NCBI GenBank assembly: GCA_044342535.1
Contig: JBIIPQ010000001.1
Location: 1 to 53,676 of the forward strand
Source: Burkholderiaceae bacterium
GTDB lineage: Bacteria > Pseudomonadota > Gammaproteobacteria > Burkholderiales > Burkholderiaceae_E
Length of the DNA stretch: 53,676 nt
Reading direction: 5' to 3'
In this document: in pieces, positions 1 to 53,676 of the stretch
How positions within the stretch are numbered: position 1 is the first letter of the stretch
Layout: the number at the start of each line of letters is the position of its first letter
The notes under the pieces: model-generated
Database searches by the model: none
What the model saw: the letters and a program-made list of their open reading frames with translations, nothing else
What the model was told of the DNA's origin: nothing
Translations under genes and position numbers: made by a program

Positions 1-549
1 ACGGTGGTGGACCCGCAGACGATGCAGGAGGTGCCGCGCGACGGCACGACGATGGGCGAGGTGGTCTTCCGCGGCAACGTGGTGATGAAGGGCTACCTGA
101 AGAACGAGACCGCCACCCGCGAGGCCTTCGAGGGCGGCTGGTTCCACACCGGCGACCTCGGCGTGCTGTACCCCGACGGCTACGTGAAGCTCAAGGACCG
201 CGCCAAGGACATCATCATCTCGGGCGGCGAGAACATCTCGTCGATCGAGGTCGAGGACGCGCTCTACAAGCATCCGGCGGTGATGGCGGTGGGCGTGGTC
301 GCGCGGCCCGATCCGAGATGGGGCGAGACGCCGCTCGCCTTCGTCGAGCTGCGCGCGCTGCTGCAGCCGGTCGACGAGGCCGCGGAGAAGGCGCTCGCCG
401 CCGAGCTGGTCGCGCACTGCCGGCAGCACCTCGCGCACTTCAAGTGTCCGCGCGAGATCCGCTTCGTCGAGCTGCCGAAGACCTCCACCGGCAAGATCCA
501 GAAGCACCTGCTGCGCGCGCTCGCGAAGTCGGCCGCGGCGATCGGCTGA
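1..549 (+). CDS. AMP-dependent synthetase/ligase (acyl-CoA synthetase family), C-terminal part; the 5' end lies outside the window
   Basis: The reading frame is open from base 1 to the stop at 547-549. It carries adenylate-forming enzyme motifs: GWFHTGDLG, DRAKDIIISGGENISS and the C-terminal PKTSTGKIQK. Confidence 0.85.
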   Translation, partial: TVVDPQTMQEVPRDGTTMGEVVFRGNVVMKGYLKNETATREAFEGGWFHTGDLGVLYPDGYVKLKDRAKDIIISGGENISSIEVEDALYKHPAVMAVGVVARPDPRWGETPLAFVELRALLQPVDEAAEKALAAELVAHCRQHLAHFKCPREIRFVELPKTSTGKIQKHLLRALAKSAAAIG

Positions 550-755
550 CCGGCGGCGCCCGCCGCGCCGCATCAACGCCTGCATCCGAGCCGGGCGCGA
601 CCCCATCCCGGACGGCCGCGCTCGGGCCTTCACCGTCCGCTGCCCGGCGCGTGTCCGTTCGTCCGCGGCGGGCTGCGGTCCCCCGTGGGATGGTCCTAGG
701 CTGCCAGCGTCGTTCGAATACACCGTCGCCGCATCGCCTGTTCGGGAGATCCACC

Positions 756-1271
756 ATGTACAAGCGCTTCCTCGTTGCGGCCACGGCCGCGCTGGCCACC
801 GCGAGCGCGCTCGCGACCACGCTGCCGCCGGGCTTCGACGACAACCCGTCGGTCGTCGATGCGGTGGCCAAGGCCCGCAGCACCGGCAAGCCGGTGATCG
901 TGTACTTCACCGAGCACAACTGCCAGACCTGCAGCGCGCTCGACGGCTGGCTGGTGCGCGGCGACATCCGCCAGGCGTTCGGCGGCGGCTACCACTTCTC
1001 GATGGTCTTCGGCGACGACATGGTCCCCAAGGAGCGCGAGCGCTGGAAGGCGACCTACAGCCCGAAGGGCGCGCCCGCCTGGGTGGTGCTCGCCGCCGAC
1101 GGCAGCTACCTGTGCACGTCCTCGGGTGCGTTCCCGAACGCCAGCGCCGCGCTCGAGCTGCACAAGGTGCTGAGCCGCGCCACCACGAAGGGCGGCGACG
1201 CCCGGGCGATGGACGCCGCCGTCAAGCCGCGCGCCTGCAGCGAGAAGGCGCTGGGCCTGCCTTCGACCTGA
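756..1271 (+). CDS. Secreted thioredoxin-fold protein (CxxC variant NCQTC)
   Basis: ATG at 756, in frame with ORF 318..1271. Signal-peptide-like N-terminus MYKRFLVAATAALATASALA, followed by GKPVIVYFTEHNCQTCSALD, typical of thioredoxin-like proteins. The Arg/Ala-rich upstream extension of the ORF was discarded. Confidence 0.6.
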   Translation: MYKRFLVAATAALATASALATTLPPGFDDNPSVVDAVAKARSTGKPVIVYFTEHNCQTCSALDGWLVRGDIRQAFGGGYHFSMVFGDDMVPKERERWKATYSPKGAPAWVVLAADGSYLCTSSGAFPNASAALELHKVLSRATTKGGDARAMDAAVKPRACSEKALGLPST

Positions 1272-1283
1272 GGGTCGGGCCGA

Positions 1284-1305
1284 GGTTCGACCTGAGGGTC
1301 GAACC
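1284..1305. terminator. Candidate bidirectional hairpin between convergent genes
   Basis: Perfect 9-bp stem ggttcgacc / ggtcgaacc with loop tgag, located between the stop at 1271 (+) and the stop at 1315 (-). It is also part of a 16-bp direct repeat, ttcgacctgagggtcg, at 1262-1277 and 1286-1301. No U-tract follows. Confidence 0.3.
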
Positions 1306-1314
1306 GCAAGCGGC

Positions 1315-2517
1315 TCAGGACACCGCGCCCTTGCCGTAGCGCCCGACGAGGAGCGCCCCTTCGTCGAAGCGCTCGAAGCGGTACGGCGCGAGCGAGACGT
1401 CGGTGGCCAGCCCCAACGCCGACTGCGCCAGCAGCCGGCCCACCGCCGGCGACAGCTTGAAGCCGTGGCCGGAGAACCCGAAGCCGACCTGCAGGCCGTC
1501 CCAGCCGGGCAGCGGCCCGAGCACCGGGTTCCAGTCCGGCGTCACGTCGTACAGCCCCGTCCAGGTCGAGGCCACCCCCGCCTCCTCGAAGCTGCGCAGC
1601 CGCGCGGCCACCTGCTCCCCCAGATCGGCCACCACGTCGAGCGGCACGTCGGCCTGGCCCTCGTCCGGGTCGGTCACATGGCCCGCCAGGCCCGGGCTCG
1701 CCAGCAGCTGGCTGCGGCCGTAGCAGCGGGCATAGACCATCGCGGCGCTGGCCATGTCCTTGAGCACCGGATACCTCGGCAGGTAGGGCTCGGGCGCCTC
1801 GAAGGCCATCACCTCGTGCCGCTCGGCCACCAGCGGGATGGCGAGGCCGGTGACCGGCTCGAGCAGCCGGTTCGTCCACACGTTGGCGGCGCAGACCACG
1901 GTGCCCGCCCGGATCGGCCCGGCGTCGGTCTCGATGCCGACCACCCGGCTGCCGACGGTGGTGAGGCCGGTGACCCTGACCCCCTGGCGTACCTCGACCC
2001 CGCGGCGGCGCGCCGCCCGCGCGAACGCGGTGGCGGTGAGGTAGGCGTCGGCGTAGCCGGCCTCGGGCTCGTGACCGAAGACATCCAGCCCTTCGGTACG
2101 CAGCAGCGGCAGCAGTTCCAGCGCCTGCTTCGCATCGATCTCCTCGGCCGAGATGCCCATCGCCCGCTGCTGCGCGAGCGAGGCGCGGACCGCCTCGCCG
2201 CGCGCGTCGCCGGCCCCGACGATCAGGTAACCGCAGCGGTTCAGCCCGCAGTCGGCCTCCGGATCGTCCAGGTAGGCGGCGAAGTCGGTGAAGACCGACC
2301 AGGAGCGGCGGGCCAGCTCGACGTTCTCGCGCACCGAGTAGTGGGTGCGCAGGATGCTGCTCGACTGGCTGGAGGTGCCCTCGGCGATGCCGCCGCGGTC
2401 GACCAGCAGCACGCGGCCGGCGCCGAGCGCGGCGGCATGCCAGGCCACCGAGCAGCCGACGACGCCGGCGCCGACGACGATCAGGTCATACGAATCGGAA
2501 GCCAGGGGTGTGGACAT
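1315..2517 (-). CDS. FAD-dependent oxidoreductase (DAO / sarcosine-oxidase-beta-like family)
   Basis: ATG at 2517 (MSTPLASDSYDLIVVGAGVVGCSVAWH, a GxGxxG dinucleotide fold) within ORF 1315..3183. C-terminal GFSGHGFKLSPAVG is typical of the DAO family. 400 aa. Confidence 0.85.
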   Translation of the reverse strand: MSTPLASDSYDLIVVGAGVVGCSVAWHAAALGAGRVLLVDRGGIAEGTSSQSSSILRTHYSVRENVELARRSWSVFTDFAAYLDDPEADCGLNRCGYLIVGAGDARGEAVRASLAQQRAMGISAEEIDAKQALELLPLLRTEGLDVFGHEPEAGYADAYLTATAFARAARRRGVEVRQGVRVTGLTTVGSRVVGIETDAGPIRAGTVVCAANVWTNRLLEPVTGLAIPLVAERHEVMAFEAPEPYLPRYPVLKDMASAAMVYARCYGRSQLLASPGLAGHVTDPDEGQADVPLDVVADLGEQVAARLRSFEEAGVASTWTGLYDVTPDWNPVLGPLPGWDGLQVGFGFSGHGFKLSPAVGRLLAQSALGLATDVSLAPYRFERFDEGALLVGRYGKGAVS

Positions 2518-2567
2518 CGTGAATGGTCGGACGAAGTGAGAGTGGGGTTTCCGGAGAGAGCCTGCGC

Positions 2568-3164
2568 TCACTCCGGCGCCGGCGTGTCGTACACGATGAC
2601 GGTCAGGAACCGGATCGGCACCTCGAGGATGCGTTCCGGACCGTGCGGCACCGTGCCGTCGAAGGTCAGCGAGTCGCCCGGCTCGAGCAGGTAGGTCGCG
2701 TCGCCGTGGCGGTATTCCAGCCGCCCGACGAGCATGTGGATGAACTCGGTGCCGTCGTGCTCGAAGGTCGGGAACACCTCCGAGGCGTCGTCCATCGAGA
2801 TCAGGAAGGGCTCGAAGCGCTTGCGCGGGCCCTGGTCGTACGACAGCAGGTGGTAGGTGTGGCCCTTGGCGGTGCCGCGCCGGACCACCTCCATGCCTTC
2901 GCCCGCCTTGACGAGCCGCGCCGCGCCGCCCGGGGCGCCGTAGCCCTTGAACAGCGCGCCCAGCGTCACGCCCAGCGCGTTCGCGATCCGCACCAGCGAG
3001 TCGAGGCTGGCGGTGGCCTGGCCGTTCTCGATCTTCGACAGCATGCCGGGCGAGAGCTCGGCCAGGTGCGCGACGTCGGCGATGGTCAGCCGGTTGCGCA
3101 GGCGCGCCTCGCGGACCTGCAGGCCGATGTGACGGTCGAGCGACTCGATGGAGGCCTTGCTCAT
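2568..3164 (-). CDS. XRE-family HTH transcriptional regulator with C-terminal cupin domain
   Basis: ATG at 3164 ([48 protein letters not shown] is an XRE helix-turn-helix). The C-terminal half, [16 protein letters not shown]...[17 protein letters not shown], is a cupin. It is divergent from the GS-like gene. Confidence 0.85.
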
Positions 3165-3174
3165 GTTGACTCCT

Positions 3175-3194
3175 ATGATGCAAAAAAATATCAT
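3175..3194. promoter_or_regulatory. Candidate operator in the divergent promoter region (AT-rich inverted repeat atgat-N10-atcat around an A7 tract)
   Basis: This is the only AT-rich stretch of the 130-nt divergent intergenic region 3165-3294 (tatgatgcaaaaaaatatcatcc). It lies immediately upstream of the XRE-cupin regulator start. Confidence 0.25.
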
Positions 3195-3294
3195 CCAGTT
3201 CAACCCGGCCCCAGAGCCAGGGTCACCAGAACGCCCCTGTCCGCCCTTCCAACGTCCGACGCGTGCTGCCGCGCCGGGCCCAGACGGAGTCAGC

Positions 3295-4641
3295 ATGGCC
3301 TCGCCCACCTCCGCCGCCGACGCCCGCGCCTGGCTCGAGCGGCACAAGATCAAGCTCGTCCTCGCGCAGTTCGTCGACATCCACGGCTCGGCCAAGGCCA
3401 AGGCGGTGCCGGCCGAGCACCTTCGCATGGTGCTGGAAGAGGGCGCGGGCTTCGCCGCCTTCGCGATCTGGGGCATGGGCATGGGCCCCGAGGGCGCCGA
3501 CTACATGGCGGTGGGCGATCCGGCGACGCTCGCGCCGATGCCCTGGCTGCCGGGCTACGCGCGCATCGCCTGCGACGGTCACGTCAAGGGCGCGCCCTAC
3601 GCGCTGTGCTCGCGGGTCGCGCTCAAGAACCAGCTCGCCGGGCTCGCCCGCGAGGGGCTGACCCTCTTCACCGGCATCGAGCCCGAGTTCATGCTGCTCA
3701 AGCATGGCGCCGACGGCCGGCTCGAGCCCGCCGACGGCACCGACACGCTCGAGAAGCCCTGCTACGACTACAAGGGCCTCGCCCGCTCGTCCGCCGTGCT
3801 CGAGGCGATCGTCGACGCGGTGAAGCCGGCCGGCCTCGACGTCTACCAGATCGACCACGAGGACGCGAACGGCCAGTTCGAGGTGAACTTCACCTACGGC
3901 GACGCGCTGTCCTCGGCCGACCGGCTGGTCTTCTTCAAGATGGCCGCGAGCGAGATCGCCCGCGCCCACGGCCTGATCGCCAGCTTCATGCCCAAGCCGT
4001 TCTCCGACCGCACCGGCACCGGCACGCACTTCCACCTGTCGCTGGGCAGCGCCACCTCGAAGAACCTGTTCCACGACGACTCGGACCGCCACGGCCTGGG
4101 CCTGTCGCAGACCGGCTACCACTTCCTCGGCGGGCTGCTGAAGCACGCGCGCGCACTCGCCGCGGTCTGTGCGCCCACCGTCAACTCGTACAAGCGCCTG
4201 GTCGTCGGCCGCGCGCTGTCGGGCGCGACCTGGGCGCCGGCCTACATCGCCTATGGCGACAACAACCGGACCGCGACGGTGCGCGTGCCCTACGGCCGGC
4301 TCGAGCTGCGCCTGCCGGACGGCTCGTGCAATCCCTACCTCGCCACCGCGGCCATCCTCGCGGCCGGCATGGACGGCATCCGCAACCGGATCGACCCGGG
4401 TGCGCCGGTCAACGAGAACCTGTACGAGTGGACGCCGGCCAAGCTCGCCGAGCGCGGCATCGGGCTGCTGCCCCAGACGCTGGGCGAGGCCCTCGACGCG
4501 CTGGAGGCGGACACGGTGGTGCGTGCCGGGCTCGGCGAGGCGCTGGCCGCGGAGTTCGTGCGTCTCAAGCGGATGGAGTGGGTCGAGTACTCGCGCCACG
4601 TGTCCGACTGGGAACGCGATCGCTACGTCGAATTCTTCTGA
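3295..4641 (+). CDS. Glutamine synthetase family protein (gamma-glutamyl-amide synthetase-like, GmaS/GlnA3-type)
   Basis: ATG at 3295 within ORF 3148..4641. GS catalytic-domain motifs: [57 protein letters not shown]. 448 aa, lacking the long GSI N-terminus. Confidence 0.85.
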
Positions 4642-4676
4642 AGTCGAACCCTTCTGAACCACGGAGCACCTGCCCG

Positions 4677-5564
4677 ATGTGCGGCATCGTCGGATTGATG
4701 ATCAGGAACCCCTCGCTGCGCGATCGGCTCGGCGAATGGGCCGAGCCGATGCTGATCGGCATGACCGAGCGCGGTCCGGACTCGGCGGGCATCGCCGTGT
4801 TCACCGAGCCGCTGCCCGCCGGCCAGCGCAAGCTGAGCGTGCAGGCGCCCGACGGCTTCGACTGGGACGCGCTGCGCCACGGCCTGGGCGAGGACGCGAC
4901 GCTCGCGGTCCGCGCGAACCACGGCATCGTGACCTCCGATGCGGACCCGGCCGTGTTGCGTGCCGGCCTGCGCTCGACCTTCCCCGCGCTGCACGTGCTG
5001 TCGGCGGGCCGTGCGATCGACCTGTACAAGGACGTGGGCACGCCGCAGCAGATCGCGGACAAGTACGGCCTGTCGGGCTTCTCGGGCACACACCTGGTCG
5101 CGCACACCCGCATGGCCACCGAGTCGGCGGTCACCCCCGAGAACGCGCATCCGTACACCGCCGGCGAGGACTGGTGCCTGGTGCACAACGGATCGCTGTC
5201 GAACCCCTACAGCCTGCGGCGCAAGCTCGAGCCGCTGGGCATCGCCTTCGACGGCGACTGCGACACCGAGGCCGCGTGCCGCTGGCTCGAGTGGCGCATG
5301 CGCGAGGGCGACACGCTCGAGCAGGCGCTCACGCTCGGCTTCGACGAGCTCGACGGCTTCTACACCTTCCTGATGGGCACCTCCGACGCGCTCGCCATCG
5401 TGCGCGACGGCTTCGCATGCAAGCCGGCGCTGGTCGCCGAGACCGACGACTGGGTGGCGATCGCCTCCGAATACCGCTCGCTCGCGCACCTGCCGGGCGT
5501 CTCCGGCGCGAAGCTCTACGAGCCGCAGCCCGAGCGGATCTACGCCTGGAGGGCGACGGCGTGA
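4677..5564 (+). CDS. Class II glutamine amidotransferase domain protein (glutamate-synthase domain 1-like; MgsA/GlxB-like)
   Basis: Starts MCGIVGL (Ntn Cys2), with later HTRMATES and HNGSLSNP motifs. This is the last 295 aa of the composite ORF 2523..5564. Confidence 0.85.
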   Translation: MCGIVGLMIRNPSLRDRLGEWAEPMLIGMTERGPDSAGIAVFTEPLPAGQRKLSVQAPDGFDWDALRHGLGEDATLAVRANHGIVTSDADPAVLRAGLRSTFPALHVLSAGRAIDLYKDVGTPQQIADKYGLSGFSGTHLVAHTRMATESAVTPENAHPYTAGEDWCLVHNGSLSNPYSLRRKLEPLGIAFDGDCDTEAACRWLEWRMREGDTLEQALTLGFDELDGFYTFLMGTSDALAIVRDGFACKPALVAETDDWVAIASEYRSLAHLPGVSGAKLYEPQPERIYAWRATA

Positions 5565-6247
5565 GCGGATCCAAGACCTTCGACCTCTCGACGGTATCGC
5601 TGAGGGAGCTCAACCGCTTCCTGCACAAGGACCTGTTCGGCACGGCGCACGTGCGCGTCGACCATCCGGACGGCGCGCATTCGATCGCGGTCGGCCTGGA
5701 CGCGCCGGTGCATGTCGACATCATCGGCCACGCCGGCTACTACGCGGCCGGCATGAACAAGCACGCCACCGTCACCGTGCACGGCAACGCCGGCCCCGGC
5801 GTCGCCGAGAACATGATGAGCGGGCTGGTCCGCGTGAAGGGCTTCGCATCGGTGTCCGCCGGGGCCTCGGCACGCGGCGGGCTGCTCGTCATCGAGGGCG
5901 ACTGCGGGCTGCGCTGCGGCATCTCGCTCAAGGGCGGCGACATCGTCGTCGGCGGCAGTGTCGGCAGCTTCTCGATGTTCATGGCGCAGGCCGGCCGCCT
6001 CGTCGTCTGCGGCGACGCGGGCGACGCGCTCGGCGATTCGCTCTACGAGGCGGTGATCTACGTGCGCGGCAGCGTGAAGTCGCTCGGCGCCGATGCCCGC
6101 TTCGAGGACATGACCGACGCCGACTTCGCGGCGGTCGCGGACCTGCTCGCCCGAGCCGGCCTGACCCACGACCCGCGCGAGTTCAAGCGCATCGCGTCGG
6201 CACGCTCCCTGTACCACTGGAACGTCGACGCGCAGCAGGAGTACTGA
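5561..6247 (+). CDS. GXGXG-motif protein (glutamate-synthase domain 3-like; MgsB/GlxC-like)
   Basis: GTG at 5561 overlaps the upstream stop (GTGA). Repeated beta-helix glycine motifs are present (GHAGYYAAGM, HGNAGPGVAENM, VKGFAS, IEGDCG, VGGSVG, VCGDAGDALG). Confidence 0.8.
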   Translation: MSGSKTFDLSTVSLRELNRFLHKDLFGTAHVRVDHPDGAHSIAVGLDAPVHVDIIGHAGYYAAGMNKHATVTVHGNAGPGVAENMMSGLVRVKGFASVSAGASARGGLLVIEGDCGLRCGISLKGGDIVVGGSVGSFSMFMAQAGRLVVCGDAGDALGDSLYEAVIYVRGSVKSLGADARFEDMTDADFAAVADLLARAGLTHDPREFKRIASARSLYHWNVDAQQEY

Positions 6248-6249
6248 CC

Positions 6250-7602
6250 ATGAAGATCCAGCGCGAAGAGAGCTGGGGCTACGACCGCCGCGTGCTCGAC
6301 TACATCCAGCATGCCTCGGCCACCGGCCTCTACGAGATCCGCGGCCTCGGTGCCAAGCGGAAGGTGCCGCACTTCGACGACCTGGTGTTCCTCGCCGCGT
6401 CGCTGTCGCGCTATCCGCTCGAGGGCTACCGCGAGCGCTGCTCGACGAAGACCGTGCTCGGCACGCGCTTCGCGACCAAGCCGATCGAGCTCGCCATCCC
6501 GATCACCGTCGCCGGCATGAGCTTCGGCTCGCTGTCGGCCAACGTGAAGGAGGCGCTCGGACGCGCGGCCACCGAGGCCGGCACGTCCACCACCACCGGC
6601 GACGGCGGCATGACCGAGGAGGAGCGCGGCTCCTCGAAGACGCTGGTCTACCAGTGCCTGCCCTCGCGCTACGGCTTCGACCCCGACCACGTGCGGCGCG
6701 CCGACGCGATCGAGGTGGTGATCGGCCAGGGCGCCAAGCCCGGCGGCGGCGGCATGCTGCTCGGCCAGAAGGTGAACCCCCGGGTCGCCGCGATGCGCAC
6801 CCTGCCCGAGGGCGTGGACCAGCGCAGCGCCTGTCGCCATCCCGACTGGACCGGCCCCGACGACCTCGCCATCAAGATCAAGGAACTGCGCGAGATCACC
6901 GACTGGGAGAAGCCGATCTACGTGAAGGTGGGGGCCACCCGCACCTTCCACGACGTCAAGCTCGCGGTGCACGCCGGGGCCGACGTGGTGGTGGTCGACG
7001 GCATGCAGGGCGGCACCGCCGCCACGCAGACGGTGTTCATCGAGAACGTCGGCATCCCGACCCTGGCCGCGGTGCGCCAGGCGGTCGACGCGCTCGAGGA
7101 CCTGAACATGAAGGGCCAGGTGCAGCTGATCGTGTCCGGCGGCATCCGCACCGGGGCCGACGTCGCCAAGGCGCTCGCGATGGGCGCCGACGCGGTGTCG
7201 ATCGGCCAGGGCGTGCTGATGGCGCTGGGCTGCAACAGCGACACCTGGATCCGCGACGCGCGCCCCGACGGCTCCGGCGGCGAGCACGTGCCGTGCACCG
7301 ACGACTACGCAGCGCTCGGCACCGCGCCCGGCTTCTGCCACCACTGCCACACCGGGCGCTGCCCGGTCGGCGTGACCACGCAGGACGCGGTGCTCGAGCA
7401 GCGGCTGCAGCCGCCGGTGGGCGCGCGCCGCGTGCGCAACTACCTCAAGACGATGGCGATGGAGGTCTCGACCATCGCGCGTGCCTGCGGCAAGCAGGAC
7501 GTCCACCACCTCGAGCGCGAGGACCTGGTGGCGCTGACGGTGGAGGCCGCGGCGATGGCCGGCGTGCCGCTGGCCGGGACGAACTGGATCCCGGGGCGCT
7601 GA
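6250..7602 (+). CDS. FMN-binding glutamate synthase family protein (domain 2-like; MgsC/GlxD-like)
   Basis: Full 450-aa ORF starting 2 nt after the upstream stop. Motifs: AGMSFGSLS, IGQGAKPGGGGML, VVVDGMQGGTAA, VSGGIRTGADVAKALAMGADAV. Confidence 0.9.
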   Translation: MKIQREESWGYDRRVLDYIQHASATGLYEIRGLGAKRKVPHFDDLVFLAASLSRYPLEGYRERCSTKTVLGTRFATKPIELAIPITVAGMSFGSLSANVKEALGRAATEAGTSTTTGDGGMTEEERGSSKTLVYQCLPSRYGFDPDHVRRADAIEVVIGQGAKPGGGGMLLGQKVNPRVAAMRTLPEGVDQRSACRHPDWTGPDDLAIKIKELREITDWEKPIYVKVGATRTFHDVKLAVHAGADVVVVDGMQGGTAATQTVFIENVGIPTLAAVRQAVDALEDLNMKGQVQLIVSGGIRTGADVAKALAMGADAVSIGQGVLMALGCNSDTWIRDARPDGSGGEHVPCTDDYAALGTAPGFCHHCHTGRCPVGVTTQDAVLEQRLQPPVGARRVRNYLKTMAMEVSTIARACGKQDVHHLEREDLVALTVEAAAMAGVPLAGTNWIPGR

Positions 7603-7708
7603 GGCATCCTGCTGGGTGCTCCGAGCATCCCGGGGCGCCCGCCGCGGGCATGATGCGGGTGTCGGCGCCACCCGCGAACGCGCCGCTCCGCCGCCCGTTG
7701 AGGATCGC

Positions 7709-7978
7709 ATGCACGTCTGTCCCCATTGCCGCCAGTCCGGCATCTCCACCCTGAGCCGCCTGTTCCTCGGGCCGCGCGGCACCACCGACTGCACGAAGTG
7801 CGGCAAGGCCGTCGGCGCCGACCCGGATCGCCTCCTCACCGCCGCGGCGCCTGCCGTCACCGGGTTCTTCGCGAGCTTTCTCGTGAGCAGCGTGATGGCG
7901 CACGTGCTGCTGATCGTGCCCGGCATCGTGCTGTCGGTGGTGATGCTGCTGACCTACGTGACCCTGGTCCGGCGCTGA
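7709..7978 (+). CDS. Small zinc-ribbon membrane protein (hypothetical)
   Basis: ATG at 7709: MHVCPHCRQ...CTKCGK (CxxC...CxxC), followed by two hydrophobic helices. Confidence 0.4.
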   Translation: MHVCPHCRQSGISTLSRLFLGPRGTTDCTKCGKAVGADPDRLLTAAAPAVTGFFASFLVSSVMAHVLLIVPGIVLSVVMLLTYVTLVRR

Positions 7979-8054
7979 GGGCGGCCGCACGTATCATCCC
8001 GGCTTCAGCCCCGCCCGCGCCGACGCGCGCCACGACACCGGGAGACGCCCCCGC

Positions 8055-8348
8055 ATGACTATCGTCCCCACGCCCCTCACCGCCGCGGCGGCCGGCGTGT
8101 TCTCCGCCATCGCCTGGCCGATCATGTACGAGCGGTTCCACGACCCCGCGTCCACCTTCGACATCGGCCTGGTCATCGGCACCGCGCTGCTCGTCGCGCT
8201 GCCCGCGCATGCGTTCGTCGTCGGCTTCAAGCGCACCCGCCCCGCCAACCCGAACGTGCTCGACACGGCGCTGCTCAAGCGCGCCGGTGCGTGGCTCGGC
8301 GCGGCCCTGCTCGCGGTGGGCGCGACCGCGCTGCTGCGCGGGCAGTGA
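8055..8348 (+). CDS. Hypothetical membrane protein
   Basis: 97-aa ORF with three hydrophobic segments. No recognisable motif. Confidence 0.4.
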   Translation: MTIVPTPLTAAAAGVFSAIAWPIMYERFHDPASTFDIGLVIGTALLVALPAHAFVVGFKRTRPANPNVLDTALLKRAGAWLGAALLAVGATALLRGQ

Positions 8349-8358
8349 GCGCCGCGCG

Positions 8359-8898
8359 ATGAGCGTCGCGCTGCTGGTGATCGACGTGCAGCGTGCGCTG
8401 TGCGAGGGCGAGACCGCCACCTTCGAGGCCGAGCGCGTGATCGAGCGGATCAATGCCGCCGCGCTCCGTGCACGGGCCGCCGGTGCGCCCGTCGTGTTCG
8501 TGCAGCACGAGGCCGCCGAAGATGACTTCCGCCACGGCGGCGAGGGCTGGCAGCTCGCCCGCGGCCTCGACGTCCGGCCCGAGGACCTGCGCCTGCGCAA
8601 GACCGCCACCGACTCGTTCCACCGGACCGAGCTCGCCGCCATGCTCGAGCGACACGGCGTCACGAGCCTCGCCGTGTGCGGCATGCAGAGCGACTTCTGC
8701 GTCGACACCACCACCCGCCGTGCGCTGGCGCTCGGCTACCCCGTCCAGCTCATCGCAGACGGCCACACCACCGTCGACAACGGCGTGCTGCCCGCCGAGC
8801 TGATCAGCCGCCACCACACCGCCACGCTGACGAACATCTCCAGCTTCGGCGTGCGCGCCGTCGCCGTGACCGCCGCCGAGGTCGACTTCGACCGATAG
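8359..8898 (+). CDS. Isochorismatase-family cysteine hydrolase
   Basis: ATG at 8359: MSVALLVIDVQ..., KTATDSF, and LAVCGMQSDFCVDTT (catalytic Cys context). Confidence 0.8.
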   Translation: MSVALLVIDVQRALCEGETATFEAERVIERINAAALRARAAGAPVVFVQHEAAEDDFRHGGEGWQLARGLDVRPEDLRLRKTATDSFHRTELAAMLERHGVTSLAVCGMQSDFCVDTTTRRALALGYPVQLIADGHTTVDNGVLPAELISRHHTATLTNISSFGVRAVAVTAAEVDFDR

Positions 8899-8964
8899 GG
8901 CCGTTGTTGGCCGGCCGGCCGAACCGCTGCATGCTGACCGCCCCTGCAACCGAAGGACGCGTCG

Positions 8965-9246
8965 ATGAAAGCCACCTGGAACGGAACCGTGATCGCCGAG
9001 AGCGACGACATCGTCACGGTCGAGGGCAACGCCTACTTCCCCGCCGCCGCGCTGCAGCGCCAGTACGTCGTCGACAGCGCCACGAAGACCACCTGCCACT
9101 GGAAGGGCGTCGCGAGCTACTACAGCCTCGACGTCGGCGGCCAGAAGAATCCCGACGCCGTCTGGTACTACCCCACCCCCAAGGCCGGCGCCGAGCAGGT
9201 CAAGGACCGCGTCGCGTTCTGGAAGGGCGTGAAGGTCGAGGCCTGA
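8965..9246 (+). CDS. DUF427 domain protein
   Basis: 93 aa: ATWNGTVIAESDDIVTVEGNAYFP...CHWKGVASYYSL...DAVWYY matches my memory of the DUF427 pattern. Confidence 0.7.
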   Translation: MKATWNGTVIAESDDIVTVEGNAYFPAAALQRQYVVDSATKTTCHWKGVASYYSLDVGGQKNPDAVWYYPTPKAGAEQVKDRVAFWKGVKVEA

Positions 9247-9256
9247 GCCTCCGAGC

Positions 9257-9274
9257 GGCGCCGGGGCCGGCGCC
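9257..9274. terminator. GC palindrome between convergent genes (weak terminator candidate)
   Basis: ggcgccgg-gg-ccggcgcc is a perfect palindrome between the stops at 9246 (+) and 9286 (-). No U-tract. Confidence 0.2.
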
Positions 9275-9285
9275 CGCGCCCGCCG

Positions 9286-9987
9286 TCAGGCCTTCGACGC
9301 CGGCGGCTGCAGCATCGGGGCACCGAGGTGCCCCACCTTCACCAGGATCGTCGCGCCCTCCGCGCCCGTGAACGGCGTGTGCGTGCTCCCGCGCGGGCTG
9401 CGCAGCCACGTGCCCGCCGGATACGCGCCGTGCTCGTCGTGGAACACCCCGTCCAGCACGTAGATCTCTTCGCCACCCGGGTGCGAGTGCGACTGGAACC
9501 TCGTGTGCGGCGCCCACCGCACCAGCGCCGTGTCGATGCCGTCGTGCGAGTGCAGCGGCATCACCGACAGCCCCTCCACCCGCCCCGCCTGCCACGGCGT
9601 CGAACGCGTATCGATGCGCACCGGCTCCGTGTCGCCCTCGCAGAACTGCCAGAGCTTCACCAGGATCGTGCAGCCGTCCTTCGAGAACGGCACGTGCGAG
9701 GTGCCCGGCGGATTGCGCACGTAGAACCCTGCCGGGCAGTCACCGTGCTCGTCCGAGAACGTGCCGGCCAGCACCAGGAACTCCTCGCCGCCGCCGTGGA
9801 CGTGGCGGTCGAAGAAGGAGCCGGGGGCGTAGCGCACCACGGTCGTGGCTCGGGCGACCTCGTCACCGATGCGATCGAGCATGTGGCGCTCGACTCCGGG
9901 GAGCGGGGATGGGAGCCAGTCGGTTTCGGCGGGCGGGGGGACGACTTCTCGGAGGGTGAAGTCGGCGCGGAGGTGGGTGGGGGCCAT
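9286..9987 (-). CDS. Bicupin protein (ChrR-like cupin family)
   Basis: Two cupin repeats: FFDRHVHGGGEEFLVLAGTFSDEHGDCPAGFYVRNPPGTSHVP and FQSHSHPGGEEIYVLDGVFHDEHGAYPAGTWLRSPRGSTHTP. Confidence 0.7.
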   Translation of the reverse strand: MAPTHLRADFTLREVVPPPAETDWLPSPLPGVERHMLDRIGDEVARATTVVRYAPGSFFDRHVHGGGEEFLVLAGTFSDEHGDCPAGFYVRNPPGTSHVPFSKDGCTILVKLWQFCEGDTEPVRIDTRSTPWQAGRVEGLSVMPLHSHDGIDTALVRWAPHTRFQSHSHPGGEEIYVLDGVFHDEHGAYPAGTWLRSPRGSTHTPFTGAEGATILVKVGHLGAPMLQPPASKA

Positions 9988-10074
9988 GAGGAGGATTGTC
10001 GCTCACCGGTTCTCGCGGCAGGATGTGTCGGTGCCGCCGCGCGCCGCGCGCCGCCGCCCCGCCCCAAGGAACCC

Positions 10075-10536
10075 ATGACCGCCATCCCCGCATCCCTTCG
10101 CCTCGCCCGGCTGTTCACGGGGGCCGCCTTCGTCGTGCCGGGCACACTTTTCGCGGCTGGTGCGGTCGCAGCCGACCTGTCGACCGCGGTGGTCGGTTCG
10201 TGGCGCAAGGTCTCCCACATCGCCACGATGAGCGGGACCACCTTCGACTCGCAGGCCGCCCTGCTCAAGCAGAGGCCCTGTGCCGACAGGATCCGCTACA
10301 ACGTGAATGCCGATGGCACGTACCGCCTGGATGCTTCCGCGAGCGACTGCGAAGACCGGTACAAGTCGACCCAGCAGAAGCTCTACGCCCAGACGAAGTG
10401 GCGAGTGGTGGGCGACACGTTCACCGTCTCGGCCACGGATTTCGCGGTCGGGCAGTCGTACAAGGTGAGCGTGTCCGGGAACCGGATGACCTGGGTCGGA
10501 ACGGAGGACCAGGGCACGGTGGTGTTCCAGCGCTGA
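10075..10536 (+). CDS. Secreted hypothetical protein (lipocalin-like)
   Basis: ATG at 10075. Signal peptide MTAIPASLRLARLFTGAAFVVPGTLFAAGAVAA, followed by beta-rich sequence with paired Cys residues. Confidence 0.5.
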   Translation: MTAIPASLRLARLFTGAAFVVPGTLFAAGAVAADLSTAVVGSWRKVSHIATMSGTTFDSQAALLKQRPCADRIRYNVNADGTYRLDASASDCEDRYKSTQQKLYAQTKWRVVGDTFTVSATDFAVGQSYKVSVSGNRMTWVGTEDQGTVVFQR

Positions 10537-10554
10537 GTCGGATCCGTGCTCGCC

Positions 10555-10674
10555 ATGGCGCCCCTCGTGACGTTGCGTCCCGGCACCCGCGATGATGCCG
10601 AAGCCATCGCCGACCTCATCGCGAGCGCGACGGTGTGCTGCTCGGGTTCATCGCGCTTCGGCCATGAACAGTGA
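10555..10674 (+). pseudogene. Possible truncated N-terminus of a GNAT acetyltransferase
   Basis: 39-codon ORF MAPLVTLRPGTRDDAEAIADLIASA..., a classic GNAT N-terminus, that stops after about 25 conserved residues. Confidence 0.3.
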
Positions 10675-10685
10675 GGACTGACGCG

Positions 10686-11048
10686 ATGACCGCACCCCGG
10701 CGTACCCCGGCCAGCGTCGACACCTACATCGCGGGCTTCCCCGTCGAGATCCGTGCGATCCTCGAGCGGCTGCGGCAGGTCGTGCGCGAGGCTGCGCCGG
10801 ATGCCGAGGAGCGGATCAGCTACGGCATGCCGACGTTCTTCCAGCAGGGCGTGCTGATCCACTTCGCCGCGTTCGCGCGGCACGTGGGCGTCTACCCGCC
10901 GGCCACCGACCCGATGCTCGTACCGCTGCTCGCGCCCTACGCGGGGCCGAAGGGCAACCTGCGCTTCCCGCTGACCGAACCGATTCCGTACGACCTCATC
11001 GCGCGGATCGTCACCGCGCGTCTGCACCACACCCTTCGACGACCTTGA
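10686..11048 (+). CDS. DUF1801 (YdhG-like) domain protein
   Basis: VDTYIAGFPVEIRAILERLRQVVREAAPDAEERISYGMPTF...LRFPL fits the DUF1801 pattern. The start could alternatively be the GTG at 10671. Confidence 0.7.
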   Translation: MTAPRRTPASVDTYIAGFPVEIRAILERLRQVVREAAPDAEERISYGMPTFFQQGVLIHFAAFARHVGVYPPATDPMLVPLLAPYAGPKGNLRFPLTEPIPYDLIARIVTARLHHTLRRP

Positions 11049-11061
11049 CGGAGCGTTCCTC

Positions 11062-11451
11062 ATGAAGTTCGGCTACACCATCGTCTACGTTCCCGACGTC
11101 GCAGCCTCGCTCGCGTTCTGCGAGCGCGCCTTCGGCCTGAAGCGCCGGTTCCTGCACGACTCAGGCACCTACGGCGAGCTCGACACCGGCGAGACGGCAC
11201 TGGCCTTCGCAGCGCACGAGCTCGGTCATGCGAACTTTCCCGGCGGACATGTCGCGGCCAGCGCGTCGGCGACGCCGCTGGGGGTCGAGATCGGGCTGGT
11301 GACGCCGGACGTGGCGGGCGCACATGCGTCGGCCCTGAAGCACGGCGCGGTGGAGCTCGCCGCGCCGTCTGCGAAGCCCTGGGGGCAGACGGTGTCGTAC
11401 GTCCGCTGTCCCGACGGCACGCTGGTCGAGCTGTGCACGCCGATGGCGTAG
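11062..11451 (+). CDS. VOC (glyoxalase/bleomycin-resistance/dioxygenase) family protein
   Basis: 129 aa. N-terminus MKFGYTIVYVPDVAASLAFCERAFGL and C-terminus PWGQTVSYVRCPDGTLVEL. Confidence 0.8.
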   Translation: MKFGYTIVYVPDVAASLAFCERAFGLKRRFLHDSGTYGELDTGETALAFAAHELGHANFPGGHVAASASATPLGVEIGLVTPDVAGAHASALKHGAVELAAPSAKPWGQTVSYVRCPDGTLVELCTPMA

Positions 11452-11493
11452 CGGCCGCGTACCGGAACGAAACACTTCCAGGGGACCCTCGCC

Positions 11494-11574
11494 ATGTTCT
11501 CCCATGTCTTCGTCGGCGTCACTGACTTCGACCGTGCGCTCGAGATGCACCACGTGCCAAAACCGCCAGGCTGA
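11494..11574 (+). pseudogene. Truncated N-terminus of a second VOC-family gene
   Basis: MFSHVFVGVTDFDRALE is a typical VOC N-terminus. It runs into unrelated sequence and a stop after 26 codons, and composition changes immediately downstream. Confidence 0.4.
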
Positions 11575-11575
11575 C

Positions 11576-12115
11576 ATGTCGCGCCTCACCGGTGAGTTGT
11601 CGAGAGAGTCGATCGCGGCGATGGCTGAGATTCGGTCGTTGGCAGCGCTGAGCGCAGACGCTGGGTTGGAAGACGTTGCCGTCTTGCTTCGGCGGATCGC
11701 TTCATCGCAGCGTTGGCAAGACGCGCCGTGGCATGCGGCCGCTCCTGGCGAGGAACGCCTGTACACACTGGACGTCATGCCGGGTGGCGCATCCCTGTAC
11801 CTGGTGTCGGACGGTCAGGGCGTCACGAGCCCGCCCCACGAGCACGGAACGTGGGCCGTGATCGCTGGGGTTCGCGGCACTGAAGCGAATGTGCTGTATC
11901 GAGTGGTTTCGGGCCGCCGGGCCGCTCCGATCGATCGTGTGGTGATCGGCCCCGGCGAATCAATGGTCCTTCCGTCGAATGCAATTCACGCGACGGAAGT
12001 CGTCGGTGCAGCCCCGACGTTTCACCTTCATCTCTACGGTCGGCCGTTGCGCGAGTTGGCCAGCTTCGAATCTCGTATCTTCGAGAAGCAGGATGAGCGG
12101 CGGAAGAATGCCTGA
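11576..12115 (+). CDS. Cupin domain protein (cysteine-dioxygenase-like)
   Basis: ATG at 11576. PPHEHGTWAVIAGVRG...VLPSNAIHATE is a cupin metal-site pattern. GC looks visibly lower than in neighbouring genes. Confidence 0.5.
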   Translation: MSRLTGELSRESIAAMAEIRSLAALSADAGLEDVAVLLRRIASSQRWQDAPWHAAAPGEERLYTLDVMPGGASLYLVSDGQGVTSPPHEHGTWAVIAGVRGTEANVLYRVVSGRRAAPIDRVVIGPGESMVLPSNAIHATEVVGAAPTFHLHLYGRPLRELASFESRIFEKQDERRKNA

Positions 12116-12188
12116 CTCGAGGTTGCGGCGGACGGCTTGCACAGAGGCTTTCGCGCGATCTGCCCGCACCTCATCACCAAGGCACTTC

Positions 12189-12473
12189 ATGCTCATCGTC
12201 TCTGGCCGTCTGTTCGTCAAACCCGGTACGCGAGCCCAGTTTCTTGCATGCTGCGAGCCCAGTGTTCGCATGGCAAGACGCGCGCCGGGCTGTCTCGATT
12301 TCGCGGTTTCGGCTGACACCATCGAACCTGACCGGGCCAACGTGTACGAAGCGTGGACTGACGCGCAAAGCCTCGAGGCGTTCCGAGGGCGTGGTACCGA
12401 CGATCCGTCGTTCTCTTTCATTGTTCACGCCGACATCGAACGCCACGAAGTCTCGCGAAGCGGTCCGCCATGA
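12189..12473 (+). CDS. Antibiotic-biosynthesis-monooxygenase (ABM) domain protein
   Basis: ATG at 12189. 94 aa: MLIVSGRLFVKPGTRAQFL...CLDFAVSADTIEPDRANVYEAWTDAQSLEAF, a ferredoxin-like ABM pattern. Confidence 0.55.
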   Translation: MLIVSGRLFVKPGTRAQFLACCEPSVRMARRAPGCLDFAVSADTIEPDRANVYEAWTDAQSLEAFRGRGTDDPSFSFIVHADIERHEVSRSGPP

Positions 12474-12556
12474 GGGGGCTGTCACCGTAGCGTTCTGTTG
12501 GAGGCCCCAGGCCCAAAGCGCGTGGCCCATCACCCACGGGGTCCGGCTCGGACGCG

Positions 12557-12823
12557 TCACCGGCCCCGCGACAGCCACTTCTGGATCTGGGGGACGAACA
12601 GCCCGGCGAGCGCGACCACGAAGGCCAGCGCGGTCGCAGCGCCGGTACGCGGATCGTCGGCGCCGAGCGCCAGCACGGCGGCCCAGCAGGCCACCAGCAG
12701 CACGCCCCAGATACTGGCGATGGCCCGTCGGCGGCCCGCATCGCCGTCTCCCTTGAGGCTCCAGGTCACGACGACGACGACCGACAGGATCGACAGGATC
12801 AGCAGGGGCAGACCGGCATTCAT
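12557..12823 (-). CDS. Small membrane protein (hypothetical)
   Basis: ATG at 12823 (MNAGLPLLILSILSVVVVVTW...). 88 aa with three hydrophobic helices. It is the only plausible part of the 1234-aa antisense ORF 12557..16261. Confidence 0.4.
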   Translation of the reverse strand: MNAGLPLLILSILSVVVVVTWSLKGDGDAGRRRAIASIWGVLLVACWAAVLALGADDPRTGAATALAFVVALAGLFVPQIQKWLSRGR

Positions 12824-12985
12824 TCGATGCGACCTCGGGAAAGCGGAGCAGGGCAGGTGCCCGGACCCCATTCGACCACATCGTGCCCGGGACACCCGCG
12901 CCGCGCGGCGATCGACCCCTCGAGCGGTATCCTCGCGGCCTGATCGCGCCGCACAGCGGTCCCCACGCCCGCCCGCCCCATCGCG

Positions 12986-14266
12986 TTGACCTCCCTCCCG
13001 CCGCAGCACGTTGTCTTCGCCACCGCCGGCACCGCGGGCGACCTGCATCCCTTCCTCGGCCTCGCGCTCGCGGTGGCGGCCCGCGGCGTGCGCACGACGG
13101 TGATGGTCAATGCGATCCACGCCCCGCAGGTCGAACGCGCGGGGCTGGCCTGCGTGCCGCTGGGCACGGTCGACGAGTTCCTCGCAATGGTCCGGGACCC
13201 GGCGGTCTGGCGCTCGCGCGAGGGCTTCGGGCTGCTGTGGCGCGGTGCGCGCGGCGGGCTGAACGAGGCGCTGGGGCACCTGCTGACGCTGTCGGCGACG
13301 CAGCCGACGACGCTGGTCGCGCATCCGCTCGCGCTGCCGCACGCCGCGATCGCGCGCGCTCAACGGCCGGCGCTTCGGGTCGTGGCCGCGTACCTCGCGC
13401 CGAGCAACCTGCGCACGGTTCACGACCCGCTGACGATGGGCCCGCTGTCGATCCCGACTTGGTTGCCGCAGTCGGCGCGGCGCGCGCTGTGGCGGCTGGT
13501 CGACGCCCGGCTGATCGACGCGGCGGCGCTGCCCTCGCTGAACGAGGATCGGCGCGTGCACGGCCTGGTTCCGGTCGCCGGCTTCATCGAACACCTGCAG
13601 TCGGTCGCGCAGGCCTCGGTCACGCTGTTCCCACCGTGGTTCGGGCCGGTGCAGCCCGACTGGCCGCAGCCCCTCGTCCCGGGCGCGTTCGTGCTGCACG
13701 ACCCGGACGCACAGGACGCGCTGCCCGTGCCGGTCCGGGCCTTCCTCGATGCGGGCGCTCCGCCGGTGGTCTTCACCGCGGGCACGGGCCAGGTCCATGC
13801 GTCGGCGGTCTTCGCGGCGGCGCTCGAGGCCACGCGCGCGGCGGGGCGACGCGCGCTGCTGCTCACCCCCGAGCGCGCGCAGGTGCCGGCCGTGCTGCCC
13901 GACGGCGTGCTTTGGCACGGCTACGTGCCGTTGGGCACGCTGCTGCCCCGTGCAGCGGCCATCGTCCACCACGGCGGCATCGGCACCGTGGCCGAGGCGC
14001 TGCGCGCGGGCACGCCGCAGCTCGTCGTGCCCTGGGCCTACGACCAGTTCGACAACGGGGCGCGTGTGCAGGCGCTGGGCGCAGGCCGGGTCGCCCGCTT
14101 CGCGAGCCGTCGGCCGAGCCGCCTCGCGCCGGCGCTGCACGCATTGCTGGCCGACGACGCGGTCGGCGCACGCTGCCGCGCGATCGCCGCGCGCTTCGAC
14201 GGCGACGCGGAGGCGGCGCGGCTGGGGTCGGTGGTCGACGCGATCCTGGCGCCGGCCGCGGACTGA
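12986..14266 (+). CDS. Glycosyltransferase, GT1 / MGT (UDP-glycosyltransferase-like) family
   Basis: N-terminal VVFATAGTAGDLHPFLGLA and C-terminal donor-binding signature VHHGGIGTVAEALRAGTPQLVVPWAYDQFDNG. The start is inferred as TTG at 12986. Confidence 0.8.
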   Translation: MTSLPPQHVVFATAGTAGDLHPFLGLALAVAARGVRTTVMVNAIHAPQVERAGLACVPLGTVDEFLAMVRDPAVWRSREGFGLLWRGARGGLNEALGHLLTLSATQPTTLVAHPLALPHAAIARAQRPALRVVAAYLAPSNLRTVHDPLTMGPLSIPTWLPQSARRALWRLVDARLIDAAALPSLNEDRRVHGLVPVAGFIEHLQSVAQASVTLFPPWFGPVQPDWPQPLVPGAFVLHDPDAQDALPVPVRAFLDAGAPPVVFTAGTGQVHASAVFAAALEATRAAGRRALLLTPERAQVPAVLPDGVLWHGYVPLGTLLPRAAAIVHHGGIGTVAEALRAGTPQLVVPWAYDQFDNGARVQALGAGRVARFASRRPSRLAPALHALLADDAVGARCRAIAARFDGDAEAARLGSVVDAILAPAAD

Positions 14267-14284
14267 CGGCCGCGGCGCCCGCGC

Positions 14285-14382
14285 AGGGCCCCGCCCCCGC
14301 CGCCCCCCGCCGTCCCCGCCGTCCCCGCCGTCCCCGCCGCGTCCGCCCCCGGAACCCGCCGCCGTCCGCCCCCGGAACCCGC
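14285..14382. repeat. Intergenic C-rich tandem repeats
   Basis: Three tandem copies of the 9-mer gtccccgcc (14312-14338), and two copies of the 19-mer gtccgcccccggaacccgc at 14341-14359 and 14364-14382. Confidence 0.8.
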
Positions 14383-14455
14383 GCTTGCGCCCGCCAGCAT
14401 CCTGACCGAGCATCGACGCCCCCGACCCCGCCGCGCAGACCCCCGCCCCACGCCC

Positions 14456-15952
14456 ATGACCCGCCGCATCTTCACCGCCTGCCTCGGCACCGAGACCAAC
14501 TCCTTCTCGCCCATCCCCACCGGGATGTCCGTGTTCCGCGACGCGATGCTGGTGCGCGGCGGCGCCCATGGCGACAAGCCCTCGCTGTTCGCGGTGCCGC
14601 TGATCGTCTGGCGCGAGCGGGCGCGGGCGCTCGGCTGGACGGTGTCCGAGGGCCTGGCCGCCTTCGCCACGCCGGCGGGCGACACGACGCGCGGGGTCCA
14701 CGAGGCGCTGCGCGACGAGATCCTCGCCGACCTGCGTGCGGCCATGCCGGTCGACGCGGTGATGCTCAACCTGCACGGCGCGATGATCGCCGACGGCTAT
14801 CCGGACGCGGAGGGCGACCTGCTCGCCCGCGTGCGCGAGCTGGTCGGCCCCGACGTGCCGATCGCCGCCGAGCTCGACCTGCACTGTCACCTGACCGAGC
14901 TCAAGGTCGCGAGCGCCGACATCCTGGTCATCTTCAAGGAGTACCCGCATGTCGACGTCGCCGAGCGTGCGGCCGAGGTCTTCGAGCTGCTGCAGGGGAT
15001 GCTCGAGGGCCGCATCCGCCCGGTGATGGCGCTGCACGACTGCGCGATGCTCGGCATCTATCCGACCACCGCCGAGCCGATGATCTCGATCGTCGCCGGC
15101 ATGCGGGCCGCCGAGCGCGAGCCGGGCGTGCTGTCGGTGTCGCTCGCGCACGGCTTCCCCTGGGGCGACACGCCCGAGGTCGGCACGCGCACGCTGGTGG
15201 TCGCCGACGGCGACCTCGCGCTCGCGCGCCGGCATGCGGCGGCGCTCGCCGACGAGGTCTGGGCCGCCCGCGAGCAGATCGTCCCGCCCTTCTATTCGAT
15301 CGACGCGGCGATCGACCGTGTGCTCGCCGCCCCGCCGGGCGACGTGCCCTTCGTGCTCGCCGACACCGCTGACAATCCGGGCATCGGCGCCGCCGGCGAC
15401 TCGACCTTCCTGCTGCGCCGGCTCATCGAGCGCAAGGTCTGGGGCGCGGCGCTGTCGCCGCTCTGGGACCCGATCGCCACGCAGCTCGCCTTCGACGCCG
15501 GTGTGGGCGCGACGCTCGACATGCGGCTCGGCGGCAAGCTCGGCCGCGGCTCGGGCGACGCGCTCGACGTGCGCGTGATGGTCATGCAGCTCACGCCCGA
15601 GGGCTGGCAGCCCTTCGGCGGCGCGATGGCGCCGCTCGGACGCATGGCGTGGCTGCGCATCGGCGGGCCCGACGACGTGCGCGCGATCGACGTGGTGGTC
15701 AACGACCACCGCATCCAGACCTTCCACCCTGACTGCTTCACGGTCGCCGGCATCGACCCGCTGACGCCGCGCCTGCTGGTCGCGAAGTCGACGCAGCACT
15801 TCCATGCCGGCTTCGCGCCGATCGCCCGCGAGATCCTCTACGTGTCGGCGCCGGGCTCGGGCTCGATGGACATGGCGGTGCTGCCGCACACGCGCGTGAC
15901 GCGGCCGCTGTGGCCGCGGGTGGCCGATCCGGCGCGCGGGCCGCTTCGCTGA
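14456..15952 (+). CDS. M81-family metallopeptidase (MlrC-like)
   Basis: 498 aa. N-terminus RIFTACLGTETNSFSPIPT and DAVMLNLHGAM...KEYPHVD match my memory of the MlrC N-terminal domain. Confidence 0.8.
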   Translation: MTRRIFTACLGTETNSFSPIPTGMSVFRDAMLVRGGAHGDKPSLFAVPLIVWRERARALGWTVSEGLAAFATPAGDTTRGVHEALRDEILADLRAAMPVDAVMLNLHGAMIADGYPDAEGDLLARVRELVGPDVPIAAELDLHCHLTELKVASADILVIFKEYPHVDVAERAAEVFELLQGMLEGRIRPVMALHDCAMLGIYPTTAEPMISIVAGMRAAEREPGVLSVSLAHGFPWGDTPEVGTRTLVVADGDLALARRHAAALADEVWAAREQIVPPFYSIDAAIDRVLAAPPGDVPFVLADTADNPGIGAAGDSTFLLRRLIERKVWGAALSPLWDPIATQLAFDAGVGATLDMRLGGKLGRGSGDALDVRVMVMQLTPEGWQPFGGAMAPLGRMAWLRIGGPDDVRAIDVVVNDHRIQTFHPDCFTVAGIDPLTPRLLVAKSTQHFHAGFAPIAREILYVSAPGSGSMDMAVLPHTRVTRPLWPRVADPARGPLR

Positions 15953-15959
15953 CCGGGCA

Positions 15960-16661
15960 ATGGCAGAATCGGGCTTCGACATGGCCGCGTTCAGACTCAC
16001 CCGCGACACGATCCTCGACGGCTCCCTGCACGCGTCGGTCCGCGACATCCTCGGCCCCGATGTCGTGTTCATGACCGACGACGAGCGCCGCGCCGAGATC
16101 GACGGCATGCTGGAACGGGCGCCGGACCCGCGGCGCGTCTGGGTCTTCGCCTTCGGCTCGCTGATCTGGAACCCGGCCTTCCACCATGCCGAGCGCCGGG
16201 TCGCCCGCGTGCACGGCTGGCACCGGCGGTTCTGCCTGTGGGTGCGCGCCGGGCGCGGCACCCCGGAGCGTCCGGGGCTGATGCTGTCGCTCGAATCCGG
16301 CGGCAGCTGCGCCGGCGTCGTCTACCGTCTCGAGCCCGGCACCGAGCGCACCGAGCTCGACGTGCTGTGGCGGCGCGAGATGTTCACCAAGTCGTACCGG
16401 CCGGTCTGGGTGCAGGCCCGCACGCCCGACGGCGGGGTGCCGGCGATCGCCTTCGCGGCCAACCGCGGGCACGACCGCTATGCGCCGGGTCTCGACGCCG
16501 AGACCGTCGCGCATCACCTGGCGGAAGCGACCGGGCCGCTCGGGCGCGGCTGCGACTACCTGTTCGACACCGTCGCGCATCTGCGCCAGCTCGGCATGCG
16601 CGACCGCGCGCTCGAGACGCTGGAGGCGAAGGTCCGGGCCCGCCGCGGGTCAGACACTTAG
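15960..16661 (+). CDS. ChaC-family gamma-glutamylcyclotransferase
   Basis: VWVFAFGSLIWNPAF, GWHRRFCLW, PGLMLSLESGGSCAGVVYRL and MFTKSYRPVWV form the ChaC signature. Confidence 0.85.
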   Translation: MAESGFDMAAFRLTRDTILDGSLHASVRDILGPDVVFMTDDERRAEIDGMLERAPDPRRVWVFAFGSLIWNPAFHHAERRVARVHGWHRRFCLWVRAGRGTPERPGLMLSLESGGSCAGVVYRLEPGTERTELDVLWRREMFTKSYRPVWVQARTPDGGVPAIAFAANRGHDRYAPGLDAETVAHHLAEATGPLGRGCDYLFDTVAHLRQLGMRDRALETLEAKVRARRGSDT

Positions 16662-16721
16662 TCGGGCCCTGGTGCGCGTGCGCGGCCCGAAACGACGACA
16701 CAACAGGACAGCAGGCCCCCC

Positions 16722-17906
16722 ATGAGCCTCCACGATCGAGACACCCTGGGCGCCTTTGTCGCGACCGCCCCCGTCGAGCGCACGGGTGCGCCCGACGGCC
16801 CGCTCGCCGGCATCCCCTTCGGCCTGAAGGACCTGTTCCACGTCGCCGGCGTGCCGACCGGCTTCGGCCATCCCGCCTGGCTCGCCTCGCATCCGGTGCC
16901 GGACACCGATGCGACGGTGCTGACCCGGCTCCTCGCCGCCGGTGCCCGCCTGGTCGGCAAGACCCACTGCGACGAGCTCTGCTACAGCCTGAACGGGCAG
17001 AACACGCACTACGGCACGCCGGTGAACACCGCCGCGCCCGGACGCTTGCCCGGCGGCTCCTCGAGCGGATCGGCGGCCGCGGTCGCGGGCGGCCTGGTGC
17101 CGTTCGCCATCGGCAGCGACACCGGCGGCTCGGTGCGCGTGCCCGCCGCCTACTGCGGCGTGATCGGCATGCGCACCACCTGGGACGCGGTGCCGCTCGA
17201 CGGCGCCGTGCCGTTCTCGCCGAGCTACGACACCGTCGGCTGGTTCTCGAAGGACGCGGCGCTCTTCGAGCGCGTGGGCCGAGTGCTGCTGGCCGATGAC
17301 GCGCCGGCGGCCGCGCCGCGCCGGCTGCTGGTGGGCAGCGATGCATTCGCGCGCGCGCTGCCCGCCACCGCCGAGGCGCTGCGCGACGCGCTGGGGCGCG
17401 CGGCCGAGGCCATCGGCGGCGGGCTCGCCGAGCACACCCTCGCCGACGAGGGCCTCGAGGCCTGGATGCAGGACTTCCGCGTGATCCAGGGCGCCGGCAT
17501 CTGGGCGACGCACCGTGACTGGCTCGCGAGCTTGAGGCCCGAGTTCGGCGGCGGCATCCGCGAGCGATTCGCCTGGGTCTCGACGCTGACCGACGAGCAG
17601 GTCGAACCCGCCGTACGCCGCCGACTCGACATCGCCGCGCGACTGCACGACCTGCTGGTCGACGGCACCGTGCTCGCGATCCCCACCGTGCCCGGCATCG
17701 CGCCGCGCACCGACACGCCGGTGCCCGAGCTCGAAGCCTGGCGCAACCGCTGCCTGGGGCTGCTGTGCATCGCCGGCCACGCCGGGCTGCCGCAGATCAG
17801 CCTGCCGATGGGCACCGTCGACGGCTGCCCGGTCGCGCTGTCGCTGATCGCCGCACCCGGGCGGGATACGATGCTGCTCGACCTGGCCCGACGACTGCTC
17901 CGATGA
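16722..17906 (+). CDS. Amidase (amidase-signature family)
   Basis: GIPFGLKDLF plus the AS motif GGSSSGSAAAVAGGLVPFAIGSDTGGSVRVPAAYCGV. Confidence 0.85.
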   Translation: MSLHDRDTLGAFVATAPVERTGAPDGPLAGIPFGLKDLFHVAGVPTGFGHPAWLASHPVPDTDATVLTRLLAAGARLVGKTHCDELCYSLNGQNTHYGTPVNTAAPGRLPGGSSSGSAAAVAGGLVPFAIGSDTGGSVRVPAAYCGVIGMRTTWDAVPLDGAVPFSPSYDTVGWFSKDAALFERVGRVLLADDAPAAAPRRLLVGSDAFARALPATAEALRDALGRAAEAIGGGLAEHTLADEGLEAWMQDFRVIQGAGIWATHRDWLASLRPEFGGGIRERFAWVSTLTDEQVEPAVRRRLDIAARLHDLLVDGTVLAIPTVPGIAPRTDTPVPELEAWRNRCLGLLCIAGHAGLPQISLPMGTVDGCPVALSLIAAPGRDTMLLDLARRLLR

Positions 17907-18937
17907 CCGCCCCCGCGTTCCCTTCGACTCCCGCCGCGATCTTCGACGCCGGCGAGGTCCGCCTGGTCTCCGGCCACACCAGCCGCCACACGAAGCTGTC
18001 CTACCGGACCTACGGCACGCTGTCGCCGTCGAAGGACAACGTGGTGCTCTACCCCACCTCGTTCTCCGCGCAGCACCTCGACACCCAATGGCTGATCGAG
18101 CCGGGCGGCATCCTCGACCCCGAGCGCTGGTTCATCGTCATCCCCGACCTGATGGGCAACGGCCTGTCGAGCTCGCCGAGCAACACCGCCTCGCCCTTCG
18201 ACCGCGGCCGCTGGCCGCAGTGGTCCGTCTTCGACAACGTCGTCGTGCAGCGCCGGCTGCTGCGCGAGGTGTTCGGCATCGAGCACCTGGCCATGGTCTA
18301 CGGCTGGTCGATGGGCGGCATGCAGGCCTACCAGTGGGCGTCGAGCTTCCCCGGCGAGGTCGACCGCGTCGCCGTGGTCTGCGGCGCGGCGCGCTGCTCG
18401 CCGCACAACTTCGTGTTCCTCGAGGGCGTGCGTGCCGCGCTGTGCGCCGACCCGGCCTGGAACGGCCTGTCCTTCGATGCCAAGCCCGAGCGCGGGCTGC
18501 GTGCGATGGGCCGCGTCTACGCCGGCTGGGCGCTGTCGCAGCCGTTCTACCGCGACCGGCTGTGGACGCAGCTCGGCTACTCGTCGGTCGAGGACTGGAT
18601 GGTGGGCAACTGGGAGGGCAACTTCCTGCGCCGCGATGCGATGGACCTGCTCGCGCACGTGCACACCTGGCAGCACTTCAGCATCGCGCAGGACCCGGCG
18701 CACGGCGGCGACTTCGAGCGCGCACTGCGCGCCATCGAGTGCCCGGTGCTGCTGATGCCGGGGCGCACGGACCTGTATTTCCGCTGGCAGGACAACGCCG
18801 ACGAGCTGCCGCACCTGAAGCACGGCACCCTCGAGCCGATCGAGTCGGACTGGGGGCACCGGGCGGGGAACCCGGTGCATCGCGGGGCCGACTGGACGTT
18901 CCTGCGGGATCGGGTGAGGGCGTTCGCGGGCGGGTGA
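17903..18937 (+). CDS. Alpha/beta hydrolase, homoserine-O-acetyltransferase (MetX)-like family
   Basis: ATG at 17903 overlaps the amidase stop (ATGA). Nucleophile elbow VYGWSMGGMQAY and a MetX-like N-terminus (LSYRTYGTL...NVVLYPTSFS). Confidence 0.75.
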   Translation: MTAPAFPSTPAAIFDAGEVRLVSGHTSRHTKLSYRTYGTLSPSKDNVVLYPTSFSAQHLDTQWLIEPGGILDPERWFIVIPDLMGNGLSSSPSNTASPFDRGRWPQWSVFDNVVVQRRLLREVFGIEHLAMVYGWSMGGMQAYQWASSFPGEVDRVAVVCGAARCSPHNFVFLEGVRAALCADPAWNGLSFDAKPERGLRAMGRVYAGWALSQPFYRDRLWTQLGYSSVEDWMVGNWEGNFLRRDAMDLLAHVHTWQHFSIAQDPAHGGDFERALRAIECPVLLMPGRTDLYFRWQDNADELPHLKHGTLEPIESDWGHRAGNPVHRGADWTFLRDRVRAFAGG

Positions 18938-19021
18938 GGGCGGACGGCGGGGACCGGTGCGCGTCGCCCCACCCGGACCGGGCGCGGCCGCAGCCGCCCC
19001 GGTCACCGGATCAGCCGCGTC

Positions 19022-20380
<1,359 letters not shown>

Positions 20381-20381
20381 G

Positions 20382-20566
20382 ATGGACCTGCTCGCGCACA
20401 TCCACACCTGGCAGCACTTCAGCATCGCGCAAGATCCGGCGCACGGCGGCGACTCCGAGCGCGGGCTGCGCGCGATCGAGTGCCCGGTGCTGCTGACGCC
20501 CGGGCGCACCGGGCGGGCAACCCGGTGCATCGCGGTGCGGACTAGGCGTTCGCCGGCGGCTGAGGC
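20382..20566 (+). pseudogene. Decayed partial duplicate of the 3' end of the MetX-like hydrolase gene (copy of about 18641-18940)
   Basis: MDLLAHIHTWQHFSIAQDPAHGGDSERGLRAIECPVLLTPGR here versus MDLLAHVHTWQHFSIAQDPAHGGDFERALRAIECPVLLMPGR in the intact gene. The copy then continues with HRAGNPVHRGAD in a shifted frame after an internal deletion, and a second deletion lies before the stop region. Confidence 0.75.
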
Positions 20567-20595
20567 CAGCGACGCGTCGGCCAAGCATTCATTCG

Positions 20596-21189
20596 TCAGC
20601 GCGCCCGCAGCGAGCAACTCGCAATCTCGGCGTTGGACCTCAGGCCGAGACAATGGCGCAGGTCGGACGTCGCGCGTGGCTCTGATGAAGGCTCAGATAG
20701 GGCGGGTGCCTGACGTTCGGGATGGGCCACCGGCACCGCGGCACTCGCGGCCGATCCTGATGCGTAGGACCGAGGGGTGCTGACCTCTGTCCGGGGGCTC
20801 TCCGGAGCTGGCGGGTCAGTGCCCATCGATCGTTGAACCCATGCCCCGGCTATCCCGGCGAGTGCAGCCACCAACAGCATCCGGATAAGGCCAGGCCGCC
20901 GGCGAGGCGCAGTCGTGCAGACAATTGCCGGCCGAGGCGTCACCAGTGGAACGGGCGCTGGGTTCGGCGCGGGCGCAGCCGGCTTCTTCGGGCGAATGCA
21001 TACCCAGCCTGCCGCGAGCCCGAGGCAGACACCCAGCAGATCCATGCCGAGGTACATCGGCGAGCCGGTCACGGCACCCACCGCAGCCGAGGCGAGTGCC
21101 GCCAGAACGAGCCATGCCCTGCTGCCGGTCTTCAGCCCTACGAACAGGACGGCCACGCCGTGGATCGCCGTGATGCCGAGCACGCTCAT
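20596..21189 (-). CDS. Hypothetical membrane protein with Pro/Ala-rich linker
   Basis: ATG at 21189 (MSVLGITAIHGVAVLFVGL...). Three or four hydrophobic helices and the low-complexity stretch KKPAAPAPNPAPVP. Divergent from pglW. Confidence 0.4.
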   Translation of the reverse strand: MSVLGITAIHGVAVLFVGLKTGSRAWLVLAALASAAVGAVTGSPMYLGMDLLGVCLGLAAGWVCIRPKKPAAPAPNPAPVPLVTPRPAIVCTTAPRRRPGLIRMLLVAALAGIAGAWVQRSMGTDPPAPESPRTEVSTPRSYASGSAASAAVPVAHPERQAPALSEPSSEPRATSDLRHCLGLRSNAEIASCSLRAR

Positions 21190-21465
21190 GGGCGAGTCCC
21201 GTCGATCGACGAGTGTGGGTGACGGTCCGTGACACGAGTGGGCATCGGTGGCTCTGCCGGAATCGGGTATTGATATCGGCCCCGTTGTACGGTCTCGGCG
21301 GACGCCATGGCGTCCCAAGCAGGCAAGAGGCTCGCCAATTCGGGTAAGTCCGACCCCCCGCCCACCGCCGATTCCCGCTCGACGGTCGCTTCGATCTCAC
21401 TCGCCGCGACAGGGCCGCCGCACCGCCCCTCTACAATCGCGCATGCCTTCGCCCGCCTGCCGACC

Positions 21466-24400
21466 ATGGTCATGACCCCCCCGCGATGGCAGGCCATCGC
21501 AGAGTCGGCGTTCCCCTGGGAACGCGACGCCCTCGAATGGCTGCGCAGTCTGTTGCCCGACCGCGACCCCTGGCATGCATGGGCCAACTTCGAGTTCATC
21601 GACGACCAGGGCAAGGTCAACGAGGTCGATGCGCTGATCCTTGCGCCGACCGGCCTGTACCTCGTCGAGATCAAGAGCCGGCCCGGTCGCGTGGACGGCG
21701 ACGCGCACAGCTGGACCTGGACCACAGACGGTCGCCTGATCACCGAGGACAACCCGCTGCTGCTTGCCAACCGCAAGTCCAAGCGGCTGATGAGCGTCCT
21801 CAGGCGTCAGCCGTCGGTGCAGAAAGCGCGTGTCAGGTTGCCCTGGTGCGAGCCGCTGATCTTCCTATCCGCCACCAGCTTGGACTGTCGGCTGGGGGGC
21901 AGCGCGCGTGCCGGCGTCTACCTGCGCGGCAAGCCCGGCGCGCTCGGCGACCCCGGTATCGTCGCCGCGCTGCTGGGCGACGCCCGCGCCGCGGCCGACC
22001 CGCCGCTGTCGCCGGTCGATGGCGCTCAGCACCGCGCGATGCTGCAGGGCATGACGCAGGCCGGCGTGCGCCAGTCGAACAAGCACCGCCGCGTCAACGA
22101 CTGGCAGCTCGGTGCGCTGATCGGCGAAGGCGAGCGCTGGCAGGACTGGGAAGGCCGGCACGCGACCCTCGAGAAGACCCGTCGTCGCATCCGCATCTAC
22201 CCGCACTCCGCGGCGGCCTCCCCCGAGGAGCGGGCAGCGATGTCGAAGGCGGCCGAGCGCGAGTTCCAGCTCCTCGAAGGCATCGAGCACCCCGGCATCC
22301 TGCGGATCCGCGAGTTCACCAGCTCCGAGCGCGGACCGGCGCTGATCTTCGACCATGACCCCGATGCGCTGCGCCTCGACCACCTGCTGCGAGAGCGCGG
22401 CGCGAAACTCTCGGTGGACCTGCGACTGCACATCGTCCGCAGTCTCGCGGAGGCGGTGAAGCACGCCCACGGAAGGCGGCTCTTCCACCGCGCGCTCTGC
22501 CCGCAGAACGTGCTGGTGTCGGATGCGGACACCGCCCAGCCGACGCTTCGGATCATGAACTGGCAGACCGGTGCACGTGACGCCGAGACCGGCGGCACCG
22601 ACCTTCGCACGCTCGGCACCGTGCACCCCGGCGAATACGTGGAGAACCCGGGCCTGGTCTATCTGGCGCCCGAGCTGCTCAAGCCCGACACGCCTCCGGG
22701 CCCCCATCTCGACGTGTTCTCGCTCGCCGCCATCGCGTATCACGTGTTCAGCGGCCAGCCGCCGGCCGGCACGCCGCTGGAGCTCTGGAACCGGCTCGTC
22801 GAGCAGGGCGGGCTGAAGGTCTCGGACGTGATGGACGGTGCGCCGCCTTCGCTGCAGGACCTGATCCAGTACGGCACCGCACCCGACATCCAGGCCCGCT
22901 ATCCGACCGTCGCAGAGTTCCTCGCCGAGCTGGACACGGTCGAGGAGGAGCTCACCCGACCCGACCCGGCGCAGACGGTCGACCCCTCGCGTGCCACGGT
23001 CGGTGATCGGCTGGACGGCGGCTTCGTGGTGGTGCGCCGCCTCGGGCGCGGCTCGTGCGCCGACGTGCTGCTGGTGCGGGTCGCAGATGATGCCCGGACT
23101 GCCGAGCAGCCGACACGCGAGAGGGTGCTCAAGGTCGCGATCGACGCCTCGCACGACGATCGTGTCGTGGCCGAAGGCGCGGTGCTGGCGTCGCTGCACC
23201 ATGCGAACGTGGTCGAGGTCACCGAGACGCTGCGCATCGCCGGACGCAGCGCGCTGCTGATGCACTACGCTGGCGAGTCGCTCGCGCGTCGGCTTCGGGA
23301 GGGGCCGCGGCTGTCGCTCGACCTGGTGCGCCGCTTCGGCGACGAGCTGATCGGCGTGGTCGATCACCTCGAGCAGCAGGGCGTGGCACACCGTGACATC
23401 AAGCCGGACAACATCGGCCTCACGCAGGTCGGCGAGCGCGGACGGCTGCAGCTGGTGCTGTTCGACTTCTCGCTGTCGCGCACGCCCGTCGACGCGATCA
23501 CCGCCGGCACACCCCCCTATCTCGACCCCTTCCTGCCGCTGCGCAAGCCGGCGCGCTGGGACCTGCAGGCCGAGCGCTTCGCGCTCGCGGTCACGCTCTA
23601 CGAGCTCGCCATCGGCGTGACCGGCGGCAGCACGCCGCGCTGGGGCGACGGCCGCAGCGCGCCCTATGCGATCGAGGACGAGGTCACGCTCGACCCGGAG
23701 CGCTTCGATCCGGCGCTGCGCGACGGGCTCGCCGCGTTCTTCGGCCGCGCGTTGCGCCGCGACCCGCGCGAGCGCTTCGACAACGCCGAGGAGATGCGCC
23801 GCGCCTGGAACCGGGTCTTCGACGACGCGACGCTGCAGCCCGCACCCGCCGACGCCTTCGATGCCCTCGCACGCGACGTCGCGGCCGACACGCGCGTGGG
23901 CGAGCTGGGCTACGGCGTCGAGGCGCTGAACGTGCTCGACGGCATGGGCATCGCCACGGTGGCCGACCTTCTGGCGGTCGACCGCATCCGGTTCCGCTAC
24001 CTGAAGGGCGTGGGCGACCGCATCCGCAAGGAGATCCGCCTCAAGGCCCGTCGGCTCGCGCAGCTCCGCCCCGACCTGACCCGCGGCCGCCCGACGCTGC
24101 ACGACGACGATGAGGGCGTGTCGTCGGGTCCGGCGAGCATCGACGAACTGGCTGCGCAGCTCGTGCCCCGCCGACCTGCGGGCGACGACCATCCGGAGGA
24201 CACCGCGCTCGCCACCTGGCTCGGCATCGACGAGGGCGATGCGGCCGCACCATGGCCCACGCCCGGCGACGCGGCACGCGCCGGCGGCATCGCGCGCCCG
24301 ATCTTCGCCGACACGCTCGCGCGTGCTCGGGAGCGCTGGCTGAAGTCGTCCGCGCTCGTCACCGTACGCGACGAGCTGATGGCGCTGCTCGCCGCGCACG

Positions 24401-25686
24401 GCGGCGTGATGACCGCGCCCGAGGCCGCGCAGGCGCTGCTCTCGCGCCGCGGCAGCACCGAGCGCGACGAGTCGATCCGGATGCGGCTGGCGAACGGTGT
24501 GGTCCGTGCCTGCGTGGAGTCGGAGGCCGCACGCGGCGTGCAGCGCTTCTCGGGCTTCGACGACGGTCGGCTGGCGCTGCTCGCCGCATCGGTCGAGGCG
24601 GCCGACCATGCGCGCCGCCTCGGCATCGAGGCCGATGCGATCGCAGCCGCCGACCCGTTGCAGTCGCCCGCCCGCGCCCAGGAGCTGCTGGAGGCGGTGA
24701 GCCGGCCCGAGGGCGTGGCGGCGCTGCCGGCCACGCGGCTGATGCGGCTGGCGGTCGCGGCGTCGGGCCGTGCCGCGCTGTCCAGCAGACTTGAGATCTA
24801 TCCGCGCGCCATGTCCGCGCTGCAAGCGCTTCGCCATTCGCTCGGTGCGCTGGCCGGCGTGCGGCGGCTCACCGCGGCCCAGGTGATCGAGCGTGTGCGA
24901 GGTCGTTACCCTCAGGCCGAGCCGCTGCCCGATCGGCCCGCGCTCGACGCGCTGATGCACGCGGCAGGTGCCGACCTTCACTGGCGCGAGGACGATGGCG
25001 ACGGGCCGGCCTATCACCCGGCCGGCGCGCAGGTCGGAGCCTCCGTCGGGCGCAGCACGCTGCTCTCGCGCCTGCCCACGCGCAGCGTGCTCGCCGGAGA
25101 CGCCGACAGCGAGCCGCTGCTCGTGGCGCGTCGATTCGAGGAGCGGCTCGCGCACTCGGTGTGGCAGGGCGGCTTCCTCGCGCTGACCGTGCCGCCGCGC
25201 GAGGCGCGTGCGGCGCAAGGCGAACTGCTGCGCCGCTTCGACCTGCAGCGCACGAGCCTGGACGCGTTGCTGCTGCGCGCGCTGCGCGAGCGGGCCGACG
25301 CGCGGCGCGTCGACTGGACGGTCGTGCTGCGCGCAGACAGCGCCGCGCCCGGCAGCGTCGACCACAGCCGCCTGCTGCAACTCGCGCGCCAGGCCGGCCA
25401 GCTCGCCATCGAGCGGCTGCTCGCATCGCCGCGGCCGCTCCTCCTGACCGATCCCGGCCTGCTCGGCCGCTGGCAGCTTACCGACCTGATCGATCCGCTG
25501 CGTGACGGCGCCGGCCGGCCCGGCGCGCTGCCGCGGTGCTGGCTGCTCGTGCCTATGGTGGCCAACGCGCTGCCGTCCATCGACGGCGTGCCGGTGCCCG
25601 TGCTCGGTGCCTCCCAGTGGGCGCGCATCCCGGCTGCCTGGATCGCCAACCGTCACCGGGCCGGTGCGCCCGTTCCGCAGGCCTGA
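21466..25686 (+). CDS. pglW: PglW: NERD-domain / tandem protein-kinase-domain BREX type 2 protein
   Basis: NERD-like N-terminus (EVDALILAPTGLYLVEIKSRPG). First kinase-like domain carries HRALCPQN (22486-22509). Second domain carries VLKVAI, HRDIKPDN (23389-23412), DFS and TPPYLDPF. A long C-terminal region follows. The start is ATG 21466 or 21472. Confidence 0.85.
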   Translation: MVMTPPRWQAIAESAFPWERDALEWLRSLLPDRDPWHAWANFEFIDDQGKVNEVDALILAPTGLYLVEIKSRPGRVDGDAHSWTWTTDGRLITEDNPLLLANRKSKRLMSVLRRQPSVQKARVRLPWCEPLIFLSATSLDCRLGGSARAGVYLRGKPGALGDPGIVAALLGDARAAADPPLSPVDGAQHRAMLQGMTQAGVRQSNKHRRVNDWQLGALIGEGERWQDWEGRHATLEKTRRRIRIYPHSAAASPEERAAMSKAAEREFQLLEGIEHPGILRIREFTSSERGPALIFDHDPDALRLDHLLRERGAKLSVDLRLHIVRSLAEAVKHAHGRRLFHRALCPQNVLVSDADTAQPTLRIMNWQTGARDAETGGTDLRTLGTVHPGEYVENPGLVYLAPELLKPDTPPGPHLDVFSLAAIAYHVFSGQPPAGTPLELWNRLVEQGGLKVSDVMDGAPPSLQDLIQYGTAPDIQARYPTVAEFLAELDTVEEELTRPDPAQTVDPSRATVGDRLDGGFVVVRRLGRGSCADVLLVRVADDARTAEQPTRERVLKVAIDASHDDRVVAEGAVLASLHHANVVEVTETLRIAGRSALLMHYAGESLARRLREGPRLSLDLVRRFGDELIGVVDHLEQQGVAHRDIKPDNIGLTQVGERGRLQLVLFDFSLSRTPVDAITAGTPPYLDPFLPLRKPARWDLQAERFALAVTLYELAIGVTGGSTPRWGDGRSAPYAIEDEVTLDPERFDPALRDGLAAFFGRALRRDPRERFDNAEEMRRAWNRVFDDATLQPAPADAFDALARDVAADTRVGELGYGVEALNVLDGMGIATVADLLAVDRIRFRYLKGVGDRIRKEIRLKARRLAQLRPDLTRGRPTLHDDDEGVSSGPASIDELAAQLVPRRPAGDDHPEDTALATWLGIDEGDAAAPWPTPGDAARAGGIARPIFADTLARARERWLKSSALVTVRDELMALLAAHGGVMTAPEAAQALLSRRGSTERDESIRMRLANGVVRACVESEAARGVQRFSGFDDGRLALLAASVEAADHARRLGIEADAIAAADPLQSPARAQELLEAVSRPEGVAALPATRLMRLAVAASGRAALSSRLEIYPRAMSALQALRHSLGALAGVRRLTAAQVIERVRGRYPQAEPLPDRPALDALMHAAGADLHWREDDGDGPAYHPAGAQVGASVGRSTLLSRLPTRSVLAGDADSEPLLVARRFEERLAHSVWQGGFLALTVPPREARAAQGELLRRFDLQRTSLDALLLRALRERADARRVDWTVVLRADSAAPGSVDHSRLLQLARQAGQLAIERLLASPRPLLLTDPGLLGRWQLTDLIDPLRDGAGRPGALPRCWLLVPMVANALPSIDGVPVPVLGASQWARIPAAWIANRHRAGAPVPQA

Positions 25687-25690
25687 CCCG

Positions 25691-28600
25691 ATGATCGATT
25701 CCCGCCGCCTGCTCGCCGACCTGCAGGGCTGGATCCGCCGGCTCGAGCCGGACCTGCGCGAGCGTGTCGCGGCCGATGCGGCGCTCGATGTCGCGTTGTG
25801 CGCCGAGTGGGACGACGCGCGCGCAGCCGGGCGCACCGGCGACACCTTCGAGACGTGGGTCGACGCCGTGCTCACGCAGGCGGCCGTGCACTGGCTGCTC
25901 GGCTGCGTGTTCGTGCGCTTCATCGAGGACAACGGGCTGGTCGAGCGGCCGTGGCTTTCCGGGCCCGGCGAGCGCCACGCGCTTGCGCAGGATCGTCACG
26001 AACGTTACTTCCGTGAGCATCCGGTGCTGTCCGACCGCGACTACCTGCTCGCCTGCTTCACGGACGTCGCCGCGCTGCCCGGGCTGCAGGCACTGTTCGA
26101 TTCGGCGCACAACCCGGTCTTCCGGCTCGGCATCTCGGGCGATGCCGCGATGGCGCTGCTCGCGTTCTGGCGCCGCGTCGACCCCGACACCGGCACGCTG
26201 GTGCACGACTTCACCGACCCGACCTGGGGCACTCGCTTCCTCGGCGACCTGTACCAGGACCTGTCCGAGTCCACCCGCAAGCGCTATGCGCTGCTGCAGA
26301 CGCCGGACTTCATCGAGTCCTTCATTCTCGACCGAACCCTCGCGCCGGCGATCGCCGAGTTCGGCTACCGCGAGGTCCGGCTGATCGACCCCACCTGCGG
26401 GTCCGGTCACTTCCTGCTCGGCGCGTTCGCGCGGCTGCTCGACCTCTGGTCGCGCAACGAGCCGGCCCGCCCGCGCCGCGACCTCGTGCAGCGCGCGCTC
26501 GACGGAGTGTTCGGCGTCGACCTGAACCCATTCGCGGTCGCGATCGCGCGCTTCCGGCTGCTGGTGGAGGCGCTACGCGCCAGCGGCGTCGAGCGGCTGG
26601 CCGCAGCGCCCGACTTCGAGCTGCACCTCGCGGTGGGTGACAGCCTGCTGCACGGCCAGCGCGCCGGCATGAAGGACACTGCGTCGCTGCTCGACGAGCC
26701 GCAGGCCTATGCCGGCACCGGGCTCGAGCATGCGTATGCGGTGGAGGACCTCGACGAGGTCAGGCGGATCCTCGGGCAGCGGTATCACGCGGTGGTGGGG
26801 AACCCGCCGTACATCGTGGTGAGGGATTCGGCGCTGAATGCGGCGTATCGAAGCCGCTTCGAGAGCTGCCACATGAAGTACTCGCTCGGAGTGCCGTTCA
26901 CGGAACTGTTCTTCGACCTGGCGCTGCCGGGCGACGAGGGGCCCGCCGGGCATGTTGGATTGATCACCGCGAACTCGTTCATGAAGCGCGAGTTCGGGTC
27001 GAAGCTGATCGAGAAGGTGCTGCCGAGCCTGGACCTCACGCATGTGATCGACACGTCGGGCGCCTATATTCCGGGGCACGGTACGCCGACGGTGATTCTA
27101 TTCGGGCGCAACCGGCTGCCGGCCGGTGACTCGGTTCGGACGGCCATGGGGATTAAAGGTGAGCCGGGGTCGCCGGAGGATCCGGCTCAGGGGCTTGTAT
27201 GGTGCGCAATTGTTACTCAGATAGACCGAACAGGGAGCGAGAGCGAATTCGTTAGTGTTGCTGACACGAAGCGGACAACGTTTGCTAAGCATCCATGGAG
27301 CATCGGCGGTGGCGGCGCGGTCGATTTGAAGGAAGCGGTTGAAGAGGGGCGGCCTCTCCTAAAGTCTGAAATAGCTGGTGCAGGATTCTCAGCAATTACG
27401 GGCGAAGACGAAGTCTTTGCAATGCCTCGGGGGTTGGTTGGTCGGTTGGGAATCAATTCGAGGCTTTTCGTGTTGGGTGACGAGGTTAGGGATTGGGCAA
27501 TCTCGCCGTCTGCGGCGGTAATTTTTCCATACGAGTCCGAAAACCTTTCTGCGCAACCGCCTGCGACAACTTCCGTGGCAGCGCGACACTTCTGGAGCAT
27601 GAGAACTAATCTGCGTAGTCGATTGATGTTCGGAAAATCTCCTGAGCAGGCTGGACTCAATTGGTGGGAAATGAGTTTTCTTTCTCGAGAGCGACTTCGA
27701 TCCCCTTTCTTAGTGACCTTCGCCGAAGTCGCTACCCACAACCACTTCGTCCTCGACCGCGGCGGCAAGGTCTTTAAGCAGACCGCGCCGGTAATCAAGC
27801 TGCCGGCGGGCGCGGACGAGGCGACGCATCTCGGGCTGCTGGGGCTGCTGAACTCTTCGGTGGGGTGTTTCTGGTTGAAGCAGGTGTGTCACAACAAAGG
27901 GGAAGGTGGTGGTACGCGTGTAGACGCCGGATTTTCGGCTTTGGGAGATGAAGCGTGGAAAAGTCATTTCGCATTTAATTCGACCAAAGTGGCGGAGTTC
28001 CCTCTTGCATCTGGTCGGCCCTACACGCTTGTTGCAATGCTTGATTCCGCATCGCATGAACTGCGCTCGTACTGCGAATCCCCCTTCGCCCCCGGCTTCG
28101 CCCCCGGCTACGCCCCCGATCGTCCGCGCCTCCTCGCCGCCGCTCGCCAGCACGCCGACACCCTCGCCCGGATGATCGCGCTCCAGGAAGAACTCGACTG
28201 GCAGTGCTACCGCCTCTACGGACTGCTCAACGCACCGCTCGAAGCCTCCGACCCCGACACCCTCCCGCCGCTGCGCCTGGGCGAGCGCGCGTTCGAGATC
28301 GTGCTCGCCCGCCGCATCGCCGCAGGTGACGAGACCACCTCCTGGTTCGAGCGCCACGGCTCGACGCCGATCACCGAGCTGCCCGCGCACTGGCCGCCCG
28401 ACTATCGCGCGCTCGTTGAGCGACGCATCGCCTGCATCGAGTCCGACCGCAACATCGGCCTTGTCGAGCGTCCCGAGCACAAGCGCCGCTGGAACCTGGA
28501 CCCCTTCGACGAGACCGTGCAGCGCGGCCTGCGGTTGTGGCTGCTCGATCGCCTGGAGTCCGAGCCCTACCGGCGCGGCGCGCCGCAGCTCACCACCGTC

Positions 28601-29332
28601 TCGCGGCTGGCCGACATCGCCCGGATGGATGCTGGGTTCATGCAGGTCGGCGAGCTCTACGCCGGTCATGCCGACTTCGACCCGGTCGCGCTCGTCGACG
28701 AGCTGGTCGCTTCGGAATCCGTCCCCTTCCTGCCGGTGCTGCGCTACGCCGAGTCCGGCCTGCGCAAGCGCGCGCAGTGGGAGGCCACCTGGGCGCTGCA
28801 GCGTCGTGAGGACCTGATCGATGCCTTCGAGTCCGACGCGCGCCGCCGCAAGGAGCGCAAGGACGAGGAGATCGGCGACATCCCGGTGCCGCCCAAGTAC
28901 CAGTCCAAGGACTTCCTGAAGACCGACTTCTGGCGCCTGCGCGGCGGGCTCGACGTGCCGAAGGAACGCTGGATCAGCTACCCCGGCTGCGAGTCCGGGG
29001 CCGACGCGAGCCGCGTGGTCGGCTGGGCGGGCTGGACCGCGCTGCAGCAGGCGCAGGCGCTGGCCGCCTGGTACCTCGACGCCCGCGAGCGCGAAGGCTG
29101 GCCCGTCGAGCGGCTGGTGCCGCTGCTGGCCGGGCTGCGCGAGCTGCTGCCCTGGCTGCTGCAATGGCACAACGCGATCGATCCTGAGTTCGGCCTGCGG
29201 CAGGGCGACTACTTCGTGTCCTTCGTGCAGGACGAGGCCCGGGCGCTGGGGACCACGGTCGATGCGCTCGCGGCCTGGCAGCCGCCGGCGCGCAGCGTGC
29301 GTCGCGGGCGGACCCGTGCGGCGGCGAAGTAG
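25691..29332 (+). CDS. pglX: PglX: BREX N6-adenine DNA methyltransferase / specificity subunit
   Basis: 1213 aa. SAM motif I IDPTCGSGHFLLGAF and catalytic motif IV VVGNPPYI (NPPY at 26801-26812). Positioned after pglW. Confidence 0.9.
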   Translation: MIDSRRLLADLQGWIRRLEPDLRERVAADAALDVALCAEWDDARAAGRTGDTFETWVDAVLTQAAVHWLLGCVFVRFIEDNGLVERPWLSGPGERHALAQDRHERYFREHPVLSDRDYLLACFTDVAALPGLQALFDSAHNPVFRLGISGDAAMALLAFWRRVDPDTGTLVHDFTDPTWGTRFLGDLYQDLSESTRKRYALLQTPDFIESFILDRTLAPAIAEFGYREVRLIDPTCGSGHFLLGAFARLLDLWSRNEPARPRRDLVQRALDGVFGVDLNPFAVAIARFRLLVEALRASGVERLAAAPDFELHLAVGDSLLHGQRAGMKDTASLLDEPQAYAGTGLEHAYAVEDLDEVRRILGQRYHAVVGNPPYIVVRDSALNAAYRSRFESCHMKYSLGVPFTELFFDLALPGDEGPAGHVGLITANSFMKREFGSKLIEKVLPSLDLTHVIDTSGAYIPGHGTPTVILFGRNRLPAGDSVRTAMGIKGEPGSPEDPAQGLVWCAIVTQIDRTGSESEFVSVADTKRTTFAKHPWSIGGGGAVDLKEAVEEGRPLLKSEIAGAGFSAITGEDEVFAMPRGLVGRLGINSRLFVLGDEVRDWAISPSAAVIFPYESENLSAQPPATTSVAARHFWSMRTNLRSRLMFGKSPEQAGLNWWEMSFLSRERLRSPFLVTFAEVATHNHFVLDRGGKVFKQTAPVIKLPAGADEATHLGLLGLLNSSVGCFWLKQVCHNKGEGGGTRVDAGFSALGDEAWKSHFAFNSTKVAEFPLASGRPYTLVAMLDSASHELRSYCESPFAPGFAPGYAPDRPRLLAAARQHADTLARMIALQEELDWQCYRLYGLLNAPLEASDPDTLPPLRLGERAFEIVLARRIAAGDETTSWFERHGSTPITELPAHWPPDYRALVERRIACIESDRNIGLVERPEHKRRWNLDPFDETVQRGLRLWLLDRLESEPYRRGAPQLTTVSRLADIARMDAGFMQVGELYAGHADFDPVALVDELVASESVPFLPVLRYAESGLRKRAQWEATWALQRREDLIDAFESDARRRKERKDEEIGDIPVPPKYQSKDFLKTDFWRLRGGLDVPKERWISYPGCESGADASRVVGWAGWTALQQAQALAAWYLDAREREGWPVERLVPLLAGLRELLPWLLQWHNAIDPEFGLRQGDYFVSFVQDEARALGTTVDALAAWQPPARSVRRGRTRAAAK
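28085..28120 (+). repeat. In-frame 12-bp tandem repeat x3 within pglX (FAPG FAPG YAPD)
   Basis: ttcgcccccggc ttcgcccccggc tacgcccccgat, lying exactly at the right edge of the low-GC block of pglX. Confidence 0.8.
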
Positions 29333-29404
29333 ATGGCGGCGCTGGCATCGGATGTCGCTCTGACGCCAGTCAGCGCCGCGACGTGTTAAAAAACGGCCCG
29401 ATTC

Positions 29405-29432
29405 TGAACATGTCCGGGCAGACGTGTACAAA
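29405..29432 (+). promoter_or_regulatory. Weak sigma70-like promoter candidate ahead of the nested cassette
   Basis: TGAACA, 16-nt spacer, TACAAA, within the AT-richer 128-nt spacer after pglX. Each hexamer matches consensus at only 4 of 6 positions. Confidence 0.2.
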
Positions 29433-29460
29433 GCGCTAACAAGTGGCGAGCTCCAGCCCC

Positions 29461-29907
29461 ATGACTCCCGTCTATGACGTCGATTACCACGCCAGCGCTA
29501 TCCGGCATCTCCGGGACGCGGAGTACCTGCACGCTGGGGGGTTTGCCCCGAACGCAGGGCAGCTCTACGGCTTCTGCGTTGAATGTGCTCTGAAGGCGGT
29601 TCTTGTGTCCTGCGGAGTCGCTCGGGACGCTTCCGGTAGCGTGACCCAAGGGAGTCGCTTCAAGGTGCACATGCCGAAGCTGGTCGACCAGATCACCGCC
29701 GACGTTCCTTTCGGCCCTGAAGGACGCCTTGCCGCAGGCTACGTTGCTCAGTTTCCAGAGATTGCAGACATGGACGATTGGAGCATCGATCATCGCTATT
29801 TCAAGGAGGCCGCATTGCCGGTGGCATCCATCGACCGCTGGCGTGTGGTGGCGACGCGGGTTCGTGGCCTGCTCGATACGCTGAAGCTGGACGGGGGTAT
29901 CGAATGA
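29461..29907 (+). CDS. Cassette gene A: small all-alpha protein, HEPN-like (tentative)
   Basis: ATG at 29461 (an alternative GTG is at 29443). AIRHLRDAEYLHAGGFAPNAGQLYGFCVECALKAVL resembles the first helical hairpin of classical HEPN domains (A.dL..A..ll..g....a..l..qa.E.aLKA.l). RDAEYLH fits Rx5H, and SIDHRY gives an HxY. The stop overlaps the start of gene B (ATGA). Confidence 0.45.
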   Translation: MTPVYDVDYHASAIRHLRDAEYLHAGGFAPNAGQLYGFCVECALKAVLVSCGVARDASGSVTQGSRFKVHMPKLVDQITADVPFGPEGRLAAGYVAQFPEIADMDDWSIDHRYFKEAALPVASIDRWRVVATRVRGLLDTLKLDGGIE

Positions 29908-31250
29908 AGCAAGTGCTGTTCGAAGATGCACTGCGGATTGCCATCGAGGCGGCATCCCAGCTCAGGTCGTCAGGTGGCCATGATGTTCGTCTGGTCAGGG
30001 ACATGGTGGGGCGGATTCGCTTCGTCTTGAATCTGCATCGCGACCGCATTTTTCCGGGTGACATTGCGTCCTTAGTCGATGCGACGAAAGTGCTCGGTCC
30101 CTATGCCGCGTCGCAGGCGGTACTGACGCGCGATGACTTTGCCGATGCCGACGCCGTATTCGCCGACCCCTCGTGGCATGCCACCTTCACGATTGCCAAA
30201 GGGGCAGATGGAGCGGTGACTTCGACCGTGCCGGTCATGGACCGACAGGTCACCGGGCAGGACTGGCTGCGTGGACATCTGCCTGCCGGAGAATCCAGGC
30301 GCGCCCACCGCGTCGTCTTCCACGGGCTCAAGGGAGGCGTGGGCCGCTCGACGAGCCTCGCGATGGTGGCTTACGGGCTGGCAAGAAGGAGCCGGCGGGT
30401 GCTGGTCGTCGACTTCGACCTGGAGTCCCCCGGTCTCTCGTCGCTTCTGCTCCCGGCCGAGCGGATGGCTTCGGTCGGGCTGGTCGACTGGTTCGTCGAA
30501 GATGCGGTAGGTCAAGGAGACGCGATCATCGATGACATGGTCTCGACGAGTCCGCTCGCCGATACGACGATCGGAGAAATCCGGGTAGCGGCCGCAGCCG
30601 GTCGCGACGATGCCGCCTACCTCGACAAGCTGTCGAGAGTGTATGGCGACCTGCCGGGACCGGCCGGTCCGCGGCGCTGCGCCGACCGCATGCTGGACAT
30701 CGTGGAGAAGCTCGAGGCGTCGGTGCGCCCCGATCTCATCCTGATCGACAGCCGCGCGGGGCTTCACGACCTCGCCGCCGCTGCCATCGTGAGGCTTGCG
30801 GATACCGCGTTGCTGTTCAGCACGGGAGGTGCGCAGAGTCAGGTCGGCTATCGCCAATTGTTCACGCACTGGCAGCGCAGGCCCGACGTGGCGCGTGAAG
30901 TCAGGGAGCGGCTCGCGATGGTGCGGGCGTTGCTGCCTGCAACGCAGCGGGAACGGATGGTCACGGCTTTCCGGCAGGACGCATACGAACTGTTTGCCGA
31001 AACCCTCTACGACGAATTGCCAGCCTGCGTGATGGGTGAAGAAACCGACGCTCCGGCAGGTTTCCATCCATCTCTCCAGGACGAAGCCGCGCCGCATTGG
31101 CCGATCCTCGTCGACTGGGACGAACGCTTTCAAGAGTTCGATCCTCGCGTCATGGTCTCTGGCGGAGGTATCGGCGACACCTTTGTCGACGCGACCTTCG
31201 GGGCCTTGATCGACTGGGTCGATACACGGACGCGGGGGGCGATGACATGA
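29904..31250 (+). CDS. Cassette gene B: ParA/MinD-class (SIMIBI) ATPase with KGGVGR variant Walker A and an unknown N-terminal domain of about 135 aa
   Basis: VVFHGLKGGVGRSTS (KGGVGRST at 30330-30353), VLVVDFDLESPG and LILIDSRAGLHD (MinD-like DxxxG switch II, 30735-30770). ATGA overlaps at both ends. Confidence 0.7.
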   Translation: MKQVLFEDALRIAIEAASQLRSSGGHDVRLVRDMVGRIRFVLNLHRDRIFPGDIASLVDATKVLGPYAASQAVLTRDDFADADAVFADPSWHATFTIAKGADGAVTSTVPVMDRQVTGQDWLRGHLPAGESRRAHRVVFHGLKGGVGRSTSLAMVAYGLARRSRRVLVVDFDLESPGLSSLLLPAERMASVGLVDWFVEDAVGQGDAIIDDMVSTSPLADTTIGEIRVAAAAGRDDAAYLDKLSRVYGDLPGPAGPRRCADRMLDIVEKLEASVRPDLILIDSRAGLHDLAAAAIVRLADTALLFSTGGAQSQVGYRQLFTHWQRRPDVAREVRERLAMVRALLPATQRERMVTAFRQDAYELFAETLYDELPACVMGEETDAPAGFHPSLQDEAAPHWPILVDWDERFQEFDPRVMVSGGGIGDTFVDATFGALIDWVDTRTRGAMT

Positions 31251-32707
31251 ACCCGTCCGCCATTCGGCAAGGCCTGCGGGCAGTGACCCGAGAGCAGGAT
31301 CAGGCCAGCGGGACCGCCTCGTCGGCGCCTGCCCAGATATACGTTCCGCCCAGCCACGCGCGCGCGCTCGATCCGAACGCGACGATCGTCGAAGGTATCC
31401 GGGGGGCAGGCAAGAGTTTCTGGTGTGCGCAACTCGCGTCGAGCGCGCACTTCGACTTCGTCGTGAATGCCTTCCCGGAAGCGAACCTCGGACCGAAGAT
31501 CAAGATGGTACGTGGATTCGGTCTCTGGCCGGGCGAGGCGCCAAGTCCGAGGGTCCTGGCGAGTCTGGTATCGAAGTTTCCGGCAGATTCCATATGGCGT
31601 GCCGTGTTGGCCGTGAACGCAGGCTTCCCAGGAGCGTTCGCACAGCTGACGCAGTGGCAGGAGCGGGTGCAATGGGTTCACTCGAATCCTGAGCAGTTCG
31701 ATGTGCTGCTCGACGAGGCCGATCGTGGCTTGTTCGAGCGTGGCGAGACGCTCGTGGTGCTGTTCGACGCGCTCGACCGGCTTGCCTCGGAGTGGGCGGG
31801 GGTGGTGCCGTTGGCGCGATCGCTGCTGCAGATTGCGCTGGAGGTCCGCGGCACGCGGCGAATTCGCTTCAAGGTGTTCGTGCGCCCCGACATGCTGGAG
31901 AACGCCGGCATCGTGAGCTTTCCCGATTTTTCCAAGCTGGTTGCGGGCAAGGCTTCACTTGAATGGCGAAGGGCCGACCTGTACGCGCTGCTCTACCAGG
32001 CCTTGGCCAATGCATGTGCCGCCCCTGGAGTGGATGACGCCGGAGGTGCGTTCAGGAGCGCAGTCGAAGCCGTTACGACCCTAAAGACCGAGCGGCGTGC
32101 GCAGGCTTGGACGCTGCCGAGCCGGTTGCGAACCGACGAGCGCCTGCAGGAGCGACTCTTCGAGAGCATGGCGGGTCCGGCAATGGGTGCCAACACGAAG
32201 CGGGGCAAGCCGTACTCCTGGCTCGTCAACCACTTGCTCGACGGGTTGAATCAGGTCAGTCCGCGAAGTTTCTTCGCTGCACTCCACGAAGCGGCGACCG
32301 GCACCGACGAGGTCTTCCCGCTGCCGCTCGACTACCGCGCCATCCAGGTCGGCGTACAGAAGGCGTCGCGTATCCGGGTCGCGGAGATGGAGGAAGACTA
32401 CGCGTGGGTCAAGACCGTGATGGAGCCGCTGCGCACGGCAATCACGGTACCGTGCGTCGTCCAGGATTTCGATCGGATCTGGAAGGAGGTTGATGTGTTC
32501 ACGCGTGTGCAAGGCAGGCCTGAAGGAAGCGATTTCGAAGGGACGCTTCCACCCTTCGGACTGTCTCGCAAGACGGCAGGCCTGCTGGACGATCTGGAGA
32601 AGATCGGCCTGATCCACAGGCTGAAGGATGGGCGCGTCCAGATGCCCGATGTCTATCGCATCGCATTCGGACTCGGGCGCCGCGGGGGCGTCAAGCCGCT
32701 CCAATGA
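31247..32707 (+). CDS. Cassette gene C: P-loop NTPase (STAND/AAA-like) with C-terminal winged-helix-like tail
   Basis: Walker A GIRGAGKS (31394-31417), Walker B LVVLFDALD (31751-31777), and C-terminal LLDDLEKIGLIHRLKDGRVQMPDVYRIAFGL. The start overlaps the stop of gene B. Confidence 0.6.
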   Translation: MNPSAIRQGLRAVTREQDQASGTASSAPAQIYVPPSHARALDPNATIVEGIRGAGKSFWCAQLASSAHFDFVVNAFPEANLGPKIKMVRGFGLWPGEAPSPRVLASLVSKFPADSIWRAVLAVNAGFPGAFAQLTQWQERVQWVHSNPEQFDVLLDEADRGLFERGETLVVLFDALDRLASEWAGVVPLARSLLQIALEVRGTRRIRFKVFVRPDMLENAGIVSFPDFSKLVAGKASLEWRRADLYALLYQALANACAAPGVDDAGGAFRSAVEAVTTLKTERRAQAWTLPSRLRTDERLQERLFESMAGPAMGANTKRGKPYSWLVNHLLDGLNQVSPRSFFAALHEAATGTDEVFPLPLDYRAIQVGVQKASRIRVAEMEEDYAWVKTVMEPLRTAITVPCVVQDFDRIWKEVDVFTRVQGRPEGSDFEGTLPPFGLSRKTAGLLDDLEKIGLIHRLKDGRVQMPDVYRIAFGLGRRGGVKPLQ

Positions 32708-32765
32708 ACCGCTTTACATCCCGTCCGGGCGGATCTGCCCGTGCAGTCGAACCGAGCGCCGCACG

Positions 32766-35700
32766 ATGACCCTGATCCGCGACCTGATCGACATCCCCGA
32801 GCGCGTCCACCAGGGCGACTTCGTCCTCAAGCTCTCCGAAGGGGTCGGCAACGCCGAGCGCACGCTCGCCGACTACGTGGTCACGCCGCAGCTCGTGCGC
32901 TGCTTCGAGGACGCGCTGGCCTTCGTGCGGCAGGCGGTCGAGGGGCGCAGCAGTCGGGCCGCCTACCTGCACGGCTCGTTCGGCTCGGGCAAGAGCCACT
33001 TCATGGCGGTGCTGAACCTGCTGCTGGCCGGCCATCCGGCGGCCCGCTCGCGCGCCGAGCTGGCGGACGTGGTGGCGCGCGGCAACGCCTGGACGCAGGA
33101 CCGGCGCTTCCTGCTGGTGCCCTACCACATGATCGGCGCGCGCGACATGGAGTCGGCCATCCTTGGGCAGTACGCCGAGGCGGTCCGCCGCCTGCACCCC
33201 GATGCGCCGGTGCCCGGCTTCTACCGTGCCGAGGGCCTGTTCGAGGACGCGAAGCGGCTGCGCGCGCAGATCGGCGACGAGCGCTTCTTCGCCGGCCTGA
33301 ACGACGGCGCGGCCGGCGCCGCCGACGACGGCTGGGGCGACCTGGGCGCGGGCTGGCAGGCGGACGCCTTCGAGGGCGCGATGCTCGAGCCGCCGGGCGG
33401 CGACGAGCGCGCACGCCTGGTCGGCGCACTGATCGGCACGTACTTCAGCGCCTACACGCAGGTCGCCGACGGCCGCGGCGAGTCCTTCGTCAACCTGGAT
33501 GACGGGCTGTCGATCCTGTCGCGCCATGCGAAGTCCCTCGGCTACGACGCGGTCATCCTGTTCCTCGACGAGCTGATCCTGTGGCTGGCGAGCCGCGCCG
33601 CCGACATGAGCTTCGTCGCCAGCGAAGGCACCAAGCTGGTCAAGCTGGTCGAGGCGGGCAACGCCGACCGGCCGATCCCGCTGGTGAGCTTCGTGGCCCG
33701 GCAGCGCGACCTGCGCGAGCTGGTCGGCGAGAACCTCGCGGGCTCGCTGCAGCTGCAGTTCGCCGACGTGCTGCGGCACTGGGAGGCGCGCTTCCACGTC
33801 ATCACGCTCGAAGACCGCAACCTGCCGGCGATCATCGAGAAGCGCGTGCTGCGCCCGCGCAGCGAAGCCGCACGCCAGGAGCTGGCCGCCGCGTTCGAGG
33901 AGTTCCAGGGCACGCGGCGCGAGGTGCTCGAGACGCTGCTGACCACGCAGGGCGACCGGGAGATGTTCCGCAAGGTCTACCCGTTCAGCCCGGCGCTGGT
34001 GACGACGCTGATCGCGGTGTCCTCGGCGCTGCAGCGCGAGCGCACGGCGCTCAAGCTGATGCTGCAGCTGCTGGTCGACCGGCGCGACGATCTCGCGCTC
34101 GGCCAGGTGATTCCGGTCGGTGACCTCTGGGACGTGATCGCCGACGGCGACGAGCCCTTCTCGGACGCGATGCGGATCCACTTCGACAACGCGCGCAGGC
34201 TGTATGCACAGAAGCTGCTGCCGCTGCTCGAGCGCCATCACGGCACGAGCTGGGACGACATCGGCCTGGGGCTGGCCGACCCGGCCAAGGCGGGTGCGCT
34301 GCGCAACGACGCACGGCTGGTCAAGACGCTGCTGCTGGCCGCGCTGGTGCCCGAGGTGGAGTCGCTCAAGGCGCTGACCGCGTCGCGCCTCACCTCGCTC
34401 AACCACGGCAGTTTCCGCTCGCCGATCCCGGGGCGCGAGGTGCAGACGGTGCTGAACCGCTGCCGTGCCTGGGCGGCCGAGGTCGGCGAGATCAAGATCG
34501 GCGACCAGGCGGTGAACCCGCTGATCTCGATCCAGGTCACTGGCGTGGACATCGAGCCGATCATCCGCGACGCGGAGTCGGTGGACAACCCGGGCAACCG
34601 GCGCCGCAAGATCCGCGAGCTGCTGCTCGCCGAGCTGGGCGTGGTCGACGAGTCCGCGCTGTTCACGCTGCATCCGTATTCGTGGCGGCACACCCGCCGC
34701 GAGGTAGAGGTGGTGTACGAGAACGTGCGCGAGATGAGCGACGAGCGCCTGCGGGGACGAGAGGACGGCTGGACGATCGTCGTCGACATCCCCTTCGACG
34801 ACGGCCGCTTCACGCCGATGGACGACCTTGCTCGCCTTGCGCGCTACCGCGGCATGCCGACCCGGACCCTGGTCTGGCTGCCGTCCTTCCTGTCCGAGCG
34901 CGCGTTGCGCGACCTCGGCCGTCTGGTGGTGCTCGACCACCTGCTCGCGGGTGCCGGCGAGCGCTTCGCCGAGCACGCCTCGCACTTGGCGGCGGTCGAC
35001 CGCGGGCCCGCGCTCGCGCTCGCTCGCAACCAGCGCGACCAGCTGCGCCAGCGGATGCTGCAGTACCTGCTGGCCGCCTACGGCGTGGCCGACGACTCGG
35101 CCGAGGGCATCGCCGAGCGGCTCGAGCCGCAGGACCAGTTCCGCTCGCTCGACACCACGCTCAAGCCGCGCCCGCCGGTGGGCGCGAGCCTGAAGGATGC
35201 CTTCGAGTCGCTACTCGACCAGCTCTTCGCCCACCAGTACCCCGGGCATCCACGCTTCGACGTCGAGATCAGGCCGGTGGTGCTCAAGCGGGTCTGGCAG
35301 GAGATCGAGCTCGCGCTGACCGATGCGGGCGGGCGCTCGCTGGTGGCCGAGAAGAGCGCACGCCAGACGGTGCGCTCGGTCGTCAATCCATTGAAGCTGG
35401 GCACGATGGGCGAGAACCACCTCGTGCTCGAGCCGCACTGGCGTTCGCATTTCCTGCAGATGCAGGCGCGCGACGGCGTGCCGATCACGGTCAGGCACTT
35501 GCGCGGCTGGATGAACGAGCCGCAGCCGATGGGGCTGCCCCCGGAGGTCGAGAACCTGGTGATCCTGACCTTCGCGGGCCAGACCAATCGCACGTTTTGG
35601 ATGAACGGCGGACCGGCCGTCGCGACCCTGGAGTCGATGCCCGACGCGATGGAGCTGCGCGAGCAGTCGCTGCCCCCGCGCGCCGAGTGGGATGAAGCCC

Positions 35701-36548
35701 TGCGGCGTGCCGGCGTGCTGTTCGGGCTTGCCCTGCCGCAGACGCTGAATGCGACCCACGTCGCGCGCGCGGTCGCTGCGTTGCGAGCCAAGGGCGTCGA
35801 GCTGAAGGACCCGGCCGCGAAGCTGGCGGCGACGCTCGCGCAGCGGCTCGCGGAGTGGGGGCAGGATCCCGAGGCCGCGCCGCGGCTGCGGACCGCGCGC
35901 TCGGCCGCGGCCCTGACGCAGGCGCTGGTGTCGGCATCCGACCGGGATCTGGTGTCGGCGTTCGCGGCGGCCGCGATCGCCACCGGCGAGGCGGCGCTCG
36001 GCACCGCGCTGACCAAGGCCGCCGTGCTCGAGGACACCTTGCGCAACGCTGCATTCGACGTGCTCGAGACAGCCTCGCGACTGATGGATCACCGGGCCGC
36101 GGCCGCGGCACGGCTGCACACCCGTGTAGCGGAGCTGCTCGCCGCCGACGAGCACGCGATCGGGCTGGCTGCGGCACTGGGGAGCGCCCGCAGCGATGCG
36201 CTGAAACTGCTCGCCGACCCGACACCCAAGGCGCCTGCCGGGCCGGTGGCGTCACCGCCTGCAGTTCCCGACTCGCCGTTGCAGGCGCCGGCGCCGGCGA
36301 TCGCGCCCTCGCCGACGTCCTCGTCGTCGCCCGTTTCCGTGGCGGTCATCGAACCCGCATCGCTCCCGCCCGTGGCCACGCCCGCGCCGACGTCTGCCTT
36401 GCCCGAAGCCTGGGTGCTGCAGGACGCAGCCGTCGACCTCGACCCCGCTGCGGCGCGGGCGCTGCTCGATCGGCTGGGCCGCGAGCTGGCTGACGACCCC
36501 GGCGCGCGGCTCACGGTCAACTGGCGGATCGTGAGGCGCAGCCGATGA
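32766..36548 (+). CDS. pglY: PglY: BREX type 2 large P-loop ATPase (BrxC-family)
   Basis: 1260 aa. N-terminus DIPERVHQGDFVLKLSEGV and Walker A GSFGSGKSH (32973-32996), with a Walker B candidate VILFLDEL. Positioned before pglZ, with an ATGA overlap. Confidence 0.85.
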   Translation: MTLIRDLIDIPERVHQGDFVLKLSEGVGNAERTLADYVVTPQLVRCFEDALAFVRQAVEGRSSRAAYLHGSFGSGKSHFMAVLNLLLAGHPAARSRAELADVVARGNAWTQDRRFLLVPYHMIGARDMESAILGQYAEAVRRLHPDAPVPGFYRAEGLFEDAKRLRAQIGDERFFAGLNDGAAGAADDGWGDLGAGWQADAFEGAMLEPPGGDERARLVGALIGTYFSAYTQVADGRGESFVNLDDGLSILSRHAKSLGYDAVILFLDELILWLASRAADMSFVASEGTKLVKLVEAGNADRPIPLVSFVARQRDLRELVGENLAGSLQLQFADVLRHWEARFHVITLEDRNLPAIIEKRVLRPRSEAARQELAAAFEEFQGTRREVLETLLTTQGDREMFRKVYPFSPALVTTLIAVSSALQRERTALKLMLQLLVDRRDDLALGQVIPVGDLWDVIADGDEPFSDAMRIHFDNARRLYAQKLLPLLERHHGTSWDDIGLGLADPAKAGALRNDARLVKTLLLAALVPEVESLKALTASRLTSLNHGSFRSPIPGREVQTVLNRCRAWAAEVGEIKIGDQAVNPLISIQVTGVDIEPIIRDAESVDNPGNRRRKIRELLLAELGVVDESALFTLHPYSWRHTRREVEVVYENVREMSDERLRGREDGWTIVVDIPFDDGRFTPMDDLARLARYRGMPTRTLVWLPSFLSERALRDLGRLVVLDHLLAGAGERFAEHASHLAAVDRGPALALARNQRDQLRQRMLQYLLAAYGVADDSAEGIAERLEPQDQFRSLDTTLKPRPPVGASLKDAFESLLDQLFAHQYPGHPRFDVEIRPVVLKRVWQEIELALTDAGGRSLVAEKSARQTVRSVVNPLKLGTMGENHLVLEPHWRSHFLQMQARDGVPITVRHLRGWMNEPQPMGLPPEVENLVILTFAGQTNRTFWMNGGPAVATLESMPDAMELREQSLPPRAEWDEALRRAGVLFGLALPQTLNATHVARAVAALRAKGVELKDPAAKLAATLAQRLAEWGQDPEAAPRLRTARSAAALTQALVSASDRDLVSAFAAAAIATGEAALGTALTKAAVLEDTLRNAAFDVLETASRLMDHRAAAAARLHTRVAELLAADEHAIGLAAALGSARSDALKLLADPTPKAPAGPVASPPAVPDSPLQAPAPAIAPSPTSSSSPVSVAVIEPASLPPVATPAPTSALPEAWVLQDAAVDLDPAAARALLDRLGRELADDPGARLTVNWRIVRRSR

Positions 36549-39325
36549 GCGTGCCGTCCCGGCAGCAGATCAGCGCGCAGCTCGAAGCGGTGCTTCAGCG
36601 CGACCGCGAGGCACGCTGCGTCGCGATCCGCTCGCCCTCGGCGGCCGCGTGGCCGCCGTCGCTCGCAGTGGGCTCGCATCGGTTCGACCTCGCCTGGTGC
36701 GAGTCCGCGCTCGCCGTGCGGCTGAAGCTGGCCGAGTTCGATGCGCGTCGCGACAGTAGCGCCGAAGGCGGCGGTGCAGCGTCGCCGGATGCCGGTCTCG
36801 TCGTGCTGACGCCGCTCGGCGAAGCCGAACTCGGCGACGACGTGATGGCCCGTGTGGCCCGGTCGCGCGTGTTCGCGGTCGAGCGCTGGGATACGGTGCG
36901 GCAGGTGTTCGGTGCGGTCGGCATCGATGCGCGATTGGCTCGGCTGGGGTGGGTGGCGGATGCCCTCGTGGAGCTGGCGCCCCCCGGCGGCTACGACCCC
37001 GTACCCAACGGCTTTCTGGACCTGTACACGGCGCGCCATCGCGTGCAGCAGGGCTTGCTGGGCCTCGACGATGCACGCCCGGACGCGGTGTCGCTGCTGC
37101 GCTGGACGGTGACGCCCGGCGCCCTGCAACGCTGGACCGCGCTCGGTGCGGGCATCCGTGACGACCTGGCGGCCTGGCTCGTCGAAGGCGTCGGTCCGGT
37201 CGGCCCGCGCCTGCTTCAGTGCATTGCGGCCGGTCACGGCGAGGACGCGATCGCGCTCGGAATCGTCTGCGGCGTCGTCTTCGCCGACACGGCTGGGCCG
37301 GCCCCGGAACTTGCCGCCGCCGCGGTGCGGCTCGAGCGCTTCGTCGGCGGGCAGCCGGTGTCGCGACTCGAGGGGCTCGACTGGGCCGGGGCCGCGAACC
37401 GCGCGCTGCCATTGCTCGACGCCGACCTCCAGCGCCGCGTGCTGGCCCGGGCCGACGCATTGACGGTATCGCTGCACCTGCAGGCGCACCAGGGCCTGAG
37501 CGATCTGCTGCCGGGGGGGTTCGAGGCGCGATTGGCTGCGTTCGCCGTGGCATTGTCGGCCTGGCTCGTCCACTGGCGGACCGCCCCCACGGCTGCCGGC
37601 CGGACCGACGCGCTCGCCGACGCGGCCGCGCGCGTGACCGAGGCCGCGCACTCGGTCGCGGCGCATCGACAGGCGGCCGTGCAGCATGCTCGAAGCGAGC
37701 GTGTCGCGATGGCGTCGAGGCTGGTGCGCTGGCTGCTGCAGGCGGGTCCACAGACGCCGCTCCCGGGCGTGGCCCTGCTTGCCTGCGCCAACGCGTATGC
37801 GATGGATGGAGCGTTCGCCGACTGGGCACGCCTGAAGCTGTTGGGGGGCGATGCCTCGACTGCACTGACGCAAGCGCAGGCAGCGCTCGTCGACGCCGTG
37901 AAGGCGCGACGCGAGGCCTTCAATGCGGATTTCGCGCGGGCCGTACAGGCCGAGGGCGTGCAGCCGATGGCGCCCGCCGGCACGCTGCTGCCGGTGGAGG
38001 CGGTTCTCGATACGGTGGTCGCGCCGCTCGCACGCCGCGTGCCGGTTCTCATGATCGTCGTCGATGGCCTGAGCCTGCCGATCTATCAGGAACTGGCGCG
38101 CGACCTCGAGCAACACGGATGGCAGGAGACCGTGCCGGTATCGGACGCCCGCGCGCCGGTCGCACTGGCCGCGCTGCCGACGGTCACCGAAGTGAGTCGC
38201 GCGAGCCTGCTGGCGGGGCGCCTCGCGAACGGAGCATCGTCGTTCGAGAAGGGGGCTTTTGCCTCGCATCCGGCGCTCCTCGCGGTCTCGCGGGCTCGGA
38301 CCAAGCCGGTGCTGTTCCACAAGGGTGAGCTCGGGGATGCGCTCGGCCTGGCGCCGCCGGTTCGTGCGGCGATCGCCGATCCCGCCCTGAACGTCGTGGG
38401 CGTGGTCTTCAACGCGGTGGACGACCAGCTGGGCGGTTCCGACCAGCTGCACCTGCGCTGGACCCTCGAAGACCTGCGACTGCTCGGTCCGCTGCTCCAC
38501 GAGGCCCGCAGCGCCTCGCGCGTGCTGGTGATCACTGCGGACCACGGTCATGTGCTCGATGATCGCAGCGCCGTGCGCGCCGGCTCGGACGGTGACCGGT
38601 GGCGTTCGCCGGCCGGTGCGGTGCAGCCTGACGAGGTCCAGCTCGGCGGCGCACGCGTCATCAGCCCGACCGGCGGCACGTCGGTGGTGTGCGCCTGGAG
38701 CGAGCGGCTGCGCTACGCGTCGAAGCGCAACGGCTATCACGGTGGGGTGTCGCCGCAGGAGGCGCTCGTGCCGCTCGGCGTGTTCGCTCCGGTGCACGTC
38801 GTAATCGAAGGCTGGAAGGCCGCGCCGCCACGAATGCCGGAATGGTGGGATGCGTCGGTCGTCGAAGCGCCGGCGCCGGTCGCGCCGATCCGTGTCGTCG
38901 AGCCTGCGCCGACAATCACACGGCGAAAGGCCGATACCCGTCAGCAGGGCCTGTTCGCGGAAGAGGGGCACGATGCTAGGCCCGATGGCACGCTGGAGGC
39001 AGGCCCGACGGGCGTCACCTGGATCGATGCCCTCCTGTCGAGCGAGACCTACCGGGCGCAACGTACGCTCGCCGCGCGGGTCGCGCCCCGAGACGAAGAC
39101 ATGCGCGCGTTGCTCGCCGCGCTCGAGGAACGGGGAGGCAAGTTGAATCGCACGGCACTCGCGCAGCGGCTCTCGATGCCGCTGCTGCGGGTCGGCGGAT
39201 TCGTCCATGCCGCTCGCCGCGTGCTGAATGTTGACCAGGCCGCAGTGCTCATGCTCGATGACGCGAGCGGGACCGTAACGCTCGATCGCAGGCTGCTCGA
39301 GCTGCAGTTCGAGGTGCGCTCATGA
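36545..39325 (+). CDS. pglZ: PglZ: alkaline-phosphatase-superfamily BREX protein
   Basis: 926 aa. PglZ/alkaline-phosphatase-like core VLMIVVDGLSLPIYQEL ... VLVITADHGH ... GYHGGVSPQE. Confidence 0.85.
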   Translation: MSVPSRQQISAQLEAVLQRDREARCVAIRSPSAAAWPPSLAVGSHRFDLAWCESALAVRLKLAEFDARRDSSAEGGGAASPDAGLVVLTPLGEAELGDDVMARVARSRVFAVERWDTVRQVFGAVGIDARLARLGWVADALVELAPPGGYDPVPNGFLDLYTARHRVQQGLLGLDDARPDAVSLLRWTVTPGALQRWTALGAGIRDDLAAWLVEGVGPVGPRLLQCIAAGHGEDAIALGIVCGVVFADTAGPAPELAAAAVRLERFVGGQPVSRLEGLDWAGAANRALPLLDADLQRRVLARADALTVSLHLQAHQGLSDLLPGGFEARLAAFAVALSAWLVHWRTAPTAAGRTDALADAAARVTEAAHSVAAHRQAAVQHARSERVAMASRLVRWLLQAGPQTPLPGVALLACANAYAMDGAFADWARLKLLGGDASTALTQAQAALVDAVKARREAFNADFARAVQAEGVQPMAPAGTLLPVEAVLDTVVAPLARRVPVLMIVVDGLSLPIYQELARDLEQHGWQETVPVSDARAPVALAALPTVTEVSRASLLAGRLANGASSFEKGAFASHPALLAVSRARTKPVLFHKGELGDALGLAPPVRAAIADPALNVVGVVFNAVDDQLGGSDQLHLRWTLEDLRLLGPLLHEARSASRVLVITADHGHVLDDRSAVRAGSDGDRWRSPAGAVQPDEVQLGGARVISPTGGTSVVCAWSERLRYASKRNGYHGGVSPQEALVPLGVFAPVHVVIEGWKAAPPRMPEWWDASVVEAPAPVAPIRVVEPAPTITRRKADTRQQGLFAEEGHDARPDGTLEAGPTGVTWIDALLSSETYRAQRTLAARVAPRDEDMRALLAALEERGGKLNRTALAQRLSMPLLRVGGFVHAARRVLNVDQAAVLMLDDASGTVTLDRRLLELQFEVRS

Positions 39326-40686
39326 TCGGACCGCAGCGCAGGCTGGAGATCATCGATGCGCTGCGGCGGGGCACGGTGCCGCGCGCCGGGCTCGATGCGC
39401 TCGCGATCGGAATCGACCGCCTCGCGCCGACCCTGGATGACGAACTCGGCACGGTCGCGACCGGACGCGGCCAGTTCAAGGCGGTGCGCGGCGAGTACGG
39501 CAGCGGCAAGACGTTCTTCGCGCGGTGGATGCAGGAGCGCGCCCGCAGCCAGGGCTTCGCGACGAGCGAGGTGCAGATCTCCGAGACCGAGACGCCGCTG
39601 CACCGGATGGAGACCGTCTATCGCCGACTCGTCGAGCGGCTCTCGACGGCGGACGCGGGGGACGGCGCGTTCCGGGGGGTCCTGGACGGCTGGTTCTACG
39701 CGCTCGAGCAGGACGTGCTCGCGGGCGGCGAGGTCGATCCGGCCGATACCGATGCGCTCGTCGCAGCGACCGACGCGCTGATGGAGACGCGGCTCGCGGC
39801 GGTGACCCGAGTCGCGCCCGCCTTCTCCGCGACGCTGCGCGCCTACCGTCGAGCCCTGCTTGCCGGCGATGCGGCGAGCGCCGACGGGCTCGTCGCCTGG
39901 GTGTCGGGCCAGCCGAACGTGTCGGCCTCGATTCGCAGGGCGGCGGGGGTGCGGGGCGATATCGATCACTTCGGTGCCAGCGCATTCCTCGGGGGCGTGC
40001 TGACGATCCTGCGGGACTCGGGCTTCGCCGGCCTGCTGCTCGTCCTCGACGAAGTCGAGACCTTGCAGCGCATGCGTGCCGATACGCGAGAGAAGGGGTT
40101 GAATGCAATGCGCCAGTGGGTCGACGAGATCGATGCCGGTCATTTTCCCGGCCTGTATCTGCTCGTCACCGGCACACCCGCGTTCTTCGACGGCCCGCAG
40201 GGCGTGCAGCGCCTGGCGCCCCTGGCGCAGCGCCTCGCGGTCGACTTTTCCACGGATGCACGCTTCGACAACCCGCGTGCGGTGCAGGTCCGGCTGCAGG
40301 GCTTCTCGGTCGAGGCGCTCTGCGAGGTGGGCCGGCGCGTGCGCGACGTCTACGCCGAGGGCTCGGACGCAGCGCCGCGCATCCGGGCACGCGTGGACGA
40401 CGCCTACCTGTTGGATCTCGCGCGCGCGGTCACGGGGCAACTCGGCGGACGGGTTGGCATCGCGCCGCGTCTGTTCCTGAAGAAGCTCGTCGGCGACGTG
40501 CTGGACCGCGTCGACCAGTTCGATGCCTTCGAACCGCGGCAGCACTACGCGCTCACGCTCTCGGAGGCCGAGATGACGGTGCAGGAGCGCCGCGCGGTCC
40601 AGGCTGGCTCGGTCGACGACATCGAGCTCGATCTGGGCGCGGAGCCTGCACAGGGTGTCGACCGCAAGGCACTCCCGCGTGACTGA
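39322..40686 (+). CDS. brxD: BrxD: BREX ATPase (DUF2791-like)
   Basis: N-terminus IIDALRRGTVPRAGLDALAIGIDR, Walker A GEYGSGKTFF (39490-39513), Walker B LLLVLDEVE. The start overlaps the pglZ stop. Confidence 0.8.
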   Translation: MIGPQRRLEIIDALRRGTVPRAGLDALAIGIDRLAPTLDDELGTVATGRGQFKAVRGEYGSGKTFFARWMQERARSQGFATSEVQISETETPLHRMETVYRRLVERLSTADAGDGAFRGVLDGWFYALEQDVLAGGEVDPADTDALVAATDALMETRLAAVTRVAPAFSATLRAYRRALLAGDAASADGLVAWVSGQPNVSASIRRAAGVRGDIDHFGASAFLGGVLTILRDSGFAGLLLVLDEVETLQRMRADTREKGLNAMRQWVDEIDAGHFPGLYLLVTGTPAFFDGPQGVQRLAPLAQRLAVDFSTDARFDNPRAVQVRLQGFSVEALCEVGRRVRDVYAEGSDAAPRIRARVDDAYLLDLARAVTGQLGGRVGIAPRLFLKKLVGDVLDRVDQFDAFEPRQHYALTLSEAEMTVQERRAVQAGSVDDIELDLGAEPAQGVDRKALPRD

Positions 40687-42754
40687 AGGCCCGTTCGACC
40701 GCCTGCACCCTGCCATCCGGCATCACGTTGTCAATTCACTCGGGTGGAGCACGCTGCGCCCCACGCAGCTCGCTGCGATCGATCCGATCCTCCAGGGACG
40801 CGACTGCCTTCTGCTTGCGCCGACCGCGGGCGGCAAGACGGAGGCTGCGGTGATCCCCGTGCTGTCTCGGATGCTCGCCGAGCCCTGGCAGGGCCTGTCG
40901 GTGCTCTACGTGTGCCCCATCAAGGCGCTGCTCAACAACCTCGAGCAACGCTTGTCGCGGTATGCGGCCCTGGTCGGGCGCCGGGTCCAGGTCTGGCATG
41001 GCGATGTCTCGCAGAGCAGCAAGGCGCGCGCCTCGCGCGAGCAACCCGATCTGCTGCTGACGACACCCGAGTCGCTCGAGGCGATGCTCATCTCGCTTCG
41101 GGTCGATCGGCCGGCGTGGTTCGGCAACCTTCGGGCCGTCGTCGTCGACGAGCTGCATGCATTCGCAGGTGACGACCGGGGCTGGCACCTGCGCGCCGTC
41201 CTGCGCCGCATCGATGCCTACCTGCCGCGCCCGATGCAGCGGATCGGGCTGACTGCGACCGTAGGCAATCCGCGCGAACTGCTCGACTGGCTGACCGGAC
41301 ACCAGGACGGCGTGCAGGTCGGCGAGGCGACGGTGACGACGGACGCCGACGTCGTGATCGACTACGTAGGGGGGCTGGACAACGCGGTGACCGTGCTCGC
41401 AAGACTGCATCGCGGCAGCAAACGGCTCGTTTTCTGCGACAGCCGCTCGAAGGTCGAGCAGGCGGCTGCGGGCCTGCGCGCCCTCGGCGTGCGGACCTTC
41501 GTCTCGCATTCCTCGCTCAGCGCAGCCGACCGGCGCGAGGCCGAGCGTGCATTTGCCGAGGAGCCAGACTGCGTGATCGTGGCGACCAGCACACTCGAGC
41601 TCGGCATCGACGTGGGTGACCTCGACCATGTGATCCAGATCGATGCGCCTGGCTCTGTGTCCTCGTTCCTGCAGCGGATGGGCCGCACCGGGCGGCGCAG
41701 CGGCGGCCGTCGTAACTGCACCTTCTTGGCCACCTCCGAGGATGCGCTGCTGCGCGCCTGCGCGATCGTGTCGCTGTGGCGGGCAGGGCGCATCGAGCCG
41801 GTGATTGCGCCGCCCGAGCCCTGGCACCTGGTCGCGCAGCAGGCGATGGCGCTGCTGCTCGAGTCCGGCGGCATCGGACGCGCTGCGCTCACGGAGCGGC
41901 TGTCGGCGCTGTTGCCCGAGCTCGATCGCGCAGGCATCGACGCGGTGCTGGCGCACATGCTCGCGACGGATGTGCTGGTCGATATCGACGCGATCCTCGC
42001 GTTCGGTCAGCACGGCGAACGAGAGTACGGCCGCCGGCATTTCGTCGACCTGGTGTCGTCCTTCGACAGCCCGCCGGTGCTCGTCGTGCGACACGGCGCC
42101 GCAGAGCTCGGCTGGATCGATCCGACGTCGGTATTGCGGCGCCCGGGTGCCGATGCCGACGAGCCCCTGGTGCTGTCGCTGGGAGGACGGGGCTGGACGG
42201 TCGTGTCGATCGACTGGCCGCGGGCCACCGCCTGGGTCGAGCCTGCGAAAGCCGCCGGCCGGTCACGCTGGTCCGGCTCGGCGCGGCCCACACCGTTCGC
42301 AATGGCGCAGGCGATCAAGACGACACTGGCGGCCGACGAGCCCCTCGAGGCCTTGTCGCGCCGGGGCCGCGAGCAGATGGAGCGGATCCGTTCGACGATG
42401 CCGGCGGTCGAAGAGGAAGCGACCCTGGTGGCGCGGCTCGGTGCCGGGGAAGAGCGCTGGTGGACCTTCGCCGGTGAGCGCATCAACGCGATGCTGCGCG
42501 GCCGGCTGATGCCGGGCAGCGTCAACCGGGTGGATGCGCTCGGACTGGATTTGTCCCGACCGCTCGCATGGCGGGATGCGGGTGCGCCGGATCACGACGA
42601 ATCGCTCCCGGTCGCTGCGTTCCGTGCCGTCCAGCCGAAGTTCGCCGGGTGCCTGCCGGATGAGGTTGCGCGCCGGATGGCAGTCGCGCGGTGGGCCGAT
42701 ACGGCCGATCTGCAGCGGGTCTTGCAGGCAAGGGTCGTCACGATCGGCGTCTAG
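40655..42754 (+). CDS. brxHI: BrxHI: Lhr-like DEAD/DEAH-box helicase of BREX type 2
   Basis: Motif I LLLAPTAGGKTEAA (40817-40840), motif II VVVDELHAF, motif III GLTATVGN, motif VI QRMGRTGRR. The start is GTG 40655 or GTG 40679; both overlap the end of brxD. Confidence 0.85.
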   Translation: MSTARHSRVTEGPFDRLHPAIRHHVVNSLGWSTLRPTQLAAIDPILQGRDCLLLAPTAGGKTEAAVIPVLSRMLAEPWQGLSVLYVCPIKALLNNLEQRLSRYAALVGRRVQVWHGDVSQSSKARASREQPDLLLTTPESLEAMLISLRVDRPAWFGNLRAVVVDELHAFAGDDRGWHLRAVLRRIDAYLPRPMQRIGLTATVGNPRELLDWLTGHQDGVQVGEATVTTDADVVIDYVGGLDNAVTVLARLHRGSKRLVFCDSRSKVEQAAAGLRALGVRTFVSHSSLSAADRREAERAFAEEPDCVIVATSTLELGIDVGDLDHVIQIDAPGSVSSFLQRMGRTGRRSGGRRNCTFLATSEDALLRACAIVSLWRAGRIEPVIAPPEPWHLVAQQAMALLLESGGIGRAALTERLSALLPELDRAGIDAVLAHMLATDVLVDIDAILAFGQHGEREYGRRHFVDLVSSFDSPPVLVVRHGAAELGWIDPTSVLRRPGADADEPLVLSLGGRGWTVVSIDWPRATAWVEPAKAAGRSRWSGSARPTPFAMAQAIKTTLAADEPLEALSRRGREQMERIRSTMPAVEEEATLVARLGAGEERWWTFAGERINAMLRGRLMPGSVNRVDALGLDLSRPLAWRDAGAPDHDESLPVAAFRAVQPKFAGCLPDEVARRMAVARWADTADLQRVLQARVVTIGV

Positions 42755-42805
42755 CACTGGGTCGTCCAATCGGCCTGTATCGCCCGGTCCGTCCCAAGCC
42801 CCGGT

Positions 42806-43951
42806 TCAGCACCGCGGATCCACCTCCACGCAGTGCCGCCCCAGCTCCGCGATCGACGCCGCGCCCAGGTGCGCGAGCGTGAGGTGCATCTCCTCGACCA
42901 GCGTGGCGAGCATCCGCCGCACCGCCGGCGCGCCGCCTGCGCCGACCGCATAGAGCCCCGGCCGCCCGATCAGCACCCCCTGCGCGCCCAGCGCCAGCGC
43001 CGCCACCACGTCGCTGCCGCGGCGGATGCCGCCGTCGACCAGCAGCGGTACGCGGGCCGCGGCCTGCGGCCCCCAGTCGGCGAGCGCGCGGATGGTCGAC
43101 GAGGTGCCGTCGATCTGGCGGCCGCCGTGGTTCGACACCACCACCGCCTCGACGCCGTGGTCGGCCGCGCGCAGCACGTCGTCGAGTGCCAGCAGGCCCT
43201 TGATCAGCAGCGGCCCCTTCCAGCGTGCGCGCAGCCAGGCGAGCGCCTCCCAGGTCAGGCTCGGGTCGTAGAGCGCGCCCACCACTTCGGCGTGCGAGCG
43301 GCCGCCCAGGTCGCCGAGCTCGTAGTTGCGCATCGTCGGCATGCCGTGGCGCGCGAGGTCCAGGCACCAGCGCGGATGCAGCGCGAAGTCGAGCAGCGTC
43401 GCGGGCGTCAGGCGCAGCGGCACGGTGAAGCCGTTGCGTCGGTCGCGGTCGCGCTTGCCCACCACCGGCACGTCGACGGTGAGCACCAGCGCGTCGTAGC
43501 CCGCGGCCTCGGCGCGCTCGATCAGCCGCTCGGTGATCGCCCGGTCGCGGAACACGTAGAGCTGGAACCAGCGCCGCCCGTCGCCGACCGCGGCGACCTC
43601 CTCGAGCGTGGTGCCGGCCGCGGTCGACAGCACGAACGGGATGCCGGCCCGGGCGGCCTCGCGCGCGAGCACGCGGTCGGCATCGGGGTGGACCATCGTG
43701 GCGAGGCCGGTCGGCGCGATCGCGATGGGCGCGGCCACGGGTGCGCCGAGCAGCGTGGTCGCGACCGAGGTGTGCGACACGTCGCGCAGCAGGCGCGGCA
43801 CGAAGCGCACCGCCTCGTAGTCGTCGACGTTGGCGCGCGCGCTGCGCTCGTCGCAGGCGGCCCCGTCGACGAAGTCGAACACCGCCCGCGGCAGCCGCGC
43901 GCGGGCCATCCGTCTGAGGTCGTGGACCGAGGTCGCGCGGGAAGCATTCAT
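42806..43951 (-). CDS. FMN-dependent alpha-hydroxy-acid dehydrogenase/oxidase (L-lactate dehydrogenase LldD-like)
   Basis: ATG at 43951. WFQLYVFRDR, LVLTVDVPVVGKRDRD, VVVSNHGGRQIDG and VDGGIRRGSDV. Confidence 0.85.
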   Translation of the reverse strand: MNASRATSVHDLRRMARARLPRAVFDFVDGAACDERSARANVDDYEAVRFVPRLLRDVSHTSVATTLLGAPVAAPIAIAPTGLATMVHPDADRVLAREAARAGIPFVLSTAAGTTLEEVAAVGDGRRWFQLYVFRDRAITERLIERAEAAGYDALVLTVDVPVVGKRDRDRRNGFTVPLRLTPATLLDFALHPRWCLDLARHGMPTMRNYELGDLGGRSHAEVVGALYDPSLTWEALAWLRARWKGPLLIKGLLALDDVLRAADHGVEAVVVSNHGGRQIDGTSSTIRALADWGPQAAARVPLLVDGGIRRGSDVVAALALGAQGVLIGRPGLYAVGAGGAPAVRRMLATLVEEMHLTLAHLGAASIAELGRHCVEVDPRC

Positions 43952-44005
43952 CGGGGCGGGGCCTCGGGAGTACGATGCCGCCGATCCTACGCCCCGAGGC
44001 CGCTC

Positions 44006-45028
44006 ATGACCGACCCCCGTTCCACCGACGCCTCCCGCCCGCTGCATGTCGCGCTGCTCGGCGACATGGTCGTGCGCAACCTGCCGCGGCTGCGCGCCAA
44101 GGCCGACTTCCCCATCGAGATCGCCTGCGTGCCGAACGCCGCGCCCGCCGCCGAGCGTGCCGCGGCGATCCGCGCGGCCGACGCCGCGGTGGTCAACGCC
44201 TTCCCGTGGCCGGCGACCGACGCCCGCGGCCTGCGGCTGGTGCAGGTGCAGGGCGCCGGCTGGGAGAAGGTCGACACCGCCTGCCTGCCGGCCTCCACCA
44301 CGGTGTGCAACGCCTTCGGCCACGTGCGCGCCGCGGCCGAGTATGCGCTGATGACCATGCTGATGTGGACCCACCAGTGGAAGGCCGTCGAGGACGATTT
44401 CCGCGGCGGCTCGTGGGCCTGGAGCGGTTCCGTGGGCGGACCGTTCCGCGACGAGCTCAACAGCCGCACGGTGGGCATCGTCGGGCTGGGCCACATGGGC
44501 CGCGAGATCGCCACGCGCGTGCATGCGATGGGCGTGCGCGTGCTCGGCTGCGCGCGCACCGCGCCCGGGGACACCAGCGCCTTCGACCACGTCTACCCGC
44601 TCGCGCAGCTCGACGCCTTCCTCACGCAGTGCGACTTCGTGATCCTCGCGATCGCGCTGGTGCCCGAGACGACCGGCCTGATCGACGCGCGGCGCCTCGC
44701 GCTGATGCGGCGCGGCGCGGTGCTGGTGAACCTGGCGCGCGGGCCGGTGGTCGACGAGCGCGCGCTGTACGACGCGCTGACCGGCGGCACGATCGCAGGC
44801 GCGGTGCTCGACGTCTGGTGGCGCTATCCGGACGCGAGCGACCCGTCGCCGCGCCCGTCCTCGCTGCCCTTCCACACGCTGCCCAACGTGATGATGACGC
44901 CGCACTCCTCGCAGTGGACCGAGCAGATGATGGACCGGCGCTGGGACATGATCGTCTCGAACCTGCGCCGGCTGCATCGCGGGGAGGCGCTGGCAGACGT
45001 GGTGCGGGCGGGGCGCGCCGCGCCCTGA
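44006..45028 (+). CDS. D-isomer-specific 2-hydroxyacid dehydrogenase family, NAD-binding
   Basis: ATG at 44006. VGIVGLGHMGREIA, LVNLARGPVVDE and MTPHSS. Confidence 0.8.
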   Translation: MTDPRSTDASRPLHVALLGDMVVRNLPRLRAKADFPIEIACVPNAAPAAERAAAIRAADAAVVNAFPWPATDARGLRLVQVQGAGWEKVDTACLPASTTVCNAFGHVRAAAEYALMTMLMWTHQWKAVEDDFRGGSWAWSGSVGGPFRDELNSRTVGIVGLGHMGREIATRVHAMGVRVLGCARTAPGDTSAFDHVYPLAQLDAFLTQCDFVILAIALVPETTGLIDARRLALMRRGAVLVNLARGPVVDERALYDALTGGTIAGAVLDVWWRYPDASDPSPRPSSLPFHTLPNVMMTPHSSQWTEQMMDRRWDMIVSNLRRLHRGEALADVVRAGRAAP

Positions 45029-45042
45029 GCTTCGCGCGGGCC

Positions 45043-45858
45043 TCAGTCGATCAGCCGTCCCGCCGCCCGGAACGGATACGGACCGGCGAAGTCGCCGACC
45101 ACCGCGGTGTGCGTGACGAGCTGCAGCCCGCTCCACCAGTGGAGCTGGAAGCCCGGCGGCTCCATCGTGAACCGGTCCGCGGCATCCCGGTCGATGTCGA
45201 GCGCGACCTGGTGCGCGGGGCTCGGGCAGGTGCCCGCGACGGTCTTCGCGAAGCGCACGGTGATCGGTCGGTGCAGGTGCCCGGCAATGATCCGCTCGAC
45301 CTGCGGGTGCCGTGCGATCACCTGGGCGAGGGCTTCGCTGCCCGACAGGCCCACGCGGTCCATGTGCCCGATGCCGGTCACGAACGGCGGGTGGTGCATC
45401 GCCACCACCGTCGGCCGTCCGGGGGCCTCGGCGAGCGCGCGCTCCAGCCAGCCGAGGCGCTCGGCGCACAGCGCGCCCGAGCCCGAGCCCGGCACCACCG
45501 TGTCCAGCGCGACCAGCCGGATCGGGTCGAGGTCGACCGCGTACTGGATGAACGGCGCCCACTGGTGCAGGTACGCATGCTCGGGAAACGCCTCGCGCAG
45601 CGCGCCCCGCTCGTCGTGGTTGCCGGGCAGCAGGTAGACCGGCATCGGCAGCGGCGCCAGCAGCTCACGGATCAGCGCGTATTCCTCGGCGGTGCCCCGG
45701 TCACCGAGGTCGCCGGTGGCCACCACCGCATCGGGGCGCTGCGGCAGCGCGAGGAGGCTGGTGACGCACCGCTCGAGCATCGATGCGGTGTCGACCACGC
45801 CGTAGGCGAGGCGGCGTTCGGCCTTGATGTGCAGGTCGCTGATCTGGCACAGGAGCAT
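45043..45858 (-). CDS. Metallophosphoesterase (CpdA/GpdQ-like phosphodiesterase)
   Basis: ATG at 45858. QISDLH, ATGDLGDRG, LPGNHD, AMHHPP and AGHLH motifs. Confidence 0.8.
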   Translation of the reverse strand: MLLCQISDLHIKAERRLAYGVVDTASMLERCVTSLLALPQRPDAVVATGDLGDRGTAEEYALIRELLAPLPMPVYLLPGNHDERGALREAFPEHAYLHQWAPFIQYAVDLDPIRLVALDTVVPGSGSGALCAERLGWLERALAEAPGRPTVVAMHHPPFVTGIGHMDRVGLSGSEALAQVIARHPQVERIIAGHLHRPITVRFAKTVAGTCPSPAHQVALDIDRDAADRFTMEPPGFQLHWWSGLQLVTHTAVVGDFAGPYPFRAAGRLID

Positions 45859-45922
45859 GGCGGTCGGTCCTCTTGGCAGGGGCGGTCGTGGGTCGGGCTG
45901 CGGGGGGTGGACGAGGCGCCGC

Positions 45923-46999
45923 TCAGCGGCCTGGCGTACCGGCCGCGGCGGCATCGGACGCCTCGGGCGCAACCCGCAGCGCCGACGCGCGGACCGCGCA
46001 GTGCACCGTGTCGCCCGGTCGCGGCGTCTCGCGCTCGGTCACGCGGGCGACGAGCGGCTGTGCGGTGCCGACGTCGATCACCAGCCGCGTGTGGTCGCCG
46101 AGGAAGAAGCGGCTGAGCACGCGCCCCGCGAACTGTGCGCCGGCGGCGTCGACGAGCCGCAGGTCCTCGGGCCGGAACATCGCGGACGAGACCGTGGCCG
46201 CCGAGCCCGGCGGCAGCGGCAGCGCACCGCCCGCGAAGCGCAGCGCGCCGTCGGCAGGCTGCCCCTCGATCCGGTTCATCGTGCCGATGAAGTCGGCGAC
46301 GAACGCATCGGCCGGCTCGTTGTAGACCTGCTGCGGCGTGCCGACCTGCGCGATGCGGCCCTCGGCCATCACCGCGATGCGGTCACCGAGCGCCATCGCC
46401 TCGGCCTGGTCGTGGGTGACGTAGACGGTGGTGATGCCGAGCGAGCGCAGCAGCCGGTCGATCTCCAGGCGCAGCGACTCGCGCAGCCGCGCATCGAGCG
46501 CGGTGAGCGGCTCGTCGAGCAGCAGCACGCGCGGGCGCGGCGCGATCGCGCGGGCGAGCGCCACGCGCTGGCGCTGTCCGCCCGAGAGCTGGTCGATGCG
46601 CCGCGCGGCCAGCGGCTCGAGCTGCGTCATCGCCAGCATCTCGCGCACCCGGGCGTCGCGCTCGGCCGCCGGCAGGCCGCGCACCCGCAGGCCGTAGGCG
46701 ACGTTGCCCTCGACCGTCATGTTCGGGAACAGCGCGTAGCTCTGGAAGACCATGCCGACGTTGCGGCGCTCGATCGGCACGCGCGTGACGTCGGTGTCGC
46801 CGAACAGCACGCGACCGCCGTCGTCCGGCGCCTCGAGGCCGGCGACGATCCGCAGCGTCGTCGTCTTGCCGCAGCCCGACGGTCCGAGCAGCACGACGGT
46901 CTCGCCGGCGCCGATCTCCAGGTCGACCGGATGCAGCGCGCGCGTGCCGTCGGCGAAGGTCTTCGCGCAGCCGTGCAGCACGATCGGGATGCCGCTCAT
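45923..46999 (-). CDS. ABC transporter ATP-binding protein (PotA/FbpC-like)
   Basis: ATG at 46999. Walker A GPSGCGKTT, signature LSGGQRQRVALARA, Walker B LLLDEP. Confidence 0.9.
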   Translation of the reverse strand: MSGIPIVLHGCAKTFADGTRALHPVDLEIGAGETVVLLGPSGCGKTTTLRIVAGLEAPDDGGRVLFGDTDVTRVPIERRNVGMVFQSYALFPNMTVEGNVAYGLRVRGLPAAERDARVREMLAMTQLEPLAARRIDQLSGGQRQRVALARAIAPRPRVLLLDEPLTALDARLRESLRLEIDRLLRSLGITTVYVTHDQAEAMALGDRIAVMAEGRIAQVGTPQQVYNEPADAFVADFIGTMNRIEGQPADGALRFAGGALPLPPGSAATVSSAMFRPEDLRLVDAAGAQFAGRVLSRFFLGDHTRLVIDVGTAQPLVARVTERETPRPGDTVHCAVRASALRVAPEASDAAAAGTPGR

Positions 47000-47808
47000 G
47001 TCGCCGTACCCGGTCGCGCCACGGTGCGGCCGCGCGGGCGCGACGCCCACTGCAGCGCCACCAGCAGCGGCACGATGATCACGAAGAACACCAGCGTGTA
47101 GGCCGAGCCCACCTCGATGCGCAGCGACGCGTAGGCATCGGCCAGGCCCACGGGCAGCGTCGGCGTGAGCGGGGTGTGCAGCAGCAGCGTCATGTTGAAC
47201 TCGCCCAGCGACAGGGTGACGACCATCAGCGAGCCGGCCACGATGCCCGAGCGGCAGCAGGGCAGCACGATGCCGAAGAAGCGCTGCGCAAAGCTCGCCC
47301 CAAGGCTGCGCGCGCCTTCCTCGAGCGTGTTCAGGTCGATCGAGCTCATCACCGCGAGCACGCTGCGCACCATGAACGGCAGCGTGAAGAGCACGTGGCC
47401 GATCAGGATGAAGGCCTCGCTGGTGCGCAGCCCGCCCACGCTACCGAAGGTGACGATCAGCGCGAGCGCGGTGGCCAGCCCCGGCACCGCGATCGGCATC
47501 ACCATCAGTTCCTCGATCGCGCGGGTCAGCGCGTTCGAGCGCTTCGCGAGCACGTAGGCCGCGGGCACGCCCAGCAGCAGCGTGCAGACCAGGCAGGCGA
47601 GCGCGATCCGGATCGAACGGAAGACGGTGTGCCGGTAGTCGGTCCAGACCTTGATCACCCAGTCGAGCGTCAGGCCGCTGCGCCAGCCCTCGAAGTAGTT
47701 GCGGGTCACGCCCGCCAGCATCGACATCGCGACCGGCAGCACGAGGAAGGTGCAGACCGCGAGCGTGAAGGCGAGCAGCGCCCAGAAGACCGGTGTGCGT
47801 CGGCGCAT
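46996..47808 (-). CDS. ABC transporter permease
   Basis: 270 aa, multi-helix, with an EAA-like loop EEGARSLGASFAQRFFGIVLP. Its stop overlaps the ATPase start (ATGA). Confidence 0.85.
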   Translation of the reverse strand: MRRRTPVFWALLAFTLAVCTFLVLPVAMSMLAGVTRNYFEGWRSGLTLDWVIKVWTDYRHTVFRSIRIALACLVCTLLLGVPAAYVLAKRSNALTRAIEELMVMPIAVPGLATALALIVTFGSVGGLRTSEAFILIGHVLFTLPFMVRSVLAVMSSIDLNTLEEGARSLGASFAQRFFGIVLPCCRSGIVAGSLMVVTLSLGEFNMTLLLHTPLTPTLPVGLADAYASLRIEVGSAYTLVFFVIIVPLLVALQWASRPRGRTVARPGTAT

Positions 47809-47811
47809 CGC

Positions 47812-48654
47812 TCAGCCCGCCGCCGCGACCGAGGTGCCGGCCACCGAGCGGGCCAGCGCCAGCGCCGCCCAGGTGATCGCGCCGAGCACGAAGGACAGGG
47901 CCGCGGCCATCGCCACGTTGGCCTGCAGCGTGAACTCGGTGTAGACGACCATCGGCAGCACGTTGATCTTCGTGGCCAGCGTGAAGGCCGTGCCGAACGC
48001 GCCCATCGCGGTGGCGAAGCAGATCGCGCCCGCAGCGAACAGCGCGGGACGCAGGGCCGGGACCAGCACGTCGCGCACGACGCGCAGGGGCCCCGCGCCG
48101 AGCGAGCGGGCCGCCTCCTCGATGCGCGGATCGAGCTTCTCGGCCGCGGCCATCACCGTGAGGATCGTGCGCGGGATGGAGAAGTACAGGTAGCCGACGA
48201 AGAGACCGGTCATCGAATAGGCGAACACCCAGCGTTCGCCGAACAGCGCATCGGTGAGCTCGGGCACCAGGCCCTGCCGTCCGCCTAGCATGATCACCAT
48301 GAAGCCGATCACCACGCCCGGGAAGGCCAGCGGCAGCGTGAGCATCGCCACCAGCACCTCGCGGCCGGGAAAGCGGTTGCGGACCAGGAAGACGCCGCTG
48401 ATGCCCGACACGACGAGGGTCGCTGCCGTGGTTGCCGCCGACAGCAGCACCGTGGCGACGAGGCTCGACAGGTAGCGCGGCTCGAAGAGCACCGCCGTGT
48501 ACGCCGACCAGCCGCGCGGGCCACTGCCGCCGATCAGCGCCAGGCGCGCGAGCGGCACCAGGAAGAACGCGATGAAGACGACGGCGGCCGGCAGCAGCAG
48601 GGCGACGAGCAGGACACGCTCGTCGCCGAGAGGCCCTCGTTCCGGCGCGCTCAG
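47812..48654 (-). CDS. ABC transporter permease (start codon uncertain)
   Basis: EAA loop EEAARSLGAGPLRVVRDVLVP. There is no in-frame ATG/GTG/TTG near the first helix. A CTG at 48654 is preceded by AAGGA (6-nt spacer) and overlaps the stop of the binding-protein gene. Confidence 0.7.
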   Translation of the reverse strand: MSAPERGPLGDERVLLVALLLPAAVVFIAFFLVPLARLALIGGSGPRGWSAYTAVLFEPRYLSSLVATVLLSAATTAATLVVSGISGVFLVRNRFPGREVLVAMLTLPLAFPGVVIGFMVIMLGGRQGLVPELTDALFGERWVFAYSMTGLFVGYLYFSIPRTILTVMAAAEKLDPRIEEAARSLGAGPLRVVRDVLVPALRPALFAAGAICFATAMGAFGTAFTLATKINVLPMVVYTEFTLQANVAMAAALSFVLGAITWAALALARSVAGTSVAAAG

Positions 48655-49667
48655 CCCACGTCCTTCTGGTAGCGCTCGCCGATCACCTTCGCCGCCGCCG
48701 ACAGCTTGAACACGTCGAGCGGCTTCGCGCGTGCGTATTCCGCATCGGGCAGGAAGCGGGCACGGACCTCGTCGCTCATCGCGGCCGGGAACACCGGGCG
48801 CAGGAACGCGTTGGCCCAGTGACGCTGGCCTTCGTCGCTCATCACGAAGTCGAGGACGCGGCGGCCCTGCTCGGGGTTCGGGCCGCGCGCGACCAGCCCC
48901 ATCACGTAGGGCAGCTGCTGCGTGCCTTCCTGCGGGATCACGAACTCCACCGGCGCGCGGTCGGTGTACTTCGCGCGGTACGCGTTGAAGTCGTAGTCGA
49001 GCAGGATCGGGATCTCGCCGGACAGCACGCGCGCATAGGCGGTCTGGGTCGGCACCACCGGCTGGTTGGACTGGAGCTGCTTGAAGAACGCGATGCCCGG
49101 GTCGAGCTGGTCGTACGTGCCGCCGAGCGCGAGATTCACCGCGATCACGCCGACCTGGCCGACCGCGGCGCTGGCCGGATTCAGGTAGCCGACCAGGCCC
49201 TTGTACTCGGGCTTGAGCAGGTCCTTCCACGAGCGCGGCACCGCCTTGCCGCGCAGGGCAGCGGTGTTGACGAAGAGGCCGAGCGTGCCCGAGTGGATCG
49301 TCGTCCAGTAGCCCTCGGGATCCTTCATGCCGGCCGGCACGTCGTTCCAGCGCGCCGGCCTGTACGGCGTGAGCACGTCGGCGGCGCGCGCCTGCGGGCC
49401 GACCTGACCGCCGAGGTAGGTGACGTCGGCGACCGGGTTCGCCTTCTCGGCGATCAGCGCCGCGAGCGACTGGCCCGAGTTCTTGTTGTCCGGCGGGACC
49501 ATCACGCCGGTGCGCTGGCCGATCAGCTTGAGCATGCCGCCCCAGTCGGCCCATTCGGGCGGGCAGTTGTAGCAGATCGCGCGCTGCGACTGGGCCCGGG
49601 ACAGGCTGGGTATCGAGGAGGCCGTGCCGAATGCGGCAGTGGCTTGGAGCAGGCGGCGGCGGTTCAT
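48651..49667 (-). CDS. ABC transporter periplasmic substrate-binding protein (Tat-signal)
   Basis: ATG at 49667. MNRRRLLQATAAFG is a twin-arginine signal. About 338 aa, family-1-like solute-binding protein. Confidence 0.8.
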   Translation of the reverse strand: MNRRRLLQATAAFGTASSIPSLSRAQSQRAICYNCPPEWADWGGMLKLIGQRTGVMVPPDNKNSGQSLAALIAEKANPVADVTYLGGQVGPQARAADVLTPYRPARWNDVPAGMKDPEGYWTTIHSGTLGLFVNTAALRGKAVPRSWKDLLKPEYKGLVGYLNPASAAVGQVGVIAVNLALGGTYDQLDPGIAFFKQLQSNQPVVPTQTAYARVLSGEIPILLDYDFNAYRAKYTDRAPVEFVIPQEGTQQLPYVMGLVARGPNPEQGRRVLDFVMSDEGQRHWANAFLRPVFPAAMSDEVRARFLPDAEYARAKPLDVFKLSAAAKVIGERYQKDVG

Positions 49668-49758
49668 GGGGAGTCCGCTCTCGGGGTCGGATGAAAGTAA
49701 CGGCAGCTTAGCCACGAGCGGTGACAGCCGCATGACACGGGCACAGAGGCGGTGCCCC

Positions 49759-50955
49759 TCAGAAGCGGCGGCTCGCGCCGAGCTGCAGGATCCGCGCGTC
49801 GAGCCGAGCCAGTCCCGGGCTGCCCTCGCCGCCGATCCGCCACGTGCCCTGCTGCCGGTACCACTCGGCGCGCACGTCGACGGTCCACGCCTCGTCGATC
49901 CGCCATGCGACGCGCAGGCCGGCCGCCAGCGCACCGAAGGCGGACAGCCGCTGGTCGGGGGACACCGCGCGGTCGGGCGACGAGGCGAACCCGGGCGGGA
50001 ACGGCGCGCCGAGCACCGGGTCGTAGACCGGGTCGAAGTAGAAGCGCGCGGCGCTCTGCGAATGCAGGCGCGCCAGGGGTGCGAACGTCCAGCCGTGCGC
50101 GAGCGGCCGCACCCATTCGACACCGAGCGTGTGGGCCCGCACGCCCCAGCTGTCGCGGTAGTGGCGGTACTGCGTGCGCAGCGTGCTGCCGGCCAGGGCG
50201 GTGGGTCCGTCTGCGATGTGGTGGTTCCAGCGCAGCAGCACCGAGACCTGGTCGCGGCGGTCCGGTCTGCGGTCCGGGTACTTGTACGGATCGCTCAGCG
50301 TGCCGTCTGCGCGGGCCAGGCCGAGCTGCAGCGCCACGATGTCGCGGGTCGATGCGACGCGGGTCACCCCGGCCGAGAGCTCGAGGGTGCGCCGGTCGCC
50401 CGCGATCGGGGACGGGTCGGCGCCGTCGATCCGGTCCCGGGCGAAGGCCGCGGCGCCCGACCATTCGGTGTTGCCGTCCTCGGAGCGGATGCGCACGCCC
50501 GCGGAGGCCGCGCGCGATCGGTAGTCGTTCTCGTCGGACTGCGCGATGCCGACCGTCCATGCCATGCGATCGGCGTGCCGCGTGAGCCGCAGGTCGCCGT
50601 ACACGCGACGGTCGCGCAGCGACGATGCGCCGGACACCGCGGTGTGCCAGCGCGGCGAGGCGCCGGACACCGCGTCGACGCCACCGCTCGCCGCGATCGA
50701 CCAGTCCTCGCCGACCGGGCCGGTGTACCAGACCGACGGCGAGCTGACGCGCACGCGGCTCAGGCCGGGCTGGGCGTCGCGGTAGTCGAGGTGACGCACG
50801 CCCACGGTGTGGCCGTCGGGCGGGTCGTACGCGGCCGCCGGCGGCGCCACCCCGGGCAGCGCGAGCGCGGCGGCGAGCAGCGCGCCGCCGGGACCGGGAC
50901 GGGGTCCGGACCCGGCGTGCGGCGCGTGTCCGGTGGCGGTCGCGCTCAGTTGCAT
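49759..50955 (-). CDS. DUF3570-like outer-membrane beta-barrel protein
   Basis: ATG at 50955. Alternating beta-strand pattern and C-terminal ...LQLGASRRF (terminal Phe, as in outer-membrane proteins). It sits beside DUF4266 and TlpA genes, as is typical for this family. Confidence 0.6.
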   Translation of the reverse strand: MQLSATATGHAPHAGSGPRPGPGGALLAAALALPGVAPPAAAYDPPDGHTVGVRHLDYRDAQPGLSRVRVSSPSVWYTGPVGEDWSIAASGGVDAVSGASPRWHTAVSGASSLRDRRVYGDLRLTRHADRMAWTVGIAQSDENDYRSRAASAGVRIRSEDGNTEWSGAAAFARDRIDGADPSPIAGDRRTLELSAGVTRVASTRDIVALQLGLARADGTLSDPYKYPDRRPDRRDQVSVLLRWNHHIADGPTALAGSTLRTQYRHYRDSWGVRAHTLGVEWVRPLAHGWTFAPLARLHSQSAARFYFDPVYDPVLGAPFPPGFASSPDRAVSPDQRLSAFGALAAGLRVAWRIDEAWTVDVRAEWYRQQGTWRIGGEGSPGLARLDARILQLGASRRF

Positions 50956-51167
50956 CCGCAGCCGCCGCTGCCCACGCGCCCGCCCCCGGACGCCGACTCG
51001 CGGCTCGCGAACGCCTTCTCGGCGATGCGTGCGTCGGCCGGATCGTCCATGCGCATCTCGGGTCGGGCGAGTTCGCCCTTCTGCCAGGGGCGCACCGGTC
51101 CGGAGGCACTGCAGGCGGACAGCAGCGCGGCCGCGGCGAGCATCGCTCCCGCGAGCCGATGCCTCAT
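50946..51167 (-). CDS. DUF4266-like small lipoprotein
   Basis: 73 aa. Lipobox LLSAC, then PWQKGELARPEMRMD, and C-terminal GGCGCN. The start coordinate comes from the ORF-track frame. It overlaps both neighbouring genes. Confidence 0.6.
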   Translation of the reverse strand: MRHRLAGAMLAAAALLSACSASGPVRPWQKGELARPEMRMDDPADARIAEKAFASRESASGGGRVGSGGCGCN

Positions 51168-52285
51168 CGCGCCGGACCCGCATCGAGCGGGCGCTTCGAC
51201 GCATCGAGGGCCCGCTCGATGCGCCGCTCCAGACCGTCGGCCTCGGAGGCACGAAAGCCGGCGTGGACCGCGAGCACACGGCCGTCCGCATCGATCAGCA
51301 CCGAGCTCGGCATCGCGCGCACCGCATAGCGCGCCGCGATCGCGCCCGTCGGATCGAGCGCGATCGCGAACGCGGGCGCCTCGCGCGCGACGAAGCGCTG
51401 CACGTCGGCGAGGCGCGCATCGACGCTCACGGCGATCACCGTCAGACCGCGCTCTCCGAGGCGTCGCTGCATCGTCGACATCCACGGGAAGGACTGGCGG
51501 CAGGGCGCGCACCAGGAGGCCCAGAAGTCCAGCCAGACCACGCGCCCGCGCTCGGCCTCCAGGCTCACCGTGCCGCCGTCGAGCGCGGGCAGCACGAACG
51601 CGGGCGCGGTGTCGCCGGGCGAGACCGCCTGGGCGCCGGCCGGCGCCGCGAGCAGGACGGCGGCCACCACCACGCCGGCTGCGACCGGGCGTCGGCGTCG
51701 CGCCGCCCGGAGCCCGAGCGCGAGGGCAGCGAAGGCCGCGAGTCCGGGCAGCAGCGGGTCGGCCGGACCCGGCAGGCCCAGCGAGCAGCCGCCATAGCCG
51801 ACGTTGAACGGCGGGGCGATCGAGGCTTGCTCGGTGGACTGCGCGGTGGACTGCGCGGTGAAATGCGAAGCGGCGTCGGCGGGCGGCGCGTCGACGCTCG
51901 GACCGCCGCCGGCGTCACCGGTGAGGCCCGGGTCGGGCGGTGACGCGGGGGCGCTCAGGCGCTGGCGCGACACCTCGCCGAGGAAGGCCGCGATGTCGAT
52001 CACATCGCGTTCGTCGACATGGGGGGCGAGAAAGCTCATGCCGGTCCGGGCCGAGCCGATCGCCCGCAGGATCAGCGCGGCGTTGTCGGCGCCGCGCAGC
52101 GCCCGGTACTGGTTCAGTGCTGGATCGGGGCCGTGGCAGGAGCCGTCCTGCCCGCAACTGAGCGGCGCGTCGTTCGTGCGCGCCCAGAGCGAGCGCCCCC
52201 GCTCGGGGTCGGCCGGCTGAGCGGAAGCGACGGTGGACATCACCGACAGCGCGGCGCAGGCGATCCGGAGGGTGTGTGCGGGCAT
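51164..52285 (-). CDS. TlpA/ResA-like thioredoxin fused to an N-terminal cytochrome-c-like domain
   Basis: C-terminal half: VWLDFWASWCAPCRQ (WCAPC at 51500-51514) and MPSSVLIDADGRV. N-terminal half: signal peptide, then SCGQDGSCHG...GMSFLAP...DVIDIAAFL. Between them: GGCSLG, a hydrophobic helix, then RRRR. Confidence 0.65.
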   Translation of the reverse strand: MPAHTLRIACAALSVMSTVASAQPADPERGRSLWARTNDAPLSCGQDGSCHGPDPALNQYRALRGADNAALILRAIGSARTGMSFLAPHVDERDVIDIAAFLGEVSRQRLSAPASPPDPGLTGDAGGGPSVDAPPADAASHFTAQSTAQSTEQASIAPPFNVGYGGCSLGLPGPADPLLPGLAAFAALALGLRAARRRRPVAAGVVVAAVLLAAPAGAQAVSPGDTAPAFVLPALDGGTVSLEAERGRVVWLDFWASWCAPCRQSFPWMSTMQRRLGERGLTVIAVSVDARLADVQRFVAREAPAFAIALDPTGAIAARYAVRAMPSSVLIDADGRVLAVHAGFRASEADGLERRIERALDASKRPLDAGPAR

Positions 52286-52393
52286 GGGCTGGAAGACAAC
52301 CGGCGGACGCTAGCCGCCGAACATGACGGTTTCGTGTCGGCCCCTCGACCGAACGGGGCGTCGGACGCGAGCGTTCGTGCGCTCGCCGTCGTC

Positions 52394-53239
52394 TCAGCCT
52401 TCGGCCAGCCGCGGCGCCTCGGCCTCGTCCTTCAGCGACACCCCGGTCGCCCCCAGCCGCTTCGCCCCCTCCAGCAGCCCTGCCAGCGTGGCCGCAGCGC
52501 GCCCGTAGGCCAGCCCCTCCGGCCTCACGTTCGAGATGCAGTTGCGCTCGGCATCCGTGCGCCCGACACGCGGCGCCCAGGTGAGGTAGATGCCCAGCGA
52601 GTCCGGCGAGGACAGCCCCGGGCGTTCGCCCACCAGCAGCGCCACCGCGCGCGCGCCGAGCGCCTCGCCCGCCTCGTCGCCCAGCGCCACGCGCGCCTGC
52701 GAGGCGATCACCACCGGGCCGATCGACCAGCCGGCGAGCCGCTCGCGCGCGGCGACGAGCAGCGGCACCGCGTGCCGCGCGACCGCGACCGCGGACAGCC
52801 CGTCGGCGACGACGAACACCAGATCGGGCGCCGACGCGGGGGCCGCCGCCCGCAGGCGCGCGCGGCTCGTGTCGTCGAGCCGCCGCCCGAAGTCGGGCCG
52901 CCGCAGGTAGGTCGGCCGGTCGGCCGCGCGGCTGTGCGCGACGAGCGAGTCGAAGCCCTCGGCGCGCAGGGCGGCGTCCAGCGCGGCGACGTCGAGCGGT
53001 GCATGCACCGCATCGCGCGCCTGCGCGTGCGCCAGCCCGAAGGCGAGCTGCGCCGAGGTCGGCTGGCTCGAGCCGGTGCGCCCGAGCGCGATGCGCGCCG
53101 GCGTGAACGCACGCAGCGCGGTCCAGGCGTCGTGCTCGACGGGCGGGCGCGCCGCGTCCGGCACGAGCGGCTCCCGCGCGCGCGCCGTGCCCTCGGCGCC
53201 GGGCTCGCGGACCTCGTGCGAGGCGTCCGTCCCGCTCAA
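52394..53239 (-). CDS. eutC: Ethanolamine ammonia-lyase small (light) subunit
   Basis: 281 aa. [37 protein letters not shown] and [11 protein letters not shown]. Confidence 0.85.
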
Positions 53240-53676
53240 GCCCCCACCCCCACCGCCTCGGCCATCCCCAGCAGCGCCTGCCCGCGCCCCGCGCCCGCCA
53301 GCAGCCGCCCGTCCGCGCCCGCGATGCCCATGCGCTCGAGCCAGGCCTCGAACTCGGGGGCGCGCTTCAGACCCAGCGCCTCGCGCAGGTACAGCGCGTC
53401 GTGGAACGACGTGCTCTGGTAGTTGAGCATCACGTCGTCCGCGCCGGGCACGCCCATGATGAAGTTCACGCCGGCCACGCCCAGCATCGTCAGCAGCGTG
53501 TCCATGTCGTCCTGGTCGGCCTCGGCATGGTTGGTGTAGCAGACATCGCAGCCCATCGGCACGCCCAGCAGCTTGCCGCAGAAGTGGTCCTCGAGCCCCG
53601 CACGCACGATCTGCTTGCCGTCGTACAGGTACTCCGGCCCGATGAAGCCGACCACGGTGTTGACCAGCAGCGTCGC
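53236..53676 (-). CDS. eutB: Ethanolamine ammonia-lyase large subunit, C-terminal part; the 5' end lies outside the window
   Basis: The reading frame is open to the window edge. [48 protein letters not shown] and NYQSTSFHD. Its stop overlaps the eutC start (ATGA). Confidence 0.85.

What the first reader, a model, noticed from the sequence alone, without database searches (positions are those of the whole stretch)
27090..28120. pglX is a compositional mosaic: a roughly 1-kb low-GC block in the region expected to carry target recognition
Seen: within one uninterrupted ORF the composition changes abruptly. My hand count is 30/60 GC at 27241-27300, versus 44/60 at 25741-25800. High GC resumes near 28080.

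The low-GC block covers roughly PglX residues 466-796, downstream of the catalytic NPPY (26801-26812). Its right edge coincides with three in-frame 12-bp tandem repeats (28085-28120, FAPG-FAPG-YAPD).

Established: PglX is the BREX specificity subunit, and its non-catalytic C-terminal part determines the recognised motif.

Inference: the recognition module was replaced by recombination with a lower-GC donor, giving a specificity swap like TRD exchange in Type I/IIG restriction-modification enzymes. The repeat may be a recombination scar or a flexible linker.
Basis: partly seen in the sequence, partly recalled or inferred. Interest (0 to 1): 0.62.

Follow-up and report, generated by a model that had tools for sequence, protein, structure and literature searches.

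The report
Swapped DNA-recognition cassettes in BREX-2 pglX
The low-GC stretch inside this phage-defence methyltransferase gene is real and marks its DNA-reading module, which recombination has exchanged between otherwise identical defence islands; this is a clear new example of a known way bacteria change which DNA motif they mark as self.

Summary
Within pglX (25691-29332), GC falls from about 0.72 to 0.52-0.56, and GC3 from about 0.9 to about 0.45. The block lies in the lowest 0.09% of 1-kb windows of this 71.6%-GC genome.

It is two blocks, not one: 27053-27715 and 27902-28060. A 186-nt high-GC island of backbone sequence (27716-27901) separates them.

Two metagenomic relatives carry the same BREX-2 island. 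One has no differences from the window over the 10 kb downstream of pglX, and all 579 differences lie at 25635-29312. In the two blocks all three alleles are mutually unalignable, with third-position identity of 0.22-0.43.

- Block A rejects the backbone clade (AU p = 8e-8).
- A profile of the region matches the solved target-recognition domains of CamA and M.BseCI.
- The pattern is family-wide. In 79 of 80 BREX-2 pglX genes the same region has lower GC3 than its flanks.
- Among 92 pairs with near-identical backbones, 77 differ in block A. Blocks A and B assort independently.

No donor was found, so "a lower-GC donor" is not shown. I found no shufflon, retroelement or slippage tract. Reads could not be checked.

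Verdict: a new member of a known kind, of moderate interest.

The parts
25691..29332 (+). pglX, the BREX type 2 N6-adenine DNA methyltransferase (1213 aa). The reading frame is uninterrupted.
   Evidence: PADLOC PglX model PDLC02529 matches residues 1-1210 at 1649 bits. Pfam gives Eco57I at 273-455 and DUF7008 at 828-1207. Both relatives start with the same MIDSRRLL.
26399..26407 (+). Motif I GSG (residues 237-239, in DPTCGSGHFLL), which binds S-adenosylmethionine.
   Evidence: These columns are invariant in the alignment of 20 homologues. This stretch also matches type 1 PglX/BrxX structures.
26801..26812 (+). Catalytic motif IV, NPPY (residues 371-374).
   Evidence: Direct translation.
26377..29312 (+). 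The tract that holds almost all differences between the window and locus L002.
   Evidence: Of the 579 differences, 575 lie at 26377-29312 and 4 lie at 25635-25978. There are 0 differences in 29333-39332.
27053..27715 (+). Low-GC block 1. It comprises the conserved end of the methyltransferase domain (codons 455-545) and hypervariable cassette A (codons 546-675).
   Evidence: GC is 0.558. GC3 is 0.64 in codons 455-545 and 0.48 in cassette A, and third-position identity to the relatives is 0.43-0.45 and 0.32-0.37 respectively. The left breakpoint lies at about 27050-27068. The AU test rejects the backbone clade, p = 8e-8. Residues 543-675 align to the N-terminal part of the CamA recognition domain.
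27716..27901 (+). Conserved high-GC island (codons 676-737: TFAEVATHNHFVLDRGGKV...LLGLLNSSVGCFWLKQVCHNKG). It is the core of the recognition domain and a recombination anchor.
   Evidence: About 6 synonymous differences from L001 in 186 nt, with GC3 0.85. Family conservation is 0.89. It aligns to CamA 457-509. The 24-nt window at 27728 is among the most nucleotide-conserved in the gene.
27902..28060 (+). Low-GC block 2, hypervariable cassette B (codons 738-790).
   Evidence: GC is 0.516. GC3 is 0.40 and third-position identity to the relatives is 0.22-0.43. Tree end branches are 0.8-1.1, against 0.01-0.03 for the backbone. Across the family it assorts independently of cassette A.
28084..28120 (+). 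In-frame 12-bp tandem repeat (TTCGCCCCCGGC x2, then TACGCCCCCGAT; FAPG-FAPG-YAPD), in the linker before DUF7008.
   Evidence: Tandem Repeats Finder: period 12, 2.9 copies. It is a 4-codon insertion relative to L001 and L002. It is unique among 168 homologues, in a linker of variable length. It falls in a predicted loop between helices 765-786 and 798-829 of the model. Its GC is 0.73.
28172..29311 (+). DUF7008 C-terminal domain (residues 828-1207), part of the backbone.
   Evidence: Pfam PF22654, E = 5e-154. It is 92-97% identical at the amino-acid level to the two relatives.
21307..42754 (+). The surrounding BREX type 2 island: pglW, pglX, the PDC-M28 cassette, pglY, pglZ, brxD and brxHI.
   Evidence: PADLOC matches for every gene. 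The island is absent from 60 related genomes. It is flanked by asd and a 2-hydroxyacid dehydrogenase, with no integrase, reverse transcriptase or tRNA nearby.

Best explanation
pglX is the methyltransferase and specificity subunit of a complete BREX type 2 (Pgl) island. Its target-recognition region, just after the catalytic domain, consists of two hypervariable cassettes. Cassette A is codons 546-675 and cassette B is codons 738-about 790. They flank a conserved core (codons 676-737).

In this lineage the cassettes were replaced by homologous recombination with other pglX alleles. The crossovers fall in segments that are conserved at the nucleotide level: the IPGHGTPT motif near 27067, the ATHNHF/NSSVGCFW island, and the start of DUF7008. 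The result is a third allele on an island that is otherwise identical to that of a sister strain.

In type 1 BREX the same subunit sets the motif for both host methylation and phage targeting. By analogy, the swap most probably changed the motif that this BREX system marks and defends.

- Shown: the mosaic, the breakpoints, the incongruence, the homology to recognition domains, and the family-wide pattern.
- Inferred: the change of motif and the direction of transfer.
- Not resolved: why the cassettes are AT-rich.
For: 1. **Composition.** GC3 is about 0.9 in the flanks, 0.48 in cassette A and 0.40 in cassette B, with an island at 0.85. The block is at z = -4.6 against the genome.
2. **Nearest relatives.** P0002/L001 and P0003/L002 are 96-97% identical in residues 1-465 and 92-95% in 797-1213, but only 52-60% in 466-796. 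The nucleotide breakpoints are sharp.
3. **Synonymous sites.** Third-position identity is 0.85-0.91 in the flanks. It is 0.43-0.55 in codons 455-545, where the protein is conserved. It is 0.22-0.43 in the cassettes. The segments therefore have different ancestry. Faster protein evolution alone would not give this.
4. **Window versus L002.** There are 0 differences in 10 kb downstream. All 579 differences lie within 25635-29312.
5. **Trees.** The backbone clade has support of 100. The block A tree places the three alleles in three different groups, and the AU test gives p = 8e-8.
6. **Recognition-domain identity.** A profile of residues 360-830 from 63 loci aligns window residues 543-732 to CamA 323-509 (E = 6e-10) and to M.BseCI 301-500 (E = 2e-3). 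The CamA recognition domain is residues 320-577 (PMC8187626). The full-length model matches CamA, M.BseCI, BrxX, PglX and MmeI.
7. **Family-wide pattern.**
   - Conservation is 0.38-0.48 at residues 551-675, 0.43-0.59 at 726-825 and 0.89 at 676-725.
   - Of 92 pairs with flanks more than 90% identical, 77 have block A below 50% identity. Eleven pairs differ in A only and 2 in B only.
   - Identity in block A is uncorrelated with identity in the N-terminal part (-0.02) or in block B (0.03), whereas the N- and C-terminal parts correlate at 0.82.
8. **Anchors.** The nucleotide-conserved windows at 27067 and 27728 coincide with the breakpoints.
Against: - No donor or closely related cassette was found among 5.8 billion proteins. 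The best match is 66%.
- Block B is too short to reject the backbone clade (AU p = 0.36).
- The mapping to a recognition domain rests on profile homology and an AlphaFold model. The segment-only model gave no PDB match, and Pfam has no family covering residues 455-830.
- The window comes from a 565-contig metagenome-assembled genome.
- No methylome data exist for any of the three alleles.
Confidence: 0.85

Rival explanations
1. The swap is real, but the low GC does not come from a lower-GC donor. On this view cassettes circulate among hosts of similar GC and are AT-shifted for an intrinsic reason. One candidate reason: alleles too divergent to form heteroduplex escape GC-biased gene conversion, or selection on GC3, and drift toward the AT-biased mutational equilibrium. 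Another: they reside on AT-richer mobile elements.
For: - In 79 of 80 pglX genes the cassettes have lower GC3 than their own flanks. This includes hosts with flank GC3 of only 0.55-0.6.
- The regression of cassette GC3 on flank GC3 has slope 0.71 and intercept 0.02. The deficit is therefore proportional to host GC3, rather than converging on one pool value.
- Cassettes more than 60% identical occur only in backbones at least 66% identical in the N-terminal part, so exchange appears to be limited to related backbones.
- Cassettes that look vertically retained in Micromonospora have the smallest dips, 0.13-0.19.
Against: - The 80 loci were chosen by similarity to a GC-rich query, so low-GC hosts are under-sampled.
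- GC1 is also lower in the cassettes (0.57-0.62 against 0.73-0.75 in the flanks), although the share of FYMINK residues rises only slightly (0.17-0.19 against 0.13-0.15). An origin in AT-richer genomes could explain this equally well.
- No polarised substitution spectra were computed.
Confidence: 0.3
2. The mosaic, or this particular pairing of cassettes A and B, is an assembly chimera. Co-occurring pglX alleles in the metagenome would have been joined at shared conserved segments such as the 186-nt island.
For: The window belongs to a 565-contig metagenome-assembled genome. Near-clonal islands with different pglX alleles do exist, and that is the situation in which assemblers can switch paths.
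Against: - Blocks A and B match neither L001 nor L002, so the window carries a third allele.
- The same trough is present in isolate and closed genomes, including Azospirillum sp. B2RO_4, Accumulibacter NC_013194, Cupriavidus laharis, Thauera terpenica and Micromonospora.
- The frame is intact through all four junctions.
- The left junction lies where the alleles are only 70-80% identical, so long shared k-mers are scarce there.
Confidence: 0.05
3. The blocks diverged in place under strong diversifying selection, without any recombination.
For: The recognition domain is the most variable part of PglX/BrxX in type 1 BREX as well (PMC11842806). Block B alone does not reject the backbone clade.
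Against: - Synonymous sites are saturated in codons 455-545, where the protein is conserved, while the adjacent flanks differ at only about 10% of third positions.
- GC3 shifts by 0.4.
- There are zero substitutions in the 10 kb next to pglX between the window and L002.
- The AU test gives p = 8e-8 for block A.
Confidence: 0.03
4. The variation is programmed. Candidates are a shufflon with silent cassettes and a recombinase (as in some hsdS and Lacticaseibacillus pglX loci), a diversity-generating retroelement, or phase variation by repeat slippage.
For: Phase variation of pglX has been reported (discussed in PMC11341690). There is also a 12-bp tandem repeat at the edge of the block.
Against: - The genome holds no second copy of the module.
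- No inverted repeats bracket the block.
- No recombinase, integrase or reverse transcriptase lies among the neighbouring genes.
- pglX has no homopolymer of 6 or more bases.
- The repeat is in frame, so a change in copy number would not switch the gene off.
Confidence: 0.02

Closest known systems
Type III modA/mod DNA-recognition-domain alleles of Neisseria and Haemophilus (Gawthorne et al. 2012, PMC3311624)
   Same: Conserved 5' and 3' parts flank a hypervariable recognition domain. That domain is exchanged en bloc by horizontal transfer and recombination. The modA12 domain has significantly lower GC than its flanks.
   Different: Those are beta-class Type III Mod proteins with a central recognition domain and phase-variable repeats. 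Here the gene is a gamma-class BREX-2 PglX, the domain follows the catalytic part, there are two cassettes, and there is no slippage tract.
Type 1 BREX PglX/BrxX (E. coli HS, PDB 9EWZ, PMC11842806; Salmonella, PDB 8C45, PMC11341690)
   Same: The domain order is the same: helical N-terminal domain, gamma-class methyltransferase, recognition domain, C-terminal domain. The recognition domain is the most variable part, has two alpha/beta subdomains, and sets the motif for both methylation and defence. The whole-protein model matches these structures.
   Different: Sequence similarity is limited to about 70 residues around motif I. The C-terminal domain here is DUF7008. The partner genes are pglW, brxD and brxHI. 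No motif is known for this BREX-2 clade.
Type I HsdS reassortment of TRD1 and TRD2 (my own recollection: Fuller-Pace and Murray; Gann et al. 1987)
   Same: Two variable segments are separated and flanked by conserved segments. The conserved segments serve as crossover sites, so the variable segments reassort independently.
   Different: HsdS is a separate subunit with two duplicated recognition domains that read a bipartite motif. Here blocks A and B are unequal parts of, or adjoin, a single TaqI/CamA-like recognition domain within the methyltransferase polypeptide.
CamA (PDB 7LNI) and M.BseCI (PDB 7QW5), gamma-class adenine methyltransferases with a C-terminal recognition domain
   Same: These are the best fold matches (E = 7e-19). 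They are the only solved proteins whose recognition domain aligns by sequence profile to residues 543-732. CamA base-contact residues 346, 349, 425, 438, 439 and 441 map into block A, and 472 and 473 map into the island.
   Different: They are stand-alone enzymes of about 580 residues, an orphan methyltransferase and a Type II methyltransferase. They lack the N-terminal bundle and DUF7008 and are not part of BREX. Identity is about 15%.

Membership tests
BREX type 2 (Pgl) PglX methyltransferase | Full-length match to the PglX family model | tested here: met
   PADLOC PDLC02529 matches residues 1-1210 to profile positions 1-1186 of 1189, at 1649.5 bits. NCBI names for homologues read 'BREX-2 system adenine-specific DNA-methyltransferase PglX'.
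BREX type 2 (Pgl) PglX methyltransferase | Gamma-class N6-adenine methyltransferase motifs I (GxG) and IV (NPPY) | tested here: met
   GSG at residues 237-239 and NPPY at 371-374. Both are invariant in the family alignment.
BREX type 2 (Pgl) PglX methyltransferase | Operon context with pglW, pglY, pglZ, brxD and brxHI | tested here: met
   All five are present as full-length PADLOC matches at 21307-42754.
BREX type 2 (Pgl) PglX methyltransferase | Site-specific adenine methylation and phage exclusion | not testable with these tools
   No methylome or phenotype data are available.
Allelic exchange of a target-recognition domain (as in hsdS, Type III mod, Type IIG and type 1 pglX) | Near-identical flanks with an unalignable central segment among close relatives | tested here: met
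   Flank nucleotide identity is 92-100%, against 42-57% in the blocks. There are 0 differences in the 10 kb beyond pglX against L002.
Allelic exchange of a target-recognition domain (as in hsdS, Type III mod, Type IIG and type 1 pglX) | The phylogeny of the variable segment is incongruent with the backbone | tested here: met
   For block A the AU test gives p = 8e-8 against a backbone clade with support of 100. Block B is inconclusive (p = 0.36, 72 columns).
Allelic exchange of a target-recognition domain (as in hsdS, Type III mod, Type IIG and type 1 pglX) | The variable segment is the DNA-recognition domain | tested here: met
   Profile homology of residues 543-732 to the CamA and M.BseCI recognition domains. 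The position after the catalytic domain matches BrxX. No experimental contacts are known.
Allelic exchange of a target-recognition domain (as in hsdS, Type III mod, Type IIG and type 1 pglX) | Different alleles methylate different motifs | not testable with these tools
   This needs SMRT or nanopore methylomes, or expression of the alleles.
Programmed specificity switching (shufflon, retroelement, phase variation) | Silent cassette, inverted repeats with a recombinase, a template repeat with a reverse transcriptase, or a frameshifting repeat | tested here: not met
   The assembly holds a single copy of the module. No bracketing inverted repeats were found, and no recombinase or reverse transcriptase is nearby. 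There is no homopolymer of 6 or more bases.

The most novel reading that the evidence does not exclude
BREX-2 PglX may read its motif with a bipartite, combinatorially reassorting region. On this reading cassettes A and B contact different positions of the motif, and they are exchanged independently at three nucleotide-conserved anchors. This would give a single-chain counterpart of HsdS TRD1/TRD2 shuffling.

Second, the universal AT shift of these cassettes, which is proportional to host GC3, might not be a trace of low-GC donors. It could arise because alleles too divergent to pair escape GC-biased gene conversion or selection on GC3. Recognition-domain cassettes would then be natural markers of what maintains high GC in bacteria.
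Probability: 0.2. Interest if true: 0.6.

Novelty: new member of a known kind. Interest (0 to 1): 0.38.

Why it matters
This gives a clean natural experiment for BREX type 2, whose recognition motifs and specificity determinants are essentially uncharacterised. Three alleles sit on near-identical islands. One pair has no differences outside pglX apart from one at 25635 in the end of pglW, and those two alleles differ mainly in two defined cassettes.

Expressing the alleles, together with A-only and B-only chimeras, would map which residues read which motif positions. That would provide a basis for re-targeting BREX-2. The family-wide GC3 trough is also a practical marker for locating specificity modules in unannotated defence methyltransferases.

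Tried and rejected
- **Donor search.** A search restricted to residues 520-810 found nothing above 66% identity. The 80 named genomes gave nothing above 44-45% in block A or block B.
- **Segment-only model.** The AlphaFold model of residues 455-830 had a mean pLDDT of 68 and no PDB match with E below 2.
- **Pfam.** Scans of the segment and of each block at E up to 10 gave nothing meaningful.
- **Whole-protein searches of the PDB.** Sequence and profile searches aligned only motif I to type 1 PglX. A profile built from the segment was needed to reach the CamA recognition domain.
- **Own genome.** A search for a second copy of the module found none.
- **Related genomes.** Sixty relatives were searched for the gene and none has it. 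The spread of cassettes within the genus could therefore not be studied.
- **Data caveat.** In the first family table the L001 and L002 rows picked the wrong gene, because pglY is the longer reading frame. Those rows were excluded afterwards.
- **Host organism.** I did not identify it.
Full report
**1. The observation**

There are 30/60 GC at 27241-27300 and 44/60 at 25741-25800. NPPY lies at 26801-26812, and FAPG-FAPG-YAPD is encoded at 28085-28120. Tandem Repeats Finder reports the repeat at 28084-28118, with period 12 and 2.9 copies.

GC in 300-nt windows falls from 0.74-0.77 to 0.53-0.58 between about 27000 and 28100. It is the lowest 1-kb stretch of the window. Against the whole 4.75-Mb assembly (71.6% GC), the interval 27090-28089 (GC 0.563) lies at z = -4.6, in the lowest 0.09% of 1-kb windows.

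GC3 shows that the block is not continuous:
- about 0.9 up to codon 450;
- 0.64 in codons 455-545;
- 0.48 in codons 546-675;
- back to 0.85 in codons 676-737;
- 0.40 in codons 738-790;
- about 0.9 from codon 791 onward.

**2. Context**

The gene is the PglX of a complete BREX type 2 (Pgl) island. The island holds PglW, PglX, a nested PDC-M28 candidate cassette, PglY, PglZ, BrxD and BrxHI, all as full-length PADLOC matches. Pfam places Eco57I-type methyltransferase at residues 273-455 and DUF7008 at 828-1207. No family covers the region between them.

None of 60 related genomes, 25 of them in the same genus, carries this pglX. The island is therefore accessory. It lies between asd and a 2-hydroxyacid dehydrogenase, with no integrase, reverse transcriptase or tRNA nearby.

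**3. Comparison with the nearest relatives**

Two metagenomic proteins stand out among 8000 homologues. They are P0002 (locus L001) and P0003 (locus L002). Both are 96-97% identical to the window in residues 1-465 and 92-95% in residues 797-1213, but only 52-60% in residues 466-796. Both loci have the same gene order.

Codon-level alignment gives sharp junctions against L001:
- near-identity up to about 27050-27068;
- no recognisable similarity through 27715;
- 186 nt (27716-27901) with about 6 synonymous differences;
- no similarity again up to about 28060;
- identity resuming by about 28120.

Third-position identity is 0.85-0.91 in the flanks and 0.90 in the island (window against L001). It is 0.43-0.55 in codons 455-545, although the protein there is 73-80% conserved. 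It is 0.22-0.43 in the two cassettes. Saturated synonymous sites under a conserved protein, next to flanks that differ at about 10% of third positions, indicate different ancestry. Faster protein evolution alone would not produce this.

All three alleles differ from one another in the cassettes, and each has its own left breakpoint. These lie near codon 455 in the window, codon 526 in L001 and codon 421 in L002. These are therefore independent events.

The strongest single result concerns L002. The window and L002 have no differences in the 10,000 nt from 29333 to 39332, which covers PDC-M28, pglY and pglZ. All 579 differences lie between 25635 and 29312, and 575 of them between 26377 and 29312. 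Two essentially clonal islands therefore differ mainly in the central and 3' part of pglX.

**4. Phylogeny**

On the backbone (residues 1-450 plus 811-1213) the three sequences form a clade with support of 100 and branches of 0.01-0.03.

On block A they fall into three different groups. The window sits nearest P0004. P0002 lies inside a 10-sequence group supported at 97, nearest P0158. P0003 groups with P0077, P0084 and P0088 at support of 100. The AU test rejects their monophyly (p = 8e-8).

Block B has only 72 usable columns and does not reject the clade (p = 0.36). Its end branches are nevertheless 0.8-1.1.

**5. The region is the target-recognition domain**

- Sequence searches of the PDB with the whole protein reach type 1 PglX/BrxX only around motif I.
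- The AlphaFold model of residues 14-1213 (mean pLDDT 78.8) matches gamma-class adenine methyltransferases that have a C-terminal recognition domain. The hits are CamA (E = 7e-19), M.BseCI, E. coli BrxX, Salmonella PglX and MmeI.
- A profile built from residues 360-830 of 63 loci aligns window residues 543-732 to CamA 323-509 (E = 6e-10) and to M.BseCI 301-500 (E = 2e-3).
- The CamA recognition domain is residues 320-577, with base contacts at 346, 349, 425, 438, 439, 441, 472, 473, 517 and 521 (PMC8187626).
- Carried through the alignment, the first six contacts map to window residues 566, 569, 645, 662, 663 and 665, all in block A. Residues 472 and 473 map to 698 and 699 in the island. Residues 517 and 521 lie just past the aligned part, where block B starts. 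This mapping is an inference from a modest alignment.
- In E. coli BrxX the recognition domain (651-837) follows the methyltransferase domain, has two alpha/beta subdomains, is the most variable part, and reads the first four base pairs (PMC11842806). Salmonella PglX is similar (PMC11341690).

**6. The pattern holds across the family**

- Among 168 full-length homologues, conservation is 0.38-0.48 at residues 551-675 and 0.43-0.59 at 726-825, but 0.89 at 676-725.
- Pairwise identity in the N- and C-terminal parts correlates at 0.82. Identity in block A correlates with neither (-0.02 and -0.08), nor with block B (0.03).
- Among 92 pairs with flanks more than 90% identical, 77 have block A below 50% and 27 have block B below 50%. 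Eleven pairs differ in A only and 2 in B only. The two cassettes therefore assort independently.
- Block A falls into 49 clusters at 60% identity.
- In 80 pglX genes (the window plus 79 loci from named genomes of many phyla, isolates and closed genomes included), the cassettes have lower GC3 than their own flanks in 79 (mean -0.21, Wilcoxon p = 8e-15). The trough runs from about codon 450 to 825, with partial recovery over the island. The window has the deepest dip, -0.41.
- Cassette GC3 regresses on flank GC3 with slope 0.71 and intercept 0.02.
- The most nucleotide-conserved 24-nt windows around the region lie at 26976, 27067 and 27728. The last two coincide with the window's breakpoints.

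**7.

Replacement by recombination and identity as a recognition domain are supported. Three points change:
- The block is two cassettes around a backbone island.
- The low GC is a general property of these cassettes, so it cannot date or source this particular import. No donor was found: the best match is 66%.
- The most recent event visible here is an exchange of alleles between closely related pglX genes (window against L002). It is not a direct graft from a distant low-GC genome.

The tandem repeat is GC-rich and unique among 168 homologues. It is a 4-codon insertion in a linker of variable length, and it is predicted to be a loop between two long helices. It looks like a local duplication in a tolerant linker. 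Whether it is connected to the neighbouring junction cannot be decided.

**8. Rival explanations**

- Divergence in place is contradicted by the synonymous-site pattern and the AU test.
- Programmed switching has no support. There is no second copy, no bracketing inverted repeats, no recombinase or reverse transcriptase, and no homopolymer of 6 or more bases.
It is unlikely for the mosaic as such, since the same trough occurs in isolate genomes and the window's cassettes match neither sister allele. A switch between co-occurring alleles inside the 186-nt island remains conceivable.
- The cause of the AT shift is open. Import from AT-richer genomes and intrinsic drift of cassettes that escape GC-favouring forces both remain possible. 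The proportional regression leans toward the second, but the sample is biased toward GC-rich hosts.

**9. Relation to what is known**

En bloc exchange of recognition domains between conserved flanks, with the domain lower in GC than the flanks, is documented for Type III modA (PMC3311624). It is classical for Type I hsdS (my own recollection). For type 1 BREX, the recognition domain is known to be the variable, specificity-setting part. A 2026 survey states that type 1 and type 2 methyltransferases share their architecture but diverge in the recognition domain (PMC12839542).

Earlier notes of this scan report the same AT-rich swappable cassette in pglX of other genomes. These are unchecked AI notes. 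They agree with the family-wide dip that I measured independently.

The finding is therefore a new, unusually clean member of a known kind. The added details are the two-cassette architecture, the independent assortment, and the near-clonal allele pair in BREX type 2.

Noticed in passing
window 29333-32765: The PDC-M28 candidate defence cassette nested between pglX and pglY is also lower in GC (0.59-0.68) than the BREX genes around it. It is identical to L002 and 90-99% identical to L001. Another agent has already followed it up.
   Followed up: partly
window 36310-36384 (3' part of pglY): L001 lacks 75 nt (25 codons, in frame) that are present in the window and in L002. The stretch lies in a Pro/Ser/Ala-rich part near the C-terminus of PglY.
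   Followed up: partly
L001:1-290 and L002:1-154: Both metagenomic contigs that carry the sister alleles end inside the 3' end of pglW, just upstream of pglX. This may reflect assembly breaks caused by strain variation in pglW.
   Followed up: no
L038 and L053 (both from OZ251573.1, Spirochaetia MAG): One genome carries two BREX-2 pglX copies. They are 94-95% identical in backbone and block A but only 72% identical in block B.
   Followed up: no
L008 (CAZPLH010000005.1, labelled Candidatus Saccharibacteria): This pglX is 80% identical in the N-terminal part, and 76% in block A, to a Comamonadaceae gene. The contig is probably mis-binned, or was transferred recently.
   Followed up: no
window 20600-42754: The whole BREX-2 island is absent from 60 related genomes, including 25 of the same genus. 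Yet its backbone GC (0.70-0.76) matches the host.
   Followed up: partly
genome contigs C101:6000-7750, C422:1750-2500, C265:3000-3750: These are the only other 1-kb stretches of the assembly as GC-poor as the pglX block (0.53-0.57). I did not examine them. C101 could be an rRNA operon.
   Followed up: no

Follow-up and report, generated by a model that had tools for sequence, protein, structure and literature searches.

The three-gene cassette between pglX and pglY in the window (the whole 53,676-nt stretch of the Burkholderiaceae contig JBIIPQ010000001.1 analysed here) is an instance of PDC-M28, and we favour, at a probability of roughly 55%, the view that it represents an autonomous NTPase-gated HEPN effector module that rides in a BREX operon. 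Its products match the PADLOC-DB families PDC-M28A, PDC-M28B and PDC-M28C over their full length and in the same order, and no feature sets the cassette apart from the family. PDC-M28 was nominated as a "phage defence candidate" through guilt-by-embedding, on account of its embedding in BREX, DISARM or type I R-M loci, and appears as cassette CAS_00115, with a count of 121 alongside, in Table S8 of that study (Payne et al., bioRxiv 10.1101/2024.01.29.577857). The first-pass annotation, which followed the same logic of embedding in BREX, was thus right about the kind of element, a candidate defence module, and wrong in calling it undescribed. The published record consists of the candidate listing and the HMMs; we found in the literature neither an experimental test of any PDC-M28 member nor a domain analysis or mechanism. 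The cassette is therefore a good experimental target rather than a new discovery, and what we add are counts of triad conservation, locus contexts and B-C fusions.

The host locus is a complete type 2 BREX system, as had been proposed from the gene order. PADLOC models (E = 0 to 6e-204, all nearly full length) match PglW (21307-25686), PglX, PglY, PglZ (36545-39325), BrxD (39322-40686) and BrxHI (40655-42754). The methyltransferase gene pglX (about 25691-29332; E = 0, full length) ends with a TAG at 29330-29332 that borders the cassette, and the ATPase gene pglY/brxC (32766-36548; BrxC-PglY model, E = 0) begins with the ATG at 32766. Direct reading of the sequence places between them, all on the forward strand, a 128-nt spacer (29333-29460), gene A (29461-29907, 148 aa, PADLOC E = 1.2e-32), gene B (29904-31250, 448 aa, 8e-132), gene C (31247-32707, 486 aa, 8e-158) and a 58-nt spacer (32708-32765). 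Gene A starts with the ATG at 29461, and an alternative in-frame GTG lies upstream at 29443. The three ORFs described earlier are thus verified, together with their coupling by ATGA stop/start overlaps at 29904-29907 (A/B) and 31247-31250 (B/C). Evidence from base composition, in which a drop had already been noticed, supports the cassette as compositionally foreign, in the same orientation as BREX: G+C is 0.61, 0.64 and 0.64 in A, B and C versus 0.70-0.73 in the BREX genes, and GC3 is 0.69, 0.74 and 0.77 versus 0.84-0.93.

How is the cassette expressed? A weak promoter before gene A had been suggested, with a transcript that might start near 29440. The hexamers TGAACA-N16-TACAAA are indeed present at 29405-29432, but a promoter scan identified no sigma-70-like site in 28800-33200 and so lends no support to a separate promoter. 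A scan for terminator-like sites found none in either the 128-nt or the 58-nt spacer. The longer spacer has no Rfam match and a fold z-score of -0.93, and it is lineage-specific, being kept only in the close relatives of the window (loci L081-L083). Among the 22 loci in the pglX-pglY slot that have both pglX and gene A on the contig, A starts at most 25 nt from the pglX stop in 20; in nine BREX-embedded loci its start overlaps that stop by exactly 4 nt. Because A sits at or overlaps the end of pglX in most related loci, this arrangement points to expression of the cassette from the BREX operon.

Protein A is all-alpha and HEPN-like, as first read from the sequence. In a Foldseek search its AF2 model (pLDDT 92.6) retrieved chains of six HEPN-domain entries at ranks 1-8, and its homologues give weak Pfam matches to HEPN_AbiV (15 of 40, all below the Pfam threshold) and to HEPN (7 of 40). 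Judged by model and profiles, the fold of A is HEPN, with AbiV as its nearest family. Residues R15, H16, D19, E41, K45, H70, W107, R112 and Y113 are invariant in the alignment. The canonical Rx4-6H motif is absent from A, R112 being followed by Y-F-K-E-A-A, and distant homologues have lost the R15-H16 pair; for both reasons A could be non-catalytic.

Protein B combines an additional N-terminal domain with a ParA/MinD-class ATPase, in agreement with the initial assignment. The N-terminal domain (about residues 1-130; 29904-30293), delimited by alignment, has no sequence match in Pfam, NCBIfam or PDB; F6, R32 and G36 (within RDxxGR) and W121 are invariant in it. The MinD/ParA-class (SIMIBI) NTPase domain (30294-31250) is recognised by PADLOC, NCBIfam and PDB profiles and carries the variant P-loop KGGVGRST (30330-30353), followed by DxDLExPG (30411-30434) and DSRAG (30741-30761). 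R148 stands in the P-loop in place of the canonical lysine, and this replacement (KGGVGR) is invariable in the alignment. B scores 181 bits against NCBIfam NF047398, a KGGVGR-motif variant AAA ATPase family with a cutoff of 90; PDB profiles of ParA, MinD, ArsA and NifH match in the P-loop region only. The motif KGGVGR[ST]T is almost private to the triad, to which 118 of 120 motif matches belong.

Protein C had been described as a P-loop NTPase with a winged-helix-like tail, and structure prediction bears this out. Walker A (GIRGAGKS, 31394-31417) and a NACHT-like Walker B (LFDALDR, 31760-31780) are both intact, and the protein also has a helical lid and ends in a tail that resembles a winged helix (about residues 437-475). 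Foldseek matches of its AF2 model (pLDDT 86.6) include Cdc6 (1fnn, 2.6e-5), BrxC (9zdx, 6e-5), ORC2 (1w5s), RdrA and TnsC. Matches to AAA_16, NACHT and KAP across 38 homologues are weak, and the score against the NCBIfam Sll1717 family, 61 bits, is under the cutoff of 75. On the strength of the model, C is best described as an AAA+ ATPase of ORC/Cdc6- or STAND-like type that carries a winged-helix tail.

Conservation of the triad as a unit extends across phyla. Of the 70 genome loci that could accommodate all three genes, 67 keep the A-B-C order intact, a recurrence far beyond chance, and these loci span Beta- and Gammaproteobacteria, Acidobacteriota, Myxococcota, Desulfobacterota, Spirochaetota and Actinomycetes. 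In 41/61 loci the overlap between A and B is exactly 4 nt. In 13 of 118 metagenomic loci a single protein of about 885-923 aa comprises both B and C, and every one of these loci has an A-like gene upstream; such fusions argue that B and C probably cooperate physically. All three genes are under purifying selection (dN/dS 0.11-0.17 versus a close relative). Homologues were found neither in phage genomes nor in E. coli, and hence suggest no trigger.

The contexts of the triad are diverse, with a strong association with defence loci: defence operons contain it at 33 of the 58 loci with assessable flanks. Type 2 BREX holds 28 of 80 loci, 26 of them at the pglX-pglY junction, and in Streptomyces the triad occupies another BREX junction, pglW-pglX. 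It also lies within a DUF1156-methylase/PLD-helicase system, beginning at one locus (L065) a single base past the DUF1156 methyltransferase gene; at two others (L025 and L047) it abuts a type III mod-res pair. Elsewhere it is solitary, many of its immediate neighbours are housekeeping genes, and at 25/58 assessable loci no recognised defence system lies within 4 kb or more. The triad is found on 23 plasmids, among them a conjugative IncF plasmid on which an integrase and a TIR protein are encoded next to it. In the window's proteobacterial clade most members lie within BREX, and the tree of C records at least seven switches between embedded and non-embedded states. Those switches, the non-BREX contexts, the plasmids and the occupation of the pglX-pglY slot elsewhere by the unrelated PDC-M25 all indicate that the module is independent of BREX.

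How might such a module act? We envision PDC-M28 as a self-contained, horizontally mobile three-gene module for which the pglX-pglY junction of type 2 BREX would serve as a cargo slot, ensuring co-expression with the operon. B and C would form an obligate NTP-dependent sensor/switch pair that controls A, a small AbiV-like HEPN effector that is most likely either a metal-independent RNase or an inhibitor of translation. Release of A might then stop the infected cell, as in abortive-infection or toxin-type immunity. We infer the defence function, the RNA target of A, the sensing roles and the direction of control. AbiV is an experimentally demonstrated HEPN RNase that acts on rRNA (10.1101/2024.05.05.592566). 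The switch role of B is uncertain, because the lysine-to-arginine change in its P-loop may abolish hydrolysis; predicted-inactive MinD/ParA-like domains do occur in NTP-dependent conflict systems, also fused to STAND AP-ATPases (PMC7159879).

Alternatively, the triad may depend on the neighbouring methyltransferase-based system, either as a regulator of BREX activity or as a guard that watches over the integrity of PglX/BREX and, once BREX has been disabled by a phage anti-restriction protein, unleashes its HEPN effector, following the logic of PrrC-EcoprrI. The recurrent position right after a methyltransferase gene speaks for such dependence, be it at the same junction in 26/28 BREX-embedded loci, with A abutting or overlapping pglX, or next to DUF1156 and mod-res genes, as does the predominance of BREX embedding in the window's clade. 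We nevertheless consider it unlikely, given the many loci without any such system nearby, the repeated gain and loss of BREX context, the solitary plasmid copies, the different junction in Streptomyces and the unrelated cargo in the same slot; outside the P-loop, C shows no detectable paralogy to PglY or BrxD.

A similarly doubtful proposal is that toxin A, restrained by the B/C ATPases, forms an addiction module that persists by stabilising its island or plasmid, with no direct anti-phage benefit. Dyads of HEPN and ParA/Soj-like ATPases have been predicted to be toxin-antitoxin modules in which the ATPase is the antitoxin (PMC3710099), AbiV itself acts as a toxin-antitoxin pair, and a plasmid-borne triad adjoins an integrase and a GNAT/DUF1778 toxin-antitoxin pair; occurrences scattered over chromosomes among housekeeping genes would also fit. 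Yet three genes that together encode about 1080 aa, including two large NTPases, exceed the need of known toxin-antitoxin pairs, the over-representation in defence operons is strong, and toxin-antitoxin and abortive-infection roles are mutually compatible. Far less probable still is a housekeeping system for DNA partition or positioning that hitch-hikes in the island, even though B belongs to the ParA/MinD class and the winged-helix tail and ORC-like fold of C suggest DNA binding. The invariant arginine in B, its scores far below the cutoff of every ParA, MinD and RepA equivalog model, the absence of centromere-like repeats within the cassette and next to it, the translational coupling to pglX in many loci and the patchy, horizontally transferred distribution all disfavour it, and par loci feature neither a HEPN partner nor B-C fusions. 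A, B and C all fall outside characterised housekeeping systems.

Among known systems, the dyad of a MAE_18760-family HEPN protein and a ParA/Soj-like ATPase, read as a nucleotide-controlled RNase toxin, likewise sets a small HEPN protein beside a SIMIBI-class ATPase (Anantharaman et al. 2013, PMC3710099). That family has the Rx4-6H motif which A lacks, and the triad has the AAA+ component as an extra third member. The HEPN family nearest to A is AbiV of Lactococcus abortive infection: both proteins are small and all-alpha with a conserved histidine between core helices, and in the AbiV family Rx4-6H is likewise not conserved (10.1101/2024.05.05.592566). AbiV is longer (201 versus 148 aa), and its control lies with an antitoxin RNA rather than with ATPases.

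PrrC/RloC and BrxU share with the triad the embedding of an independent effector in a methylation-based defence operon. PrrC, encoded within a type I R-M locus, is an anticodon nuclease of the HEPN type under ATPase control, and the BREX locus of pEFER has BrxU nested within it. PrrC is, however, a single ABC-ATPase-HEPN fusion and BrxU a GmrSD DNase, neither is related in sequence to A, B or C, and dependence on the host system has been demonstrated for PrrC but not for the triad. C is of the same fold class as the ORC/Cdc6-like BREX ATPases BrxC/PglY and BrxD, BrxC being its second-best Foldseek match; in a profile-profile comparison they share nothing with C beyond the P-loop, and the PADLOC BrxC and BrxD models do not match C. 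A parallel to the B-C pair and its fusions is the combination, in certain NTP-dependent conflict systems predicted to confer immunity, of a MinD/ParA-like domain bearing a non-canonical NTPase site with a STAND-type ATPase, sometimes fused (Kaur et al. 2020, PMC7159879). Whereas those systems are large and multi-domain, with vWA-MoxR or other cores, and belong to multicellular bacteria, the triad consists of minimal separate proteins paired with HEPN.

The three genes between pglX and pglY (the triad) are a new instance of a catalogued candidate family, PDC-M28, rather than an undescribed system. PADLOC-DB v2 models assign gene A to PDC-M28A (PDLC04558, E = 1.2e-32, profile positions 3-136 of 138), gene B to PDC-M28B (PDLC04559, E = 8.2e-132, positions 1-432 of 438) and gene C to PDC-M28C (PDLC04561, E = 7.7e-158, positions 7-479 of 480), and the genes are adjacent, all on the forward strand and in the PDC-M28 order A-B-C; no other defence family in PADLOC-DB v2 matches any of them. 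Payne et al. drew on genes that lie within BREX, DISARM and type I R-M loci to define the 145 PDC systems, short for 'phage defence candidates', and their Table S8 holds cassette CAS_00115, three families in order with a count of 121 alongside, under the remark 'Assign as candidate PDC-M28' (10.1101/2024.01.29.577857). The first-pass annotation had called the cassette undescribed; given the full-length matches and the Table S8 listing, it therefore rediscovered a catalogued, uncharacterised candidate, the observation being real and its reading sensible. PDC-M28 was nominated, as one of the 145, by genomic embedding alone. Neither PDC-M28 nor the KGGVGR ATPase is mentioned in the literature full texts that we searched, and we found no functional work on the candidate and no experimental report of anti-phage activity. 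A survey of 1309 type 2 BREX taxa (NAR 2026) names six components, and the triad is not among them.

In the window, pglX ends with a TAG stop at 29330-29332, and the three genes follow on the same, forward strand. Gene A spans 29461-29907, with an ATG start at 29461 and an in-frame GTG at 29443; genes B (29904-31250) and C (31247-32707) each begin within an ATGA overlap with the preceding gene (29904-29907 and 31247-31250), and a gap of 58 nt separates C from the forward-strand pglY start at 32766. Re-reading the stops, starts and both overlaps in the sequence returned exactly the coordinates first proposed. By PADLOC models, the cassette sits within a complete type 2 BREX locus whose genes keep the canonical order (PglW, PglX, PglY/BrxC, PglZ, BrxD, BrxHI), and the island is flanked by housekeeping genes for aspartate-semialdehyde dehydrogenase, 2-hydroxyacid dehydrogenase and an ABC transporter. 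A drop in composition had been noticed at the outset; it appears both in G+C content (0.61-0.64 in the cassette versus 0.70-0.73 in the BREX genes) and in GC3 (0.69-0.77 versus 0.84-0.93). As for the promoter suggested at that stage, its hexamers are present, but a consensus promoter scan found no sigma-70-like site; because the hexamers fail the scan and the spacer is missing from most related loci, we rejected a promoter of its own as a general feature of the cassette.

Neither spacer (29333-29460 and 32708-32765) contains a terminator-like site. A structured RNA or riboswitch in the spacers was also dismissed, there being no Rfam match and a spacer fold at the level of shuffled sequence (z = -0.93), and centromere-like or other repeats in the cassette amounted to short matches at chance level only. 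A G+C-rich hairpin at 29336-29379, directly 3' of the pglX stop, is followed by GUGUUAAAAAA with no U-run and is not a canonical terminator. A second compositional anomaly lies inside pglX (27100-28200), where G+C falls to 0.56-0.62 and GC3 to 0.68. Residues ~480-840 of PglX share 38-78% identity with the window's close relative L081, the remainder being mostly at 93-100% (two bins at 87-90%, the short final one at 85%). The anomaly looks like a swapped target-recognition domain, i.e., a changed BREX specificity.

How far is the triad kept as a unit? A genome survey with a C profile, taking one genome per species, yielded 80 loci from at least six phyla, in which six-frame ORF profile searches located A in 72, B in 77 and C in 80. 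Order and single strand are constant wherever the genes are found, and the exact 4-nt A-B overlap recurs in 41 of 61 loci. The full triad is present in 67 of the 70 loci with room upstream of C, which answers positively the question, raised by the first-pass annotation, of whether it is conserved in unrelated genomes. In one locus, L020, we considered another effector in place of A; the gene upstream codes for a methylmalonyl-CoA mutase of the IcmF type, so this locus just lacks A. In the comparison with L081, the dN/dS values of A, B and C (0.165, 0.155 and 0.111) resemble that of PglZ. In 13 metagenomic loci, B and C are fused into a single protein of ~885-923 aa (B N-terminal, C C-terminal), each preceded by a divergent A-like gene; the fusion in L086 (7060-9741) has 893 aa. 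Of the available evidence, these natural fusions speak most strongly for B and C acting as one unit. The remaining fusion loci are L087 (1170-3824), L091, L125, L127, L133, L141, L152, L156, L162-L164 and L199, and the fusions are mostly found on low-G+C metagenomic contigs.

Gene A encodes a protein of 148 aa with a confident AF2 model (pLDDT 92.6) and a predicted four-helix up-down HEPN fold. A sequence-profile search of the PDB gave no match, and a fold search was used instead: Foldseek ranks 1-8 are all chains of six HEPN-domain entries (1wol, 1ufb, 1o3u, 2q00, 4nqf, 2hsb), with probabilities up to 1.0, target-normalised TM-scores of 0.45-0.64 and weak E-values (0.035-1), in agreement with the original HEPN-like call. 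Pfam matches all stay under gathering score: HEPN_AbiV gives E = 0.25-0.29 for the window protein and matches 15 of 40 diverse homologues (best 0.0032), and HEPN (PF05168) matches 7 of the 40 (best 0.0013). Invariant in the family are R15, H16, D19, E41, K45, H70, W107, R112 and Y113. The canonical Rx4-6H, expected where the last core helix begins, is absent, the invariant R112 being followed by Y-F-K-E-A-A-L with no His, and R18-x5-H24 of the window protein is not conserved among homologues; in the most divergent of these, conservation is limited to ECxLK, (W)RY and the H70 equivalent. AbiV has been shown by experiment to be a HEPN RNase acting on rRNA, and its catalytic R/H, located in a flexible segment between helices, are not kept throughout the AbiV family (10.1101/2024.05.05.592566). 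H70 of A falls in the corresponding segment, usually with a basic residue at position -2, and by analogy we infer that this segment is a putative active site. Almost all members of the A family (1424 clusters at 50% identity) are solo small proteins. The metagenomic cluster representative P0316 (425 aa), the only one of its kind, joins an N-terminal Fic domain (motif HPFRDGNGRTARF) to a complete C-terminal A-type HEPN domain, and may be either a genuine fusion or two genes merged in gene calling.

Gene B (448 aa) starts with a domain of ~130 residues that matches nothing in Pfam, NCBIfam or PDB sequences, followed by the MinD/ParA-class domain that had been recognised at first reading; residues 134-324 match NCBIfam NF047398, 'KGGVGR-motif variant AAA ATPase', with 181.1 bits (cutoff 90). 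Among homologues the P-loop is invariably KGGVGR[ST]T (KGGVGRST in the window), so arginine stands in for the lysine of the canonical deviant Walker A, KGGxGK[ST]; this residue, R148, is invariant in 44 homologues. The switch I DxD (D170, D172) and the Walker B aspartate D282 are invariant and correspond to canonical ParA/MinD. With B, a sequence-profile search of the PDB matched the P-loop region alone. A DNA-pattern search of metagenomes for KGGVGR[ST]T returned 120 stretches. B-like proteins are encoded by 118 of these, in nearly all cases between an upstream A and a downstream C, so the motif is almost private to the triad.

Gene C (486 aa) folds well (AF2 pLDDT 86.6), and its model has the predicted architecture of an AAA+ core, a helical lid and a winged helix. 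Its nearest neighbours by fold are archaeal Cdc6/Orc1, the BrxC ATPase, RdrA and TnsC, with Foldseek E-values of 2.6e-5 for Cdc6 (1fnn), 6e-5 for BrxC (9zdx), 8.7e-5 for ORC2 (1w5s) and 1.2e-4 for Orc1/Cdc6 (2qby), probability 1.0 each, and TM-scores of only 0.3-0.46, as expected with multi-domain models. Walker A is intact (G50, G53, G55 and K56 invariant), and so is a NACHT-like Walker B, LFDALDR, with D174 and D177 invariant; the initial description of C as a P-loop NTPase with a winged helix thus holds. A sequence-profile search of the PDB gave no match, and across 38 homologues the curated-family matches are all sub-threshold (AAA_16 in 19, NACHT in 15, KAP in 4); the Sll1717 family scores 61 bits, under its cutoff of 75. 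We also considered C as a duplicated BREX ATPase and rejected this, since an hhalign comparison with BrxD and with the N-terminus of PglY aligns no more than ~20 P-loop residues.

The architecture, conservation, fusions, folds and contexts are observations; a defence activity of the triad, its RNA target and the direction of control are what we infer. We envision an autonomous NTPase-gated effector module in which the B-C pair would serve as a nucleotide-dependent sensor or switch, C may bind nucleic acid via its winged helix, and A would be an AbiV-like HEPN effector that acts on RNA or translation and thereby confers abortive-infection-type immunity. For this model as a whole, we estimate a probability of about 0.55.

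Inside type 2 BREX lie 28 of the 80 loci, 26 of them with the triad in the pglX-pglY slot; in two Streptomyces loci (L072 and L075) it sits between pglW and pglX. In those two, ~2.4 kb separate triad and pglX. In nine BREX loci the overlap between the A start and the pglX stop is exactly 4 nt, and in 20 of the 22 slot loci having both genes the two lie at most 25 nt apart, which argues for expression from the BREX operon; the 128-nt spacer, confined to the window and close metagenomic relatives, is therefore a lineage peculiarity. Eight BREX loci carry an extra 1.8-5.6 kb between C and pglY (L027, at 11421-13390, L007, L011, L021, L023, L031, L051 and L059). In L027 this cargo is the two-gene PDC-M25 (ABC-type ATPase M25A, 2.9e-139; M25B, 5.1e-81), and the junction therefore behaves as a cargo slot stacking candidate systems. 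In proteobacterial type 2 BREX, the slot thus recurs with PDC-M28 alone or together with PDC-M25, which bears on how layered immunity builds up in BREX loci. Outside BREX, three gammaproteobacterial loci have a PLD-helicase directly 3' of C, two of them with a DUF1156 methyltransferase upstream (in the third, L068, the contig begins at the triad), and the metagenomic sample adds eight more DUF1156/PLD-helicase contexts. This setting, a BREX-related DUF499/Hma-like system, is seen in L065 (5195-14141), L069 (4668-13358), L068 and the metagenomic L110, L130, L140 and L159; in L069, A is missing and B lies directly 3' of the methylase gene. The triad adjoins a type III mod-res pair in two further loci. 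In L025, a short ORF immediately 5' of A (7857-8081) is similar to part of the type III Mod whose gene lies 3' of the triad (phmmer 1.2e-30), which hints that the cassette may have inserted into or beside a mod gene.

Conceivably, the triad might be a guard of BREX or of a methyltransferase, although we consider this unlikely. Spelled out as a guard of methylation-based immunity, a still slightly less probable proposal, B-C would sense when a phage anti-restriction protein has neutralised a neighbouring methyltransferase complex (PglX/BREX, a DUF1156-methylase system or type III Mod), and would unleash the AbiV-like A on host RNA. The result, if true, would be a second line of defence in the manner of PrrC, assembled from unrelated components, one of them a natural MinD-type switch with an arginine P-loop. 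Among loci whose two flanks each cover 4 kb or more, 25 have no BREX, DUF1156/PLD-helicase or type III system, and their neighbours are mostly unrelated housekeeping genes; with these loci and the plasmid copies, the triad is not a core component of type 2 BREX. On a neighbour-joining tree of C, the context must have changed between BREX-embedded and non-embedded at least seven times. Clustering of the neighbours of non-BREX loci gave almost no recurrent ones, a minority being R-M or helicase genes. The plasmid copies touch on a further alternative, a pure addiction module, which we also find improbable. C homologues occur on 23 plasmids, and the conjugative IncFIB/IncFII plasmid NZ_CP063442.1 of Enterobacter asburiae carries a stand-alone triad (78224-81560; 181, 438 and 492 aa) with a tyrosine recombinase, a TIR-domain protein and a GNAT/DUF1778 toxin-antitoxin pair in its flanks. 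A search for C homologues in a phage genome collection was negative, as was one for the Enterobacter triad DNA in E. coli genomes. A role in partition would be a reading of the MinD/ParA-class domain of B; the ParA, MinD and RepA equivalog models all score far under their cutoffs with B, and we hold such a role to be very improbable.

The triad is a worthwhile experimental target, and it offers several handles: the natural B-C fusions for structures, a short list of invariant residues, and the Enterobacter IncF plasmid copy for work in enterobacteria. How does the autonomous effector module, our preferred reading, compare with known systems? Toxin-antitoxin dyads of HEPN proteins with ParA/Soj-like ATPases have been predicted (PMC3710099), as have inactive MinD/ParA-like domains with STAND ATPases in conflict systems (PMC7159879), and both point in the same direction as our model. 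As in the HEPN(MAE_18760)-ParA/Soj dyad, a HEPN gene here adjoins a ParA/Soj-like ATPase gene, with a 4-nt overlap between A and B; the missing Rx4-6H in A argues against membership in the MAE_18760 family. If the triad is a working defence system, its three-part architecture would be new among characterised systems: the HEPN protein is non-canonical, the P-loop of the MinD/ParA-type NTPase has a natural Lys-to-Arg change, and the STAND/ORC-like ATPase is minimal.
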